Assembly: GCA_963737265.1 (NCBI GenBank)
Contig: CAVTRY010000023.1
Coordinates: 384,001 to 448,000, forward strand
Origin: an uncultured delta proteobacterium
GTDB taxonomy: Bacteria; Myxococcota_A; Polyangia; Fen-1088
DNA: 64,000 nucleotides
Direction: 5' to 3'
The position numbers and the translations under genes are program-made. The notes under the pieces are model-generated. The model saw only the letters and a program-made list of their open reading frames with translations, searched no databases and had not been told where the DNA came from. Each line of letters opens with the position of its first letter. The stretch's first letter is position 1. Below, piece by piece: positions 1-64,000 of this stretch.

Positions 1-1539
<1,539 letters not shown>

Positions 1540-1547
<8 letters not shown>

Positions 1548-2031
1548 TAGAGTTCCCATGACTCCGCGAGGGCAGAAGAAACTTCGCGAGGAATTGAAGC
1601 GCCTGCGCGAGGTCGAACGGCCCAAGAACGTGCTCGATATCGAAATCGCGCGCGCTCATGGCGATCTGTCGGAAAACGCCGAGTATTCGGCGGCCAAGGA
1701 ACGTCAGAGCTTCATCGAGGGACGTTTGCGCGAGGTCGAAAGCCTCATTGCGCTTTCGGAGGTCATCGACCCGGGAAAACTGTCGGGTTCGCGCGTGGTC
1801 TTCGGCGCCACCGTGCGTCTGGTCGACACCGATTCCGGGGAAGAGAGCGTCTACAGCATCGTGGGCGACAACGAAGGCGACATCAAGGAAGGCCGGCTCG
1901 CCATTTCGGCGCCTCTCACCCGCGCGCTCATCGGGCGCGAAGAGGGTGACACCGTGACCCTGCGGACCGGCAAGGGATCGCGCGAATACCAGATTCAATC
2001 GGTCAGCTTCATTGCCCTGGAAGACGCGTAG
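1540..2031 (+). CDS. greA: transcription elongation factor GreA
   Basis: ARAHGDLSENAEY motif; ISAPLTRALIG; ATG at 1540 overlaps the carB end, the usual carB-greA arrangement. Confidence 0.96.
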
Positions 2032-2646
2032 TTGGCAAGTAGTTCCATCCAGGCTGTCTTTCTCGATCTCGGCAACGTCCTCGCTTTTCACGACGACGCG
2101 GTCCTGTTCGACAGGATGTCCAAGTGGGGCGGCGCGAGCCCCGACGAGATCCGCAAGCGCATGCTCGATCTGTGGGATCCCATCAACCGCGGAACCCTGG
2201 CGGGCGACGACCTTCGCCGCGCGGTTTGTCGGGTCTCCGGCTCCGAAGTACCCGTCGACGCCGAGTCGTTCTTCGCGATGTGGACCTGTCACTTTCGCAT
2301 TCACACCGCCGTGCTGCCCATGGTCGAAGCCTTGCTGGGCCAGGTGAAGGTGCTGCTGCTTTCCAACACCAACGAAATGCACTGGCGCTTCGTCCGCCCG
2401 CGGATTCCCTTGTTCGAACGTTTCCACGGGCTGGTGATTTCCTGCGACCTTCTGCTCGCCAAGCCCGATCCCGAGATCTTCCAGGTTGCTCTCCAACGCG
2501 CGCAGGTGCGCGCCGAGGCCGCCGCATTCTTCGACGATGTTCCGCGTTTCGTGGAAGCCGCCTGTGCCCTAGGAATTCAAGGTCGCGTTTTCACCGATGC
2601 GGAAAACTTCCGCCGCCAGCTCGCCGGGCTGGGTTTGTCCGTCTAG
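2032..2646 (+). CDS. HAD-superfamily phosphatase (YihX-like)
   Basis: FLDLGNVL (motif I), LSNT (II), KPDPEIF (III), FFDD (IV). Confidence 0.88.
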   Translation: MASSSIQAVFLDLGNVLAFHDDAVLFDRMSKWGGASPDEIRKRMLDLWDPINRGTLAGDDLRRAVCRVSGSEVPVDAESFFAMWTCHFRIHTAVLPMVEALLGQVKVLLLSNTNEMHWRFVRPRIPLFERFHGLVISCDLLLAKPDPEIFQVALQRAQVRAEAAAFFDDVPRFVEAACALGIQGRVFTDAENFRRQLAGLGLSV

Positions 2647-2975
2647 TCGGATCCGGCCCCGCCGTCGTCCGCCGTAAGAACGTCAATGGCGGAGCTATCC
2701 ACCGACGGTGAAACAGCAACGTCCGCACCCGTGTCAGGGCTCGATGACGCGCCAGCTTCTTCACCCGAGGTCGGGACAATCGACGCGTCAGTTACTGGCT
2801 GGATTACGGGTTCGCAGGTTCCGTTACCACTCTGGCCGTTGTCACAGCGAAGTCCGCCGGCGCAGTCCGAGTTGATCTGGCAGCGTCCGCCTTCACCTTG
2901 GCCACAGCTTCCCAAGAAGATGAGGGAACAAGCCAGGCACAGGAGACAAAACCGTGGGCCGAAGATGCGTCGCAT
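2643..2975 (-). CDS. small Cys-rich lipoprotein
   Basis: Signal-like N-terminus ending FLGSC; CQINSDCAGGLRC...C module; acidic low-complexity tail. Confidence 0.65.
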   Translation of the reverse strand: MRRIFGPRFCLLCLACSLIFLGSCGQGEGGRCQINSDCAGGLRCDNGQSGNGTCEPVIQPVTDASIVPTSGEEAGASSSPDTGADVAVSPSVDSSAIDVLTADDGGAGSD

Positions 2976-3037
2976 GGACGGCTGGCTTACCATCCTCGCC
3001 CGCATTCGTAAAGCCCGGTCCGTGGTAGTTTCGGCAC

Positions 3038-4876
3038 ATGTCGCGTCGCAAGCCATTCCTTCTTGCCTTCATCGTTGCTGCCACCGTCATTTCGTCCATC
3101 CTGCTCGGGGCATTCTGCCTGCAAGCCAAGCCCGCCGGTAAAAACACGCCCCAAGAACGCGAGGCGCGCGTTTTCCTCGCCACCATCACCGGTCTCGTCC
3201 AGCCCCTGCAAACCGTGGCCAATCAAGCCGCCTGGACCGCCGCCACCGATGTCACGCCCGAGCACACGGCAGCGCGCGCCTCGGCGGAAAAGGCGCTGGC
3301 CTCGGTCGCGGGAGCGAAGCTAGTGATTGAAAAGACGAAGTCATTCTTGGCCGAGAGGAGCGACCTTTCGTCGCCGTCCGTCCGCCAAATGACCAAGCTT
3401 CAGCTGGCGGCCGCGGACAGCCCGGCCACCATTCCCGAGGTCGTCGCCAAGCGTATCGATGCCGAGTCCCACCAGTCGGCCATCCTGGATGGCTACACCT
3501 TTTGCCTGCAAACCGGGCCGGGCGGCTCTTGCGTCCGCCCAACCTCGGCCAACGAAATCGACGACATCTTGAAAAAGTCCCGCAATCTGAAAGAACGCGA
3601 ACATGCGTGGGTCGCATCGAAGGAGATTGGGCGCCCGCTCAAGCCCGGCCTCGTCGCACTCCAAGACCTGCGCAACCAGGTCGCGCGCGAAATGGGATAC
3701 GCGTCGTTCTTCGCTCTGCAGGTCGCGGATTACGGAATGACCGTGCCGGAAATGATGGCGCTGGTGGACAGCATGCTGGCCGCGGTGGCACCTATCTATG
3801 ATGGGCTCCACTGCTTTGCCAAGCACGCGCTCGCCGAACGCTACAAGCAGCCGGTACCGCGCCTGATCCCCGCGCACTGGGTAGGCAACCGCTGGGCACA
3901 AGCGTGGCCGGGCCTGGTCGACAACACCAGCCTCGATCCTTTCTTCAAGAACAAGAGCCGCGAATTCATCGTGCGCACCGCCGAGGATTTCTACGTCTCG
4001 CTCGGCTTTGCGCGCCTACCCGAGAGCTTCTGGCAAAAGTCCGACCTCTATCCCGTGGACCGCAGCTCGCCACGCAAGAAGAACAGCCACGCTTCGGCTT
4101 GGCACATTGACGGTGAAAACGACGTGCGCTCGCTCATGAGCGTCGAGCCCAACCAGCAGTGGTTCGGCACCGCGCACCACGAGCTAGGCCACATCTACTA
4201 CTATCTTTCCTACGCCCGGCCCGAGGTTCCCTTCCTTCTGCGCGCGGGCGCCAACCGCGCCTTTCACGAGGCTATCGGCGAGCTCGCGCGCCTGGCCAGC
4301 GAACAGGCGCCGTATTTGCGCAAGCTCGGGCTGGTCCGCCAGGGCCAGGAACCGGATCCAGCAGGCCGGCTGCTTCAATCCGCTCTGGATTCGCTGGTGT
4401 TCCTGCCCTTCGCCGCCGGCACCATGACCCACTTCGAGCACGACCTTTACGAGAACGATTTGCCGCCGTCGGAATGGCAGGCGCGCTGGTGGCAGTACGT
4501 CGCGCGCTACCAGGGCGTGCAGGCGCCCAAGGCACGCGGCGAGGAGCTCTGCGATGCCTGCACCAAGACCCACATCAACGACGATCCGGCGCAGTACTAC
4601 GACTACGCCTTGGCCAACCTCATCAAGTTCCAGTTGCATGACCACATCTGCACCAAGATTCTCGAGCAGGACGTGCGCGCCTGCGACTATTCCGGCAGCC
4701 AGGAGGTTGGGCGCTTTCTACAAAAGATACTGGCCTTGGGTGCGACCCGCGACTGGCGCGAGGTCCTACGCGAAGCGACGGGCGAGGACATCGGCCCGCG
4801 CGCCATGCTGGCCTACTTCCAGCCGCTGGTAGCCGATCTGGAGAAACGCAACCTGGGCCTCGACTGCTCCCGATGA
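3038..4876 (+). CDS. M2-family metallopeptidase (ACE-like peptidyl-dipeptidase)
   Basis: HHELGH zinc motif followed by GANRAFHEAIGE; GNRWAQAW; N-terminal signal peptide. Confidence 0.92.
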   Translation: MSRRKPFLLAFIVAATVISSILLGAFCLQAKPAGKNTPQEREARVFLATITGLVQPLQTVANQAAWTAATDVTPEHTAARASAEKALASVAGAKLVIEKTKSFLAERSDLSSPSVRQMTKLQLAAADSPATIPEVVAKRIDAESHQSAILDGYTFCLQTGPGGSCVRPTSANEIDDILKKSRNLKEREHAWVASKEIGRPLKPGLVALQDLRNQVAREMGYASFFALQVADYGMTVPEMMALVDSMLAAVAPIYDGLHCFAKHALAERYKQPVPRLIPAHWVGNRWAQAWPGLVDNTSLDPFFKNKSREFIVRTAEDFYVSLGFARLPESFWQKSDLYPVDRSSPRKKNSHASAWHIDGENDVRSLMSVEPNQQWFGTAHHELGHIYYYLSYARPEVPFLLRAGANRAFHEAIGELARLASEQAPYLRKLGLVRQGQEPDPAGRLLQSALDSLVFLPFAAGTMTHFEHDLYENDLPPSEWQARWWQYVARYQGVQAPKARGEELCDACTKTHINDDPAQYYDYALANLIKFQLHDHICTKILEQDVRACDYSGSQEVGRFLQKILALGATRDWREVLREATGEDIGPRAMLAYFQPLVADLEKRNLGLDCSR

Positions 4877-4906
4877 TGGCAGTCGCCATCGCGTCTCACG
4901 GGCTTC

Positions 4907-6370
4907 CTAAAGGCAAAGTCCGTTCGCCCGACAAAGACCAGTCGTGCAAATTTTTCCCGGACAGCAGGGCTCGATTGCGCCGCCGCAGAGTGAGCAGCTG
5001 AGCGCGCCGTCAGTCCCCCGCAGACACGCGAGGTTCGCGCCGGTGCAGATGTCGCCCGTGCAGCACGGCTGGCTCGGCCCGCCACAGTTGACACAAACGG
5101 GCTGCACGCCGGGATTGGCAGCGGCCTGGCAGACGGCATTGGGCGCCGTGCATCGCCTGATGTTTCCACAGCAGGGACTACCCACGCCGCCGCAGGCTTG
5201 AATCCCGGTTACGCAGACACCCTGCGTGCATGTTCCACCCATGCCATTGCCGCACGGGTTGTTCGTCGCCACGCAAACAGCCCCGTTTCCACCCTCGGAG
5301 AGCACGCAGCATCCACCGTCCGCGCAGAAATTACCAGGGCAGCATGGCTGAGTTGCGCCGCCACACACAGTGCAGCTCGTAACGGCAGAGCCCGCCACAC
5401 ACGCCGTATCGCCTGCGGTGCACTCGGAACCTGCACAACATCGCGCGCCGCTGCCGCCGCAAGTACCGCAGCTACCGAACGAACAGGTGTCGCCGGTTGG
5501 ACAGGTCGCTTGGTTGGCGGTGCAGACATTGTTCATGCAACAACCGCCGTCGGCGCACGCGCCGCCGCCGCAGCAGACCTGACCGGAACCTCCGCAAACC
5601 GGGGTGGTGGCTCCGCCGGTTCCCATCGTTCCCCCGGTGACCGTCGTCCCGCCAGCGCTCGTCGTCCCGCCCAGACTTGTCGTCCCGCCAGCAGTCGTCG
5701 CTCCGCCCAGACTGGTGGTTCCGCCAGCAATCGTCGTCCCGCCCAGACTGGTCGTCCCGCCAGCAATCGTCGTCCCGCCAGCAATCGTCGTCCCGCCCAG
5801 ACTGGTCGTCCCGCCAGCAATCGTCGTCCCGCCCAGACTTGTCGTCCCGCCGCTACCAGCTGTCGGTCCACTCTCGCCACCCGCACTCGCCGCACCACCA
5901 GCGCTCGTCGTCCCGCCGGCGAGCGTGGTCGTCCCGCCCGCCCTGGATGTCGTGCCACCAACGCTCGTCGCTCCGCCACTGACGGTTTGGGTGCCACCGC
6001 CTGTGCCCTTCGCTCCGCCTGCCGCTGTCGCGCCAGCCGTGATGGCGATGCCACCCGTGCTCGCGCTGCCAGCTCCGCCTCCGGCCGTCACCGAACCTCC
6101 CGTGCCTGTCGAATGCGCGGTCGTGCCACCAGCGCCGCCGGTACGAACAGATCCGGCGTCGCCAAGGATCGGGCTTGTCACGAAACCGCCGGCGCCGCCC
6201 AGGGAAGCAGCGTCCCCATTGAGTCCGGCGCCACCGACTCCGGCATTTCTGCCCGGCAGCCCGGTTGTGTTGGTGGTGCAGGCCATTCCCGCCACCGACA
6301 GCGCCACCGCCACCATTGCGGGAAAGACCAGTGTGTCAAACCACGGCACCCCGAACTCGCAAGTCTTCAT
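4907..6370 (-). CDS. Cys-rich repeat lipoprotein with Gly/Thr linker
   Basis: Lipobox-like VAGMAC; GGTTxx tandem linker; about six CGGxxxxCC modules; start uncertain. Confidence 0.75.
   Translation of the reverse strand: MKTCEFGVPWFDTLVFPAMVAVALSVAGMACTTNTTGLPGRNAGVGGAGLNGDAASLGGAGGFVTSPILGDAGSVRTGGAGGTTAHSTGTGGSVTAGGGAGSASTGGIAITAGATAAGGAKGTGGGTQTVSGGATSVGGTTSRAGGTTTLAGGTTSAGGAASAGGESGPTAGSGGTTSLGGTTIAGGTTSLGGTTIAGGTTIAGGTTSLGGTTIAGGTTSLGGATTAGGTTSLGGTTSAGGTTVTGGTMGTGGATTPVCGGSGQVCCGGGACADGGCCMNNVCTANQATCPTGDTCSFGSCGTCGGSGARCCAGSECTAGDTACVAGSAVTSCTVCGGATQPCCPGNFCADGGCCVLSEGGNGAVCVATNNPCGNGMGGTCTQGVCVTGIQACGGVGSPCCGNIRRCTAPNAVCQAAANPGVQPVCVNCGGPSQPCCTGDICTGANLACLRGTDGALSCSLCGGAIEPCCPGKICTTGLCRANGLCL
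5636..5851 (-). repeat. 12 x 18-bp tandem repeat encoding GGTTSL/GGTTIA
   Basis: Plus-strand units such as cagacttgtcgtcccgcc and agcaatcgtcgtcccgcc, in register from 5636 to 5851. Confidence 0.9.
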
Positions 6371-6543
6371 GAGAAAGATCCTCCCGGAGCGATGAGCTGC
6401 AGGTGACAACCTCGATCGCGCGCATCAAGATTATCGCTATATAGACTGTATCCTAAAATACCATTTATAACCAGGCTTACGTGAGCGCCACGAAGCGGTT
6501 CGTCTCTACCTACTAGTGCCCAAGCTTCGTGGAGCTCCGCCGA

Positions 6544-6567
6544 CGAGGCGGCGCATGCGCCACCTCG
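6544..6567. terminator. GC-rich hairpin downstream of the 6584-7768 gene
   Basis: cgaggcggcgc-at-gcgccacctcg, one mismatch; no clear U-tract. Confidence 0.4.
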
Positions 6568-6583
6568 CCACTTTACCGCATTG

Positions 6584-7768
6584 CTAGAAACACCGAGCTG
6601 CGTTGCCGCCCCCGCCAGCTTCATCTGGCGTGCAGGTCAATCCTGCGCCGCACGTTCGGTTCGCGATGGCACCGGTTCCGCAGCAGAGCTCTCCGCTAGC
6701 TCCGCACGACTCGCAAGTTGGCGCTCCTCCTCCTGTGGCGCGGCAGACCAGCGTTGGCAACGAGCAGGTGCCGGCAAAGCCGACACCGCCGCCACCGGGA
6801 CAGCACGCCTGGCCCGACCCACCGCATGGCTCGCAAGTGTCGACGCCGGCTGCTGCTCTGCATGCCAATCCAGTGCTGCAAGTTCCACCGCCGCCGGGAC
6901 AACAGGCCCGACCCACGGTACCGCACAACTCGCAAGTGCCTCGGCCTGCGCCCGCACATGCGGATCCCGACACCGTGCAGGTTCGGCCCGCACAGCAAGG
7001 ATCGCCCGCTGCTCCGCAAGAACCCGCGTCCGATTCACACCCACCGGCCGTGCAGATGCCGCCAACTGCCGTTCCGCAAGAGCTTCCTGCCGCCATGCAC
7101 CTGGTCGTTGCTGTCGGGCCGGCGCCCACGGAAACGCAGCAGGCGCCGCTGCTGCTGCAAGTCCGGGCCGCGCAGCAGACCTCGTTGTCGTTACCGCAAG
7201 CGACTGCGCCATCGACCGCCAGAGCGTCTGGCGTGGCCGGAGCGTCGACCGCGACGTCGCGATTGACAGGAGGATCTTCCGCGGCGTCGATCACCGACCC
7301 GCCGTCAAGATGGACGGTGCCACCAGTGCTTGTTCCGCCGTCGGCAACGCCTGCGCCACCGGAGCCAACCGTGGTACCGCCCGTGACGGTCGCGCCGCCC
7401 ACGCCCGTGAGACCACCGCCGCCAACCGTTGCGCCACCCGTGAGAGCTGCGCCCCCAGCGCTCGCTCCAGCCACACCGCCGGCGCCGCTAGAGCCGCCGC
7501 CGCCGCCGCCGGTCGAACCCGTGGTACCGCCGCCGGCAGCCGTTGTTCCGGCTGTGCCCGTTGTCCCGCCAACAGATGTCGTCGAGCCGCCCGTGCCGCG
7601 CGTCGAGCCGCCGGCCGCGCCAGCGTCCCTGTTTCCACCTGCGGCGCCGTCATTCGCCGATATCCCGTTTGAATTGCTTGAGCACCCCGCCATCGCCAAA
7701 GCGACAACGGCGGCTCCCAAGAGCCACGTGCGGGGTGTGATGACTAAAGCGAATTTACGCTGTTCCAT
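6584..7768 (-). CDS. Cys-rich repeat lipoprotein, paralog of 4907-6370
   Basis: Lipobox LAMAGC; Gly/Thr linker; repeated CG..G..CC modules; GGAGG upstream of ATG 7768. Confidence 0.8.
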   Translation of the reverse strand: MEQRKFALVITPRTWLLGAAVVALAMAGCSSNSNGISANDGAAGGNRDAGAAGGSTRGTGGSTTSVGGTTGTAGTTAAGGGTTGSTGGGGGGSSGAGGVAGASAGGAALTGGATVGGGGLTGVGGATVTGGTTVGSGGAGVADGGTSTGGTVHLDGGSVIDAAEDPPVNRDVAVDAPATPDALAVDGAVACGNDNEVCCAARTCSSSGACCVSVGAGPTATTRCMAAGSSCGTAVGGICTAGGCESDAGSCGAAGDPCCAGRTCTVSGSACAGAGRGTCELCGTVGRACCPGGGGTCSTGLACRAAAGVDTCEPCGGSGQACCPGGGGVGFAGTCSLPTLVCRATGGGAPTCESCGASGELCCGTGAIANRTCGAGLTCTPDEAGGGGNAARCF

Positions 7769-7928
7769 GGATTTGCCTCCAATGCTGTTTGGGAAAAAGA
7801 CCACCAACCGATTAGAGGCGATGCACGCGAAACTCCGTCACGTGGAACCCCCGACAAGACGCGATTTTGGCCCACGCTGTGACGAGGCGCACCCAGTCGA
7901 CGGGTGGGAGCCGCTCCATGCGCCGCCC

Positions 7929-8132
7929 CTATTCGCGCCGCGCTATCTCCTCCACGAAATAGGCGCTACGATGGCGCGCGTCAGGTAGGTGAGAGTCCCA
8001 ACATGCGGGCGAGCAGAAGACGAGCTTGATCTTGCCGGAGTTGCACGTGGAGACCGAGCATCGAATGACCTTGCCACCCACGGGGATGGGCTTCCGACAC
8101 ATGGAACACATGAATGCAGTGCTGCCAGACAT
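7929..8132 (-). CDS. small stand-alone zinc-finger protein (ZZ-like)
   Basis: CSMC...CSVSTC...FCSPACWDSH...RH ligand pattern in 67 aa. Confidence 0.65.
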   Translation of the reverse strand: MSGSTAFMCSMCRKPIPVGGKVIRCSVSTCNSGKIKLVFCSPACWDSHLPDARHRSAYFVEEIARRE

Positions 8133-8233
8133 AGGTCGGTGTCTACCACAGCTCTTCCGCGCGCCGAACCCCTATGGCAAAAGCAGCGGCGTCATGGCCA
8201 CCCCTGCGGCCTCGCCCGTCGCGGAAATCCGAT

Positions 8234-8689
8234 TCAACAACCCCGCATGGGTGGTCTGCCGAAACGCGCACGCATCTTGTTGACCGATGAAAACACGAGG
8301 GGATGGCGCAACAAACGCTGCTCCAGTCTGCCCTTGCCGGGAAAATCCATCATCCCCAAGCCAAGCACCATGAACAGCACACCGGGCCCCGGAACCAGGG
8401 GCAAGGCCATCACGAAACCGGCGGCAAACACCATCACACCAAGAATGTTCTTCAGCGCCGCCAGCGAGAAGCGCAAAGCCCTGTGCTCGACCCCATGCTG
8501 GGCTGACACGCGCACGAAGTAGTCGGACGGCAAACCAAGAACGACGGCTACGCTGACGGCAAACATGAGCACGGGCAACCCGATGGCCACGGCGACCATG
8601 GCCGGCCAACCCAGCGCACTGTAGCAGTGGAATCCATGGCGAATCAAATCTCGGATTGGATCGGGCACTGATCCGGTATTGTGGGCCAT
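8234..8689 (-). CDS. PGPGW-family membrane protein
   Basis: LPSDYF...KNILG...VPGPGVL...DFPGK...N+MRARFGRPP pattern; hydrophobic helices; start may be 8599. Confidence 0.75.
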   Translation of the reverse strand: MAHNTGSVPDPIRDLIRHGFHCYSALGWPAMVAVAIGLPVLMFAVSVAVVLGLPSDYFVRVSAQHGVEHRALRFSLAALKNILGVMVFAAGFVMALPLVPGPGVLFMVLGLGMMDFPGKGRLEQRLLRHPLVFSSVNKMRARFGRPPMRGC

Positions 8690-8819
8690 CGATGGTCGCG
8701 AGGGAAGTCACACCGTCGTGGCCTAGTCCGAGGGTACTCTTTGAAACGGCCGGTCCCGGCCGGGGGCGAGGTGCCAGATGTTTCCAGGAGAAGATCCCGG
8801 TCCGAGAGCGAAATGGCCT

Positions 8820-9249
8820 TCAACTTAGGCTCGAAAGGACTTCCCTCGGTTCCAGAACGGAGGTGCCCTCCGGTGTCTTCTCGCGGATCTCGCGATCCAT
8901 CGTGACCAGCGGAAAACCGTATTGCACCGCCACCTGCAGCACGAGCGCATCTCCACCTCGCAAACCTGTCCGAATTCCGAGCACACACGCCCCGTTCGGC
9001 CACGTCGGAATTGATGTCAAGCCACAGAATCGAAGGCAGCCGTGCCAGGGCTTCCTTGACGTTGAAGGCGAGTTCGACCGTGGTCCGCCGACGAAAAACG
9101 CACGTCGTCTCGACCAGGACGAGGGCAGGACACAATGCCTCGATCTCGACAGTCACAATGCGTTCGATGAGCGGAACGCATTCTTGGTGTAGGGCGTCGT
9201 TCGGATCCAGGCCGCCAACGAAAATGCTGCTGTCGACGACGAGGTTCAT
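8820..9249 (-). pseudogene. PIN-domain (VapC-like) nuclease with a +1 frameshift near 8990
   Basis: MNLVVDSS...LVE in one frame, LRGGDAL...LVTMD in another; removing one base from cccc (8990-8993) restores AERACVLG. Confidence 0.8.
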
Positions 9250-9347
9250 GCCCTTCGCTCGGCGCGGGCGTCGTTGACGGCATGGCTGCTGCCGGCGGTA
9301 TGGCGGGCGCCGTGGCTGGTGGCACGGCGCGGGTGGTGAGGGCTGAA

Positions 9348-10028
9348 TCACGCGACGGCTCCATAGCATGTGCCAGGCGTGGAATAGCACCCCCCGGTTA
9401 CGCAGTAGCCGCCGCAATCGGCATCAGTAGTACACGCTTTGCGGCCACAGCTTCCACTAGTGCAGCTGAAGTCAGTCGGGCAATCCGCATCGCTCTCACA
9501 TGATGCCGGGACGCAATGTCGGCCAGTGCATGTTTCGCCGGTGCCGCAGTCCGAAGGATCCGAGCACCCCGGACTGCAGATCTTTGTACCAATCGGACAG
9601 ACACACCCCACAGCAAACTCGCAGATCGAAGATGGCCCGTCCCCCTGGCAGTCGCGGTCTGATGTGCACGGTGACGGAACCCAGAGGCAAACGCCACACG
9701 GTGTGGCGCCTCCCGGCGGGACACAGGTTGCCCCCTGCCGAACATTGCAGTCCGCACTCCCGCGACACTGGTTAGCAACGAGCGTCCGGTTGCTGGCGGA
9801 ACCTTGGGTGCTCCAAGATCCGCCTGAGCCACCGCTCCCCGGTTTCGGGCCGTTCCCGCCAGTCCCGATGACACCGCCACTACCGATCACGATTCCAGCG
9901 TCGTGCGTCGTCAGGGTTCGCATTCCATTGCTGCTGCATGAAGTCGCCACCAGCAGACCGGCAGCCAGCCTGAGCAGTCGGGGTGTCAGCAAGGCTGGCA
10001 TGAGCGCTCGGGTATCCTTCTCTTTCAT
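9348..10028 (-). CDS. Cys-rich lipoprotein (CxxDxDC repeats)
   Basis: Lipobox VATSC; Gly linker; CTSDRDC, CSDPSDC, CESDADC, CTTDADC. Confidence 0.75.
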   Translation of the reverse strand: MKEKDTRALMPALLTPRLLRLAAGLLVATSCSSNGMRTLTTHDAGIVIGSGGVIGTGGNGPKPGSGGSGGSWSTQGSASNRTLVANQCRGSADCNVRQGATCVPPGGATPCGVCLWVPSPCTSDRDCQGDGPSSICEFAVGCVCPIGTKICSPGCSDPSDCGTGETCTGRHCVPASCESDADCPTDFSCTSGSCGRKACTTDADCGGYCVTGGCYSTPGTCYGAVA

Positions 10029-10330
10029 GATGGCTTCGACAATAGCAACGATCATGCCGCGCCCTTCTCGTCTTCAGAGCATTGCCAAGTCCTTGTTGTT
10101 TCGGGCGGGCCGAGGCAATGTTAGGCGCTTTCCATGAAACGCATGCCAGCCGGGTCTCACTTTTCTGAGGGGCGCCGCTTGAATGAACAGGCGAGAACGG
10201 AGGCATCGGAGGAAGCCTAGGCGCGGCCCCGGACTTTGTCCGAAGCCCTGACACGCGCATTGCCGCGCCTGGCACCAGATGATAGATACATGTTATCGTT
10301 AGGCGTTAGGCGAGGTTAGAGGGGATTGAC

Positions 10331-11305
10331 ATGTTTTCCAGAGATGCATTAACCATCGACGCGGCGGCGGTCGCGGCGGAGGTCGCCGAAACGATCCGAG
10401 CACAAGTCCTGGGCACGCTTAAGCGGCGTGGCATCGTGGTGGGCTTATCGGGTGGTATCGACAGCTCGGTGGTCGCGGCTTTGGCGACCCGGGCGCTCGG
10501 CAAGGATCGCGTGCTTGGGATCTTCATGCCCGAACGCGACAGCTCGGACGATGCCTTGCGGTTGGGTCGGCTTTTGTCGGACCATCTAGGCATTCAGACA
10601 GCTCTGGAGAATATCGGACCCGGTTTGAAGTCCCTCGGTTGCTACGAACGTCAGAGCGAGGCAATTCGCAAGGTTGTGCCGAGCTACGGCGAGGGCTGGA
10701 AGTGCAAGCTCACCCTGCCGTCGGTCATCGACAGCGACAGGATCAATGTCTTCCAGCTCACCACCCAGGCTCCCGATGGCAGTGAGACGACTTCGCGGAT
10801 GCCGCCCGACGCCTATCTTCAGCTCGTCGCGGCCACGAACTACAAGCAGCGTGTGCGCAAGCTGACCGAGTACTACCATGCCGACCGCCTCCACTATGCC
10901 GTTGCCGGCACACCCAACCGGCTCGAGTACGACCAAGGATTCTTCGTCAAACAGGGCGACGGCGCGGCTGACGTCAAGCCCATCGCCCACTTGTACAAGA
11001 CCCAGGTCTACGCTCTCGCCTTGCAGCTCGGCATTCCCGCCGAGATCCGCAGCCGCCCGCCCACGACGGATACCTTCTCGATGCCGCAGACGCAGGAGGA
11101 ATTCTATTTTTCGCTGCCGTACGACCGCATGGATCTGTGCCTATTCGCGCACAACCACGGCGTTGCGAGCGCGGAGGTGGCACGCGCACTCGGTCTGCAA
11201 GTCGAGCAGATCGAACGCGTCTTCAAGGACATCGTGCAAAAGCGACGAACCACGTCCTATTTGCACGCTCGCCCCCTGCTGGTTCATCCTATTGCCGAGG
11301 TCTAG
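10331..11305 (+). CDS. nadE: NH3-dependent NAD synthetase-like PP-loop ATP pyrophosphatase (cluster-associated NadE paralog)
   Basis: GLSGGIDSS PP-loop; NYKQRVR; GTPNRLEYDQGFFVKQGDG; KPIAHLYKTQV. Confidence 0.85.
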   Translation: MFSRDALTIDAAAVAAEVAETIRAQVLGTLKRRGIVVGLSGGIDSSVVAALATRALGKDRVLGIFMPERDSSDDALRLGRLLSDHLGIQTALENIGPGLKSLGCYERQSEAIRKVVPSYGEGWKCKLTLPSVIDSDRINVFQLTTQAPDGSETTSRMPPDAYLQLVAATNYKQRVRKLTEYYHADRLHYAVAGTPNRLEYDQGFFVKQGDGAADVKPIAHLYKTQVYALALQLGIPAEIRSRPPTTDTFSMPQTQEEFYFSLPYDRMDLCLFAHNHGVASAEVARALGLQVEQIERVFKDIVQKRRTTSYLHARPLLVHPIAEV

Positions 11306-11383
11306 TATTCCGATGGCGAGCACCGCAGCGGACGCCTAAGCATGGAAAAGCCTGACGGACAGTTTCGACCCTAGGCAGCCGAC

Positions 11384-13381
11384 GTGTGCGGGATCGCGGG
11401 AATACTGTCACGGCAATCCGAACCGCCCAGCATCGAGCAGCTTGGCGCCATGGCGGCGTCGCTTTTCCACCGCGGTCCCGACGAATTCGGCGTGTATCGC
11501 GACAGCAAGGTCGGGCTGGCGCATGCCCGACTTTCGATCATCGATCTTTCCGCTGGCCAGCAACCCCTTTGCAATGAAGACGGCAGCTTGTGGGTAGTGT
11601 TCAACGGCGAGATTTTCAACTACGTCGAGCTGCGCGCCGAGCTGCTCGCGCTGGGCCACGTGTTCCGCACGCAAAGCGACACCGAGGTCATAGTTCACGC
11701 GTTCGAAGCCTGGGGCGAGCGCGCGTTCGCCCGCTTCAATGGCCAGTACGCGCTCGCGCTGTGGCAGAACCAAACCAGGACGTTGACGCTGGTCCGCGAC
11801 CGGGTGGGCGTTCGGCCGCTCTATTATATGGAACACGGCGATCGCGTGTACTTCGCCAGCGAGGTCAAGGCGATCTTTGCCGCGGACGCCGGTCTGCCGC
11901 GCGAAATCGATCCGGTCGGCATCGACGAAACCTTCACCTTCTGGTCCACCGTCGCGCCCCGGTCGGTGTTCAAGGGTGTGGTCGAGTTGCCGCCAGGATC
12001 CGTGCGTGTCTTCTCGCCTGGCGGCGTTGAAGAGCACACCTTTTGGCAACCGAGCTACCCGGTGGGCGAGCAGGACCGATTCGCCGGCACGCTTGAAGAA
12101 GCCGAGACCGCGGTGCTGGAGTCCCTCCAGCGCGCGACCGATTTGCGCATGTTGCGCGCCGATGTTCCCGTGGGCAGCTATCTGTCGGGCGGGCTCGACA
12201 GCTCGCTGGTCGCCGCCCTTGGTTTGCGTGCCAAGGGCGAACGGTTTCGAACTTTTTCGTTGCGCTTCGAGGACGCCGAATTCGACGAAACCGGCTTTCA
12301 GCGCGAGATGCAGAGATTTCTTGGCAGCGAGCACGCGGAGGTCGTCGTATCGCAACGACAGATCGCCGAGGTGTTTCCCGACGTCATCGAGCACACCGAG
12401 CGCCCCATCCTACGCACGGGACCTGCGCCGATGTTTCTGCTGTCGCGCTTGGTTCGGGCGGCGGGGATCAAGGTCGTGCTGACCGGCGAGGGGGCGGACG
12501 AGATGTTCGCCGGCTACGACATCTTTCGCGAGGCCAAGGTTCGCCGCTTCTGGGCGCGCCAGCCAGGCTCAGAAAGCAGGCCGCGGCTGCTCGAGAAGCT
12601 CTATCCCTACCTCGCGCGCTCGCCCGTTGCCCAGCAAGCCATGGCGCGCAGGTTTTTCGGCCGCGGCCTCGAACGGGCGCGCCTGCCCGGCTTCTCGCAC
12701 GAGCCGCGCTGGCAGGGCGCGGCGGCGCTCAAGCGTTTGTTCTCCGAGCGCCAGCAGCAACTCGCCCAGGGGATTTCCGTCGTCGACGAATTGCTGGCCC
12801 GATTGCCGAGCGACTTTTCCAAGTGGACCGCTCTTGCGCAGGATCAGTATCTCGAGGTCCGCACCCTGCTGCCGGGCTATATCCTGTCGTCGCAGGGCGA
12901 CCGAATGTTGATGGCCCACTCGGTGGAAGGGCGCTTCCCGTTCCTGGATGCCGAGGTCATGCGCTTGGCTGCGTCGCTGCCCGATTCGTACAAGCTCAAG
13001 GTTCTCGACGAAAAACACATCCTCAAGCGCATCGGCCGGGGCCTGGTTCCACCGTCGATCCTTGCGCGCAAGAAGCAGCCCTATCGCGCTCCGGACGCGG
13101 CTTGCTTCGTGGCGGCCGATGCCCCCGCGTGGGTAGGTGATGTCATCTCCGCGGACAATCTGCGCGCGGCGGGAGTCTTCAGCGCGAAGGCCGTCGAACA
13201 GCTTTTCCAGAAGTGTCGTGACCGGCAGGGCTCGCAGTTTTCCAACGCCGATAACATGGCGGTGGTGGGCGTGCTTTCGACCCAGCTCCTGTATCGCCAG
13301 TTCATCCAACATCATCGGCCAACTCGGCCGATTGCCGAGTTTTCCACCCGCGTGGATCGCCTAAGTTTGAGGCAACCATGA
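11384..13381 (+). CDS. asnB: asparagine synthase (glutamine-hydrolysing) family amidotransferase
   Basis: N-terminal CGIAG, HRGPD, FNGEIFN, SGGLDSS, TGEGADE, EGRFPFLD. Confidence 0.93.
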   Translation: MCGIAGILSRQSEPPSIEQLGAMAASLFHRGPDEFGVYRDSKVGLAHARLSIIDLSAGQQPLCNEDGSLWVVFNGEIFNYVELRAELLALGHVFRTQSDTEVIVHAFEAWGERAFARFNGQYALALWQNQTRTLTLVRDRVGVRPLYYMEHGDRVYFASEVKAIFAADAGLPREIDPVGIDETFTFWSTVAPRSVFKGVVELPPGSVRVFSPGGVEEHTFWQPSYPVGEQDRFAGTLEEAETAVLESLQRATDLRMLRADVPVGSYLSGGLDSSLVAALGLRAKGERFRTFSLRFEDAEFDETGFQREMQRFLGSEHAEVVVSQRQIAEVFPDVIEHTERPILRTGPAPMFLLSRLVRAAGIKVVLTGEGADEMFAGYDIFREAKVRRFWARQPGSESRPRLLEKLYPYLARSPVAQQAMARRFFGRGLERARLPGFSHEPRWQGAAALKRLFSERQQQLAQGISVVDELLARLPSDFSKWTALAQDQYLEVRTLLPGYILSSQGDRMLMAHSVEGRFPFLDAEVMRLAASLPDSYKLKVLDEKHILKRIGRGLVPPSILARKKQPYRAPDAACFVAADAPAWVGDVISADNLRAAGVFSAKAVEQLFQKCRDRQGSQFSNADNMAVVGVLSTQLLYRQFIQHHRPTRPIAEFSTRVDRLSLRQP

Positions 13382-14934
13382 ATCACGCCGTTCCCTTGCT
13401 GCACGACTACTTGATCGATTCCGCGCGCAGGCTGCCCGACAAGATCGCGCTGGTCTGCCAACAGCAGCGTCTCACCTACGCGGAGATCGATGCGCGCTCG
13501 AATGCCCTCGCCCACGCGCTCGTGCGCCGAGGCGTCGAGCGCGGCGACCGGGTCGTGGTGTTCGCCGACAACACCGTCGAGACCGTGGTGTCGTTCTGGG
13601 CCACGCTCAAGGCGAATGCGGTCATCACCATCGTGAACCCTCTCACCAAAGCGGACAAGCTCGCCTACTTGCTAGGCGACTGTCGCGCGGTCGCCCTCAT
13701 CAGCGATGGCCACATCACGTCCGTGTTCGCCGAGGCAGCCGCGCAGTCGCCCCATCTCAACACCGTCATTATCTCCGGGACCGTCGACGAAAGTCGCACG
13801 CACAACCTGCCCGGTGTTGTTGCCTGGAACGAGGCCGTGCAAGCCGAGTCGCGCGCGGCCCCGCCCGCTCGGCGCAACATCGACGTCGACTTGGCGGCCA
13901 TCGTGTACACCTCCGGCAGCACCGGCGATCCCAAGGGCGTGATGCTCACGCATCGAAACATGCTCACCGCCGCCACCTCCATCACCACCTACCTCGAAAA
14001 CGTCGAGGACGACGTGATCTTGAGCGTGTTGCCGATGTCGTTCGATTACAGCCTGTACCAGATGATCATGGCGTTTCGCATGGGTGCGCGCCTGGTGCTC
14101 GAACGCAGCTTCACCTATCCCGCCCAGGTGCTCAACGTACTGGTCGAGGAGGGCGTCACCGGGTTTCCCGGCGTCCCCACGATTTTCGCCATCCTGGCCG
14201 AGATGAAGACCCTCGCACGGTACGACTTCTCCAAGATTCGCTACGTGACGAACACCGCCGCCGCGCTGCCCGTCAAGCACATCACCCTGCTAAGCGACCT
14301 GTTTCCCCGCGCCGCCATCTACTCGATGTACGGCCTGACCGAATGCAAGCGTTGCACCTATCTGCCGCCCAAGTGCCTCAAAGACAAGCCGGGCAGCGTG
14401 GGCATCGCGATTCCCAACACCGAGCTGTGGCTGGTGGGCGAGGACGACCGCAAGCTCGGACCGAACGAAGTCGGTCAATTGGTGATCCGTGGCGCGACGG
14501 TGATGAAAGGCTATTGGGAAAAGCCGGAGGCGACGGCCAGGAAGCTGCGGCCGGGGCCGTTGCCGGGAGAGCTCGTGCTCTACACCGGCGACTACGCGCG
14601 CCTCGACGAAGACGGCTTTCTCTACTTCGTGGGCAGAATGGACGACATCATCAAGTCGCGGGGCGAAAAAGTGGCACCCAAGGAAGTCGAAAACGCCTTG
14701 ATGAACATCCAAGGCGTGAAGGAGGCCGCGGTCATCGGTGTCCCCGACGAGATTTTGGGCCAAGCCGTGAAAGCCTATGTGGTTCTCGAAAAAGGAGTCG
14801 GCATGTCCGATAAGGATGTGGTGCGCGAGTGCCAGCGCCGTCTCGAGAACTTCATGGTTCCCAAGCACGTCGTGTTCGTGGACGATTTGCCCAAGACAAC
14901 CACGGGAAAGATCAAGAAGACGGGGCTCGTATGA
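13378..14934 (+). CDS. AMP-dependent (ANL) acyl-ACP/CoA ligase
   Basis: YTSGSTGDPKGV, MYGLTE, YTGD, GRMDDIIKSRGEKV, LPKTTTGKI; ATGA overlap with asnB. Confidence 0.92.
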   Translation: MNHAVPLLHDYLIDSARRLPDKIALVCQQQRLTYAEIDARSNALAHALVRRGVERGDRVVVFADNTVETVVSFWATLKANAVITIVNPLTKADKLAYLLGDCRAVALISDGHITSVFAEAAAQSPHLNTVIISGTVDESRTHNLPGVVAWNEAVQAESRAAPPARRNIDVDLAAIVYTSGSTGDPKGVMLTHRNMLTAATSITTYLENVEDDVILSVLPMSFDYSLYQMIMAFRMGARLVLERSFTYPAQVLNVLVEEGVTGFPGVPTIFAILAEMKTLARYDFSKIRYVTNTAAALPVKHITLLSDLFPRAAIYSMYGLTECKRCTYLPPKCLKDKPGSVGIAIPNTELWLVGEDDRKLGPNEVGQLVIRGATVMKGYWEKPEATARKLRPGPLPGELVLYTGDYARLDEDGFLYFVGRMDDIIKSRGEKVAPKEVENALMNIQGVKEAAVIGVPDEILGQAVKAYVVLEKGVGMSDKDVVRECQRRLENFMVPKHVVFVDDLPKTTTGKIKKTGLV

Positions 14935-15641
14935 CGACCAAATCCGAGGCTGGGCTCGAGACCGACGAAGAAGGTCGACCTCTAGCCTATGCACGAGGGC
15001 TACAAACCTTCATGGGTCACGCGCTGTTCGTTGCCCCCGGCGCGCTCGTGCCTCGCAAAGAGACGGAGCTGCTGGCGACGGTGGCTATCGCCGATCTGTC
15101 CCCGCGTGGCGACGACTTGAGAGTCATCGATATGTGCTGCGGCGCCGGCAATCTCGCCTGCGCCATCGCCGCGGCCTTGCCCTCCGCTCGGGTTTGGGCC
15201 GCCGATCTGACCGAGGGCGCCGTCCTGGTGGCGCGGAAGAATGTCGAACGCCTGGGCCTGCACGAGCGAGTGACCGTCTGGCAAGGCGACCTGTTCGCAC
15301 CGCTCGAGCCCCTCGGTTTGCAGGGCTCCATCGATGCCGTGGCGTGCAATCCCCCCTACATTTCAAGCAGCCGCCTCGCCGCGCGCGACGACCTCGCGCA
15401 CGAGCCGCGCGAGGCCTTCGATGGCGGCCCCTACGGGATTTCTATCCACCAGCGGGTGGTCAGCGCCGCGCTTCCCTTGCTGCGCAAGGGTGGTACGCTA
15501 TTGTTTGAATTTGGGGTGGGACAGGAACGCCAGGTAAAGTTTCTCTTCGAACGATGCAAAGGCTACGAGGCTGCTCGGCTCTTTCCGAACGAACAGGGCC
15601 AGCCCCGGGTTATCAGCGCCAGAAAGAGATCCGAGGGATGA
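14931..15641 (+). CDS. PrmC/HemK-like SAM-dependent N-methyltransferase lacking most of the N-terminal domain
   Basis: PLAY.RG, LVPRKETE, DMCCGAGN, NPPY, HEPREAFDGG; ATGA overlaps at both ends. Confidence 0.85.
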   Translation: MTTKSEAGLETDEEGRPLAYARGLQTFMGHALFVAPGALVPRKETELLATVAIADLSPRGDDLRVIDMCCGAGNLACAIAAALPSARVWAADLTEGAVLVARKNVERLGLHERVTVWQGDLFAPLEPLGLQGSIDAVACNPPYISSSRLAARDDLAHEPREAFDGGPYGISIHQRVVSAALPLLRKGGTLLFEFGVGQERQVKFLFERCKGYEAARLFPNEQGQPRVISARKRSEG

Positions 15642-15889
15642 CTACCGCAGAGCGAATCAGACAGTTCATCACGACCAATTTCTACGTGGCCGACCCCGCG
15701 AAGCTCGCCGACGACGCTTCGTTCCTGGACCAGGGCATCATCGACTCGACCGGCGTGCTCGAGGTCGTCGGCTTTCTTGAGGAGGGTTTCGGAATCGTGG
15801 TAGGCGACGACGAAATGTTGCCGGAGAATTTGGATTCCGTGCGAAACTTGACGGCGTTCGTGGAGCGAAAGCGCTTGAAGCCAGTTTGA
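15638..15889 (+). CDS. acyl carrier protein
   Basis: GIIDSTGVLE phosphopantetheinylation motif; PENLDS; 83 aa, acidic. Confidence 0.9.
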   Translation: MTTAERIRQFITTNFYVADPAKLADDASFLDQGIIDSTGVLEVVGFLEEGFGIVVGDDEMLPENLDSVRNLTAFVERKRLKPV

Positions 15890-15906
15890 AACCCTAGAAA
15901 TCAACC

Positions 15907-16485
15907 ATGGCTACGCTGGCAACACTGGTCACGCAGCTACGCAAGGACTACCGGCGGCATCACTCTTCGCTGAGCGCTCCGACGGTTTGGGCAGTCGCGG
16001 TTTATCGGTTCGGCGTTTGGGGTAGGGAGCTACAGAATCCCATCATCAAGACCGTCGCCTCGAAAGCCTACGGCGCCATGTTCTTGGGCATCCAACTGGC
16101 CACGGGCATCGTCATCAATCGCGAGGCGAAGATAGGCAGCGATTTTTATCTCATCCACCACGGGAACACGAAGATTCACCCGGGTGTGATTATCGGAGAA
16201 GGCTGCGCCATCATGCATGACGTGACCCTCGGGACGAACATGGAACGTCCAGGCGCGCCTCGTCTCGGTAACAATGTCTTTGTTGGCGCGGGGGCCAAGA
16301 TACTCGGGCCAATCACGATCGGAGACGGCGCTCGCATCGCCGCGAATTCGCTGGTCATCTCGGATGTTCCGGCTGGCATGACCGCGATCGGCGTGCCTGC
16401 GCGCCTGCTCCAGTATACCGGGCGCCCAATGCCGTCGGCCTCACCGAGTGCATCAGGCCGGTCCAGCGAGACGCCGAAGACGTAG
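15907..16485 (+). CDS. CysE/WcaB-like hexapeptide-repeat O-acetyltransferase
   Basis: HHG...IGEGC.IMHDVTLG; PRLGNNVFVGAGAKILG; DVPAGMTAIGVPAR. Confidence 0.85.
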   Translation: MATLATLVTQLRKDYRRHHSSLSAPTVWAVAVYRFGVWGRELQNPIIKTVASKAYGAMFLGIQLATGIVINREAKIGSDFYLIHHGNTKIHPGVIIGEGCAIMHDVTLGTNMERPGAPRLGNNVFVGAGAKILGPITIGDGARIAANSLVISDVPAGMTAIGVPARLLQYTGRPMPSASPSASGRSSETPKT

Positions 16486-16541
16486 CCGGAGGCGTAGTCG
16501 ATTTCAGGTCGCCAAGCGGTGAGCCCTGTGAGGATCCACGC

Positions 16542-17924
16542 TCAAACGAACTTCGCGAACAGAACCAGGCGCCCGAAGGTGACTCCCCTGCCGTCTTCAC
16601 TCGCGCGTTGAATGGCGGTCAGAAAATCGACTTGATGTGATACCGCTTTGGTGAAGATCTGAATCACGTCAGCGGCGATGGCCGACAACCTGGCTTCGTC
16701 CCCCTGCGCATCGTCGTCGGCGTCTAGCAGCGACACCACGGCCGGCGTGCCCAACAGTAACAGCCGAATCGAGGCAACCGACAGCGCCATTCGCCCGAGA
16801 TAGTTAAGCAGCGACGGCGCATCGGTATATGGGTAGCGCAACAGGTAGTGACGGCAATAGCGCGCCAAGATCCGATCGACCAACCCTGGCAGTTTCAGGT
16901 CCAGCCGCTGTCGGCGTCGGGCCACGAGCACCGACAGCTCGCCGGGCGTGAGCGGCCGGTCGGCGCCACCACCCGCTTCGACCTGCAGCGACTCGAAGGC
17001 CGCTTTCAGTAGCGCCGCGAAACGCGGGGGATGCCGCAGGCGCAGACGCTGAATCAGCAGTGAAGCCGCCGACGCGACGACCGCGTCGGAGCTTCCGTTG
17101 TACGATTGGAGGTCGCGGTGCAGAGCCTTCGCCGCGGCCTCGTTCACAGTGCTCGCAAGCTCGTTTTGCAGAAGCAGGCAGGCAAGACCTCGCCGCGATC
17201 CTTCGAATGCGTCGGTGCCGCGGCGAAAGAACCCGTCCACCTGCGCCGCCAGCCGGGCGGCCAAAACCAAACGCGTGCCCAACGGATAGTCGCTCCGCTC
17301 GAACAGGTGAAGGAGAGTCTCGCGAACGCGTACAAACGGGGCGGCATACGCATCGCGGCTCTCATCGCCGGCATCGACGGTCTTTCCCACATAGGCACGC
17401 GGCAACAGCGAACCTACGCTGGGTTCCTGTGCTGGGCCGTCTTCGGTCAGGAGAGTCAGTCGTGCCAGCTCAGGACAGGCCAGCGTGCCGGTGACCTCCA
17501 GCCGATTCTCGACGGCGAGTGACGTACGTGGAAACACCGAACACGTGGTGGCAAGAGCGGCCTCGCCATATTTCCGGTGCATCCAGCAGTGGCCGCTGCT
17601 TTCCAGCAGGGGACACGCCCCGTCGTCGTCCAGGGAAACGCTGGCTTGGACGGCGCCGCCATCGGGTGGCGCAACCGACCAAACCTGCAGCCGCACGATG
17701 CGTTCGTGATCGGCGGGATCGGCCGCAGTTGCAACAAGCATGCGCTCCACGCTGGGTGGATCAAACGCGATGCCGAAGTCGCGGCAGCAGGAATCCGGGC
17801 ACTCGGCACCGGTGCAGGAAAATCGCCGCATCGCCCACGTGGCCACCTCAAGGCGCGCGGCAGGGAAGGTTCCGGGCGGGGTTGGCGGGTCGAATGCCCG
17901 GGCGTCCCGGTTCGATGGGGGCAT
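16542..17924 (-). CDS. FliB-like (flagellin lysine-N-methylase / YkgJ Cys-cluster) protein
   Basis: FSCTGAECPDSCC, CPLLES.GHC..H, TCSVFPR, TLACPE pattern. Confidence 0.8.
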   Translation of the reverse strand: MPPSNRDARAFDPPTPPGTFPAARLEVATWAMRRFSCTGAECPDSCCRDFGIAFDPPSVERMLVATAADPADHERIVRLQVWSVAPPDGGAVQASVSLDDDGACPLLESSGHCWMHRKYGEAALATTCSVFPRTSLAVENRLEVTGTLACPELARLTLLTEDGPAQEPSVGSLLPRAYVGKTVDAGDESRDAYAAPFVRVRETLLHLFERSDYPLGTRLVLAARLAAQVDGFFRRGTDAFEGSRRGLACLLLQNELASTVNEAAAKALHRDLQSYNGSSDAVVASAASLLIQRLRLRHPPRFAALLKAAFESLQVEAGGGADRPLTPGELSVLVARRRQRLDLKLPGLVDRILARYCRHYLLRYPYTDAPSLLNYLGRMALSVASIRLLLLGTPAVVSLLDADDDAQGDEARLSAIAADVIQIFTKAVSHQVDFLTAIQRASEDGRGVTFGRLVLFAKFV

Positions 17925-18331
17925 GGTCCCGCTGGTCCCTGCAAGCGACGACCCAACACGGAAGTGGCCGATTTTCGTGGCCTGGCGCGGGCATCAGCGG
18001 CGAAGGCGGCGGCCCCGTCGGCAAGAGTTGCTGGCCGGAAGGTCTTGCCGCGTCCGTCCTGCCAGGCCATTTTGCCAGCGCGTGACCGATCGATCGCGGA
18101 ATAGCTTGCGACGAAGCCTTCATTGCCGGCCAAATGTATGTCTTGCATTCAATCTTGTGTTGCTTACAATACATAAGACACCGACAATCATAGGCATCGA
18201 CAACGCACCGCTTTCTTCCTGGTAGGAACCAAAGAAAAGGTGGCGATTGTCGAGAGGAGAGGGCTCATACGGTAGAGGCTTGGGCGACTGTCGGGCTTCG
18301 TGAAGATCCTTTTTTTGGCATGGAGGCACCT

Positions 18332-19447
18332 ATGAACAATCTAGCAACAGGCAAAGCGATGACCCTCGTTGCACTCTGCGCAGCCGCTCTTTCCGTCCAA
18401 TGCGGATCTTCTCCGCCCGTTGTCGGCGGATCCCCGTCGTCGGGAAATGGAGGGGGCGCCATCACCATCACGGGGGCCGGAGGTAACTCCGGCACGACCG
18501 GCGGCGGAGGTAGCAGCGCCAGCGGTCCCCCGGCGAATCCCGACGCCAACTGCGGAACCCAAACCAGCAATATGTCGCAGCAGCCGGCGGATCTGCTCTT
18601 GGTCCTGGATCGTTCGGGCTCGATGGCCGACGACATAGCCTCCAACAATTCCTGCACCGGTCGTGGGGCTCCGGCCAATTGCACCGCACGGTGGCCCACG
18701 ATGACGACAGCCCTCAACCAGGTGCTAGCTTCGTCGCCCGCTGGCGTGCAATGGGGCCTGAAATTCTTCACGTCGCCGAACGGCGGAACCTGTGGTGTGA
18801 ACCCCGGCGTGGACGTCGCTGTGGGGCCCAACACGGCAGCGCAGATCCAAGCCGCCATCGCTCGCACCACGCCCGGCAGTCAAACCCCGACCACCGCGGC
18901 GATCGAAGCCGCGGCGGCCTATCTGCAAACCGTCAACGACGGCCTGCCTCACTACATCCTTCTCGCCACCGACGGCCAACCCAACTGCGATCCGGGAAAC
19001 TCCACCACGACAGATGCGGTCGTCGTCGCGAGAACGGTGGCTGCGATTACCGCTGCCGAGGGCGCTGGCATCAAGACCTTCGTCATCGGCATCGGCCCCT
19101 CGGCGGGAAATCTGGACAACTTCGCAACCGCAGGCGGGACGGGGAAATACTATCCCGCGACATCACCCGATTCTTTGGCGACCGCCCTCAGCTCCATCGC
19201 TGGCCAGGTCGCAAGTTGCGTGTTCAAGATGAGCGCCGCTCCGCAAGACCCGACCAACATCGGCGTCTATTTGGACAAGACGACGAAGGTGCCGCAGGAC
19301 GGAACGAATGGATACACCCTGGGCGCGGACAACATTACCGTAACCTTCAGCGGCAGCTATTGCACCGGGATCACGGCAGGAACCTACAAGGTCGTGCAGG
19401 TATACTTCGGCTGCACCGGATTCGCCCCGCCGTCTTTCATTCCGTAG
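18332..19447 (+). CDS. vWA-domain lipoprotein (CglB-like adhesin family)
   Basis: GGAGG RBS; lipobox-like LSVQC; LLLVLDRSGSM MIDAS; TPT; ILLATDGQPNC. Confidence 0.85.
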   Translation: MNNLATGKAMTLVALCAAALSVQCGSSPPVVGGSPSSGNGGGAITITGAGGNSGTTGGGGSSASGPPANPDANCGTQTSNMSQQPADLLLVLDRSGSMADDIASNNSCTGRGAPANCTARWPTMTTALNQVLASSPAGVQWGLKFFTSPNGGTCGVNPGVDVAVGPNTAAQIQAAIARTTPGSQTPTTAAIEAAAAYLQTVNDGLPHYILLATDGQPNCDPGNSTTTDAVVVARTVAAITAAEGAGIKTFVIGIGPSAGNLDNFATAGGTGKYYPATSPDSLATALSSIAGQVASCVFKMSAAPQDPTNIGVYLDKTTKVPQDGTNGYTLGADNITVTFSGSYCTGITAGTYKVVQVYFGCTGFAPPSFIP

Positions 19448-19457
19448 AACCGCTCGG

Positions 19458-19492
19458 GGACAGCTCCGGTGCGGGAGGCGAGCTTCGGCAGT
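19458..19492 (+). repeat. direct repeat copy 1 (partner at 21850-21883 inside dipZ)
   Basis: ggacagctccggtgcggga(g)gcgagcttcggcagt, identical to 21850-21883 except one extra G. Confidence 0.85.
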
Positions 19493-19553
19493 GCGCCAGC
19501 GACGGCCACGACCGCTTGCGCTTGGCCACCATCACGGTGCAGTAGCCTCGCCT

Positions 19554-20132
19554 TCAGGACTCGGGCGCAAGCCTGTGCGAGAGATCTTCGAGCAACGCAA
19601 GGCGCGAATCTCCGGCTGGGACCATGCGCGGCAGCCACTCTTGCAAGTACGCAAGATCGATGCGTCCGGCTTGGACCGCAAACAGGCGCTTGAGATCCTG
19701 CACGTCCTTGGGTTGAGCATAGAGCAGTTTGGCCAGTGCCGTATCTTCGGCCGAAAGGAACCAGCGCGCCTGCCCGTCAGGCGTGGGCAGTGAAACGCGC
19801 CTGCGCTGCATTTCCGCGTGCCAAGGATGATGGGCGATGAATAGATCAATGCGCGTCCGGGCGAAGTACGCGACGAAAAGGCCCATGCGCGCCACTGTCC
19901 GGTGTGCTTCCGCTCGGTCCACCATGGCACCCGCTCGCTCCACACTGTTGAGCAAGCCATCGAGCTCGTTTTCGCTCACGAAGACCGAAAGGTCCACGTC
20001 CGAAGTCGTTCGCGGCACGCCCCACGCACCCAGCGCCAAAGCACCGCCAAGGGCATAGGGCAAACCGTCTTCATCGAACCGATCGGCGAGCCGTGCCACG
20101 ACGTCGGTTGGCGAGGTCCCGGTCGCAGTCAC
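19554..20132 (-). CDS. nucleotidyltransferase-fold toxin-like protein (MenT1/DUF6036-like)
   Basis: GGALAL.AWGVPRTTSDVDL and EDTALAKL...PKDVQD motifs; GTG start overlaps the upstream TGA. Confidence 0.8.
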   Translation of the reverse strand: MTATGTSPTDVVARLADRFDEDGLPYALGGALALGAWGVPRTTSDVDLSVFVSENELDGLLNSVERAGAMVDRAEAHRTVARMGLFVAYFARTRIDLFIAHHPWHAEMQRRRVSLPTPDGQARWFLSAEDTALAKLLYAQPKDVQDLKRLFAVQAGRIDLAYLQEWLPRMVPAGDSRLALLEDLSHRLAPES

Positions 20133-20413
20133 CTTGTTCCACCTGTCTGCTTCAGTCGTTCGAGAATCGCAATCGTGCTTGCCGGCAGCGGCTCGGGCGC
20201 GTCGGCGCGCGCGCGCACGGCCTCTGGCCAAAGCGAGCGAAACCACGGCAGAAGAGCACACAGTCGCCAGGTTTCGGCCACGCGCTCTTCTGGCGTCGCA
20301 TCCCGCCAGGGCGCAGCCTCACGACGAAGATGCTCGTCCCCAGACAGCGCCCGCACCTGCTCTGCTAGGCGCAGATTCTCCGCCTGCAAGCTCGCTTCGG
20401 GGGTGCCGACCAT
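20129..20413 (-). CDS. small helical putative antitoxin (MenA1-like)
   Basis: 94 aa; WRDATPEERV motif; GTGA coupling to the NTase gene. Confidence 0.6.
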   Translation of the reverse strand: MVGTPEASLQAENLRLAEQVRALSGDEHLRREAAPWRDATPEERVAETWRLCALLPWFRSLWPEAVRARADAPEPLPASTIAILERLKQTGGTR

Positions 20414-20472
20414 GACGGTATTCTACTCCTGCTGTGCGCATCTGGCAGGAAGCGAGTCGTGGATCCCATCAG

Positions 20473-20799
20473 CTAGCCGGGCGTTGACGAGAAGTGATCC
20501 GCAACCAACCACCAACGGCCATCGCGCTTGTCCAGCGTCATGAGGTCGCGGCCGCTCATCCGCACCTCGCGGCCGCCGGCTCGATAGTCGATTTCCTGGG
20601 TAGCATCGGCCGCGTCTTCGGGTGCATAGAGCATCCGCTGCGCCAGGTTGTGGATGAATCCCTGGTGTCGTCGCACCAGGCATTCCAGTGCGTGCCGGTC
20701 GCCTTGGACGGCGGCGAGCACCAGCGCCGAGTCGGAAGCATCGTCCTGGTTTCTGTCGGCTTGGGCAGACGTGCCAGGTTTTCGGATGGTTGCGGTCAA
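20473..20799 (-). pseudogene. chimeric remnant: ECF sigma N-terminus fused to an NTF2/SnoaL-like C-terminus
   Basis: SDSALV..AVQGDRHALECLVRRHQ...AEDAADATQEI then abruptly DYR...LDKRDGRWWLVADHFS; junction near 20590. Confidence 0.7.
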
Positions 20800-20961
20800 G
20801 AGACGGCGGTTGACTCGATAGCGTGAGCAGAGACACGTTGTTTGAGGGAGGTCTGATCACGTTTTCTGAGGGAACGCTGCTCGCTGCGAGAGCGTGCAAG
20901 CCGCCTATCGGCGGCTCCTCCGCTGCGCTCCGCGTGGAATGGAGCGAGGCGGCCGCGGCTG

Positions 20962-22788
20962 TCATCCCCCAAAGGTGAAAGCATAGGCGGCCACATCTTT
21001 ACCACGAATCTTGAGCGCCACCTCGTGCTCGCCATAGGGACCGGAATAGAGGTTGTACAGATCGTGACGATCGACGGTGATGGGCTTGCTCGCCTTGCCG
21101 TCCACGGCGACGTCGACCACAACCGGCTTGGCGCCTTTCTCGATTCCGAGCACTAGATTCACCTCGCCAGCCAACGCATGGTAGCGAATCTCGCCGCCGC
21201 CTGAGCGTAGCACCTGGCGTTCGTCGTCCACCAGCTGCCATTCTCCGCCAAGAGCGAAGCGGTCGGACGGCAGTAGCGTGGGCGCGGCGTACTTGTGGCG
21301 GCGCCCATCCGGCGCGCCCGCGCTGTTGGCAAAGGCCGTCCAGCCGCGCGAGCTGAGATAGGTCTCGGGGGAAATCCGAGCCTCTTGCGCTTCGCTAGGC
21401 TCGCCGGCACTGGCGGGAGCGCCGCCTGTTGCACGCCCCAGCTCTGCAAGCAAGCTGCGAACCGCGAGGTCGGTCGCTTCGGCCTCTCCGTCGCCGAAAT
21501 GGGTGTAGCGAATCACGCCCTGGGCGTCGATGAGATAGCTGGCCGGCCAATAGCGATTGTCGAAAGCCCGCCACGTGGCGAAATCGTTGTCCTGCGCGAT
21601 GGGATAGCCAAGACCGTGGTGTTTGATTGCCGCGGCGACATTGTCCGGATTCTTCTCGAAGGTGAATTCGGGGGAATGCACGCCAACAATCACAAAGGGC
21701 AAGTCCTTGTACTGCGCCCACAGCTTCGTTAGATGCGGCAGCGTCCGCACGCAATTGACGCAGCTGTAGGTCCAAAAATCGACGAGCACGACCTTGCCCC
21801 GCAGCGACGCCAGGCTGAGCGGAGCCGAGTTGTACCAGGGGCCGAGGCCGGACAGCTCCGGTGCGGGAGCGAGCTTCGGCAGTACGGGTAACTCAGTATT
21901 GGGTCTCGAAGCTGGCGGCGGCTTCCTGTCCGCCTGCGATGCCGCCATGGCCTTGCCGAACAGCCGTTCCTCGATGGCTGAACCGGCATTTCCCAAATTG
22001 GTGTGGTCGCCAAGCCAGGTCTGCAGACCAAGAAACCACTGAAACTGAAATGCCGCCGCCGAAAGCACGAGCAGCGCGCCGGAGACTTGCTTGATTCGTC
22101 CGCTGTAGCGGGCAAAACCGCGCGCGGCGCGCGCCATGCTCTGGCCGCCGTAGCCAATGACCAGCAACGGCAGGGCCGCGCCGGCGGCATACGCGGTCAG
22201 GGCCAGGAATGCCCGCGCACCAGGTTCATCGCGCACGAGGGTCAGGGCAAAGCCAAGCGCCGGCCCGGCACAGGGCACCCATACGAGACCCAGCGTCAAC
22301 CCAACGACAAGGGCGGAAAGCAACGACTCGCGGCCCAATCCCGTCGCCGCATCTTCTTGGACGTTGGCGCCGACCTGCTGTATGCGCGCCGCCACGCGGC
22401 CGCCGAGCGCCACCGCAGCCGCGCCCAAGAGCGCAGCGCTCACCAACACCAGCCAGCCCTGTCCCCAGAAGAAGGGCACGGCCCCCACAATCGCCAGCGC
22501 GATTTGCAGCCGAAAGCGCGTGGTTAGAAAGCAAAGGCCGCACAACAGCAGCGCGTAATAGGTGCCGATGCGAATGAGATCGGCCAAGTGGACGAGCTGG
22601 CGCAAAAGAATCTGCAAGGCAAAGGTGAACACCACGAAGCTCACCACCATGCCGGCCGACGTAACAAGCGGGCGCCATTTACTCCGGCCCGACAGGCTCA
22701 CGCCCAGCACGATGGGTACCAGGGGAAGAATACACGGCAAAAGAATGGTCAGCACGCCCGCCGCGAACAGCGTCAGTAGTGTCGTCAT
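20962..22788 (-). CDS. dipZ: DipZ-like protein (CcdA transmembrane domain + thioredoxin + C-terminal domain)
   Basis: LPCILP, WVPCAGP, DFWTYSCVNC, GVHSPEF.FEK, SPETYL. Confidence 0.88.
   Translation of the reverse strand: MTTLLTLFAAGVLTILLPCILPLVPIVLGVSLSGRSKWRPLVTSAGMVVSFVVFTFALQILLRQLVHLADLIRIGTYYALLLCGLCFLTTRFRLQIALAIVGAVPFFWGQGWLVLVSAALLGAAAVALGGRVAARIQQVGANVQEDAATGLGRESLLSALVVGLTLGLVWVPCAGPALGFALTLVRDEPGARAFLALTAYAAGAALPLLVIGYGGQSMARAARGFARYSGRIKQVSGALLVLSAAAFQFQWFLGLQTWLGDHTNLGNAGSAIEERLFGKAMAASQADRKPPPASRPNTELPVLPKLAPAPELSGLGPWYNSAPLSLASLRGKVVLVDFWTYSCVNCVRTLPHLTKLWAQYKDLPFVIVGVHSPEFTFEKNPDNVAAAIKHHGLGYPIAQDNDFATWRAFDNRYWPASYLIDAQGVIRYTHFGDGEAEATDLAVRSLLAELGRATGGAPASAGEPSEAQEARISPETYLSSRGWTAFANSAGAPDGRRHKYAAPTLLPSDRFALGGEWQLVDDERQVLRSGGGEIRYHALAGEVNLVLGIEKGAKPVVVDVAVDGKASKPITVDRHDLYNLYSGPYGEHEVALKIRGKDVAAYAFTFGG
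21850..21883 (+). repeat. direct repeat copy 2 (within dipZ; encodes LPKLAPAPELS)
   Basis: Matches 19458-19492. Confidence 0.85.
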
Positions 22789-22802
22789 GGCCTCCTCCTT
22801 CC

Positions 22803-23876
22803 TCAGTCGCGCAGGTAGTGACAGGTGTATCCGTCGGGGTGCTTTTGCAAATAGTCCTGGTGGTAGTCCTCGGCTGGATAAAACGCCGAGGCGGGCACGA
22901 TTTGCGTGACCACTTTGGCCGGCCACTTGCCCGAGTGATCCACCTCGGCCTTCACGCGCTCGGCAACCTGGCGCTGTTCTTCATTGTGAAAGAAAATCGC
23001 CGACCGATATTGCGTTCCGATGTCGTTGCCCTGGCGATTGGGCGTCGTCGGATCGTGCAGGCGGAAGAAGTAGCGCAGAATGCTTTCGTAGGAAATCACC
23101 TTGGGATCGAAGGTGATTTGCACTGCCTCGGCATGACCCGTGCGACCGGTATGCACTTGTTCATAGCCTGGATTGTCAGTCGTCCCGCCGGTGTAGCCCA
23201 CGATGCTGGAAAGCACGCCGGGCAACTTACGTATCAGTTCCTGAACGCCCCAAAAGCAGCCTCCCGACAGGGTCGCCAGCGCCTTGGCGCTGTTGCTCGG
23301 GATCGTTGCCGCGGGCGCCTTCACTCCGAGCAGCGGCAAATACCGGCCGTACCCAGCCTCCGCCATCTGTTCCACCGGGACGAAGCGCATGGCCGCCGAA
23401 TTCATGCAATAGCGTTTTCCCGTGGGCGGTGGCCCGTCGTCGAAGACGTGGCCGAGGTGCGAGTCCGCGTGCCGCGACCGCACCTCGACGCGCGATTCAA
23501 ACAGCGAATTGTCGGACTTGGTCACCACGTTGCCGGGTTCGAGCGGCCGGGTGAAGCTGGGCCAGCCAGTCCCGGATTCGTACTTATCCTTGGAAAGGAA
23601 CAACGCTTCGCCCGAGACCACGTCCACATAGATACCGTCGCGATGGTTGTTCCAATACTCATTGTGAAAGGGCGGCTCCGTGCCGCTTTCCTGCGTCACC
23701 TCGTACTGCAGCGGCGAAAGTTGCTTGAGGCGCGCCGCCTTGTCCGGCATCGGCGCGGCGCTGGCCTGCTGCGGTTGTGTCTTTCCCTTGGCGGACGCGC
23801 CGAACAATGCCGCCACGCCGCCAGCGCCAACGGCCACCACGATTGCAATACGAGCCACAAGCTTCGCGTTTTTCAT
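22803..23876 (-). CDS. msrAB: exported bifunctional methionine sulfoxide reductase MsrB-MsrA
   Basis: [23 protein letters not shown] (MsrB); [20 protein letters not shown] (MsrA); signal peptide. Confidence 0.95.
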
Positions 23877-23952
23877 CGATCTCTCCTTGTTGGATGCCGG
23901 TGACGCGAGATCGTCGAGTCACGGGCCGCGAGAATCATCGTTCCAATGGAGA

Positions 23953-23978
23953 TACGCGCGGCAGAGCGGAAAGGTTAC
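23953..23978 (-). promoter_or_regulatory. ECF-sigma-type promoter upstream of msrBA-dipZ
   Basis: Minus strand GTAACC-N16-CGTA, matching the generic ECF AAC/CGT pattern. Confidence 0.55.
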
Positions 23979-24021
23979 CGAGCTGGCGGCAAACGGCGTG
24001 AGCGCCGAGCTATTGGATCGC

Positions 24022-24818
24022 CTACGGGAACTGGCCGGCGGCCACCAGCAGATCCAGGCGAGCCTGGCGGACGGTGTCTTCGGCGATAACGACGGCGCTG
24101 TCGGCATCGCGCGCCCGGCGCTCGGCATCGATGACTTCGATGTTGGTGGTGGCGCCGGCGTGATAGGCGATGTTGGCCAAGTCCAACGCTTGATGGGCGA
24201 GCTCGGCGGCGGCGTTGGACGAACGCATGGCTTCGTCGGCGCGGCGGATCTCCTCCACGGCGACGCGAATATCGGAGCGCGTCTGTCGCAAAATGCCGTC
24301 GTACTGGGCGCGCACTTCGGCGAGCAGGGCCGCGCGTTCGCGCGACTGCCCAACGCGAATCCCACCCTCCATGATGGGAAAGCTGAGCACCAAGAACGCC
24401 TGCCAACCGGTTTCGGGCATGGTGAGGGTTGCCGGGTGCTGAAAGAAGGGCTGGAACTGCCCACTGAGCACGGGCATGAAATCGGTCCAACTGTCCTGAC
24501 GGACTTTTTCGGCGGTGAGGGCACGCGCCTTGGAGGCCTGGACGTCCTGGCGGCGAGCCGCGGCGTCGTCGGCGTTCGTGCTGCCGTCGGGCAGGCTTAC
24601 GTCGTCGAAGGTATCCACGGGTTTGTCTTCGCCGAGCAGAACGCCGAGCGCCTCGCGCGCCCGTGCGAGGGCGGTGAAGCTGGCGGAAAGCAGTGATTGG
24701 TCGGAGGCGAGCTGCTGCGCGGCCCGCACCTCGTCGACGCGATTGCCGACGCCGCCGGCGAAACGCGTGTGGGTATAGTCGTAGTGCGAGCGATCGTTGG
24801 CCACCGAACGCGCATTGA
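24022..24818 (-). pseudogene. TolC-like outer membrane factor, 3' fragment (IS-interrupted)
   Basis: OEP features ARRQDV, FPIMEGG, YHAGATTNIEVIDAE; frame resumes at the TSD (NARSVANDR). Confidence 0.88.
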
Positions 24819-24842
24819 GGGTGGGTTGCACGGGTCCGGGTT

Positions 24843-26399
24843 TCATGACTGGGCGGCCTGGGCTTGGGTGTGAGGCCAGAGGGCGAGCCAGGCCCCCGGG
24901 TTGTAGAAGGCAACCCTGAGCGCGACCATGGCTTCAAGGCCGACCTCGCTCCAGAGCATGCCGCCTTGCTTGCAGCGCCGGCCGACGAGGCGCTTGTTGG
25001 TGCTTTCGATGGCGGCACTGGCCAGCGGATAGCCGGCAGCGTGGTATGCGGGGTAGTCCATCATGTGCTTGTGGCGGCTCAGGTAGCCGGTCAAGTCGTC
25101 GAGGGCTTTGACCGCTTGGCTGCCGGTGGAACGCTGCCGCTCTTGGGCGAGGCCCGAGAGCACCTGGTCGACCTTGCCGTCCATGATGGCCTCGGTACGT
25201 GGCAAGACCCAAGATGGCACTGCTTTCTTGTCCGGCACGACCTTGTGACCTGCCTCCCAGACATGCTGCTTGGCGTGCTGGCAGTCGAGGATGCCAAGCA
25301 ACGGCTGGTCGCAGAAGATCTCGTCGCTGTGCTCGATGAAGTAAGCGCCACCGTCGGAGACACGGACTACCTTCTGGCGAGACAGCACGCCCTGGGTCGT
25401 GGCGGCGGCGTGCAGCTTGTGCCAAAAGCCGTCTCGGTCGTTGAGTGTTGCGACGTAGCGCCGGTCCAGCAAGACGCCTCGGCCGGGGCTCTCCTCGCAG
25501 GCGTGTTCCCCGAGGTAGGTCAGTCCCATGCACACCTCGCGGCCGGCGACCCGTGGTGAGCGCCCGGTGGGCCCCATGGGCGAGCCAGCGACCTCGGACA
25601 GGGTACTCGGCGCCTGATGGCGAAGGGCACGTTCGCCGGTCTCGCTGACCGCTGCCGACTGTGTGGCGTTCGGGACCGCAGACGGCGCCTTCGCCTCGTC
25701 GGTCGCTTTGCGCCGTGGCTCTTGTCCTGGTTTCCAGGTCAGGACGTGAACACCGTCAACCTCGATCACGCCGAAGCCCTCTGTACGCTTGGGCGCACAC
25801 AGGTCACCGCGAGCCTGGGCGTGCACCTGTTGGTCGTACTTGCTCCAATGGGCTTCGGCATCGGCCTGGGCGGCCTGGGCGGCACGCGTTCCATCTTCGG
25901 TCACCCATCGCTTGGCGGTGCTCCCGTCGGGAGCCACGGCCCACAGGTAACGGAGTTCCTCGACGGCCTCGTCGAAGCTGCCCATCCGGCAGGCCAGCCT
26001 TTCGGTCGCCTCGCGCACATCGTCGGCGTATTCGCCCGCAGGAAGGCCCCAAGCCTCGTCAAAGGCAAACCAGCTGCGGCCGCAAACACACTCGTTGCGT
26101 CGACGATCGGCTTCCACCCGACCGAATCTCGCCACGAACGTCGTTCTCTCAAATCCTCTGGATTTGGCTTGCTTTCCACAGGTGCAGACTTGTCCAGGTC
26201 CATGAGCCCGCGCGGCCTGTTGGATGACCAGTTCCATGGCTCTTCGGCCCACAGTCGACAACGTCGTCGCCAGCGCAGCCCCCAGCGTCGCCACGGACAT
26301 GCCATCGCCGCGCAGCGCTTGTTGTTCGAGCTCGTTCAATTTCTGGACGAGCGGTTCCAGAGCCTGCAAAGTCAATCCTGCGACATTGGGTCGTCTCAT
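24843..26399 (-). CDS. DDE transposase (ISKra4/UPF0236-like)
   Basis: EVDGV, SDGG, LDCQHA, MDYPAY...LASAAIESTNK...RCKQGGMLWS; AGGAGG upstream of ATG 26399. Confidence 0.9.
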   Translation of the reverse strand: MRRPNVAGLTLQALEPLVQKLNELEQQALRGDGMSVATLGAALATTLSTVGRRAMELVIQQAARAHGPGQVCTCGKQAKSRGFERTTFVARFGRVEADRRRNECVCGRSWFAFDEAWGLPAGEYADDVREATERLACRMGSFDEAVEELRYLWAVAPDGSTAKRWVTEDGTRAAQAAQADAEAHWSKYDQQVHAQARGDLCAPKRTEGFGVIEVDGVHVLTWKPGQEPRRKATDEAKAPSAVPNATQSAAVSETGERALRHQAPSTLSEVAGSPMGPTGRSPRVAGREVCMGLTYLGEHACEESPGRGVLLDRRYVATLNDRDGFWHKLHAAATTQGVLSRQKVVRVSDGGAYFIEHSDEIFCDQPLLGILDCQHAKQHVWEAGHKVVPDKKAVPSWVLPRTEAIMDGKVDQVLSGLAQERQRSTGSQAVKALDDLTGYLSRHKHMMDYPAYHAAGYPLASAAIESTNKRLVGRRCKQGGMLWSEVGLEAMVALRVAFYNPGAWLALWPHTQAQAAQS

Positions 26400-26483
26400 G
26401 GCGGTGCCTCCTTCTTGGATAGCTGAAGGCATCGCCATGAATCTCCTTCCTACGCAAATTCCTTCCATTTTGGGAACCACGCC

Positions 26484-26562
26484 AGGGCCCGTTTTCCGAG
26501 CGCGCCACCCACCAACTCGCCCTCGAATCAACGTCCCGTAGCGCGCTCGGAAAACGGGCCCT
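26484..26562. repeat. perfect 22-bp inverted repeat with a 35-nt spacer in the IS leader
   Basis: agggcccgttttccgagcgcgc (26484-26505) and gcgcgctcggaaaacgggccct (26541-26562). Confidence 0.9.
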
Positions 26563-26600
26563 TCAGCCGCCACCAGAACCCGGGCCCGTGCAACCCACCC

Positions 26601-27129
26601 GCGCATTGATGTCGACTTGGCGCTTGAGAGAAATGATGGCCAAATAGGCGCGCGCCGTGGTGACGGCCAGCGTACGGCGAGTGTCTTCGCTGCCGGCCGC
26701 GGTGGCGTCGAGATTCGCGGAGGCCTCCGACCATTGCGTCCAGGAACGAGGCGCGACCAGGGGAACGTTGACCAGGAGGTTGCCGGCCTGCTGGTTCTTG
26801 GGGGAAATGGTGCTGCCCTTGTAGATGCGATCCGCATCGAGGCGAGTCAAGATTCCGTTCGCCATGAGCGACGGCATCGAAGCCGCGCGCGCCTCGACGA
26901 GCAACGCCTCGGCACGCTTGATTTCCTGAAAGGCAACCACCGCAGTCGGATTGCGCACGAGCGAACGGCGGACCGCCTCGGTCAGCGAGATCTTCTCATA
27001 CGCGGGCCCCGACTCCGGCTCGACCTGGTTCAGTTTGGGCATGGGCGGCATGGGCGGCACGCTTTCCGCCGACACGCGACCGGTCGATAACCAAGAAAAT
27101 GCCAATCCAACCAACAGCGAAATTCGCAT
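26601..27129 (-). pseudogene. TolC-like outer membrane factor, 5' fragment
   Basis: Signal peptide MRISLLVGLAF; ISLTEAVRRSLVRNP; TARAYL; ends at the TSD (DINAR). Confidence 0.88.
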
Positions 27130-27139
27130 CGCGCACCGA

Positions 27140-30100
27140 CTACGCATGCACGCGCTCCTCGTTCGCATCGTCTTCATCGGGGGCCGAGCGCTTGGCGAAA
27201 CGATCGAGCAGGGTGTAGAGCGCCGGCACCAGGAACAACGTAAAGAAGGTCGAAACCATGAGCCCGCCGATGACGGCACGGGCGAGCGGCAGGTTGGTTT
27301 CGCTGCCTTCACCGATGCCGAGAGCCATGGGGATGAGACCAAGAATGGTGGCGATGGTGGTCATCAAGATCGGGCGGAGGCGCGTGCGCCCCGCCTCGAC
27401 GGTGGCCTCGGCGATGCCCTTGCCGCGCCCGCGCAGCACGTTGGCGAAGTCGACCAGGAGCACGCCGTTCGACACCACGATGCCCACCATCATGATGATG
27501 CCCATGAAGCTGTTCACGCTAAGCTTGGTGCCGGTGAGAAACAGCATGATAAACACGCCGGAAACCCCGAGCGGCACGCTGAACATGATGACCAGCGGAT
27601 CGATGAGCGACTTGAACTGGCTGGCAAGCACCATGTAGACCAGCGCCAGCGCCATGATGGCCGCAAAGATCAGGCCCTGGAAGGCCTTCTTCTGCTCCAG
27701 GGTCTGACCGCCGAGGGTCGCAGAGAAGCCATCCGGTGGCTGCAGCTCATTCACGACGTTCTGGACGGCATCGCTGGCCGCGCCCAGATCCGAATCCGGT
27801 GCTATGTTGGCCGTGACGTGGACGATGCGCTGCAAATACTTGCGGTCGATCATGACCGGGCCGCTGCGCCGTTCGATCTTCGCCAAGCTGTCCACGTTCA
27901 CGATGCCATTGGCCGGCGTGCGCACGAACAGGTCGCCGAGATCGCCCACGTGTCCGCGGTTGTTGTCGTCCATCCTGACATTGATGTAGTACTCGTTGCC
28001 GGTCTTGGGATCGGTGTAGGGCACGGGCGTAATCTGGGTGTTGCCAAGCAGGCTGATGAGGATGGTCTGCGCCAGATCCTGTTCGGAAACGCCGAGCATG
28101 CCCGCCTTTTCCCGATCGACGTCCACGTCGAACTCGGGGCTGTTTTCCTCGCGCGAGGATTGAATGTCGACCACCAAAGGCCGGCCCTTGGAATCGGTCA
28201 GGGTGCGCATCTTGTCCATGAGCTCCTTGCCGTAGTTCGAGCCGGCCTCGAAGTCGTAACCCAGGACCTCGACGTCGATGGGCGCGGTGGCGCCGAAATT
28301 CTGGATGCGCTTGACGATGCCGCCGATGAAGAAGAAGACCTGCGTGCCGGGCACGGCATCCTTGAGCGCGGCGCGGACCTTCTCGGCCGCCGTCACGTCG
28401 GAGACCGGACGCTCCATGCGCGGCACCAGATTCACCTGCAAGTTGGCCGAGTGGGTGCCGGTGTTGGTGCTGAAGATTGCGGTTCGACCGAGGGGCAGAC
28501 CGGTATCGGAAAGAATGGTGGTGTAGAGCGGCGTCTCCTTGCCACCGCTGCGAACGGGCGCAAGCTGGTCCTGAATGATCTTTTCGATCCGCTGCGTGAC
28601 CTGCTCGGTGCGCTCCACGCGGGTGCCGATGGGCGTCTTGTAGCTGACGGTAAACTGCGATTCGTCAGTCTCGGGAAAGAACTCCGTGCCGATGAAGCGT
28701 TTGATGAAAAGGCTGCTGAAGAAGAAAGCGATGATGGCGACGATAGTGATAGCCCGGTGGGAGAGCACCCAGCGCAGCGAGCCGGCGTAGGCCGCGTCGA
28801 GGCGGTCGAAGAAACCGGTAACCGCCGCGGCAATGCCCTTGGGCTTGTGCTCATGCGTGCCCTCTTTCAGCCAGTAATAACAAAGCAGAGGCGTCACCGT
28901 TCGCGAGACCCAGAAGCTCATGGTGAGAGCGAACGCGATGGTAAGCGCCAGCGGCAAGAACAGGTAGCGCGCGATGCCCGACATGAACAGCACGGGAAAA
29001 AACACCACGATGGTGGTGATGGTCGACACCAGGATGGGCATGGCCACTTCCTGCGCGGCCAGCAGAACCGCCTGTTTGCGATTCTGCCCGGAGGCCAAAT
29101 GGCGATGGATGTTTTCCAGCTCGACGATGGAGTCGTCGACCAAGCGGCCGACGCCGAGGGCGAGACCACCCAGGGTAAAGACGTTCAAGGTTTGGTTGGT
29201 GAAGAAGAGCAACATGAACGTGGCCACGATGGAAAGCGGGATGGCCACGCCGATGATGGCGGTGGCCCTGATGTTCATCAGGAAGATGAGGATGACGAGA
29301 ATGGCGAGCAGACCGCCCTGGATGGCTTCGTGCTGCAAAGCCGACATGGCCGAGCGGATGTAGCTCGATTGGTCGAAGGAGATGTTGAGCTGCACGTTGG
29401 CGGGGACCGAGCGCAGCTTGGGAATCGCGGCCGTGACCGCATCGACCGTGGCGATGGTGTTGGCGCCGGGTTGTTTGAGCACCCGCAGGTAGACGCCGCG
29501 CTGGCCGTTGACGCGCACGATCTCTGTTTGGTCGGCGGTCAGATCCTCGACCGCGGCGACGTCGGAAATTCGCACCACGCCCTGGGCCTGGCCGGGCGCC
29601 GCGGCGGTGGAGCGGACCACCACCCGGCGCAGCGGTGCCACGTCGGGAACCTGGGTGTTGGTGAATACGTTGTAGTCGCGGTCGCCGGCGCGCAGGCTGC
29701 CGCTCGGCAAGAGCAGATTGGAGGTGCGCACGGAATTGAAGAGATCGAGGATACCGACCCCGCGCGAGCGCATGGCGTTCTGGTTGGCCATGACCTCTAT
29801 TTCGCGCACCTTGCCGCCACCGACGGAAGCGCTGGCCACGCCGGAAATGCGTTCGAGCTGGGGCTCGATGGTGTTGTAGGCCAGGTCGTAGAGCTGCTTT
29901 TCGTCGAGCGAGTCGCTCGACACCGCCACGGCGAGAATGGGGATGTTGGTGATGTCGAACTTGAGCACGAAGGGCTGCTGAATTCCCGGCGGTAAGGTGT
30001 TGAGGATTTGGGCGATCCGCTGCGACACCTCGAACTGGGCGTTGTCGAGGTTGGTGCCGTAGTTGAACCACACGCTGATGAGCGAAACGCCCTGCTTCGA

Positions 30101-30349
30101 CGAGCTTTCGACCCGATCCACGCCCGGCGAAGCGCTCACCGCGCGCTCGATGGGCTGGGTGATGGACTTCTCGATGTCGGCTGGACCCGCACCGGTATAA
30201 AAGGTCGCGATGCGGATGACCGGGATGGTGATGTCGGGGAACAAATCCACGGAAAGCCGGTTGAGCGACACCACGCCCAGCACGATGAGCATGAGCGACA
30301 GCATCAAAATGAAGACGGGATTCTTGAGCGCGAGTCGTGTGAGCCACAT
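27140..30349 (-). CDS. RND efflux permease (AcrB/MdtB/SwrC-like)
   Basis: 1069 aa; LVDDSIVELENI; GIVVSNGVLLVD; RLRPILMTT. Confidence 0.95.
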   Translation of the reverse strand: MWLTRLALKNPVFILMLSLMLIVLGVVSLNRLSVDLFPDITIPVIRIATFYTGAGPADIEKSITQPIERAVSASPGVDRVESSSKQGVSLISVWFNYGTNLDNAQFEVSQRIAQILNTLPPGIQQPFVLKFDITNIPILAVAVSSDSLDEKQLYDLAYNTIEPQLERISGVASASVGGGKVREIEVMANQNAMRSRGVGILDLFNSVRTSNLLLPSGSLRAGDRDYNVFTNTQVPDVAPLRRVVVRSTAAAPGQAQGVVRISDVAAVEDLTADQTEIVRVNGQRGVYLRVLKQPGANTIATVDAVTAAIPKLRSVPANVQLNISFDQSSYIRSAMSALQHEAIQGGLLAILVILIFLMNIRATAIIGVAIPLSIVATFMLLFFTNQTLNVFTLGGLALGVGRLVDDSIVELENIHRHLASGQNRKQAVLLAAQEVAMPILVSTITTIVVFFPVLFMSGIARYLFLPLALTIAFALTMSFWVSRTVTPLLCYYWLKEGTHEHKPKGIAAAVTGFFDRLDAAYAGSLRWVLSHRAITIVAIIAFFFSSLFIKRFIGTEFFPETDESQFTVSYKTPIGTRVERTEQVTQRIEKIIQDQLAPVRSGGKETPLYTTILSDTGLPLGRTAIFSTNTGTHSANLQVNLVPRMERPVSDVTAAEKVRAALKDAVPGTQVFFFIGGIVKRIQNFGATAPIDVEVLGYDFEAGSNYGKELMDKMRTLTDSKGRPLVVDIQSSREENSPEFDVDVDREKAGMLGVSEQDLAQTILISLLGNTQITPVPYTDPKTGNEYYINVRMDDNNRGHVGDLGDLFVRTPANGIVNVDSLAKIERRSGPVMIDRKYLQRIVHVTANIAPDSDLGAASDAVQNVVNELQPPDGFSATLGGQTLEQKKAFQGLIFAAIMALALVYMVLASQFKSLIDPLVIMFSVPLGVSGVFIMLFLTGTKLSVNSFMGIIMMVGIVVSNGVLLVDFANVLRGRGKGIAEATVEAGRTRLRPILMTTIATILGLIPMALGIGEGSETNLPLARAVIGGLMVSTFFTLFLVPALYTLLDRFAKRSAPDEDDANEERVHA

Positions 30350-30369
30350 GGACGGGTACCGCCTAACGC

Positions 30370-31608
30370 CTAGTTGTGCTTCAAGGAAGATGGCGAAGGT
30401 GGGACGTTGGCGGGCTTCGCCTCGGCCGTCGGTGGCGACGTCGCAGTCGTGCGCGCCCCGCTGTAGGGATTCACATCGCGCGTGACCCGCACCGCGGCGC
30501 CATCAGCCAGACCGTCCGCTCCGGCGATGACCACCTCTTCGCCCGGCACCAGCCCGGAACGAACTTCCAGAAATCCGCCGTCGTCGATCTCGGCGCCGGT
30601 GGTGATAGTCCGCCGTTCCACCTTCGTGTCGTGAAGCACGAACACGTATTTCTGGTTAGACGAAATCTGCACGGCATTGACCGAAACCACGGGCGTGTTG
30701 GCGTGAACTTCGCGCCGGATGGATCCGCGCCCGTACATGCCCGGTCGCAGCTCGCCCGAATCGTTGGCCAACTGAACCTCGGCCTCCAAGGTGCGGGTCA
30801 GCGGATCGAAGGATGGAGCCATGCGCACCACCTTGCCCCAGAAGCTACGGCCCGGCAGGGAATCCAGCTCCACATGAGCATCCATGCCGACCGAGATCCC
30901 CATGGCATCGATTTCGTTCAAGCTGAGAAATACGCGCAATCGATCCATGCGGACCACGGTGATGATGGCGCCGCCGCCGGGCGGGCCGACCAGTGCACCA
31001 GAGTCGAGCCGGCGCGCGGATACGTAACCCGTGATGGGCGAGGTGATGCGCGTTTCGCCGAGCCGAATCGCCAGCCCGGAAATTTGTGCCTGCGCCGAGG
31101 CTTCCGAGGATTCGGCGGATGCCAACGCCGCGCTCGCCGACTGCAATTCCTGCTGGCTGACCACGCCCGAGGGCGCGAGCTTGCTGGCCCGTTCGAAATT
31201 GGTGCGCGCCAGCGCCGCCTGCGCCTTGATCTGCCCGATGCTGCTGCGAGCAGCGGCGAGCTGGTCGGGAAGATCGCTCGGCCGTACCAAGGCGACAATC
31301 TGGCCTTTCTTCACCCGATCCCCGCGCTCAACAAAAATGGCGTCGACGTAGCCCAAGACCTTGGACCCGACGTCGGCCTGTTCGAGCGGACGCAAGTCCA
31401 CGGGAGCTTGGACTTCGACGGGAACGTCGCGCGCGACGACGTTGATGACAACAACCGACGGCGCAAGACGGCCCTTGCCGGCGGCGGAGGATTCGGCCCG
31501 GGAACACGCCGCGAAATTCGCCGCGATGAGGACGACGACCAGACCAAGCTCGCGCGCGGGGATCGTCGAAGACGCGCCCGAGAACTTCCGAGAGAAGCAC
31601 GACATCAT
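30370..31608 (-). CDS. RND periplasmic adaptor (MFP) lipoprotein
   Basis: FAAC lipobox; VERGDRVKKGQ; ITSPITG; DPLTRT; LRPGMY; start approximate. Confidence 0.9.
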   Translation of the reverse strand: MMSCFSRKFSGASSTIPARELGLVVVLIAANFAACSRAESSAAGKGRLAPSVVVINVVARDVPVEVQAPVDLRPLEQADVGSKVLGYVDAIFVERGDRVKKGQIVALVRPSDLPDQLAAARSSIGQIKAQAALARTNFERASKLAPSGVVSQQELQSASAALASAESSEASAQAQISGLAIRLGETRITSPITGYVSARRLDSGALVGPPGGGAIITVVRMDRLRVFLSLNEIDAMGISVGMDAHVELDSLPGRSFWGKVVRMAPSFDPLTRTLEAEVQLANDSGELRPGMYGRGSIRREVHANTPVVSVNAVQISSNQKYVFVLHDTKVERRTITTGAEIDDGGFLEVRSGLVPGEEVVIAGADGLADGAAVRVTRDVNPYSGARTTATSPPTAEAKPANVPPSPSSLKHN

Positions 31609-31674
31609 CGTGCGGCTAGACTTAGTCTCGAACTGCCGCCGGCGCAACAGCCTGTTTCCACCAGGTTGCAGGTT

Positions 31675-31689
31675 TGGTGCGCAAGTTGA
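31675..31689 (+). promoter_or_regulatory. possible sigma54 -24/-12 promoter
   Basis: TGGTGCG-N4-TTGA about 35 nt before ATG 31725; imperfect match. Confidence 0.3.
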
Positions 31690-31724
31690 CGACACGCGAT
31701 CCGTGCTTCTCTTAGGTATCAGCC

Positions 31725-31997
31725 ATGAACATCGAATTTCACAACAGGCAAGCAACCGACTCAACCGGCCTGGTATCCGCTCAGGTGAATCTCGAAAGCG
31801 TGCCGGATATGTTTCAACTGCTGACCCAAGCTGCGGAAGTTGCAGCTAAGGCCGGCATCCCGCCCGAGTCGTACATGGCGTCTGCCTGGCAGGCCTACCT
31901 GCGCGCCTCCCCCGGTTTGGCCGAACACCTGGCCGAGGCGCAGTTCGACGCCGCGCTAGAGGATCTGCGTAGCACCGGCCGCTTGGCGAAAGCCTAG
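31725..31997 (+). CDS. small helical hypothetical protein
   Basis: 90-aa ORF with gene-like codon use, filling the gap before the cytochrome gene. Confidence 0.6.
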   Translation: MNIEFHNRQATDSTGLVSAQVNLESVPDMFQLLTQAAEVAAKAGIPPESYMASAWQAYLRASPGLAEHLAEAQFDAALEDLRSTGRLAKA

Positions 31998-32030
31998 AGC
32001 CTCCGAACGGCACCGCGCTATGCTAGCGCA

Positions 32031-33902
32031 GTGAGGTGCCCGACCCCGGTCGTAGTGGTGCTGCTCGGCGCGAGCTGCCGGGGACCGTCGGCGGGTGTCG
32101 CCATCGGATCGGCGCAAGGGCGAGAAACCCGAAGCAACATTCTCCGCTCGGACTACGTTGGCTCCGCCGCCTGCGCGCCCTGTCACGCCGAGATCTACGC
32201 CCGATGGCGCGCCTCGCCTATGCACCAGATGACCCGCGATCCCGAGCACGCCGAGATCCGCGCGCCCTTCGCGGGCGAAACCTTCACCTTCAAGGACGAC
32301 AGGGCAACCTTGTTCCGCGCGGGAACATCGCGCCTTGTTCGCGTCGCTTCAGCGGCCAGCGGCGAACATCTGTATCGGGTCACGCGCGTGATCGGCAACC
32401 GCTTCCGCGAAGACTTCGCTGGCGTTGAAGTCACATCGCCCACGGACAACGTCCGGCGCGGCTTCGTGCCCGAGCTGGTGTTGCCGGTGACCTACTATTT
32501 CCAGACGCAAGGCTATCGTCCCAAGGGGTACTCGGTCATGACCCACGAACGACCGGGCCTGCGCGCGGGCGCGGTATGGAACCAAACCTGCATCTTCTGC
32601 CACAATACCGTCCCCTGGTTCGATACTGCGTGGGGCGCGTTCGCCGGACAGTCGCCGCCCGCTTACCAAGGCGTGGTAGTGGATCGCTTGCTGCCCGAGT
32701 CGCGGCGCTTCGAGTACCGCGTAAACCACGCTGCGGCCTTCCGCGCCGCCATTGCCGACGAAGAGACAGTGGTCGGCGCGCCGCCCGCAAGCGAGCCACA
32801 GGACAATGCCGCCGCCGCGCGCGCGGGCATGCGCGCCTTGGCGAGCAAGCTCGAGGGCCAGCATCTGGTCGAGGAAGGCATCGGCTGCGAATCCTGCCAC
32901 GGCGGCGGGCGCGAGCACGCCGTGGATCCGCGCGTGCGAACGTCCTTCGCACCCCACGGCGACTTTCTCGAAGTCCGGCCGCCAGCGGGCGGAACGCCCT
33001 CGCGAGCGCTGCTGATCAACCGCACCTGCGCGCGCTGCCACCAGGTTTTGTTTTCCCGCTACCCCTACACCTGGGAAGGCGGCCTTCGGCACGGCGGTCC
33101 ACAGGGCGGCAGCACGACCACGTCGGGCGAGGCGCGCGACTTCTTGCTGGGCGGTCCGGCGAAGAACCTTGCGTGCACGGCTTGCCACGATCCGCACGCC
33201 GCGGACACGCCCGAGGCACTGGCGAAGCTCGGGACACCCGCGGGCAATGTGGTTTGCCTCGACTGCCACAAATCCTTCGCGAGCCCGGAAGGCCTCGCCA
33301 GCCACGCGCACCACTCGCCCACCGGCCCGGCGGGTGCCTGCATTGCCTGCCACATGCCCCGCAAGAACATGGCGCTCGACTACTCGCTTACGCGCTACCA
33401 TCGCATCGGATCGCCCACCGACAGCGAGCGCGTGGAACGCGATCGTCCCCTCGAATGCGCTCTCTGCCACGCCGACGAGAGCGTGGCGCAACTGGTGGGC
33501 GACATGGAACGTCTGTGGGACAAGAAGTACGACCGGGACAAATTGACGGCGCTTTATGGAGATCTGGGCGAAAATGCGCTGGTGGCGACGTTGCTTCGCG
33601 GAAAGCCGCACGAACAAGTGACCGCGGCCATGGTGCTCGCCGAGCACAGGGTGACTTCCGACCAAACTTCGGCGGCGCCGCTGGTCGCGCGCATGCTCGC
33701 CAGCCCCTACCCGCTTGCCCGTCGCTTCGCGGCCCAAGCCCTGGGGTCGATGCTCGAAGGGCCATGCGTTCTCGACGTGGATGCCCCTTTTGAAACTATC
33801 CGGACCGCTCTTGCTAGCTGCGGCCTCAACCTATCCGACCTGCCCGCCCTGCCCACGACTGCTAAGTTGAGACCCAAGTCCGACGAGCGAGACGAAGACT
33901 GA
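32031..33902 (+). CDS. octaheme cytochrome c lipoprotein with helical-repeat C-terminus
   Basis: Eight CxxCH motifs: CAPCH, CIFCH, CESCH, CARCH, CTACH, CLDCH, CIACH, CALCH; LGASC lipobox. Confidence 0.88.
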   Translation: MRCPTPVVVVLLGASCRGPSAGVAIGSAQGRETRSNILRSDYVGSAACAPCHAEIYARWRASPMHQMTRDPEHAEIRAPFAGETFTFKDDRATLFRAGTSRLVRVASAASGEHLYRVTRVIGNRFREDFAGVEVTSPTDNVRRGFVPELVLPVTYYFQTQGYRPKGYSVMTHERPGLRAGAVWNQTCIFCHNTVPWFDTAWGAFAGQSPPAYQGVVVDRLLPESRRFEYRVNHAAAFRAAIADEETVVGAPPASEPQDNAAAARAGMRALASKLEGQHLVEEGIGCESCHGGGREHAVDPRVRTSFAPHGDFLEVRPPAGGTPSRALLINRTCARCHQVLFSRYPYTWEGGLRHGGPQGGSTTTSGEARDFLLGGPAKNLACTACHDPHAADTPEALAKLGTPAGNVVCLDCHKSFASPEGLASHAHHSPTGPAGACIACHMPRKNMALDYSLTRYHRIGSPTDSERVERDRPLECALCHADESVAQLVGDMERLWDKKYDRDKLTALYGDLGENALVATLLRGKPHEQVTAAMVLAEHRVTSDQTSAAPLVARMLASPYPLARRFAAQALGSMLEGPCVLDVDAPFETIRTALASCGLNLSDLPALPTTAKLRPKSDERDED

Positions 33903-34139
33903 AATATCCTCGCTGGCGCAAACCACAATCCCGCGACAAGCGCAGCGACGTCGCGGAAGGCGGCAGAAAAAGGGCGCCTTTTCAAGATAGACGCGCCACC
34001 CAGTTGGAGCGATGAATGGTGGTCGTAAACGTCGTCGTGGTCGTGGCCGTGGCCGACGAAGATCACTTCGCCTATCGCGGGATTGCGGACAAAGGCCGAC
34101 AGCTGCATTTTTCCAACTTCTGTGGCATCCAAGGGAAGC

Positions 34140-34529
34140 GTGAAGGCATCTGAACTAGCATCATGGAAGAAGCGCTTGCTGGCGTTGCGGGCCGAGATAC
34201 TCGCCGAGGGCGATGTGGCCATCGAGCCCGTGCGCAAGGACGAAGCAGGCGCGAGCAGCGACGAGGATGGGCAACCCTTGGCGGAAATGAGCCAGGTCAT
34301 CGCCTCGAAGCGCAATCGTGAGCGAACGGGTGTGCTGGCGCGGGTGAACCAGGCGCTGTCGCGCATCGAGAGCGACCCCGGGCTGTTCGGGCTGTGCCGC
34401 GAGTGCGAAGAGCCCATCGGCAAACGGCTGCAGGTAGTGCCTTACGTCGAGTTGTGCGTCGAGTGCCAGCAGGCGCGTGACAGCGCCGACAAAACCGGCC
34501 GGCGGCGCCACTTGCTGGATTTCAAATAA
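34140..34529 (+). CDS. TraR/DksA C4 zinc-finger protein
   Basis: Coiled coil, ALSRI...FGLCRECEEPI..RL..VPY..LCVEC; start uncertain (TTG 34083 alternative). Confidence 0.85.
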   Translation: MKASELASWKKRLLALRAEILAEGDVAIEPVRKDEAGASSDEDGQPLAEMSQVIASKRNRERTGVLARVNQALSRIESDPGLFGLCRECEEPIGKRLQVVPYVELCVECQQARDSADKTGRRRHLLDFK

Positions 34530-34539
34530 AGGAGACAAC

Positions 34540-35007
34540 ATGATCAATGTGGGAAACAAGGCACCAGCGTTTACCCTGCCGGATGAGAATGGCACGCCAG
34601 TGAAACTTTCAGACCTCGCCGGCCAATGGGTCGTGCTGTACTTCTATCCCAGGGACGACACCCCGGGATGCACGGTCGAGGCCTGCGAATTCACTTCCGG
34701 GCTGGCCGGCTTCGAGAAGCTGGACGCGGCGGTCCTCGGGTGTAGCCCGGATTCGCCCGAGAGCCACCGCAAGTTCATCGCCAAGCACAAGCTGAAGGTC
34801 AAGTTGTTGTCGGACCCCGACCACGCCGTCATGGAAAAATACGGCGCCTGGGGCGAGAAGAACAACTATGGCAAAAAGACGCTCGGGGTGATCCGGTCCA
34901 CCGTCATCATCGATCCCGCGGGCAAGATCGCGCACCACTGGGCCACGGTGAAAGCCGCCGGACACGCCGAATATGTGCGCGCCAAGCTGGCCGAGCTAGC
35001 GGACTAG
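34540..35007 (+). CDS. bcp: peroxiredoxin Bcp/PrxQ
   Basis: YFYPRDDTPGCTVEAC; AGGAG RBS. Confidence 0.93.
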   Translation: MINVGNKAPAFTLPDENGTPVKLSDLAGQWVVLYFYPRDDTPGCTVEACEFTSGLAGFEKLDAAVLGCSPDSPESHRKFIAKHKLKVKLLSDPDHAVMEKYGAWGEKNNYGKKTLGVIRSTVIIDPAGKIAHHWATVKAAGHAEYVRAKLAELAD

Positions 35008-35060
35008 GAACGCACCAGCCGGGGGTCAAGATCCTACGTTCCGTGTGATAGGTTGCGGAC

Positions 35061-36098
35061 ATGCGTCTGCGTCCGCGCTTCAGTCTCTTTGCCCTTTTCG
35101 CCCTTCCGGCGTGCCTCAATCTGCCGCTACCGCGGGCCATTCCGGCATCCGGCATCGCCGGCTCGCCCAAAGCGTCGATGACGTCGCCGCGGACCAAGAG
35201 CGAAAATCCATTCGCGGGCGCCTATTTTCTGGTCGATCCGGATTCGAATGCCAACCTCCAGGTGCAGCGCTGGAAAGACACCCGCCCCGCGGACGCGGGC
35301 CTCATGAAGAAGATCGCGGATCAGCCGACCGCGGCCTGGTTCGGCGATTGGACTCCGATGATTGAAGCGGCCGTTGCGAAGTACGTGGAGAGCCACACCC
35401 GCATTGGCGCCCTGCCGGTCTTCGTGCTTTACAATCTTCCCCACCGCGACTGCGGCCAATATTCCAAGGGCGGCGCCAGCGGCGCCGAAAGCTACAAGCG
35501 CTGGATTGACGGCGCAGCGAGGGGCATCGGCGCGCGACGGGCCGTGGTCGTGCTGGAGCCCGACGCGCTCGGCCTGCTCGACAAGTGTCTTTCGCCGCAG
35601 GATCAGAAAGAGCGCCTGGCGCTCATCCGCTACGCTGTCCACATGCTCGAATCCACGCCGGGCGCCGCCGTGTACATGGACGCCGGCCATGAAGCCTGGC
35701 TAGAACCCGAGGAAATCGCCAAGCGACTCAAGGCCGCCGGCATCGACGAAGCCACCGGATTTGCCCTCAACACGTCGAACTATCGAGCCACCCTGCCGCT
35801 TGTTGCCTTCGGCACCGCCGTATCGAAACTGGCGGGTGGAAAGCACTTCATCATCGACACCGGACGCAACGGTAACGGTCCCGCCAATGCTGAGCCTGGC
35901 AGCGAGGCGTCGTGGTGCAACCCCGGAGGTCGAGCCCTGGGAACCCCGCCGACCACTAATACAGGCAATCCGCTGATCGACGCTTTCTACTGGGTCAAGC
36001 CGCCCGGGGAATCCGACGGCGCCTGCAACAAAGGCCCACGCGCCGGCGTATTTTGGGCCGAGTACGCGCTCGGCTTGGCCAAACGCGCGAAGTGGTAG
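35061..36098 (+). CDS. glycoside hydrolase family 6 (endoglucanase-like), possibly lipid-anchored
   Basis: YNLPHRDC, LEPDAL, YMDAGH, NTSNY, DTGRNG, WCNP, WVKPPGESDG. Confidence 0.92.
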   Translation: MRLRPRFSLFALFALPACLNLPLPRAIPASGIAGSPKASMTSPRTKSENPFAGAYFLVDPDSNANLQVQRWKDTRPADAGLMKKIADQPTAAWFGDWTPMIEAAVAKYVESHTRIGALPVFVLYNLPHRDCGQYSKGGASGAESYKRWIDGAARGIGARRAVVVLEPDALGLLDKCLSPQDQKERLALIRYAVHMLESTPGAAVYMDAGHEAWLEPEEIAKRLKAAGIDEATGFALNTSNYRATLPLVAFGTAVSKLAGGKHFIIDTGRNGNGPANAEPGSEASWCNPGGRALGTPPTTNTGNPLIDAFYWVKPPGESDGACNKGPRAGVFWAEYALGLAKRAKW

Positions 36099-36182
36099 TG
36101 CTCCCCGACGGAACATCCGAACGCTCGAGAGAATCTGAAAGAAGGCGCCTACTCGAACGTAATTCCGGTGACGCAGAATTGG

Positions 36183-36857
36183 TTACGGTGTATTACAGCT
36201 CGTGCTGCAGTAGCTTTCACCGCAGGCAAGCAAGCTTGACAGGTTCGCGACTGCTGACGAATAGATGGTCTCGCAATTGTTCATGCATGTGGTGTCGCTG
36301 GTGGAGCAAGCCGAAATACAGCTTGACAGGCTCACGCAGGATGCCTGGCCATCGCAGGCGGATAATTGGGGACAACAGGACTGATCTATGCAAAGGGTAC
36401 ATGCGGTAGCCGTCGATGACGGGTTGCACGCAGTGCCGGTGGACCCTGCGGAGCCTCCGTAACCTCCGCCGCTTCCGCCCGAGGCGCCCCCTCCACTTCC
36501 TCCGTAGCCGCCACCGGCGACCGGGGGCTGGCATTTGCTTGAACTGGAGCAATCAGCTATGTAGCCTTCCGTAACGCAGGCGGAGGCATTGCCATTTCCA
36601 CAGTCGATAACCGTAGAGCAGGCTACCTGCGAAGACCAACAGGTACCGGTACCGGGACAATAGTAGACGTCACCCGTGCCGCACGCCGCTTCGATCTGGC
36701 TATAGCACACATCGGCTGCTCCGGATGAGCTCGCACCCCCGCAAATAAAGCCGGTGGGGCATTCCCCAGTGGTGGAGCATTCGGTGCTACCGCTTTGGTA
36801 GGTGGGGCTGCAGCTCAACAGACCCGCGACGGCATAGGCCAAGGCGATTCGTTTCAT
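36183..36857 (-). CDS. Cys-rich lipoprotein
   Basis: Lipobox LLSC; two Cys-rich domains split by a Gly linker (CTLCIDQSCC...C). Confidence 0.75.
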   Translation of the reverse strand: MKRIALAYAVAGLLSCSPTYQSGSTECSTTGECPTGFICGGASSSGAADVCYSQIEAACGTGDVYYCPGTGTCWSSQVACSTVIDCGNGNASACVTEGYIADCSSSSKCQPPVAGGGYGGSGGGASGGSGGGYGGSAGSTGTACNPSSTATACTLCIDQSCCPQLSACDGQASCVSLSSCISACSTSDTTCMNNCETIYSSAVANLSSLLACGESYCSTSCNTP

Positions 36858-36872
36858 GAAGTTCGAGCTCCT

Positions 36873-37943
36873 CTAATATGCGTAGTGAATAACGGCACCA
36901 ACCGAGTCGGGGCGGACGACCGGCGCCAGCGCTACAAAGTTGGATGCGTGATGATCCTTGGTCGCCATCATGATGATGGCTGTCACGACGCCTGCCGCTC
37001 CCAGGCCGTAACATACGCCCTGGATATCGGCGTAGGTTTTTCCCGTACTGTCCTTGCTTGGGTTGTATTGTTTCTCGGTATCGGAAAAAGCGCTCTGAGA
37101 CAGGTAGGTAAAGATTCCGCCTGTGGCAAGGACCGCGACTCCAATACCGCCAACGATCCAAGCTGCATTATTGTTGCTGGGCAAAGGCGCGCTTCGATTA
37201 CTGGTGTCCGCGCCCAATCCAGCGGCGGAAGCGCTTTGATTCTCTGTCGCAGTTGGGGAGCCGTACACCGGCAAGACCGGCGGATATTGCGTGTCCGACG
37301 GAGGGTTGTACTGGGCCTGTGGGTAGACGGGTTGCGGGCTGTATTGGGCCTGGGGATAGCCAGGCTGGGTGCCGTGCTGACTTGCTGCCGGGTACCCATA
37401 GTCGCTCGGCTGCGACGGGGGCATGGCCGGAACGTCCGGTGCGGGCTGCGCGACGGGCGCGGCGGACGGCGTCGGCGGCAAAGCTCCCGGCAGCGCGGAG
37501 GCCGGTGGCGCCGGCGTCGTCACTACCGGCACGGGCAGCGCAGTGGCAGCAACTGGTGGCGTCGCGGCCTGGCCGCGAAGATGTTCGAGCTCGCTAATCC
37601 AAGCCTCTACCTCGGCGCGATCGTCGGCGGTGATGTCCTTTTTGCGGTGCAGGTAATCCCGCAAATTGGAAAGGGCAGGATCGTTTCTGCGCAGATAGTA
37701 ATAGCAAGCGCCCAGGTTGCGCACGAACACCAACATGTCTGGGTGGGCAACGCTCAGGTTTACGAAGACCCTGGCCGCCTCCTCGTAGTGCCCCTCCTTG
37801 TAGAGTCCGATGGCTTCCTTGGCATCGGCCTTGCCCTTCTTATCGAGATCGGCGGCCGCAGCAGATCTCACCGCTATGGGTAGGCTCCACACGAAACCGG
37901 CAACGAAGACACCGAGAAAGATAACGGTCAGTGAACGCGCCAT
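36873..37943 (-). CDS. TPR protein with Pro/Tyr/Gln-rich linker and hydrophobic C-terminal membrane region
   Basis: Signal peptide; LYKEGHYEEAA...NLGACY TPR; YPQAQY repeats; two hydrophobic segments; terminal aromatic strand GAVIHYAY. Confidence 0.75.
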   Translation of the reverse strand: MARSLTVIFLGVFVAGFVWSLPIAVRSAAAADLDKKGKADAKEAIGLYKEGHYEEAARVFVNLSVAHPDMLVFVRNLGACYYYLRRNDPALSNLRDYLHRKKDITADDRAEVEAWISELEHLRGQAATPPVAATALPVPVVTTPAPPASALPGALPPTPSAAPVAQPAPDVPAMPPSQPSDYGYPAASQHGTQPGYPQAQYSPQPVYPQAQYNPPSDTQYPPVLPVYGSPTATENQSASAAGLGADTSNRSAPLPSNNNAAWIVGGIGVAVLATGGIFTYLSQSAFSDTEKQYNPSKDSTGKTYADIQGVCYGLGAAGVVTAIIMMATKDHHASNFVALAPVVRPDSVGAVIHYAY

Positions 37944-39556
37944 TCGTCTTCCCTTCCCTGTATTGGTTTGGGCACCAGCTTGCGTGCCGCTGCGCCAGAG
38001 CGATGCTCGCCGTGTGTCGCCGCGGACTTGGTCGAGACTTCAACGCGAGGGGTGTCTAAAGGCTCAAGATCCACCGACGTGGACGTGTTTCCTTTGAGGG
38101 CGATGGCGACGGACCTTTCCTTGTAGCCGGCCATGTGCAGAACGACTCCCAGCGCGCCATCGCCCTGCGGGTAGGACTTTTCAAGAGGGGTCTGGCCGAG
38201 CACCGCGCCGTCCTTCCCGTCCACTACGACCGCACCCGCAGGCGAGCTGCTGACACGCACGTGGACGGGCGCGCTAGGAGCCGCGCTCGGTGCAACGCGA
38301 GCGACATTTCTGAAAACTGCTGGTTGGCCAGCGCCGACCGGCGCCGACGAGCTGACCGGGCGAAGCATTACGAACAGGGCGAGCCCAGCGGCGACAGCGC
38401 CGATGGCGGCGACGATCGGCCATCGCTTGGGTCGCAGGCTCTTCAGGTCTGTGTCGCTCGCCGAGGCATCGGACGACGACGTCGACTCGCCGCTGGCACG
38501 GGTAAAGGTGGTGACGCTCGGGCTCGGCGCGTACACCGTCCCCGGGGGCAGCGCGGCAGTGACTGCACGCCCCGAATCCGATGCGGGCTTGGAGGACGTT
38601 TGCCCCTGGCCCTGGTCGCTTGCCGAATAGACGGCCGTGCCTGTCGGATGCGCAGATTCATTCTCTCCGAAGAGCGCGCTTCCCTGATTGGTCAGCGCCG
38701 GGTAGGTGCCAAGCAGGGCACCTACAAAATAGTCCACGCTGTCGTAGCGCAAGTCGCGCTCCTTCGACAAGGCGCGCATCACGGATTGGTCGACGTAGTC
38801 GGGTGCGTCCGAGACGAGCGACCTCAATGGGGCAGGACTGGCGGTGAGCTGCAGGACCAACATCTCGGTGGTGGATTGGCACGCAAACGGCGGCACGCCC
38901 GCCAGCATTTCGTACACCATGATGGCAAGCGAATAGATGTCGGATCGGTGATCGACCTCGGAGCTGTCGCGACACTGCTCGGGCGACATGTACGCCGGGC
39001 TGCCCATGAGGAGTCCGGCTTGCGTCCTTACCGTCGAGGCGCGGTCCCCGCTATGCTTGACCTTGGCGATGCCGAAATCGAGCACTTTCACGCGAAATCC
39101 CATCGACGAAGGCGCGTCTGGCACCAAGAAAATATTCTCGGGCTTGAGATCGCGGTGGACAATCCCGGCTGCGTGGGCAGCCGACAACGCGGAACCAGCT
39201 TGGCGGGTGATTTCCTGCACCAGCCGAAGCGGCATCCGGCCCTGCTGAAGCAGCCGCTTCTGAAGGGAATCCCCTTCCAGGAATTCCATCAGGATGTACG
39301 GTTCGCCTTCCGGAGTTACACCCGCATCCAGTACCTCGATGATGTTGGGGTGGCGGATCGCGCTCGCCGCCCGAGCTTCATTGAGAAAGCGGCGCACCAG
39401 CTCTGGATCCTCGACCATCCCCTTGTGCAGAACTTTGATGGCGGCCCGCCGCTGCAGGAATTGATTGCGGGCTTCGTAAACCTCGCCGAACCCGCCCTCG
39501 CCAACCAAACGCACGACTTGATAGTTTCCGAAGGTCTGTCCAGTCGCCAGCGCCAT
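37928..39556 (-). CDS. membrane Ser/Thr (Hanks) kinase with extracytoplasmic PEGA-like domain
   Basis: GEGGFGEV, AIK, HRDLKPEN, DFG, YMSPEQ; TM helix; VSSSPAGA..GQTP. Confidence 0.95.
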   Translation of the reverse strand: MALATGQTFGNYQVVRLVGEGGFGEVYEARNQFLQRRAAIKVLHKGMVEDPELVRRFLNEARAASAIRHPNIIEVLDAGVTPEGEPYILMEFLEGDSLQKRLLQQGRMPLRLVQEITRQAGSALSAAHAAGIVHRDLKPENIFLVPDAPSSMGFRVKVLDFGIAKVKHSGDRASTVRTQAGLLMGSPAYMSPEQCRDSSEVDHRSDIYSLAIMVYEMLAGVPPFACQSTTEMLVLQLTASPAPLRSLVSDAPDYVDQSVMRALSKERDLRYDSVDYFVGALLGTYPALTNQGSALFGENESAHPTGTAVYSASDQGQGQTSSKPASDSGRAVTAALPPGTVYAPSPSVTTFTRASGESTSSSDASASDTDLKSLRPKRWPIVAAIGAVAAGLALFVMLRPVSSSAPVGAGQPAVFRNVARVAPSAAPSAPVHVRVSSSPAGAVVVDGKDGAVLGQTPLEKSYPQGDGALGVVLHMAGYKERSVAIALKGNTSTSVDLEPLDTPRVEVSTKSAATHGEHRSGAAARKLVPKPIQGREDEWRVH

Positions 39557-39717
39557 GTCGACAAGTCCTCGCGCGGTATTGTTACGCCAAGCTTCACGAA
39601 AAATGAAGGACTTTCTTCACGCGTGGCGAAAGAAAACACGTCCTCGCCGCGGCGGCGCGCCCCGAATCATGTGTTGCGGACCCGGGCGGCCACGACGATA
39701 ATGCCAGCCGATCGCAC

Positions 39718-41193
39718 GTGATTGGGACGACTATCGGCAACTATGAGGTGCAGCGTCTTATCGGAGAAGGCGGGATGGGGAAGGTGTATCTGGCGGTCCA
39801 TCCCGGCATCGGACGCCAGGCCGCGGTCAAGGTACTCACCCCGAGCGACGCGGCGGATCCACAAATCGTCAGCCGCTTCATCACCGAGGCGCGCGCGGCG
39901 AATGCCATTCGCCATCCGAATATCGTCGACATCTACGACTCGGGCGTCATCGAGGGCGGCACCCCGTACATCGTCATGGAGTACCTCGACGGCGAAACGC
40001 TCACCCAGACGCTCGGCCGCGGGCCGCTGGCAGTGGCGGATGCCATCGACTGGGGATGCCAGATCGCCGAGGCGCTCGCGGCGGCACACGCCCACGACGT
40101 CGTGCATCGCGATCTGAAGCCCGACAATTTATTCCTAGTCCCGGATCCGCGGCGCCTGGGAAAGAAGCAGGTGAAGGTTCTCGACTTCGGCATCGCCAAG
40201 CTACAGCGCCGAACCATGGGGCAGGTCCACAAGACCCGCACCGGCGCGCTGCTCGGTACGCCGCTCTACATGTCGCCCGAGCAGTGCATGAGCATCAAGG
40301 ACATCGATGCGCGGACCGACATCTATTCCCTCGGCGTGATCCTGTACGAGATGGTGACGGGCAAGCGCCCTTTCGACGGCGACGGCGTGTATGCCGTCAT
40401 CAGCATGCACGTCAACGACAAGCCGGCGGCGCCCACGACCCTGCGGGCCGATCTGTCACCCGAGCTTGAAGCCATCATCTTACAGGCGCTGGCCAAGACG
40501 CCGGCGCAACGTCAGGGCTCGATGGCCGAGGTGCTGTCCCAGCTGGAATGGGCGCGCGGCAATCCCGCGGCCAGCAGCGAAGCGCTCGCGCGTTCGCAAC
40601 AGGACCGCGTAAAGGCCATTCCATTGCTGCCTTCGCAGCAAGCGACCTTGCCCGAGATCAAGACCCTCGGCGACACCGCGACATCCAAAGGCGTGACCGC
40701 GCAGACGGCGCGCGGGCGGGGCCTGTCCCGGTCCTGGCTGCTGGCTGGCGCAGTCGGCGCGGTGGTTGTCGGCCTGTATCTTCTCGCGCCGTTCGGACGC
40801 AAGACCAATGCCCCGGCGCCGGCCGCCTCCACCCCGCCCGTGACGGTCCCACGCGCTTCCCCGGCATCGTCAACTCATCCCTCTTCGCCCCCATCGGCGC
40901 CCGAGCCGATCGAGCTCGGTCTCGACAGCGTACCAGCTGGAGCAACCGTGTTCGTGGACGACGTTCTGGTCGGCACCACGCCCACGACTTACAAGGTTGC
41001 CCCGACCGACGCGCCGATTGAGTTTGTCTTCCGCATGCCGGGATTCGAACCGGAAAAGATCCGCGCCCTTCCCGCCAGAGGCCTCAGGATCAGTGCCAGC
41101 TTCAGCAAGCCGACGCCCGTCAAACGCGCCGCCGGACCGAAGCGCAAGCATGGCCAAGCGGGATCTTCGAGCGACATCCAATTCGAGCGCTGA
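39718..41193 (+). CDS. membrane Ser/Thr (Hanks) kinase with extracytoplasmic PEGA-like domain
   Basis: GEGGMGKV, AVK, HRDLKPDN, DFG, YMSPEQ; TM helix; DSVPAGATVFVD..GTTP. Confidence 0.95.
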   Translation: MIGTTIGNYEVQRLIGEGGMGKVYLAVHPGIGRQAAVKVLTPSDAADPQIVSRFITEARAANAIRHPNIVDIYDSGVIEGGTPYIVMEYLDGETLTQTLGRGPLAVADAIDWGCQIAEALAAAHAHDVVHRDLKPDNLFLVPDPRRLGKKQVKVLDFGIAKLQRRTMGQVHKTRTGALLGTPLYMSPEQCMSIKDIDARTDIYSLGVILYEMVTGKRPFDGDGVYAVISMHVNDKPAAPTTLRADLSPELEAIILQALAKTPAQRQGSMAEVLSQLEWARGNPAASSEALARSQQDRVKAIPLLPSQQATLPEIKTLGDTATSKGVTAQTARGRGLSRSWLLAGAVGAVVVGLYLLAPFGRKTNAPAPAASTPPVTVPRASPASSTHPSSPPSAPEPIELGLDSVPAGATVFVDDVLVGTTPTTYKVAPTDAPIEFVFRMPGFEPEKIRALPARGLRISASFSKPTPVKRAAGPKRKHGQAGSSSDIQFER

Positions 41194-41203
41194 CGAACCC
41201 GCC

Positions 41204-44093
41204 ATGAAATCGACCTTCAGCGCATTCCTCGCACTCGTTGTGTTTGCCACCTCGCCCGCGACCAAGGCGGAGAATGTCGCCAGTCCGGCGCCGCCGGCGC
41301 CCCTCGTGGAGCAAGCGGATGAAGCGCAGTTCCACTTCCTGCGCGGCAATCGCGCCTACCAGGAGAAGCGATTCGAAGACGCGCTCGCTTCGTACTACCT
41401 TTCCAATCGCAGGGTTCCCAATCGCAACGTGCAGTTCAACATCGCCCGTTGCCTTGACCGGCTCGGCCGCTACGACGAATCCTACCGCGCATGGACCACG
41501 CTGCTCGACCAATCGCTGCCCGACAGGGAAAGGCAGGCGGTGCGCGAGGCGATCGATGGGCTACGCCCCCACCTGGCGTTGCTCGAACATCGCGACCACG
41601 CCACCCGGTGCGACTATCTTCGCCGGCCGCCGCGATCTAGGCGCGCTCGGCATCACGCCGAAGAGCCTATCCCTCCCCGCCGGGCTCACCAAGATCATTC
41701 TCGAACGCGATGGCTATCGGCCGGTCGAGTTGGTTGCCGAGCCGAGCAAGGGAAAGCAGATCAAGCTCTCCACCACGCTGGAGCAAATCTTCGGCGAGAT
41801 CGACGTCCGACGCCTGCCGGAAAACGCCGAAATTCGCCGCAACTTTCTCGACGGCGAAGTTCTTCGCCGCGGACCTGGAAGCGCCAGGATCCTTCCCGGT
41901 CGGTCGGTGCTGTTTGTATCCGCGCCGGGATTCCAAACCGAGCGGGTCGTGGTGGATGTGCTGGCCGATGCCGCCGTTCGGGTCGATGTTCTAATGTCGC
42001 CGGCCGTCGCCCCTACTGGAACCCTGGTGGTGCGGGCAAATATCGCTAGCGCGCTCATCCGCATCGACGGCAAGGAGGCCGGCTTCGCTCCTGCGGTGAT
42101 CGACGGTGTCGCAGCGGGCTCGCGCCTCATCGAGATCCTCGAAGAAGGTCGACAACCGTTCCGCGAAATGGTCGAGGTCAAGCAAGGCGAGCGCGCCTTC
42201 GTCGACGCGCACCTCGGGCACGCGGACACCCAGGTCACGGCGGCAACCAAATCCGCCGTCGCATCGGAGTCGGCGCCCGCTTCCATCACCATCATCACCG
42301 CCGACGAGATCGCGGCGTTCGGCTACACCACGCTGGTCGAAGCGGTCAACGCCGTTCGCAGCACGTTCACGTCCAACGACCGCAGCTATGAATCGATCGG
42401 CTTTGGCGGCTTCTCGCCGCCGAGCGACTACACCAAACGCGTGTTGGTGCTCGTCGACGGCCATTCCGTCAACGACGTCGTGACCGGCCAAGCTTATGTC
42501 GGTCACGATTTCGACGTCGATTTGGCGAATGTGGCGCGCATCGAGATCGTCCGCGGTCCGGGCTCCGTGCTGTACGGAACAGGCGCGCTCTTCGGCGTCA
42601 TCAACGTCGTCACCCGCCGCGCCGGCCTTGGCATGCACGCGGCGGTCAACACCACGGCCGGCACCATGGGAGTGGCGTCAGCGCGCGCAACCGCCAGCGC
42701 GCGAGCGGGTAACGCCGATGTGATGGTCAGTGTCGGTGCCATGACTAGCGACGGAGACGTTCGCTTCGTCGTGCCTGCCGACATCTACACCAACGTGCCG
42801 CAAACCGTATTGAACGCGGACGGCGAGCGGGCCTTTCACGCCGATGTTATCGGCCACCTGGGGCCCTTTTCCTTGCGCGGCGGCTACAACGATCGAAAGA
42901 AGAACCTGCCGACCGATGCCTATGATACGCGGCCGTGGCTCGGCACCAGCCATCTAGACGATCGCCGCAGCTATGCCGAGATTCGCTTCGATCAGGATTT
43001 CCAACACTTCCATCTGGCGGCACGCGCCGCTTACGACAAGAGCGCCTTTCACGGACACTACGTCGGCGACGGAAGCGCCGACGACCCAACCAGCGACGAG
43101 GACATCGGCGCGCAGTGGATTACGGGCGAGTTGCGCCTCGAAACGCCAGTTTTCATGCGCCAGCGCTTCACCTTCGGCAGCGAGATCGCAAAACAGATCC
43201 AGCTCCTGACCGCCAATTTGGGAGGCCCGCCCATCGCAAAGGATCTCGTCGCCTCAGCTTATATCGTTGACGATATCGAGGTGACGAATCGCCTGCATGT
43301 CAACGCGGGTCTGCGCAGCGATAGCTACACCAAGAGCTTCGGCACCACCCTCAATCCGCGCCTTGCTCTCGTCGGGAAACCGTACCTTGCGGGCAACACC
43401 AAGCTTCTCATCGGGCGCTCGTTCCGCGCGCCATCGCCGAATGAGCGTGCGGACACACCCGACGGCACCCTACGCCCAGAGGTCATGTCCAGCGTCGAAA
43501 TCGAGCACACCCACGCGGTTAGCGACGACGTGCGCATCGTCGGCGCGCTGTTCGCAAACTGGCTGAACGATCTCATCTTCGAGGTCAACGACCCGCAAGC
43601 CGGAATCATCTACCGGAACAATAGCAACCAGGTGCGCAGCCTGGGGGCCGAAGGCGAGCTGCGCTGGGAGCCCGGGGGAGGCACACTATTTTCCGTTGCA
43701 CTCACGCGCCAGAAGGTCGAGGAGTTGTCGCCCACGGGAAACTCGCCTTTCCTCAATGCGCCGGACACGCTCTTCAAGATGCGCGCATTATGTCCGCTTG
43801 TCGGCTTGGCGTTGCGATTCGGCACCGAGCTGGTGCTGGACTCGGGTCGACACTTCCTCCCGACCGACACGAACGCACCCGCGGCGGATAATCGCGTGGA
43901 CGATGCCGTCCTGTGGAATCTGAGTCTGTCCGGCGAGTACCGCGCCTTTCGCCTGCGCTATTTCGCCGGCATGTTCAACGTGCTCGACGTGCACGATCCA
44001 CGCGCCGGGATCCCCACCAGCATCGATTTCCCGCTCGCCTTGATTCCCCGCTACGGCAGGTCGATGCGAGCCGGGCTGGCTTGGACTTTTTGA
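41204..44093 (+). CDS. TPR-PEGA-TonB-dependent receptor fusion, with a +1 frameshift near 41586 (possible sequencing error)
   Basis: Signal peptide and TPR (FNIARC) in one frame; PEGA domains, plug RIEIVRGPGSVLYGTGALFGVINVVT and barrel ending LAWTF in another; deleting one base in gaac (41585-41588) joins them. Confidence 0.85.
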
Positions 44094-44343
44094 CTCGAAA
44101 TCGCCGCCATACCGTGCGCTTCGTCACACCTTAGACGTCCGCGTTACTACCACCGCGCGGGTTAGGGTCCGTTTTGACGTTGGATCGTCATGGCCTGCCG
44201 CTTTTCTAGGCCGTTTTTGTGGTAGAGGGTTGTGGCGAACCCCGTGTGCGTCGCGCCAGCATGATATACACATTCAATAGTATTTGGGAGTACAGTATAT
44301 GGCGATATTTAGTCCTATTGTCGCACAGCGCAGGAGTAAGTCC

Positions 44344-47300
44344 ATGTTGAATTACAAATCGCGTCGTTCACTGACGTTCTTGTCGCTCTCCTCGGTCTGG
44401 ATCGCGGCATCGCTGCTGTCCGCAGGCTGCCAAAACACCGCTGCGCTGCCCGGCCAGACGGCCGACGGGCCCTCTGCAGGAGGTAGTGGTGGTACCACGA
44501 CGATCGTAATTCCTGACGGCGGCATCTCTTTGTCACAGGACGGTGGCTGCATTTCGAGTTGCACCCCTGCAGGCGGCCAATATTGCGGAACCATCCTCGA
44601 TGGCTGCCAGGGGACCCTCAGCTGCGGCGCGTGTCCAGCGGGCCAACCCTGCGTCGGCGGTGTGTGCGCCAGCGGATCGGGTACCGATGCCGGCGCGCTG
44701 ACATCGTGTGTGGTCACGGGCGGAAGCTACTGCGGAACGATCGGAGACGGGCTGGGCGGCCAGCTCGTATGCGGTGCCTGCAAAGCTGCCGGCTGGGTCT
44801 GCACAAGCGGCGTCTGCACCGCCGATTCCACCGTTTGCCAGGCGAGCACCTGTGGTACGGGCGCCGACAAATACTGCGGCAAGGTCGGCGACGGCTGCGG
44901 ACATGCCCTCGATTGCGGCGGCTGCGCCGCCGACCAGGTCTGCACCAACAACCAGTGCGTGCCCGCCGTTTGCGTGGCCACGACCTGCAATCCCACGGGC
45001 GGGCAGTACTGTGGTGGGGTGCTGGGCGATGGCTGTGGCGGCACGATAACCTGCGGCGACTGCACCACGGCCGGATGGACGTGCCAGGATCACCTGTGCA
45101 AAGGCGGAGCCTCGTGCGCTCCCCTCGCCTGCGGCTCTGGCTCCGGCAAGTACTGCGGGACCATCGGCGACAACTGCGGCAACAGCCTGGATTGCGCCGA
45201 TTGCATCGCGGGTGAGACCTGCGTGAGCAACCAATGCGTGCCGACGAATTGCACACCTCTCACCTGCAACCCCACGGGGGGACAGTACTGCGGCGGCAAA
45301 ATCGGCGACGGCTGCGGTGGAACCCTGGATTGCAGCACGCCCTGTCAGACGGGCTGGGTGTGCTCCGGCAACCTCTGCGTCGGGGATTCGACGTGCATGC
45401 GGCTTGCGTCTTGCGACAACGGTACGCCGTTCAACTATTGCGGCGATATCGGCGACAGTTGCGGCGGCACGCTTCACTGTGGCGCCGATTGTGCCGCCGG
45501 CCAAGTTTGCGACACCGCGAAAGGCCTGTGCAAGGGCGATACGACCTGTGTTCCCACCAAATGCACGAATGGAACAATTTTCAATTACTGTGGCGACATC
45601 GGCGATGATTGCGGCGGAACTCTCCACTGCGGCCAGGACTGCGCCGATGGGCAGGCTTGTGACAGCACGACAGGCCTATGCAAAAGCGACGCCACTTGCA
45701 CACCCGTCGCTTGTCAAAACGGCACTTCCTTCAACTACTGTGGCGATGTCGGCGACGGCTGCGGCGGAACTCTTGCATGCGGCGCCGACTGCGCTGCACA
45801 CCAGTTGTGTGGCGACGATGGAATCTGCAAGGGCGATGGGACATGCCTGAGCTCGACCTGCACCAACGGAACCTCATTCAATTATTGTGGCGACATAGGC
45901 GATGGCTGCGGCGGAACTCTCTCGTGCGGCACCACCTGCGGCAGCCATCAGGTGTGCGGCGCCGACAAATTGTGCAAGGGCGATAACACGTGTAACCCGG
46001 TCACGTGTGTGACTGGGACTGCATTCAACTACTGCGGCACCATCGGCGACGGCTGCGGTGGTGCGCTCGCGTGCAGCAACAACTGTGGAACCGGGAAGAC
46101 CTGCGACACCACCCAGGGCCTATGCGTGGGGGATGCGACCTGCGCGCGCGTGACAAGTTGTAGCAACAGCACCCCCTTCAACTATTGCGGCAAGATTGGC
46201 GACAATTGCGGTGGAAGCCTGAGCTGCGCGACGGACTGCGGCGTAGGCAAGGTCTGCACGAACAATGTCTGCAAGGGCGACGCAAGCTGCACACCGCTGA
46301 CCTGCAAGCCCGCGAGCGGCGGCCAATACTGCGGCGGAACCGTCGGCGATGGCTGCGGCAACTCGATAAGTTGCACCGATGCGTGTCCGACCGGCACGGT
46401 CTGTAGCGGTAATGTTTGCGTTTGCAATGGCGGCCTTGTCTGTCAGGTCGCCCACTGCGACGCCAGCTCGACGACCGTCACGGGAGTCGTCTACGACCCG
46501 GCGGGCGTGAATCCGCTCTACAATGTCATCGTCTACATCCCGAATACCGCCCTCGATCCCATCACGCACGGCCCAACGTGCGACCAATGCGCCACACCGT
46601 CCGGCGAGCCCATCGCGGCCGCGTTGTCGGGCGCCGACGGCAGCTTCACCCTGACCAATGTTCCGAGCGGAACCAATATCCCCATCGTCTTCCAGCTGGG
46701 GAAGTGGCGCCGCCAGGTCAAGATCCCAACGGTGAACCCGTGCGTGGAAAACGATGTTCCCGCCAGCCTCACCCGCTTGCCTCGCAACCAGAACGACGGC
46801 GACGCCGGCACGGTGTCGTTGCCCAAGATCGCCATTACGGCCGGACACGCACGGACCGCGGATAATAGCGTGACCGAGCGATTGCAGTGCTTGCTTCAAC
46901 GCATCGGGGTCAGCGCCACGGAATTTACACTACCGGGCGGAGCCGGGTCTGTCAGCCTTTACAACCAGTCGAATGGTGCGGATTCCTGCAATCAGGTGAC
47001 CGGCGGGAACGGAGCCTTCCCGGATGCGACCACCACCCTCTGGGACAGTCAAGCCCATCTCAATCAGTACGACATGGTTTTGCTCAATTGCGGCGGCGAT
47101 CAGGGCGCGTCCGACCCCAACAATAACAATGTCTATATCTCCCACCCAGATGCCGTCACTCGCATGAAGACCTATGTCAACGCCGGGGGACGAGTCTTCG
47201 CCGAGCATTACCACTGGGATTGGATCAAATCGGTCGCGAACTATCCTTCGACATTCGGCGAGCTCGCGACCTGGAACGCACAAACCGACGTCATCGGCCC

Positions 47301-48051
47301 GAACCCGCGCAACACCTTGGTCGATGTTTCCTTCCCGCGCGGTGTGGCGTTCGCCGAATGGCTGAAGGACGTTGGCGCCTCCACGATTCAGGGACAACTG
47401 ACCATATCGAGTGCGGTCAAGTACACCGCCATCGACCAGATTAACCCGCCCTCACAGCGGTGGATTTACGAGCCCGCCAACCCGGCGGCGCCAACTGGCG
47501 CCGCACAATATACGCACTATTTCAGCTTCGACACGCCGGTAGGCGTGGCGCCCGCCAGTCAATGCGGTCGTTTCGTGTACACGGGTTTGCACGTAAGCGA
47601 CGCTGCGTCGGTTGGCTTCCCCGGCGACCCGGACACGACCTCGGGAAACACCTTCCCTGGATGCTGCGCTGCCCGAACACTGCTCTCGCCGCAGGAGAAG
47701 GTTCTCGAGTTCATGATCTTCGACCTCTCATCCTGCATCAGCAACATCAACTTGCCGCCGCCGCCACCGCCAACGACGGCGATTCCCGCCGCAGCGCCGC
47801 CGGCCCCACCGCCGCCCGCACCGCCGCCGCCGACCTTGCCGGCTAGCCCCTCGCCACCTCCCGCACCGCCACCGCCGCCACCGCCGCCAGCGGCGACAAC
47901 ACCACCCGTTCCGCCATCACCGGCAGTGCCGCCACCGCCACCGCCACCGCCGCCCGTCGCGGCACCGGCACCGCCAGCAGCGCCACCGCCGTCGCAATCG
48001 CCGCCGCCACCACCACCACCGCCGCCCGTGCCAGAACAGTACATCCCGTAA
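44344..48051 (+). CDS. giant Cys-rich repeat lipoprotein with carboxypeptidase-regulatory-like domain and Pro-rich tail
   Basis: AGGAG RBS; lipobox LSAGC; 13 YCGxxGDxCGxxLxC repeats; VTGVVYDPAG.NPLYNV; QEKVLEFMIFDL; poly-Pro C-terminus. Confidence 0.85.
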   Translation: MLNYKSRRSLTFLSLSSVWIAASLLSAGCQNTAALPGQTADGPSAGGSGGTTTIVIPDGGISLSQDGGCISSCTPAGGQYCGTILDGCQGTLSCGACPAGQPCVGGVCASGSGTDAGALTSCVVTGGSYCGTIGDGLGGQLVCGACKAAGWVCTSGVCTADSTVCQASTCGTGADKYCGKVGDGCGHALDCGGCAADQVCTNNQCVPAVCVATTCNPTGGQYCGGVLGDGCGGTITCGDCTTAGWTCQDHLCKGGASCAPLACGSGSGKYCGTIGDNCGNSLDCADCIAGETCVSNQCVPTNCTPLTCNPTGGQYCGGKIGDGCGGTLDCSTPCQTGWVCSGNLCVGDSTCMRLASCDNGTPFNYCGDIGDSCGGTLHCGADCAAGQVCDTAKGLCKGDTTCVPTKCTNGTIFNYCGDIGDDCGGTLHCGQDCADGQACDSTTGLCKSDATCTPVACQNGTSFNYCGDVGDGCGGTLACGADCAAHQLCGDDGICKGDGTCLSSTCTNGTSFNYCGDIGDGCGGTLSCGTTCGSHQVCGADKLCKGDNTCNPVTCVTGTAFNYCGTIGDGCGGALACSNNCGTGKTCDTTQGLCVGDATCARVTSCSNSTPFNYCGKIGDNCGGSLSCATDCGVGKVCTNNVCKGDASCTPLTCKPASGGQYCGGTVGDGCGNSISCTDACPTGTVCSGNVCVCNGGLVCQVAHCDASSTTVTGVVYDPAGVNPLYNVIVYIPNTALDPITHGPTCDQCATPSGEPIAAALSGADGSFTLTNVPSGTNIPIVFQLGKWRRQVKIPTVNPCVENDVPASLTRLPRNQNDGDAGTVSLPKIAITAGHARTADNSVTERLQCLLQRIGVSATEFTLPGGAGSVSLYNQSNGADSCNQVTGGNGAFPDATTTLWDSQAHLNQYDMVLLNCGGDQGASDPNNNNVYISHPDAVTRMKTYVNAGGRVFAEHYHWDWIKSVANYPSTFGELATWNAQTDVIGPNPRNTLVDVSFPRGVAFAEWLKDVGASTIQGQLTISSAVKYTAIDQINPPSQRWIYEPANPAAPTGAAQYTHYFSFDTPVGVAPASQCGRFVYTGLHVSDAASVGFPGDPDTTSGNTFPGCCAARTLLSPQEKVLEFMIFDLSSCISNINLPPPPPPTTAIPAAAPPAPPPPAPPPPTLPASPSPPPAPPPPPPPPAATTPPVPPSPAVPPPPPPPPPVAAPAPPAAPPPSQSPPPPPPPPPVPEQYIP
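44578..46420 (+). repeat. 13 degenerate ~45-50 aa Cys-rich repeats
   Basis: Recurrent (Q/K/N)YCG.(I/V)GD.CG..L.C, counted by eye; boundaries approximate. Confidence 0.85.
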
Positions 48052-48067
48052 GACCGACGTTGATCCG

Positions 48068-48118
48068 CCAGGCCCCGAGGCTGAGCCGCGAAAGCGGCTG
48101 CCTCGTCCGAAGGCCTGG
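48068..48118. terminator. nested GNRA-capped hairpin between convergent genes
   Basis: ccaggcc / cgaggc / agccgc-GAAA-gcggct / gcctcg / ggcctgg. Confidence 0.6.
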
Positions 48119-48135
48119 GTCTGGCGCACAAGAAA

Positions 48136-49245
48136 CTATCGAAAGACGCGCCGGATCATCCGCCACATCCGCGCCACAATCCCCTGTCCGGGCTTGCGTG
48201 CCGAGGCCGGAGTCAAGCCCTTGCCCGCAGCTTGCCTCGACGACACGAGCACCCTTTTTGTGTCCTCCGGCACCGCCGGCGACGGATCGTTGTCCTCGGT
48301 GGCCGCGGTCTTGTGTTTGAGTGACTCATCGACGTGTCGCAAGATCTGGCGTGCTTCCGGCTCGACTGCTGCCATGGTTTCTGCGCCTAGATTGAGCTTG
48401 GCGCAGGCAATCGAGAGCAGCGCGGGATCGTTTCCATCGCAAGCACCGACTCCAAAATCGACCGAGAATCCGAGCTTCGCGACTAGTGCGTCGGCAATGA
48501 CCACGACCGCAGACAGCGAAGGCGCGGACGCCAGTGTGGCGCCACGGTGGTGGTGAGACACGACCTCCGCGACTTCATCCGGCAGCTTCCACAGCCGAAC
48601 CAGCATGGCGGAGACATCCTCGTGTGTCTGGCGAACGACCTCTTCCAGCACCTTGGCGTCGAGCGGGGCTTCGCTCTTGGCTCGCTCGCCAAGCACGATA
48701 AGAATGGCCGCGATGCCAATGTCATGCAAAAGGCCGCACAAGAACGCGTTTTCGGGATCTTGCCCCGCGCGCGTCGCGAGCAGACGGCACAGGTTGGCGC
48801 TTGCAGTGCTGTGCCGGCGCAACTGCTCCATGATTCCGGAATACTCGACGGATCGAAACACCCGCATATGCAGGGCCAGCTCAAATACGATTTCGCCTAG
48901 GTTCTTGAGTCCAAGGCGGAGCACGGCGCTGCGCAAGGATGTCTCGGCATCTCGGCCGCGAAAGATCGGCGAATTCGCCACCTTGAGAACGTGTCCCGCC
49001 AGCATCGGGTCGCTTTCGAGCACCGCCGTCAGCTTGTCGGTGTCGATGTCCGTCCGACAGGACAGCTCGTGGATCTCCAGCGCCACGCTGGGAAGCATGG
49101 GGGGCTTGTAGCCGGTCGAGCCGAAGACACGGCGTAAGCCTTCGGCAACGCGCAGCACCGTGGCAAGCGGTGGAGGCGCCTCGAGAGCCTCGGCGATCCC
49201 AGGATTCGCATAGGCCGTCGGCGCATTAGACTCGACCGGGCACAT
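48136..49245 (-). CDS. HDOD-domain protein
   Basis: PMLPSVA, DPMLAGHVLKVANSP, AVLRLG, FLCGLLHDIG, WKLP...HH. Confidence 0.92.
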   Translation of the reverse strand: MCPVESNAPTAYANPGIAEALEAPPPLATVLRVAEGLRRVFGSTGYKPPMLPSVALEIHELSCRTDIDTDKLTAVLESDPMLAGHVLKVANSPIFRGRDAETSLRSAVLRLGLKNLGEIVFELALHMRVFRSVEYSGIMEQLRRHSTASANLCRLLATRAGQDPENAFLCGLLHDIGIAAILIVLGERAKSEAPLDAKVLEEVVRQTHEDVSAMLVRLWKLPDEVAEVVSHHHRGATLASAPSLSAVVVIADALVAKLGFSVDFGVGACDGNDPALLSIACAKLNLGAETMAAVEPEARQILRHVDESLKHKTAATEDNDPSPAVPEDTKRVLVSSRQAAGKGLTPASARKPGQGIVARMWRMIRRVFR

Positions 49246-49407
49246 TCATTCTCCGCCTCTAAGGCATCGTAGGTTTTGGCAGTTTTCTTGAGGTGCCTGG
49301 TGCGCCACATGCTTGGCAAGGTTCAACCGCCGCAGGAACCACACATCCGCCGTGCCGATTGGGACATCTCCCATCGACAAGGTATGCTTTCGGCGAGGAG
49401 CTCCCCT

Positions 49408-49932
49408 ATGGACAAGACTGAAAAACTCTCCCTCATCACCCAGTACCAGTTTGCCGTCGATCTCCTGATCGACTTCGTGAAAAGCATTCCCACCGCCGCC
49501 ATCGACTTTCGCCCCAGCCTGGTGGGGGCCTGGACCATCCGCGACCACGCCGTCCATTTCCTAGATGCCGATACCTTTGCCTACGATCGCATCCGCCTGA
49601 CGGTGACCCAGCCTGGCGTGGAGGTCTTCGTGTGGAACGAAGAACTTTGGCAGGAACGGGCCAAGTATGAAACCGCCGACGCGCTGGCATCGCTGGAAAT
49701 CGCGCGCGGGCTGCGAACCGTGACCTCCGCCATGACCAAGGCCTTGGTGGATTCGGACTGGGAATCCTACTACGTTCGCCACCCCCAGCGCGGGCGCATC
49801 ACCCTCAACGATTTGCTCAAGCTCTACACCGATCATGCCCAGTTTCACCTGAGCTACTTCCGCCGCAATCTCGAAGCCTTCAAGGGGGAGCATCTGGGAC
49901 ATCAAGGCGCGCATCGGCCGGGTGGCGCCTGA
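49408..49932 (+). CDS. DinB/YfiT-family protein
   Basis: GAWTIRDHAVHFLD...RIR...HPQRGRITL...HAQFH; GAGGAG RBS. Confidence 0.82.
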   Translation: MDKTEKLSLITQYQFAVDLLIDFVKSIPTAAIDFRPSLVGAWTIRDHAVHFLDADTFAYDRIRLTVTQPGVEVFVWNEELWQERAKYETADALASLEIARGLRTVTSAMTKALVDSDWESYYVRHPQRGRITLNDLLKLYTDHAQFHLSYFRRNLEAFKGEHLGHQGAHRPGGA

Positions 49933-50344
49933 GCTGCTGCTGCACTACCCCCCGGACTGGTGATGCCTCGACGTAGTCCGTTCGGGATTCTTTGCCTCCG
50001 TGGGGCTCTGCCGTGAGTGCAGCACCGACGAGACGACGCGTGGATGTGCCGTGCTTGCCATGCTTGGCCTAGAGAGCCACCGTCGACAGCGGCTGGCCGA
50101 GCTCTCGCACGGCAACCAGCGACTCGTGCTGCTCGGGCGAGCCCTGGTCGCCAATCCAGAGCTCCTGATTCTAGACGAACCCTGCCAAGGTCTAGATGGG
50201 AGCCACACGAGAATGGTGAACGACGCCGTCGACCGAGCCAGCCGCGAAAGCCACGCCAGCATCATCTACGTGACTCACCACGAGGACGAAATTCCTTCCT
50301 GTGTCACGCGGATTCTCCTCAAGTCCGGTCGCGTGGTCGCCTAA
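49886..50344 (+). pseudogene. ModF-like ABC ATPase C-terminal remnant
   Basis: SIWDIKARIG..., in-frame TGA at 49961, SGFFASVG, LSHGNQRLVLLGRALV.NPELLILDEPCQGLD, YVTHH; no Walker A. Confidence 0.75.
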
Positions 50345-50412
50345 GCGGACCGAAACGGTCTTCTACCGCTGGCGTCAGGCTTCCGCTTGAGGCATAAACC
50401 GAAGCAGACAGA

Positions 50413-52233
50413 ATGCGCATTCCTCCCCTCGATCCGCACCACAGCCCACTTTCGCCAACTCAACTAGCCCAGTTCAACAGCTTGGTCGCCGGCCTTGCGC
50501 CGGAGCAAGCCGCGTGGCTGCTCGGCTACCTGACCGCGACGCACCAGCTTCAGCAGGGTGAGCACCCGCCGGCATCGGTACAAAGTGCTGCCGGCGGCAG
50601 CGATGGCCTGCTCACCGTGCTCTTTGCTTCGCAAACCGGCAATGCCATCAAGGTGGCGAAGCGGTTGGTGGCGGCAGCCACCGCGGCCGGCATTCAGGCG
50701 GCGGCCATCAGCACCGGCGACTACAAGACCAGCAATCTGCGCAACGAAGGCAGCCTGGTGCTCATTTCGAGCACGCAGGGAGAGGGCGATCCACCCGACT
50801 CGGCCGTCGAGTTTCACCGCTTTCTCTTCGGTAAACGAGCGCCTCGTTTGCCAGGTCTGCGTTTCGCCGTGCTTGCCCTCGGTGACTACAGCTACGCCAA
50901 CTTCTGCAAGGCGGGCGCGGATTTCGATAAGCGTCTCGAAGAGCTGGGGGGCGAGCGAATCCTCGCCCGCGTGGACTGCGACGTCGAGTTCCAAGCCGCC
51001 GCCGACGCTTGGCAGGGACAGGTCATCGAAGCCTTCAAGAAGTACTTGAACGCAGCCGGCACGGCGACTTCACCGCTGCCCGCGCTGGCGATCGCGGCGA
51101 GCGACGATGTCGGCTACGACAAAACCAATCCGTTTTTGGCCCAGGCACTCGACCGGATCGATCTCAATGGCCGCGGCTCCGCGAAGAAGACGGTTCACTT
51201 CGAGTTGTCCCTGACCGGCTCCGGTATCACCTATGAGCCCGGCGACGCACTTGGCATACTGCCGCGAAATTCCCCAAGCTATGTACGGGATCTGCTTGCC
51301 GTAGCCGGCTTTGCGCACGACGCACCGGTCGCGGTCGACGGCAAGGAGCGGCCGCTGCAGGAGGCGCTCGGCGAGACCTTCGAAGTCACCACCATCACCC
51401 GCCCGTTCGTCAAAGCCTACGCGGCGGAAACCAAGACCGCGGCGCTGGCCGCCCTGCTTGACCAGGGTCAACAGGAAAACTTGCAAAAGTACGTGTACGG
51501 CCGAGAGATCATCGACGTGCTCCAGGCCTATCCGCCAGGCGGTATGTCGCCGCAGGCTTTCGTGGGAATGTTGCGCCGTCTGCAACCGCGACTCTACTCC
51601 ATCGCATCGAGCCTTCTCGCCCACGAGGAAGAAGTCCACCTGCTCGTCGGGCTCACCCGCTACAAAAGCTACGGTCGCGTGCGCGATGGCGTTTGCTCGA
51701 CGTACGCGTGCGAGCGTTTGGGCGAGGACGAGCCGCTGCGGGTTTACCCATCGCCCAACCCGAATTTCAAGCTGCCCAGCAACCCGGACGCGCGCATCGT
51801 CATGATCGGGCCCGGCACCGGCGTGGCGCCGTTTCGAGCCTTCGTCGAAGAGCGCGAAGCACTCGGCTGCCGCGGTCGCAACTGGCTGTTCTTTGGCGAC
51901 CAACATTTCACCACCGACTTCCTCTACCAGGTCGAGTGGCAGCGCTGGCACAAGTCTGGCGTGCTCTCGCACTTGGACTTGGCCTTTTCGCGCGATCAGT
52001 CCGAAAAGATCTACGTGCAACACCGCATGACCGAGCGCGCGCGCGATTTGTATGCGTGGCTGCAGGATGGCGCCCATATTTACGTGTGCGGCGACGCCGA
52101 TAAGATGGCGGCCGACGTCCATGCGGCACTTATTTCCATCGTCAGCAAAGAAGGCGGCAAGGACCGCGACGCCGCCGAGGAATATGTTCAAAATCTCCAG
52201 GCGAACAAGCGTTACCAGCGCGATGTCTACTGA
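50413..52233 (+). CDS. cysJ: assimilatory sulfite reductase flavoprotein
   Basis: ASQTGNA flavodoxin; PRLYSIASS; [10 protein letters not shown]; RYQRDVY. Confidence 0.93.
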
Positions 52234-52259
52234 CGGCCGCGCAGCGAGGACGGTTTCCC

Positions 52260-53972
52260 GTGAGTGAAGACAAACAACCTGCTCCCGGCAGCAGCGAGAA
52301 CGAATACATCAAAGACGCCAGCAACTTCCTACGCGGCACCATCGGCCAAGGACTGCGCGACCCCATCACCGGCGGTATCTCGCCATCGGACCAGCAGCTG
52401 CTGAAGTTTCACGGCATGTACCAGCAGGACGACCGCGACGTTCGCCTCGAACGGCAGCGGCAGAAGCTGGAGCCCCTGCACAGCTTCATGGTGCGCATCC
52501 GCATGCCCGGCGGCGTGTGTACCCCCAAGCAGTATCTGGATCTCGATCGAGTCGCCTGCGCCTACGGCGGCGGCTCGCTGCGGCTGACCACGCGCCAGAC
52601 CTTTCAGTTGCACACGGTTCCCAAGCGGCATTTGCGCACCACCGTGCAGGCAATCCACGCGACCTTGCTCGACACCATCGCCGCGTGCGGTGACGTCAAC
52701 CGCAACGTCATGTGCAATCCGAACCCGTTCCTATCGGCGCTGCACGGCGAGGTCTACGGCTGGGCCAAACGCATCAGCGAACACCTGTTGCCGCGAACCC
52801 GCGCCTACCACGAGATTTGGCTGGGGGAGGATTTGGTCGCGGGCGGCGAACCACCGGACGATGAAGAGCCAACCTATGGCAAGCACTACCTGCCGCGCAA
52901 ATTCAAGATCGCTATCGCGGTGCCGCCGAACAATGACGTCGATGTCTTTGCCAACGACCTTGGTTTCATCGCCATCGCCGAAAAGAACAAGCTGGTCGGC
53001 TTCAACGTGGCGGTGGGCGGCGGCATGGGCATGTCCCACGGCGAAAAGGCCACCTACCCTCGCCTGGCCGATGTGGTTGGATTTTGCCCACCCGAGGACG
53101 CCATCGCAGTGGCCGAAGCCGTGATGACCACGCAGCGCGATTTCGGTGACCGCAAGAACCGCAAACATGCGCGCCTGAAATACACCATCGACGACTGCGG
53201 CCTTGACTGGTTCAAGGGCGAGGTGGAGCGCCGCCTAGGCCGGGCCCTGGCGCCCGCGCGGCCGTTCCAGTTCGACAGTAACGGCGACCGCTACGGCTGG
53301 GTCAAAGGCACTGGCGATACCTGGCATTTCACGCTTTTCATTATGAACGGCCGCATTCGGGATGAGGGCGACCGGCCCCTGCTGACCGCCTTGCGCGAAA
53401 TCGCTCAGATCCACGACGGGGATCTACGCATGACCGGCAACCAGAACTTGATTGTCGCCAGCGTCAGTAAGGGCAACAAGCGTCGCATCGACGATCTGCT
53501 CGACCAGCACGGTCTCAAGGATGGCCTCAAGCAAACCGGGCTACGCCTGTCTGCCATGGCCTGCGTCGCCTTTCCAACCTGCGGTCAAGCCATGGCCGAG
53601 TCGGAACGCTACCTGCCGGGTTTGCTCGACAAGCTCGACGCCATTCTGCGCGAAGTCGGACTGGAAAAGGATCCCATCGTCATTCGCATGACGGGCTGCC
53701 CGAACGGCTGCGCCCGTCCTTACATCGCCGAGATCGGCTTGGTGGGCAAGAACCTCGGCAAGTACAATCTGTATCTTGGCGGCGGCTTCGTCGGCCATCG
53801 TCTCAACAAGCTGTACCGCGAAGGGATTTCCGACCAAGAGATCGTCGCGGTCCTCGACCCGATCCTCCGCAGATATGCTCGCGAGAGGACATCGGGGGAG
53901 CGCTTCGGCGACTTCGTCATCAGGACCGGCTACGTCAAGGCGACTACGCAGGGTATGGATTTTCACGACTGA
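52260..53972 (+). CDS. cysI: assimilatory sulfite reductase hemoprotein
   Basis: [36 protein letters not shown]. Confidence 0.95.
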
Positions 53973-54027
53973 TGGTCGTCCGTCGGCGTCGGGAATGCGA
54001 CTTTGACTTGAATGCAGACAGCGCTAA

Positions 54028-55734
<1,707 letters not shown>

Positions 55735-55736
55735 CA

Positions 55737-55758
55737 GCCCCGAATCTTCATTCGGGGC
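55737..55758. terminator. hairpin between convergent thiC and the fibro-slime gene
   Basis: gccccgaat-cttc-attcggggc, perfect 9-bp stem. Confidence 0.6.
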
Positions 55759-55783
55759 CTGGGTGCTCAGTTCTGCCAGAAGG

Positions 55784-58435
55784 TTACTGAATTGCGAACA
55801 GACAGCCGCTGTCACAGGGTTGATTGGGCTGGCCGTTGAGCGCAGTGCCGAGGTCGCATTGCTCGCCCAGATTTGTATCGACGATCCCATCGCCGCAGTA
55901 GTGCGGCAACAGACACCCGATCGTGCATCCCTTCGAATCGGCGGTGGCGGCAGCGCCATTCTGCTTGCCGAGGTCGCACTGCTCCGGCCCACTCGTTCCA
56001 CTTTGCGCAATGCCATCGCCGCAATAGGGACCCCACTTGCATTGAGTGGTACAGCCGCCGTAGGTGGTGTCGTTGTTATTCCCCGTGCAGCCGGTGGGGA
56101 CCGCCGTTCCCGGATCGCCGCAGTCGCACTCCTCGCCGCCGGTGACGACGCCATCGCCGCAGCGCGGCTGGCACTCTGATTTCTTGGTAGTGTAGCCGTT
56201 GAGGGTCAGCTGGTAGTTCGACTCGGGTGGGTGTCGGTCACCGCCGAAAATGGCGATTTCGTAAACTTTGCCCGTGACGAGTCCGAGCGGAACGGTGCGG
56301 ACACGGAAGTCATCCGGCGTGGCGGCGAGTGGAGGCGTCGAATTGGTCGGAGAACAAGCCTTGGACCCCACAGTCACCCCTGTAATATTTCCGGCCGCGT
56401 CCAGGCATCCGCCCTCCGTAACCTGTGCATCCCCATTCGTCGCACCGCTGACCGTAACCTTGCCGGGCAGTTGCTGGTGAATGCCACCGAGGTCGAGAAC
56501 CAAGACACCGTTGATGAAGATGAAAAGGTCGTCATCGCCGTAGAATGACAGCGACAGGCCGTTGGCTGCGTCGTAGGCGAAGAAATAGCGCGCTTCGTCG
56601 GTGAAGTAGTCATCGTTCGTCGCGCCGGGAGTGTTCGTGACCCAGCAGCCATTGCTAAGCGGATTCTGGTTCGGGCAGTCGGCCTGGAGCACGCGGGGCG
56701 GAAAGAGGTATTGATCGCCCCGGCAGGTCGTCCAGATCGGAGTGCCGTTGTAACGATCCCAGTAGGGCCAAAGCATGCACTGCGTATCCTGGCTGGGATT
56801 CAACGTATTGAGGGGAAAGAAACCGCCCTGAGCCAGACGCGATGTACTCGTGTACTGGTATGTGTTCGTGCCCGAGGCCGGGGCGGATTGTAGCTCGAGA
56901 ACGCTCGTGAAAGTCTTGTTCACAGTTGGGTCGTCGTTGAACCATTGATTGAAGCTGGCAGCGTTCTTGTAGGCGGGCACCGTCCCATGGAAAATTGGAC
57001 CACCGGGGGTGCTTGCGGTGTAGCCGGTGATGGTACCGGTATAGGTTCCCATCGAGCTCGTCGTGGTGACGGCAGAGCCTATATTTCCGCCGAGGTAGCC
57101 GCCGTTGCCATCAGAGAGTGGGCTGTCGTTCGCGGCCTCGGTGAAGCCGCCGGGGATGTGGCCAGAATTTCCGATGTCCCAGTCGCTAAACTGGCAGGCA
57201 CAGGTCGTCGTAGGACCGGGCTGGGGCTTGCCATGCAACAGTTTGGGGGCCGCAATTCCCCAACAACGCGCGGTTGAGTCGTTCCCCTTCGCCGGCCCAC
57301 CCGAGTTGGGTACACAAATGGTAGTGGGCGACTTCGATCCATTGTACCGGGTGCCCAGGAAGGGAAAGTCCGGGTGACCGCCAGGGGAGACGTTTTCGGG
57401 CTGAAAGTCCCGGTAGACGATGGGCAGTTCGAGGCACTGGCCCGACCCCGATTGGCAGGTGCTAGAATCTTGTTGCGTTTTGGCCGAGCAAGTAAAGCCA
57501 CTCTCCACCTGACACGTCGACGAACAACCATCGCCATTGATTAGGTTACCGTCGTCGCACGCTTCGCCGGTATCCACGTTGCCATCGCCGCAGCTCGATG
57601 AACACGCCTGAGTGTTGCCGCTGCTATCCTGGCAAGTTGGCTCCTTGGTGCAGGTCTTCGAGCAACCCTTGCCATCGCCGTAGAAGAGACCGTTCATGCC
57701 CTCGCAGGCCGAGGGAAGCTTCGTCTGGTCGGTGCCGCAATCGCACAACTCTCCAGTTTCGACAATGCCGTTTCCGCAAATCGCCTCCGTACACACGCTG
57801 GGCGAGCCAGTGCACGTCCAGCCTGGCTCGACGAGGCAGGTCGACGAACATCCATCACCGCTCTTGGTGTTCCCATCGTCGCATTCCTTGCCTAGCTCGA
57901 CAACGCCGTCGCCACAGTCCGGCGAGCACTTTTTTCCAGGCACGCGGCACACCCAGCCCTTTTCGACGGTCTGACAGTCAGCCGAACAGCCATCGCCGCT
58001 CACCGTATTTCCGTCGTCGCAGGCTTCGTTGGACGTCAGCACACCGTTCCCGCAAACTGCCTGGTTCGTGCAGGACTGACCCGGCGTGGGGCAGATGTAA
58101 TTCGCCTCGATCTGGCAAAGAGCGTTGCACCCATCGCCCGACGTCGTATTTCCGTCGTCGCACTGTTCGGGAGGGTCGAGCTTCCCATTGCCGCACAGGG
58201 CCAGATTGCCGATTGGTACCGAGCTGATGCTGACGACTCCACCGCCGCCCGAACTGTTGCCGCCGCCGTTGCCAGCTCCGCCGTGTCCGCTGCCTCCCCC
58301 GCCGGACGGACCGATCTGCCCACCCGATTGGCACCCGACACCGCCGAAAACGAAGACGCCCCCAAAAAGAAGGGCTGATAGGGAAACCGCCAACAACACG
58401 CGGTTGGCACAAAGTGGGGTAGTGCTGGTTCGCAT
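55784..58435 (-). CDS. fibro-slime/PA14-like lipoprotein with Myxococcus cysteine-rich (DUF4215) repeats
   Basis: GVGC lipobox-like; repeated CGNG...E.CDDGN..SGDGC; YRDF...HPDF; FYGDDDLFIFING.LVLDLGGIH. Confidence 0.88.
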   Translation of the reverse strand: MRTSTTPLCANRVLLAVSLSALLFGGVFVFGGVGCQSGGQIGPSGGGGSGHGGAGNGGGNSSGGGGVVSISSVPIGNLALCGNGKLDPPEQCDDGNTTSGDGCNALCQIEANYICPTPGQSCTNQAVCGNGVLTSNEACDDGNTVSGDGCSADCQTVEKGWVCRVPGKKCSPDCGDGVVELGKECDDGNTKSGDGCSSTCLVEPGWTCTGSPSVCTEAICGNGIVETGELCDCGTDQTKLPSACEGMNGLFYGDGKGCSKTCTKEPTCQDSSGNTQACSSSCGDGNVDTGEACDDGNLINGDGCSSTCQVESGFTCSAKTQQDSSTCQSGSGQCLELPIVYRDFQPENVSPGGHPDFPFLGTRYNGSKSPTTICVPNSGGPAKGNDSTARCWGIAAPKLLHGKPQPGPTTTCACQFSDWDIGNSGHIPGGFTEAANDSPLSDGNGGYLGGNIGSAVTTTSSMGTYTGTITGYTASTPGGPIFHGTVPAYKNAASFNQWFNDDPTVNKTFTSVLELQSAPASGTNTYQYTSTSRLAQGGFFPLNTLNPSQDTQCMLWPYWDRYNGTPIWTTCRGDQYLFPPRVLQADCPNQNPLSNGCWVTNTPGATNDDYFTDEARYFFAYDAANGLSLSFYGDDDLFIFINGVLVLDLGGIHQQLPGKVTVSGATNGDAQVTEGGCLDAAGNITGVTVGSKACSPTNSTPPLAATPDDFRVRTVPLGLVTGKVYEIAIFGGDRHPPESNYQLTLNGYTTKKSECQPRCGDGVVTGGEECDCGDPGTAVPTGCTGNNNDTTYGGCTTQCKWGPYCGDGIAQSGTSGPEQCDLGKQNGAAATADSKGCTIGCLLPHYCGDGIVDTNLGEQCDLGTALNGQPNQPCDSGCLFAIQ

Positions 58436-58570
58436 GGAACGTACCTCTCGTGAGGGTGAACGAAGACTCTCGCCCGGTCTTTGCAACGGAGTATAGCGAA
58501 CCGACCTAATGATCGGTGAACAAAATGCTTCACAACTGTAACGGGGATCTCATTTTTGCCCACCCCAGAG

Positions 58571-60403
58571 TCAGCGCACCTGGGCCACCTCCGAGCGACC
58601 CGAGGCGCTCTCGTCCGTCTGACCCTGCCAGGTTTCAGCCGGGTCATTTTGGGGCGGCAGCAGCTCGTAACGCATGTTGCGTCGGCGGGGAATGAACCCC
58701 GCAGCGCGCACGTGACGCTCGATGTCGCCTGCGGACAACTTAAACACCGCACCGGCCTGCGACACCACATTCTCTTCGATCATGGCGGAGCCGAAGTCGT
58801 TGCCGCCAAAACGCAACGCAACCTGCCCAATGGCCGGCCCCATGGTCGGCCAGGACACTTGCAGGTTGGGAAAATTGTCGAGGTACAGGCGCGCCAGGCT
58901 GAACACACGCAAGTAGCGATTCGCCGTGGTGTCGTCGTTCAGCCGCAGCCGCGTGCCCTCGGCCTGAAAGGGCCAGCAGATGAAGGCCGTGAAGCCGGCG
59001 GTCTGGTCTTGCAGAGCGCGCAGCTTTTCCAGGTGCCTGACGAGGTGCCCAGGCGTCTCGCCAAAGCCAAAGACCATGGTCGCGGTACTGCGCAGGCCCA
59101 AGGCATGCGCCTCGCGCATGACCGCCATCCACGTAGCGGTGGAACACTTGAGCGGCGAAATGCGCCGGCGAATCTCGTCGTCGAGGATCTCGGCGCCACC
59201 ACCCGGCACACTGTCGAGTCCAGCGGCGACCAGACGTTCGAGAACTTGGCGAATCGTCAGTCGCTCGATGCCGGCGATGAAGTTGATCTCCTCGGGCGAC
59301 AGCGCGTGCAAGGCCAGGGGGAAGTTGGCCTTGGTCCAGCGGAACAGGTCTTCGTAGTAGCCAATCGGCAGGTTGGGGTTGACACCACCCTGAAGCAGGA
59401 TCTGAATTCCGCCCATGGCGACGGTTTCGGCAAATTTCTGCGCCAGCACTTCGCGCGACAGGGTGTAGCCGTCCCTGCTCTTGACCGGCCGGTAGAAGTT
59501 GCAGAATTTGCACGCGGTCACGCACAGGTTGGTGTAGTTGACGTTGCGATCGATGATGTAGGTAACCAGGTTTTCGGGGTGCAAGCTCCGTCGGCGCTGG
59601 TCGGCGGCGGCGCCCAAATCCAGAAGAGAGGCTTCCTCGTACAGACGAAGCGCGCCGTCCGGACTCAGCCGCTTGCCCGCCGCCGCGTCGGCGAGCAGCG
59701 AGTCGAGTGCCGGCTCCGCGGCTTCCGTCCTTGGCCGTGGCCACGCCACGGGCCGAGGTTTCTCGGGCGCGTAGGCGAACTCGAACAGGCGAACCCGGGT
59801 TGCCACCTGGGACTCCTCCGCCAGCCGCAGTCGTTCAAAGTACGCCCCCAGCCCAGACAGCTCATCCGAACCCAGGCGGTAGCGAATGCCGCGCACCAAG
59901 TGCTGCTCATAGACAGCAGGATCGCCTCCGTGCGCCTCCGCGAAGGCGCGCGCGATGTCGCGGCGATGCGCGAGTCCCTCGTCCAAGCTCTGCGACAGAA
60001 GGCGCGCTTCATCGCCTCCGATGGCGCTCGGCCGTCCCGCCCAAAACGCGTAAACGAACGGCAGCCCGGTCTGCTGGCACCAGTCGTCGACAGTTTCATA
60101 AGCCCGGCTCGGTTGCCACAGCCCGGTCATGAGGTCGTCCGAGCCGCCAATGGCGGCCCGGCCGGTGATAGCGATCTCCGGAACGACGCGCAGATCGAGA
60201 CCGCGGGCGAGCGCGACCGCTCGATAGCTCGGGCTGGGCAGCAGGGCCAGATCGGCCTGCCCGGTCGCCAGTCGCTCCGCGCATTGCGCGGGAGAAACGA
60301 AGGCGAGCTCGAAACGATCCTCGCCCAGTCCCTGTTCGATACCGTACGTGGTGGGCCGCGCGCTCAGCGCGGATGGCACGGCCAGGCGCAAGCGAGGATT
60401 CAT
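58571..60403 (-). CDS. mqnC: fusion: degenerate MqnA-like domain + cyclic dehypoxanthine futalosine synthase MqnC
   Basis: C-terminal radical SAM IDRNVNYTNLCVTACKFC, GGGAEIL, DFGSAMIEENVV; N-terminal GQADLALLPS and W...TGLPFVYAFW (MqnA-like). Confidence 0.88.
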   Translation of the reverse strand: MNPRLRLAVPSALSARPTTYGIEQGLGEDRFELAFVSPAQCAERLATGQADLALLPSPSYRAVALARGLDLRVVPEIAITGRAAIGGSDDLMTGLWQPSRAYETVDDWCQQTGLPFVYAFWAGRPSAIGGDEARLLSQSLDEGLAHRRDIARAFAEAHGGDPAVYEQHLVRGIRYRLGSDELSGLGAYFERLRLAEESQVATRVRLFEFAYAPEKPRPVAWPRPRTEAAEPALDSLLADAAAGKRLSPDGALRLYEEASLLDLGAAADQRRRSLHPENLVTYIIDRNVNYTNLCVTACKFCNFYRPVKSRDGYTLSREVLAQKFAETVAMGGIQILLQGGVNPNLPIGYYEDLFRWTKANFPLALHALSPEEINFIAGIERLTIRQVLERLVAAGLDSVPGGGAEILDDEIRRRISPLKCSTATWMAVMREAHALGLRSTATMVFGFGETPGHLVRHLEKLRALQDQTAGFTAFICWPFQAEGTRLRLNDDTTANRYLRVFSLARLYLDNFPNLQVSWPTMGPAIGQVALRFGGNDFGSAMIEENVVSQAGAVFKLSAGDIERHVRAAGFIPRRRNMRYELLPPQNDPAETWQGQTDESASGRSEVAQVR

Positions 60404-61545
60404 TGCACGACCCCGAGGGAGCTTGGTACCTGACGTCGGAAGGGCGTGGCTGGCGCGAGCGCGGCGCCTTCAGCCACCACGTTGTAGAGGGTGTCGCGCT
60501 CGACAGGCTCGCGTCCGGCCCTCTCAATCAAATGCACGAGCTCGGATAGGCTGAGACCCTGCGGCGTTTCGGCGCCAGCCATGTGGTAGATGCGCTCCTC
60601 CTGCACGGTTCCATCCAAGTCGTCGGCGCCAAACCACTGCGCGGTCTGCGCCGTCTTCAGGCCCAGCATGATCCAGTAGGCCTTGATGTGCGCGATGTTG
60701 TGTAGCAGCAGGCGCGACACCGCATAGATGCGCAAATCCTCCACGCCCGTCGGCGCGGGCAATCGGCGAAGCGCGTTGCCGTCCGGATGAAAGGCGAGCG
60801 GGATGAAGGTTTGGAAACCGCCGGTTTCGTCCTGCAGGGCGCGCAGGCGCAGCAGGTGGTCGACCCGATCCTCGGCGCTCTCGATGTGGCCGTAGAGCAT
60901 GGTGCAATTCGAGCGTAGCCCCATGCGATGGGCGGTGCGGTGCACGTCGAGCCACTCGTCGGCCGTGCATTTGTCGGCGCAAATCTTCCCGCGCACGCGT
61001 GGGGCGAAGATTTCGGCCCCGCCGCCCGGCAAGGAATCCAACCCCGCGGCGCGCAGCCTTTCCAGCACTTCGGCCACCGGCATGCCGAAGTGCCGGTGGA
61101 AGAAGAAGATCTCGACCGCGGTGAACGCCTTGAGGTGAATCGTCGGCGAGATCCGCTTGAGACCGGCCAGCAGCTCGGTGTAGTAGGAGAATGGCAGACC
61201 GTCGTGCAGGCCGTTGACGATGTGGATCTCGGTAATAGGGTCCTTTGCTTCGATGCGGGTTCGCAGGCGGCCCCACGCATCTTCGAGGGACATGGTGTAA
61301 GCACCTGGATCTCCGACCTTGAGCCGGGAAAACGAGCAGAACATGCAGCTGGCCACGCAAACGTTGGTGGCGTTGATGTGCATGTTCCGGTTGAAATAGG
61401 TGCGCTGGCCGTGCAGCCGCTCGCGCACCTCGTTGGCGAGCTGACCGAGCTCGAGCAAATTGGGATGCCGAAACAGGGCAACTCCGTCGGCAAAATCAAG
61501 CGGCTCCTGCGCGCGCACCTTGTCCCTGATTTCCGAAAAGCTCAT
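60400..61545 (-). CDS. mqnE: aminofutalosine synthase
   Basis: NATNVCVASCMFC, HLKAFTAVEI, MLYGHIE, HIKAYW, DDLDGTVQEERIYHMAG. Confidence 0.92.
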   Translation of the reverse strand: MSFSEIRDKVRAQEPLDFADGVALFRHPNLLELGQLANEVRERLHGQRTYFNRNMHINATNVCVASCMFCSFSRLKVGDPGAYTMSLEDAWGRLRTRIEAKDPITEIHIVNGLHDGLPFSYYTELLAGLKRISPTIHLKAFTAVEIFFFHRHFGMPVAEVLERLRAAGLDSLPGGGAEIFAPRVRGKICADKCTADEWLDVHRTAHRMGLRSNCTMLYGHIESAEDRVDHLLRLRALQDETGGFQTFIPLAFHPDGNALRRLPAPTGVEDLRIYAVSRLLLHNIAHIKAYWIMLGLKTAQTAQWFGADDLDGTVQEERIYHMAGAETPQGLSLSELVHLIERAGREPVERDTLYNVVAEGAALAPATPFRRQVPSSLGVVQ

Positions 61546-61673
61546 GACCCCAAAACCTAGCAGGGGAAAATCCCGACGCCATCCCGCGTCTCGAAAAAAC
61601 TGGACCTTGGCTGTCCGCTTTCTGGACGTGCAAGCGGTTGCGCAACGAGCGCCGCCGGCCCATGGTTTGGCAT

Positions 61674-63878
61674 ATGCCTCACCTTCCCGGTGCCGACGCC
61701 TTTTCCCCGACGCTGGAATCCAGGCTAGCGGTCGCTCTGGCCGGATCGGGCGGCACGCGTCCGCGCACGCGCCACCTCGACCCCGACGGCAGCCCGCGCT
61801 ACACCAATCGCCTGGCCCTGGAGAGCAGCCCCTATCTGCTTCAGCATGCGCACAACCCGGTGAGCTGGAATCCCTGGGGCGACGAAGCGTTTGCCGAGGC
61901 TCGCCGATTGGCGCGGCCGGTGTTTCTCTCCATCGGCTACGCCACCTGTCACTGGTGCCACGTCATGGAGGAAGAATCCTTCGAGGATGAATCCATCGCC
62001 GCCTTCATGAATGCGCACTACGTCTGCATCAAGGTCGACCGCGAGGAGCGCCCGGACGTGGACGCCGTGTACATGAGCGCAACTCAGCAACTCACCGGCT
62101 CGGGCGGGTGGCCAATGTCGGTCTGGCTGACGCCCGACCGCGAGCCCTTCTTTGCCGGCACGTATTTCCCGCCGTATGCCGGCACACGCGGAGCTAGCTC
62201 TGGCTTCATCGATATCCTGACCGAGCTGGTCCGTTTGTATGACGCCGATTCAGACCGGGTTCACGAAGCCGCGCGGGCGCTCACTGCCGCCGTCCGCGAA
62301 GCGATGACCGTGGATGTGGATGCAGGCGCGAATGATTTCGGCCGGGGATCGCGGGAGAATCGCCGTCGAGCGGATGCTTCGATGATCGCCGCCGCGGTCG
62401 AGCAATGCCGTCGCGGCTTCGATAGTGAAAATGGCGGTCTACGCCTGCCGCAGAAGTTTCCCTCGAACGTGCCGATTCGCCTCCTGCTGCGCCACCACCA
62501 GCGGACCGGCGATGCGCAGGCCCTGCACATGGCCGTGCTCACCCTAGCGCGCATGGCAGAGGGCGGAATCTACGACCAGGTAGCGGGCGGCTTTCATCGC
62601 TACGCCACGGACAGGCGGTGGCTGGTGCCACATTTCGAGAAGATGCTTTACGACAACGCCCTGCTGGTCGTGGCCTACGCCGAGGCCTGGCAGGTGACCA
62701 AGCGGCCCGACTTCGCCCGCGTTGTGCGTGAAACCTGCGACGAGCTTTTGCGGACTTTCGCCGCGCCCGAAGGCGGCTTCTATTCTGCCACCGACGCCGA
62801 CTCAGAAGGCGAGGAGGGGAAATTCTTCGTATGGAGCGAGGACGAGATCCGGGCCGTGCTCGGAACAGGGGACGATACCGACTTGTTCCTGCGCCACTAC
62901 GGCGTAACTGCGGGTAGGAACTTCGAGCTTGGAAACATTCTCTACCAACCGCGGGCGGACGAGGCCATCACCGTGAAGCTTGCGCCTGCGCGGGCCACGC
63001 TGGCCGAGGCGCGACGGCAGCGCGTGCCGCCGCTGCGCGATGATAAGATCCTGGCGGCGTGGAATGGTCTCGCCATCAGCGCCTTCGCCGTCGCCGGCCG
63101 CATGCTCGGCGAACACCGGTACGTGGACCGAGCGGTCGCCGCGGCGGATTTTCTCGCAACCAAAACGCGAGATGCCCAAAGCGGCCGCCTTGCGCGCAGT
63201 TATCGCTCTCGGCACCTGGGCGCGCCCGGCTTTCTCGACGACTACGCGTTCGTGGCCGCTGGCATGCTGGATCTATTTGAAACAACCTACGACCCGCGCT
63301 GGTTCGACGAAGCTTGCCGCCTGTGCGAAGAGACCGAAGCGCTCTTTGCCGACAGGGTGCGCGGCGGGTGGTTCATGGCCAGCGAGACACACGAGCGCCT
63401 GCTGGCTCGCGAGCGGCCCGTCTTCGACGGCGCAGAGCCGGCGGGCGGCTCGGTCGCGCTGATGAACGCGGCACGACTGGCCGCCTTCACCGACGATGTC
63501 CGCTGGCGGCAGGTGGTCGACCGCGCTCTTGGGTTCTACCAGCCGGTGATCGAGGAACGTCCCATGGCTCTGACCGAGGCTTTGCTGGCCGTCGACTTTC
63601 TCGCCGGTCCGGTACGTGAAATCGTGCTTGTGCTTCCGGCCGGCGGCGACTCCGAGGGCGCCTTCCAAGCTGTCCTTCGCGAAACCTACTGCCCGCGCAG
63701 GGTCCTGGTGGCGGGCGACGCCGCGTCGTCGCGGTGGCACGCCCTGGAGATGCGCATTCCCTTGATCCGCGGCAAGACCCCGCAGGCCGGCCTGGCCACC
63801 GCGTATGTTTGCTCGCGCGGGAATTGCCAGCTTCCGACCACCGACCCGCTAGAGTTTCAACGACAGGTCGCCAGTTAG
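61674..63878 (+). CDS. YyaL/DUF255 thioredoxin + six-hairpin glycosidase-like protein
   Basis: [56 protein letters not shown]; start uncertain. Confidence 0.92.
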
Positions 63879-64000
63879 TTCATGGCAATTGCCGCCCTTG
63901 GTCGTGTCTCCCTAAGCCGGCTCGCCCACATGACTCCGAACACCGCACTGACTTGCATCGACAGCAAGAATATCGCGGCCGGTCCCAATGACCGATTCGT

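Follow-up and report, generated by a model that had tools for sequence, protein, structure and literature searches.

Hanks-type kinases paired with TPR envelope proteins in a myxobacterial locus: a possible route for envelope signalling

The locus described here, from an uncultured delta proteobacterium, is best explained as two paralogous two-gene modules standing head to head, each formed by a Hanks-type Ser/Thr kinase and the TPR gene behind it. The conserved unit is this pair and not a triplet with a lipoprotein. A conserved C-terminal tail, [D/E]-I-[R/K/Q]-x-x-R-COOH, on the kinases that precede the TPR-PEGA-TonB receptor is new here. From the sequences we lean, with modest confidence, towards a reading in which each kinase tail docks on the TPR module of its partner, with the right arm as a counterpart of TonB-dependent cell-surface signalling that uses a Hanks kinase. 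The pairs suggest an undescribed route for envelope signals to reach the many kinases of myxobacteria; in the literature searched no description of such a kinase–TPR system was found.

Layout of the locus

Positions refer to the window, i.e. the whole stretch of 64,000 nucleotides that was analysed.

36183..36857, minus strand: lipL, small putative lipoprotein, 224 aa, 27 Cys (12.1%), lipobox-like G-L-L-S-C
36873..37943, minus strand: tprL, 356 aa, signal peptide first
37101-37166 and 36963-37019, minus strand: two hydrophobic segments of tprL (aa 260-281 and 309-327)
~37569-37856, minus strand: TPR-like module of tprL (TPR_9, E 0.0079, below Pfam cut-off)
37928..39556, minus strand: kinL, Hanks-type Ser/Thr kinase, 542 aa (Pkinase E 4.5e-45)
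37931..37951, minus strand: kinL tail E-D-E-W-R-V-H, conserved in orthologues
38063-38260, minus strand: periplasmic PEGA of kinL (22.7 bits, cut-off 20.8)
38354-38422, minus strand: single TM segment of kinL (aa 379-401, one hydrophobic segment)
~38714-39523, minus strand: kinase domain of kinL, cytoplasmic
39557..39717, no strand: divergent intergenic region between both kinase starts, 161 nt, presumed promoters
39718..41193, plus strand: kinR, Hanks-type Ser/Thr kinase, 491 aa (Pkinase E 4.9e-47)
39742-40533, plus strand: kinase domain of kinR
40735-40794, plus strand: TM segment of kinR
~40915-41097, plus strand: periplasmic PEGA of kinR (22.7 bits)
41170..41190, plus strand: kinR tail S-D-I-Q-F-E-R, fitting the class motif
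41204..44093, plus strand: TPR-PEGA-TonB receptor gene (TPR_2 29.7 bits, PEGA E 3.2e-19)
41204..41587, plus strand: receptor N-terminal part, signal peptide and TPR module (frame 2)
41585..41588, plus strand: one-base insertion (frameshift), extra base at ~41586
41589..42224, plus strand: three PEGA / CarboxypepD_reg-like beta-sandwich domains, presumably a periplasmic stalk
42225..42245, plus strand: candidate TonB box D-T-Q-V-T-A-A, directly before the plug
42267..44093, plus strand: plug and 22-strand barrel of a CirA-like TonB-dependent transporter, terminal Phe (CirA 2hdf, E 3.7e-33)
44344..48051, plus strand: lipR, putative lipoprotein, 1235 aa, 116 Cys (9.4%), lipobox L-S-A-G-C
~46426-47763, plus strand: lipR C-terminal domain, ~450 aa, function unknown

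An earlier note on this DNA had described two divergent arms of six genes, with each kinase gene overlapping or abutting its TPR gene, and this layout is confirmed by the open reading frames and translations of the window, where all six are present. The left arm lies on the minus strand with a 16-nt overlap of kinL and tprL and 15 nt from tprL to lipL; on the plus strand of the right arm kinR stops at 41193, the receptor ATG follows at 41204, and 250 nt separate the receptor stop from the lipR ATG. A promoter scan of the intergenic region was uninformative and a terminator scan remained at chance level (10 found, 8.8 +/- 3.6 expected). Flanking genes (GH6, AhpC, HDOD, DinB, sulfite reductase) are unrelated. 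The mirror symmetry itself, once regarded as a system-level feature, is restricted to the genus (9 of 11 congener loci), and a comparison of the kinases of the genome revealed that kinL and kinR are not mutual closest paralogues.

Catalytic motifs are intact in the translations of both kinases; in kinL the G-loop, the AAIK lysine, HRDLKPEN and DFG can be seen in the sequence itself. In both proteins a basic linker (variable in kinL) follows PEGA. In tprL a Pro-rich linker connects the TPR-like module with the hydrophobic segments and the last residue is Tyr. The receptor shows clear Pfam matches to Plug (E 1.2e-17) and barrel (E 5.3e-21). Its gene is split in the window, with the TPR part in frame 2 up to ~41587 and the rest in frame 3. 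This frameshift, absent from the earlier account, is probably an assembly error, for which the evidence rests on short-read contigs of low depth: the base at 41586 is missing in an otherwise identical contig of run X1 (depth 2.4), possibly the assembly's own source sample, and in a relative's contig of run X2 (depth 5.41). Five congeners are without this base and receptor orthologues read as a single frame.

Conserved gene pairs and kinase tails

That kinase and TPR gene form a functional pair, as had been proposed, is supported by conserved synteny, coupling-like spacing and periplasmic domains in both proteins. A kinR-like kinase stands immediately upstream of the receptor in all 17 relatives' loci with upstream sequence, and a Hanks kinase directly precedes it at 56 of 71 testable loci of named Polyangia genomes (absent at 15), counts that overstate independent support since the loci are mutually related. 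The pair is also present in a genome from a different class of this phylum (L184). At the 48 loci with assigned receptor start the median gap between kinase and receptor is 11 nt (range -23 to +241 nt); 12 of these loci show 1- or 4-nt overlaps, and this spacing suggests translational coupling.

The TPR modules of both arms belong to a phylum-wide, multi-copy family of TPR-PEGA partners. The module of tprL is homologous to the N-terminal extension of the receptor (hhalign 97.6%, E 4.1e-12), and in profile comparison the generic partners (TPR-PEGA proteins anchored simply by two membrane segments, in which no sensor domain is obvious) align with this extension across TPR and first PEGA (99.8%, E 6.5e-29). 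Eight of the 33 TPR-module ORFs in the genome are preceded by a kinase at a distance of -26 to +47 nt, against a rough expectation of ~0.4, and 18 of 30 partner loci sampled phylum-wide follow one. A kinase is absent beside 25 of the 33 ORFs and at 16 of 30 tprL-family loci. Only one of the 13 Plug-domain genes of the genome directly follows a kinase, which together with the recurrence at 56 of 71 loci speaks against a chance neighbourhood.

Among the 56 receptor-upstream kinases the class motif occupies the last six residues, with Ile at -5 and Arg at -1 in 55 tails each and Asp or Glu at -6 in 50. The linker before it is hypervariable, mean column identity in the remaining periplasmic region is 21%, and PEGA is found in 41, the others having a linker only, plus the tail. 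Five different codons encode the Arg at -1 and three the Ile, and the motif survives at the 11 loci where kinase and receptor lie 65-241 nt apart; this means that the constraint acts on the protein and does not reflect a ribosome-binding site. Within the genome only one of 68 kinase ORFs ends in this way.

The left arm carries a different tail, E-[D/E]-E-W-R-V-H. All eight complete congener sequences of kinL orthologues end with [D/E]-E-W-[R/L/I]-V-H, and close variants occur in the genomes G027, G012 and G005. Kinases that precede the 'LHPNYLRNIGRCYQ' TPR subclass end with [D/E]-[D/E]-E-P-A-K-L (L136, L140, L144, L148 and L139, the last with a divergently oriented kinase), two kinase paralogues of the genome whose partners both carry 'VLYNIGQ' end with N-P-[Y/F]-x-[D/E], and more tail classes recur phylum-wide. 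Docking of the tail to the cognate TPR gains support from these hexa- or heptapeptides, which are specific to and conserved within a kinase class and shift with the TPR class. At residue level, covariation of tail and TPR is inseparable from phylogeny.

On the receptor side a stretch SNR-x-V-x-N-R-N-V-x-F-N-I-A-R-C is conserved in the TPR module. Throughout 67 receptor extensions N69, N71, N75 and R91 are invariant, and N64, R65 and R78 reach at least 90% conservation; these polar residues look like a binding groove more than like the structural TPR consensus. PEGA was detected in all 67 and CarboxypepD_reg in 65 of them. The heptapeptide before the plug, which we take to be a TonB box from the known consensus, has its Val and Ala-Ala conserved to at least 90% in the same 67 sequences.

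Possible mechanism and its alternatives

In the reading we favour, a module consists of a single-pass receptor Hanks kinase and a downstream, probably co-translated envelope partner with a small N-terminal TPR module. The kinase runs from its catalytic domain in the cytoplasm through one TM segment, a PEGA domain in the periplasm and a variable linker to the conserved C-terminal tail, which is presumably periplasmic as well. By analogy with TPR domains that bind EEVD or PTS1 peptides, the concave TPR face of the cognate partner may receive this free C-terminal peptide, a contact that would couple each kinase to an envelope sensor of its own. In the right arm three PEGA-type domains form a stalk that would carry the TPR ahead of the TonB box of a CirA-like transporter, so that changes caused at the outer membrane by ligand or by TonB could be relayed to the kinase; in the left arm the partner would be tethered via its Pro-rich linker and two-segment membrane anchor. 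We infer tail–TPR binding and the direction of signalling from the observed gene pairing, tail conservation, TPR homology and domain order.

A less probable alternative is co-regulation without contact: kinase and partner would only be co-expressed, the kinase controlling, or being co-controlled with, uptake by the transporter through cytoplasmic phosphorylation, and the tail would have some other use, such as contact with a different periplasmic factor, sorting or turnover. Binding does not follow from operon-like spacing alone. At three loci (L051, L053, L054) the receptor start lies 1-4 nt inside the gene of a membrane histidine kinase, which means that the receptor family accompanies two kinds of sensor kinase; as this tail-less substitute ends in a cytoplasmic ATPase domain, a periplasmic tail cannot be the means of coupling at these loci. 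In Sorangium strains the receptor lies behind an ABC importer with no adjacent Hanks kinase, resembling an ordinary uptake system, and the invariant TPR residues are retained in the extensions of such kinase-less loci, which leaves room for a different TPR ligand or for a kinase gene located elsewhere. A search of five genomes without adjacent kinase with a narrow DNA tail pattern, a weak negative, matched no kinase end. Co-regulation, however, leaves unexplained why a class-specific extreme C-terminus follows a hypervariable linker and why its class changes with that of the neighbouring TPR, and both proteins presumably place tail and TPR in the same compartment.

It is unlikely that the TPR partner is a mere scaffold that positions or oligomerises the kinase, at the inner membrane in the left arm and tethered to the outer membrane in the right, with the transporter as an anchor that conveys no ligand information. 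The simple anchor of the generic partners, their lack of an obvious sensor domain and their homology to the first two domains of the receptor fit this idea, but plug, barrel, TonB box and terminal Phe are conserved among the receptors and argue for a working transporter. The binding step is common to scaffold and docking; only what is sensed differs.

Still less credible is a three-part system as the earlier note envisaged, with a Cys-rich lipoprotein as ligand or exported cargo of each pair. The order kinL-tprL-lipL is retained in the genus and G027, a tprL paralogue on another contig (C15) precedes the gene of a 630-aa Cys-rich protein with 52 Cys, and in 7 of 18 relatives' loci, all seven within the genus, lipR stands behind the receptor. 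But lipR is found at no receptor locus outside the genus, it is not downstream in G006 with 6 kb of sequence available, its two paralogues in the genome adjoin unrelated genes (AbiE, OmpA, PrkA), and across 80 loci no third gene is conserved downstream, the largest cluster covering 10 loci. Therefore nothing supports a role as ligand or cargo, and the triplet is not supported. The wide gap between receptor and lipR also speaks against it, as does the missing similarity between lipL and lipR. Only 10 lipL homologues exist in a collection of 5.8 billion proteins; lipR, with ~14 Cys-rich repeats and a Pro-rich tail, has no Pfam or NCBIfam match. Both are best explained as lineage-specific add-ons or passengers.

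Anti-phage defence kinases (PD-T4-6 or MADS-like) are highly improbable: the PADLOC models PD-T4-6 and mad6 match both kinases (E down to 3.3e-91) and NCBIfam MAD6 gives matches below cut-off, but these matches are confined to the generic catalytic domain, the genome holds 68 such kinases, none of the other five genes has a PADLOC match, and the architecture is that of membrane receptors with envelope partners.

Comparison with known systems

In Myxococcus xanthus, accessory proteins named Mkap, one of them TPR-containing, reportedly associate with several Ser/Thr kinases. Those interactions are said to come from two-hybrid screens and not from conserved gene pairs, and we know of no TonB-dependent transporter or C-terminal tail code among them. 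The transporter part resembles CirA (PDB 2hdf), PqqU and YncD, sharing with them plug, 22-strand barrel, TonB box and terminal Phe, but it differs in its 340-residue TPR-PEGA extension, and all NCBIfam TonB-receptor equivalog scores are below cut-off. The best kinase match is the PknB-PASTA type (NCBIfam NF033483, below cut-off), which has the same order of cytoplasmic kinase with intact catalytic motifs, one TM segment and extracellular C-terminal region. PASTA domains are replaced here by one PEGA or a linker, plus the tail; unlike in PknB-PASTA kinases, the task of sensing seems to fall to a partner encoded by another gene.

TonB-dependent transducers of the FecA/FecR/FecI type are an established cell-surface signalling system. 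The likeness to them, already raised in the earlier note, stands as a comparison of mechanism: an extra periplasmic domain precedes the conserved TonB box of a TonB-dependent transporter, and its gene is paired with that of a signalling protein that crosses the inner membrane once and has its C-terminal part in the periplasm. Membership in the FecA family is not supported, since there is no STN match in the receptor or the receptor extensions and neither an anti-sigma factor nor an ECF sigma gene at the locus. TPR and three PEGA-type domains take the place of the STN domain of FecA, a Hanks Ser/Thr kinase that of the anti-sigma factor FecR, and contact would be made by a C-terminal peptide that fits into a TPR groove.

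TPR domains are well known to bind C-terminal peptides, as in Hop TPR1/2A with EEVD-COOH and PEX5 with PTS1. Our modules share with them a short conserved extreme C-terminal peptide behind a flexible linker and, as partner, a small TPR module in which Asn and Arg residues are invariant. They differ in their periplasmic, bacterial setting, in a module of only ~two repeats plus capping helix, and in their motifs, D-I-R-x-x-R, E-W-R-V-H and E-P-A-K-L, for which such binding is proposed here.

Genes and domains of the locus

The six ORFs that the earlier note had listed are present in the source genome (6.55 Mb in 25 contigs, 63% GC; the window is C23:384001-448000) with agreeing coordinates and translations, and Pfam and NCBIfam scans return the domain content described there. 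The genes are arranged in a left arm (minus strand) and a right arm (plus strand).

Genes of the two arms (window coordinates)
36183-36857, minus: lipL, Cys-rich lipoprotein with lipobox-type signal peptide, 12.1% Cys
36873-37943, minus: tprL, signal peptide, TPR-like module, Pro-rich linker and two hydrophobic segments
37928-39556, minus: kinL, Hanks kinase with one hydrophobic segment, PEGA and basic linker
39718-41193, plus: kinR, Hanks kinase with one hydrophobic segment, PEGA and basic linker
about 41204-44093, plus: receptor, with TPR, PEGA, Plug and TonB-receptor barrel domains
44344-48051, plus: lipR, Cys-rich lipoprotein with lipobox-type signal peptide, 9.4% Cys

The Pkinase domains of kinL and kinR score 154.5 and 161 bits (Pfam gathering cut-off 31.7). 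Both proteins possess the Gly-rich loop (GEGGFG and GEGGMG, respectively), the lysine motif (AAIK and AAVK) and the catalytic loop (HRDLKPEN and HRDLKPDN), with DFGIAK common to both. By sequence they are Hanks-type Ser/Thr protein kinases with intact catalytic motifs. Their PEGA domains lie just over the Pfam cut-off of 20.8 (22.7 bits each), and that of the receptor reaches 69 bits. The receptor further shows a Plug domain (64.8 bits, cut-off 23.9), a barrel (76.4 bits, cut-off 27) and a match to CirA (E 3.7e-33). Its TPR module scores 29.7 bits for TPR_2 (cut-off 27) and matches designed TPR proteins in the PDB; TPR_2 is found in 63 of 67 receptor extensions, i.e. the N-terminal TPR and PEGA parts. 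Ahead of the plug, with the TonB-box consensus as reference, there is a candidate TonB box D-T-Q-V-T-A-A (42225-42245), whose Val and Ala-Ala are at least 90% conserved, and the protein terminates in A-W-T-F with an aromatic last residue. In lipL (A-G-L-L-S-C) and lipR (L-L-S-A-G-C) the lipobox Cys at the end of the signal peptide was read by eye, following the PROSITE-type pattern. An alternative ORF over lipL (36217-36552, minus strand) would encode Arg-rich nonsense despite unremarkable GC at its codon positions; the lipL reading was kept because its frame is conserved in relatives.

The flanking genes are unrelated and code for GH6, AhpC, HDOD, DinB, sulfite reductase and ThiC proteins, the GH6 gene (35061-36098) abutting lipL. 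Equally unrelated to the locus are a 623-aa multihaem cytochrome (32031-33902, plus strand; Cytochrome_C7 with paired CXXCH) and a 900-aa protein with four Cys-rich DUF4215 repeats (55784-58486, minus strand). A promoter and terminator scan of the locus gave chance-level results only. Rfam returned 0 matches across the whole window and therefore no riboswitch.

The receptor gene switches frame near 41587, with one extra base at 41585-41588. Fourteen relatives encode the same protein in a single open frame of 954-975 aa, and the DNA alignment shows one base more in this genome than in five congeners. Two contigs of low read depth have one base fewer at 41586: one from a soil metagenome run (X1, depth 2.4), which is otherwise identical to the window and may come from the sample from which the assembly derives, and one from a relative of about 90% identity (run X2, depth 5.41). 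The frameshift looks like an assembly indel and not like a pseudogene, so that the gene itself is probably intact. A different frame change occurs in the relative G014 (locus L032, contig C13, 8936-10490, minus strand), where the kinase frame runs stop-free into the receptor gene as a 1491-aa open frame. This fusion arises from a one-base change within the Pro-rich linker; the true kinase end, D-D-I-R-S-E-R followed by TGA, lies in the +1 frame, 23 nt ahead of the receptor ATG.

The kinase-receptor gene pair in related genomes

A whole-genome orthologue search over 60 relatives and this genome revealed full-length receptor orthologues at 62-67% identity in 11 of 12 congeners and at 46-54% in four further genera of the same family, with more distant ones at 31-36%. 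Among 18 loci fetched, all 17 with upstream sequence have a kinR-like kinase directly upstream of the receptor. A wider scan, limited to one genome for each species, detected at least 539 relatives, those in named collections belonging to Polyangia and Myxococcota MAGs, Sorangium and Labilithrix. Upstream DNA is sufficient in 71 of the 80 best loci, and in 56 of these a same-strand kinase lies immediately upstream, counting loci of related genomes that are not independent and gene calls that are our own ORF readings. What is conserved is the pairing of a kinase with a TPR-type receptor. The distance between both genes ranges from -23 to +241 nt with a median of 11 nt, including twelve overlaps of 1 or 4 nt (48 loci with assigned receptor start). 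In this genome, one of 13 Plug-domain genes follows a kinase.

The exceptions are of several kinds. Five Sorangium strains and one MAG have no adjacent Hanks kinase and carry an ABC importer ATPase and two permeases upstream of the receptor, which hints that the receptor family does transport something. In Sorangium So ce1099 (L074) this cassette, whose ATPase contains TOBE_2, spans 4180-7386, and the same layout is seen in L075, L079, L083, L085 and L097. In three further loci (L051, L053, L054) the Hanks kinase is replaced by a two-TM histidine kinase gene that overlaps the receptor start by 1-4 nt. This histidine kinase (334 aa, about 6925-7941) has HisKA and ATPase domains and a very short loop between its TM segments; a second, soluble RsbRD_N histidine kinase is encoded further upstream in L051/L054 and L053, and L051/L054 are two inverted receptor copies on one contig. 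A few further exceptions exist among the 71 loci.

Kinase tails and their TPR partners

The predicted periplasmic regions of the 56 kinases that precede a receptor align poorly (21% mean column identity), and only two columns reach 90% conservation or more, the Ile at the fifth position from the end and the terminal Arg. Ile at -5 and Arg at -1 are each found in 55 of 56 sequences, Asp or Glu at -6 in 50 and Arg, Lys or Gln at -4 in 49. The terminal Arg is encoded by CGC, CGA, CGT, CGG and AGA and the Ile by ATC, ATT and ATA, and the motif persists in 11 loci whose next gene starts 65-241 nt away. Since synonymous codons vary and the motif is kept across these gaps, the constraint acts on the protein. 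The tail is the universal feature of these kinases, as no more than 41 of the 56 have PEGA. Within this genome kinR is the only one of 68 kinase ORFs ending in [D/E]-I-[R/K/Q]-x-x-R. A narrow version of the pattern (Asp at -6, CGN for Arg, TGA only) gave 8 matches in five genomes without an adjacent kinase, all of them out of frame and none at a kinase end, a negative of little weight given so strict a pattern. Orthologues of kinL have their own ending, [D/E]-E-W-[R/L/I]-V-H, in 8 of 8 complete congeners, with close variants in the genomes G027, G012 and G005.

BLASTP detects no similarity between the TPR genes of the two arms, whereas profile comparison matches the tprL-family module with the receptor extension over 75 columns (97.6%, E 4.1e-12). 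HMMs of the TPR module detect 33 ORFs in this genome, eight of which follow a Hanks kinase at a distance of -26 to +47 nt. Besides tprL and the receptor these are six further partners (loci L155-L160 on contigs C13, C22 and C23) with signal peptide, TPR, PEGA, Pro-rich linker and two hydrophobic segments. In all six the hydrophobic segments are Gly/Ala-rich and followed by an aromatic last residue (F, W or Y); tprL and the receptor have aromatic ends, too. Because the profile of the six partners matches the TPR and first PEGA domain of the receptor (99.8%, E 6.5e-29), the receptor resembles a generic kinase partner in which a CirA-like transporter and two additional beta-sandwich domains have taken the place of the membrane anchor. 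The tprL protein resembles a partner from which PEGA has been lost.

The multi-copy tprL family occurs in 40 of 41 genomes of the family including this one; its best 30 loci comprise 11 with a kinase directly upstream, three with a divergent kinase and 16 without a kinase. The partner family is present in 44 of 61 genomes sampled across the phylum (this one included), and 18 of its best 30 loci lie behind a kinase. Another class of the phylum contributes one receptor-type partner behind a kinase ending in G-I-R-S-Q-R. With the extension profile, 2,726 representative proteins, each standing for a 50%-identity cluster, were retrieved at E <= 1e-30, and 101 of the best 150 matches possess both TPR module and barrel (median length 969 aa). 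The TPR module has the invariant polar residues N69, N71, N75 and R91, a pattern that would fit a binding groove. Kinase-less tprL paralogues of this genome are located at C11:541305-545448, C11:203523-205973 and C15:90657-93444. No kinase was found beside those examined; their neighbours are glycoside hydrolases (secreted GH62, GH5 and GH79C-like proteins), with which the paralogues have no C-terminal motif in common. Behind one of these paralogues lies the gene of a 630-aa protein containing 52 Cys.

Classes of tails and classes of TPR modules correspond to each other. The receptor type (SNRLVxNRNVxFNIARC) is paired with D-I-R-x-x-R, the tprL type (MLVFVRNLGACYYY) with E-W-R-V-H, the LHPNYLRNIGRCYQ type with [D/E]-[D/E]-E-P-A-K-L (four same-strand loci and one divergent), and the VLYNIGQ type, with two paralogues in this genome, with N-P-[Y/F]-x-[D/E]. 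Further recurring tails appear in the phylum sample. This match does not prove contact because orthology alone keeps the features of a pair together. Mutual information over 48 tail-TPR pairs gave top pairs such as tail position -4 with TPR column 101; as these follow clades, covariation is inseparable from shared ancestry, and the coevolution analysis that the earlier note had called for is not used here as evidence. TPR domains are known to hold C-terminal peptides, as Hop does with EEVD and PEX5 with PTS1. By analogy, a class-specific conserved C-terminus that follows a hypervariable linker and is encoded beside a TPR gene points to a TPR module that may hold this C-terminal peptide.

Proposed coupling, its alternatives and known systems

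The pairing, its spacing, the order of domains, the tails and the homology are observed, whereas the mechanism is proposed. With one TM segment and PEGA as extracytoplasmic domain, the kinase C-terminus is expected to be periplasmic, where its tail would bind the TPR module of the partner. In the right arm three beta-sandwich domains could carry this module away from the barrel in the outer membrane and closer to the inner one, so that transporter events could then alter the state of the kinase. We are inclined, with some reserve, to accept this docking and coupling of the kinase tail on its partner TPR. A wider and more speculative idea, which we offer only tentatively, is that Myxococcota might wire many receptor Hanks kinases to envelope sensors by a peptide code, in which a class-specific tail is read by the neighbour-encoded TPR protein; one widespread class would use a TonB-dependent transporter for kinase-based signalling from the outer membrane to the cytoplasm, bypassing sigma and anti-sigma factors.

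Against docking speak the TPR residues, which are equally conserved where no kinase adjoins, and the histidine kinase that can stand in for the Hanks kinase. Both observations favour co-regulation of kinase and partner without contact, which we consider rather unlikely all the same. That the pair is purely a scaffold appears improbable.

Very improbable is the proposal of the earlier note that kinase, TPR protein and lipoprotein constitute a conserved triplet with the lipoprotein as ligand or cargo. Behind the receptor, lipR is found in seven congener loci, but it is absent from the congener G006, for which 6 kb of downstream sequence is available, and from all loci beyond the genus. When the downstream ORFs of 80 loci were clustered, no third conserved gene emerged; the largest cluster (10 of 80 loci) is an ORF of about 160 aa without Pfam match. 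The mirror arrangement with kinL also turned out to be local to the genus (9 of 11 congener loci, the exceptions being G005 and G006); the left-arm trio kinL-tprL-lipL occurs in G027 from a different genus as well. Two lipR paralogues on contig C14 have AbiE, OmpA and PrkA/DUF444 genes as neighbours, and the neighbour check found no kinases near them. Homologues of the lipR C-terminal domain number 359, the named ones all annotated as "hypothetical" or "carboxypeptidase regulatory-like", and no sequence relative of it was found in the PDB; lipL has 10 homologues in all. The lipR protein carries about 14 Cys-rich repeats of some 49 aa each, including a 147-nt tandem unit (45718-45984), and ends in a long Pro-rich low-complexity tail (47795-48029) with short tandem repeats of 6-36 nt period.

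A recent inverted duplication as origin of the two arms was rejected. The similarity of kinL and kinR is confined to the catalytic domain (46% identity), both are closer to other paralogues in this genome than to each other, and BLASTP is blank for both the TPR gene pair and the lipoprotein pair. Kinase clusters are also found elsewhere, three in tandem at C14:172781-176834 and five within 13 kb at C18:86539-99958, and two adjacent kinases are therefore not unusual in this genome. A role in defence, as in PD-T4-6 or MADS kinases, can practically be dismissed, since the PADLOC matches of kinL and kinR are generic and confined to the catalytic domain, PADLOC finds nothing in the other five proteins, and NCBIfam MAD6 scores 151.7 and 178.8 bits against a cut-off of 460.

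Myxobacteria encode tens to hundreds of eukaryote-like kinases. A recurrent pair of a TPR-PEGA envelope partner and a kinase that itself has hardly any sensor domain, with a tail conserved within each class, could explain how many of them are linked to signals. Why the myxobacterial kinome is so large was still an open question in a 2016 review (PMC4880591). In the reviews PMC6213207 and PMC4880591 the terms TPR, TonB and Mkap are absent, as is PEGA in the latter. The accessible portions of the literature searched contained no description of a Hanks kinase-TonB transporter pair, of TPR-PEGA kinase partners or of kinase tail motifs; an earlier mention may exist in kinome papers or subscription journals.

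The comparison with FecA-type cell-surface signalling made in the earlier note holds in part. Like FecA-type transducers the receptor has an extra periplasmic domain, here a TPR module and three PEGA-type domains, before the TonB box, and a conserved TonB box directly after the extension is the layout of TonB-dependent transducers. In contrast, Pfam detects no STN domain in the receptor of the window or in 67 extensions, and the adjacent genes code for kinases, a lipoprotein, GH6 and HDOD proteins instead of a FecR anti-sigma factor and an ECF sigma factor. Lacking these three components, the receptor is not a member of the FecA-type family, and by analogy its system may nevertheless function like FecA-type signalling. 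The transporter-linked class would, if true, extend TonB-dependent cell-surface signalling to Ser/Thr phosphorylation. The known kinds of system to which the locus comes close are trans-envelope signalling via TonB-dependent transporters and receptor kinases that have an accessory sensor.
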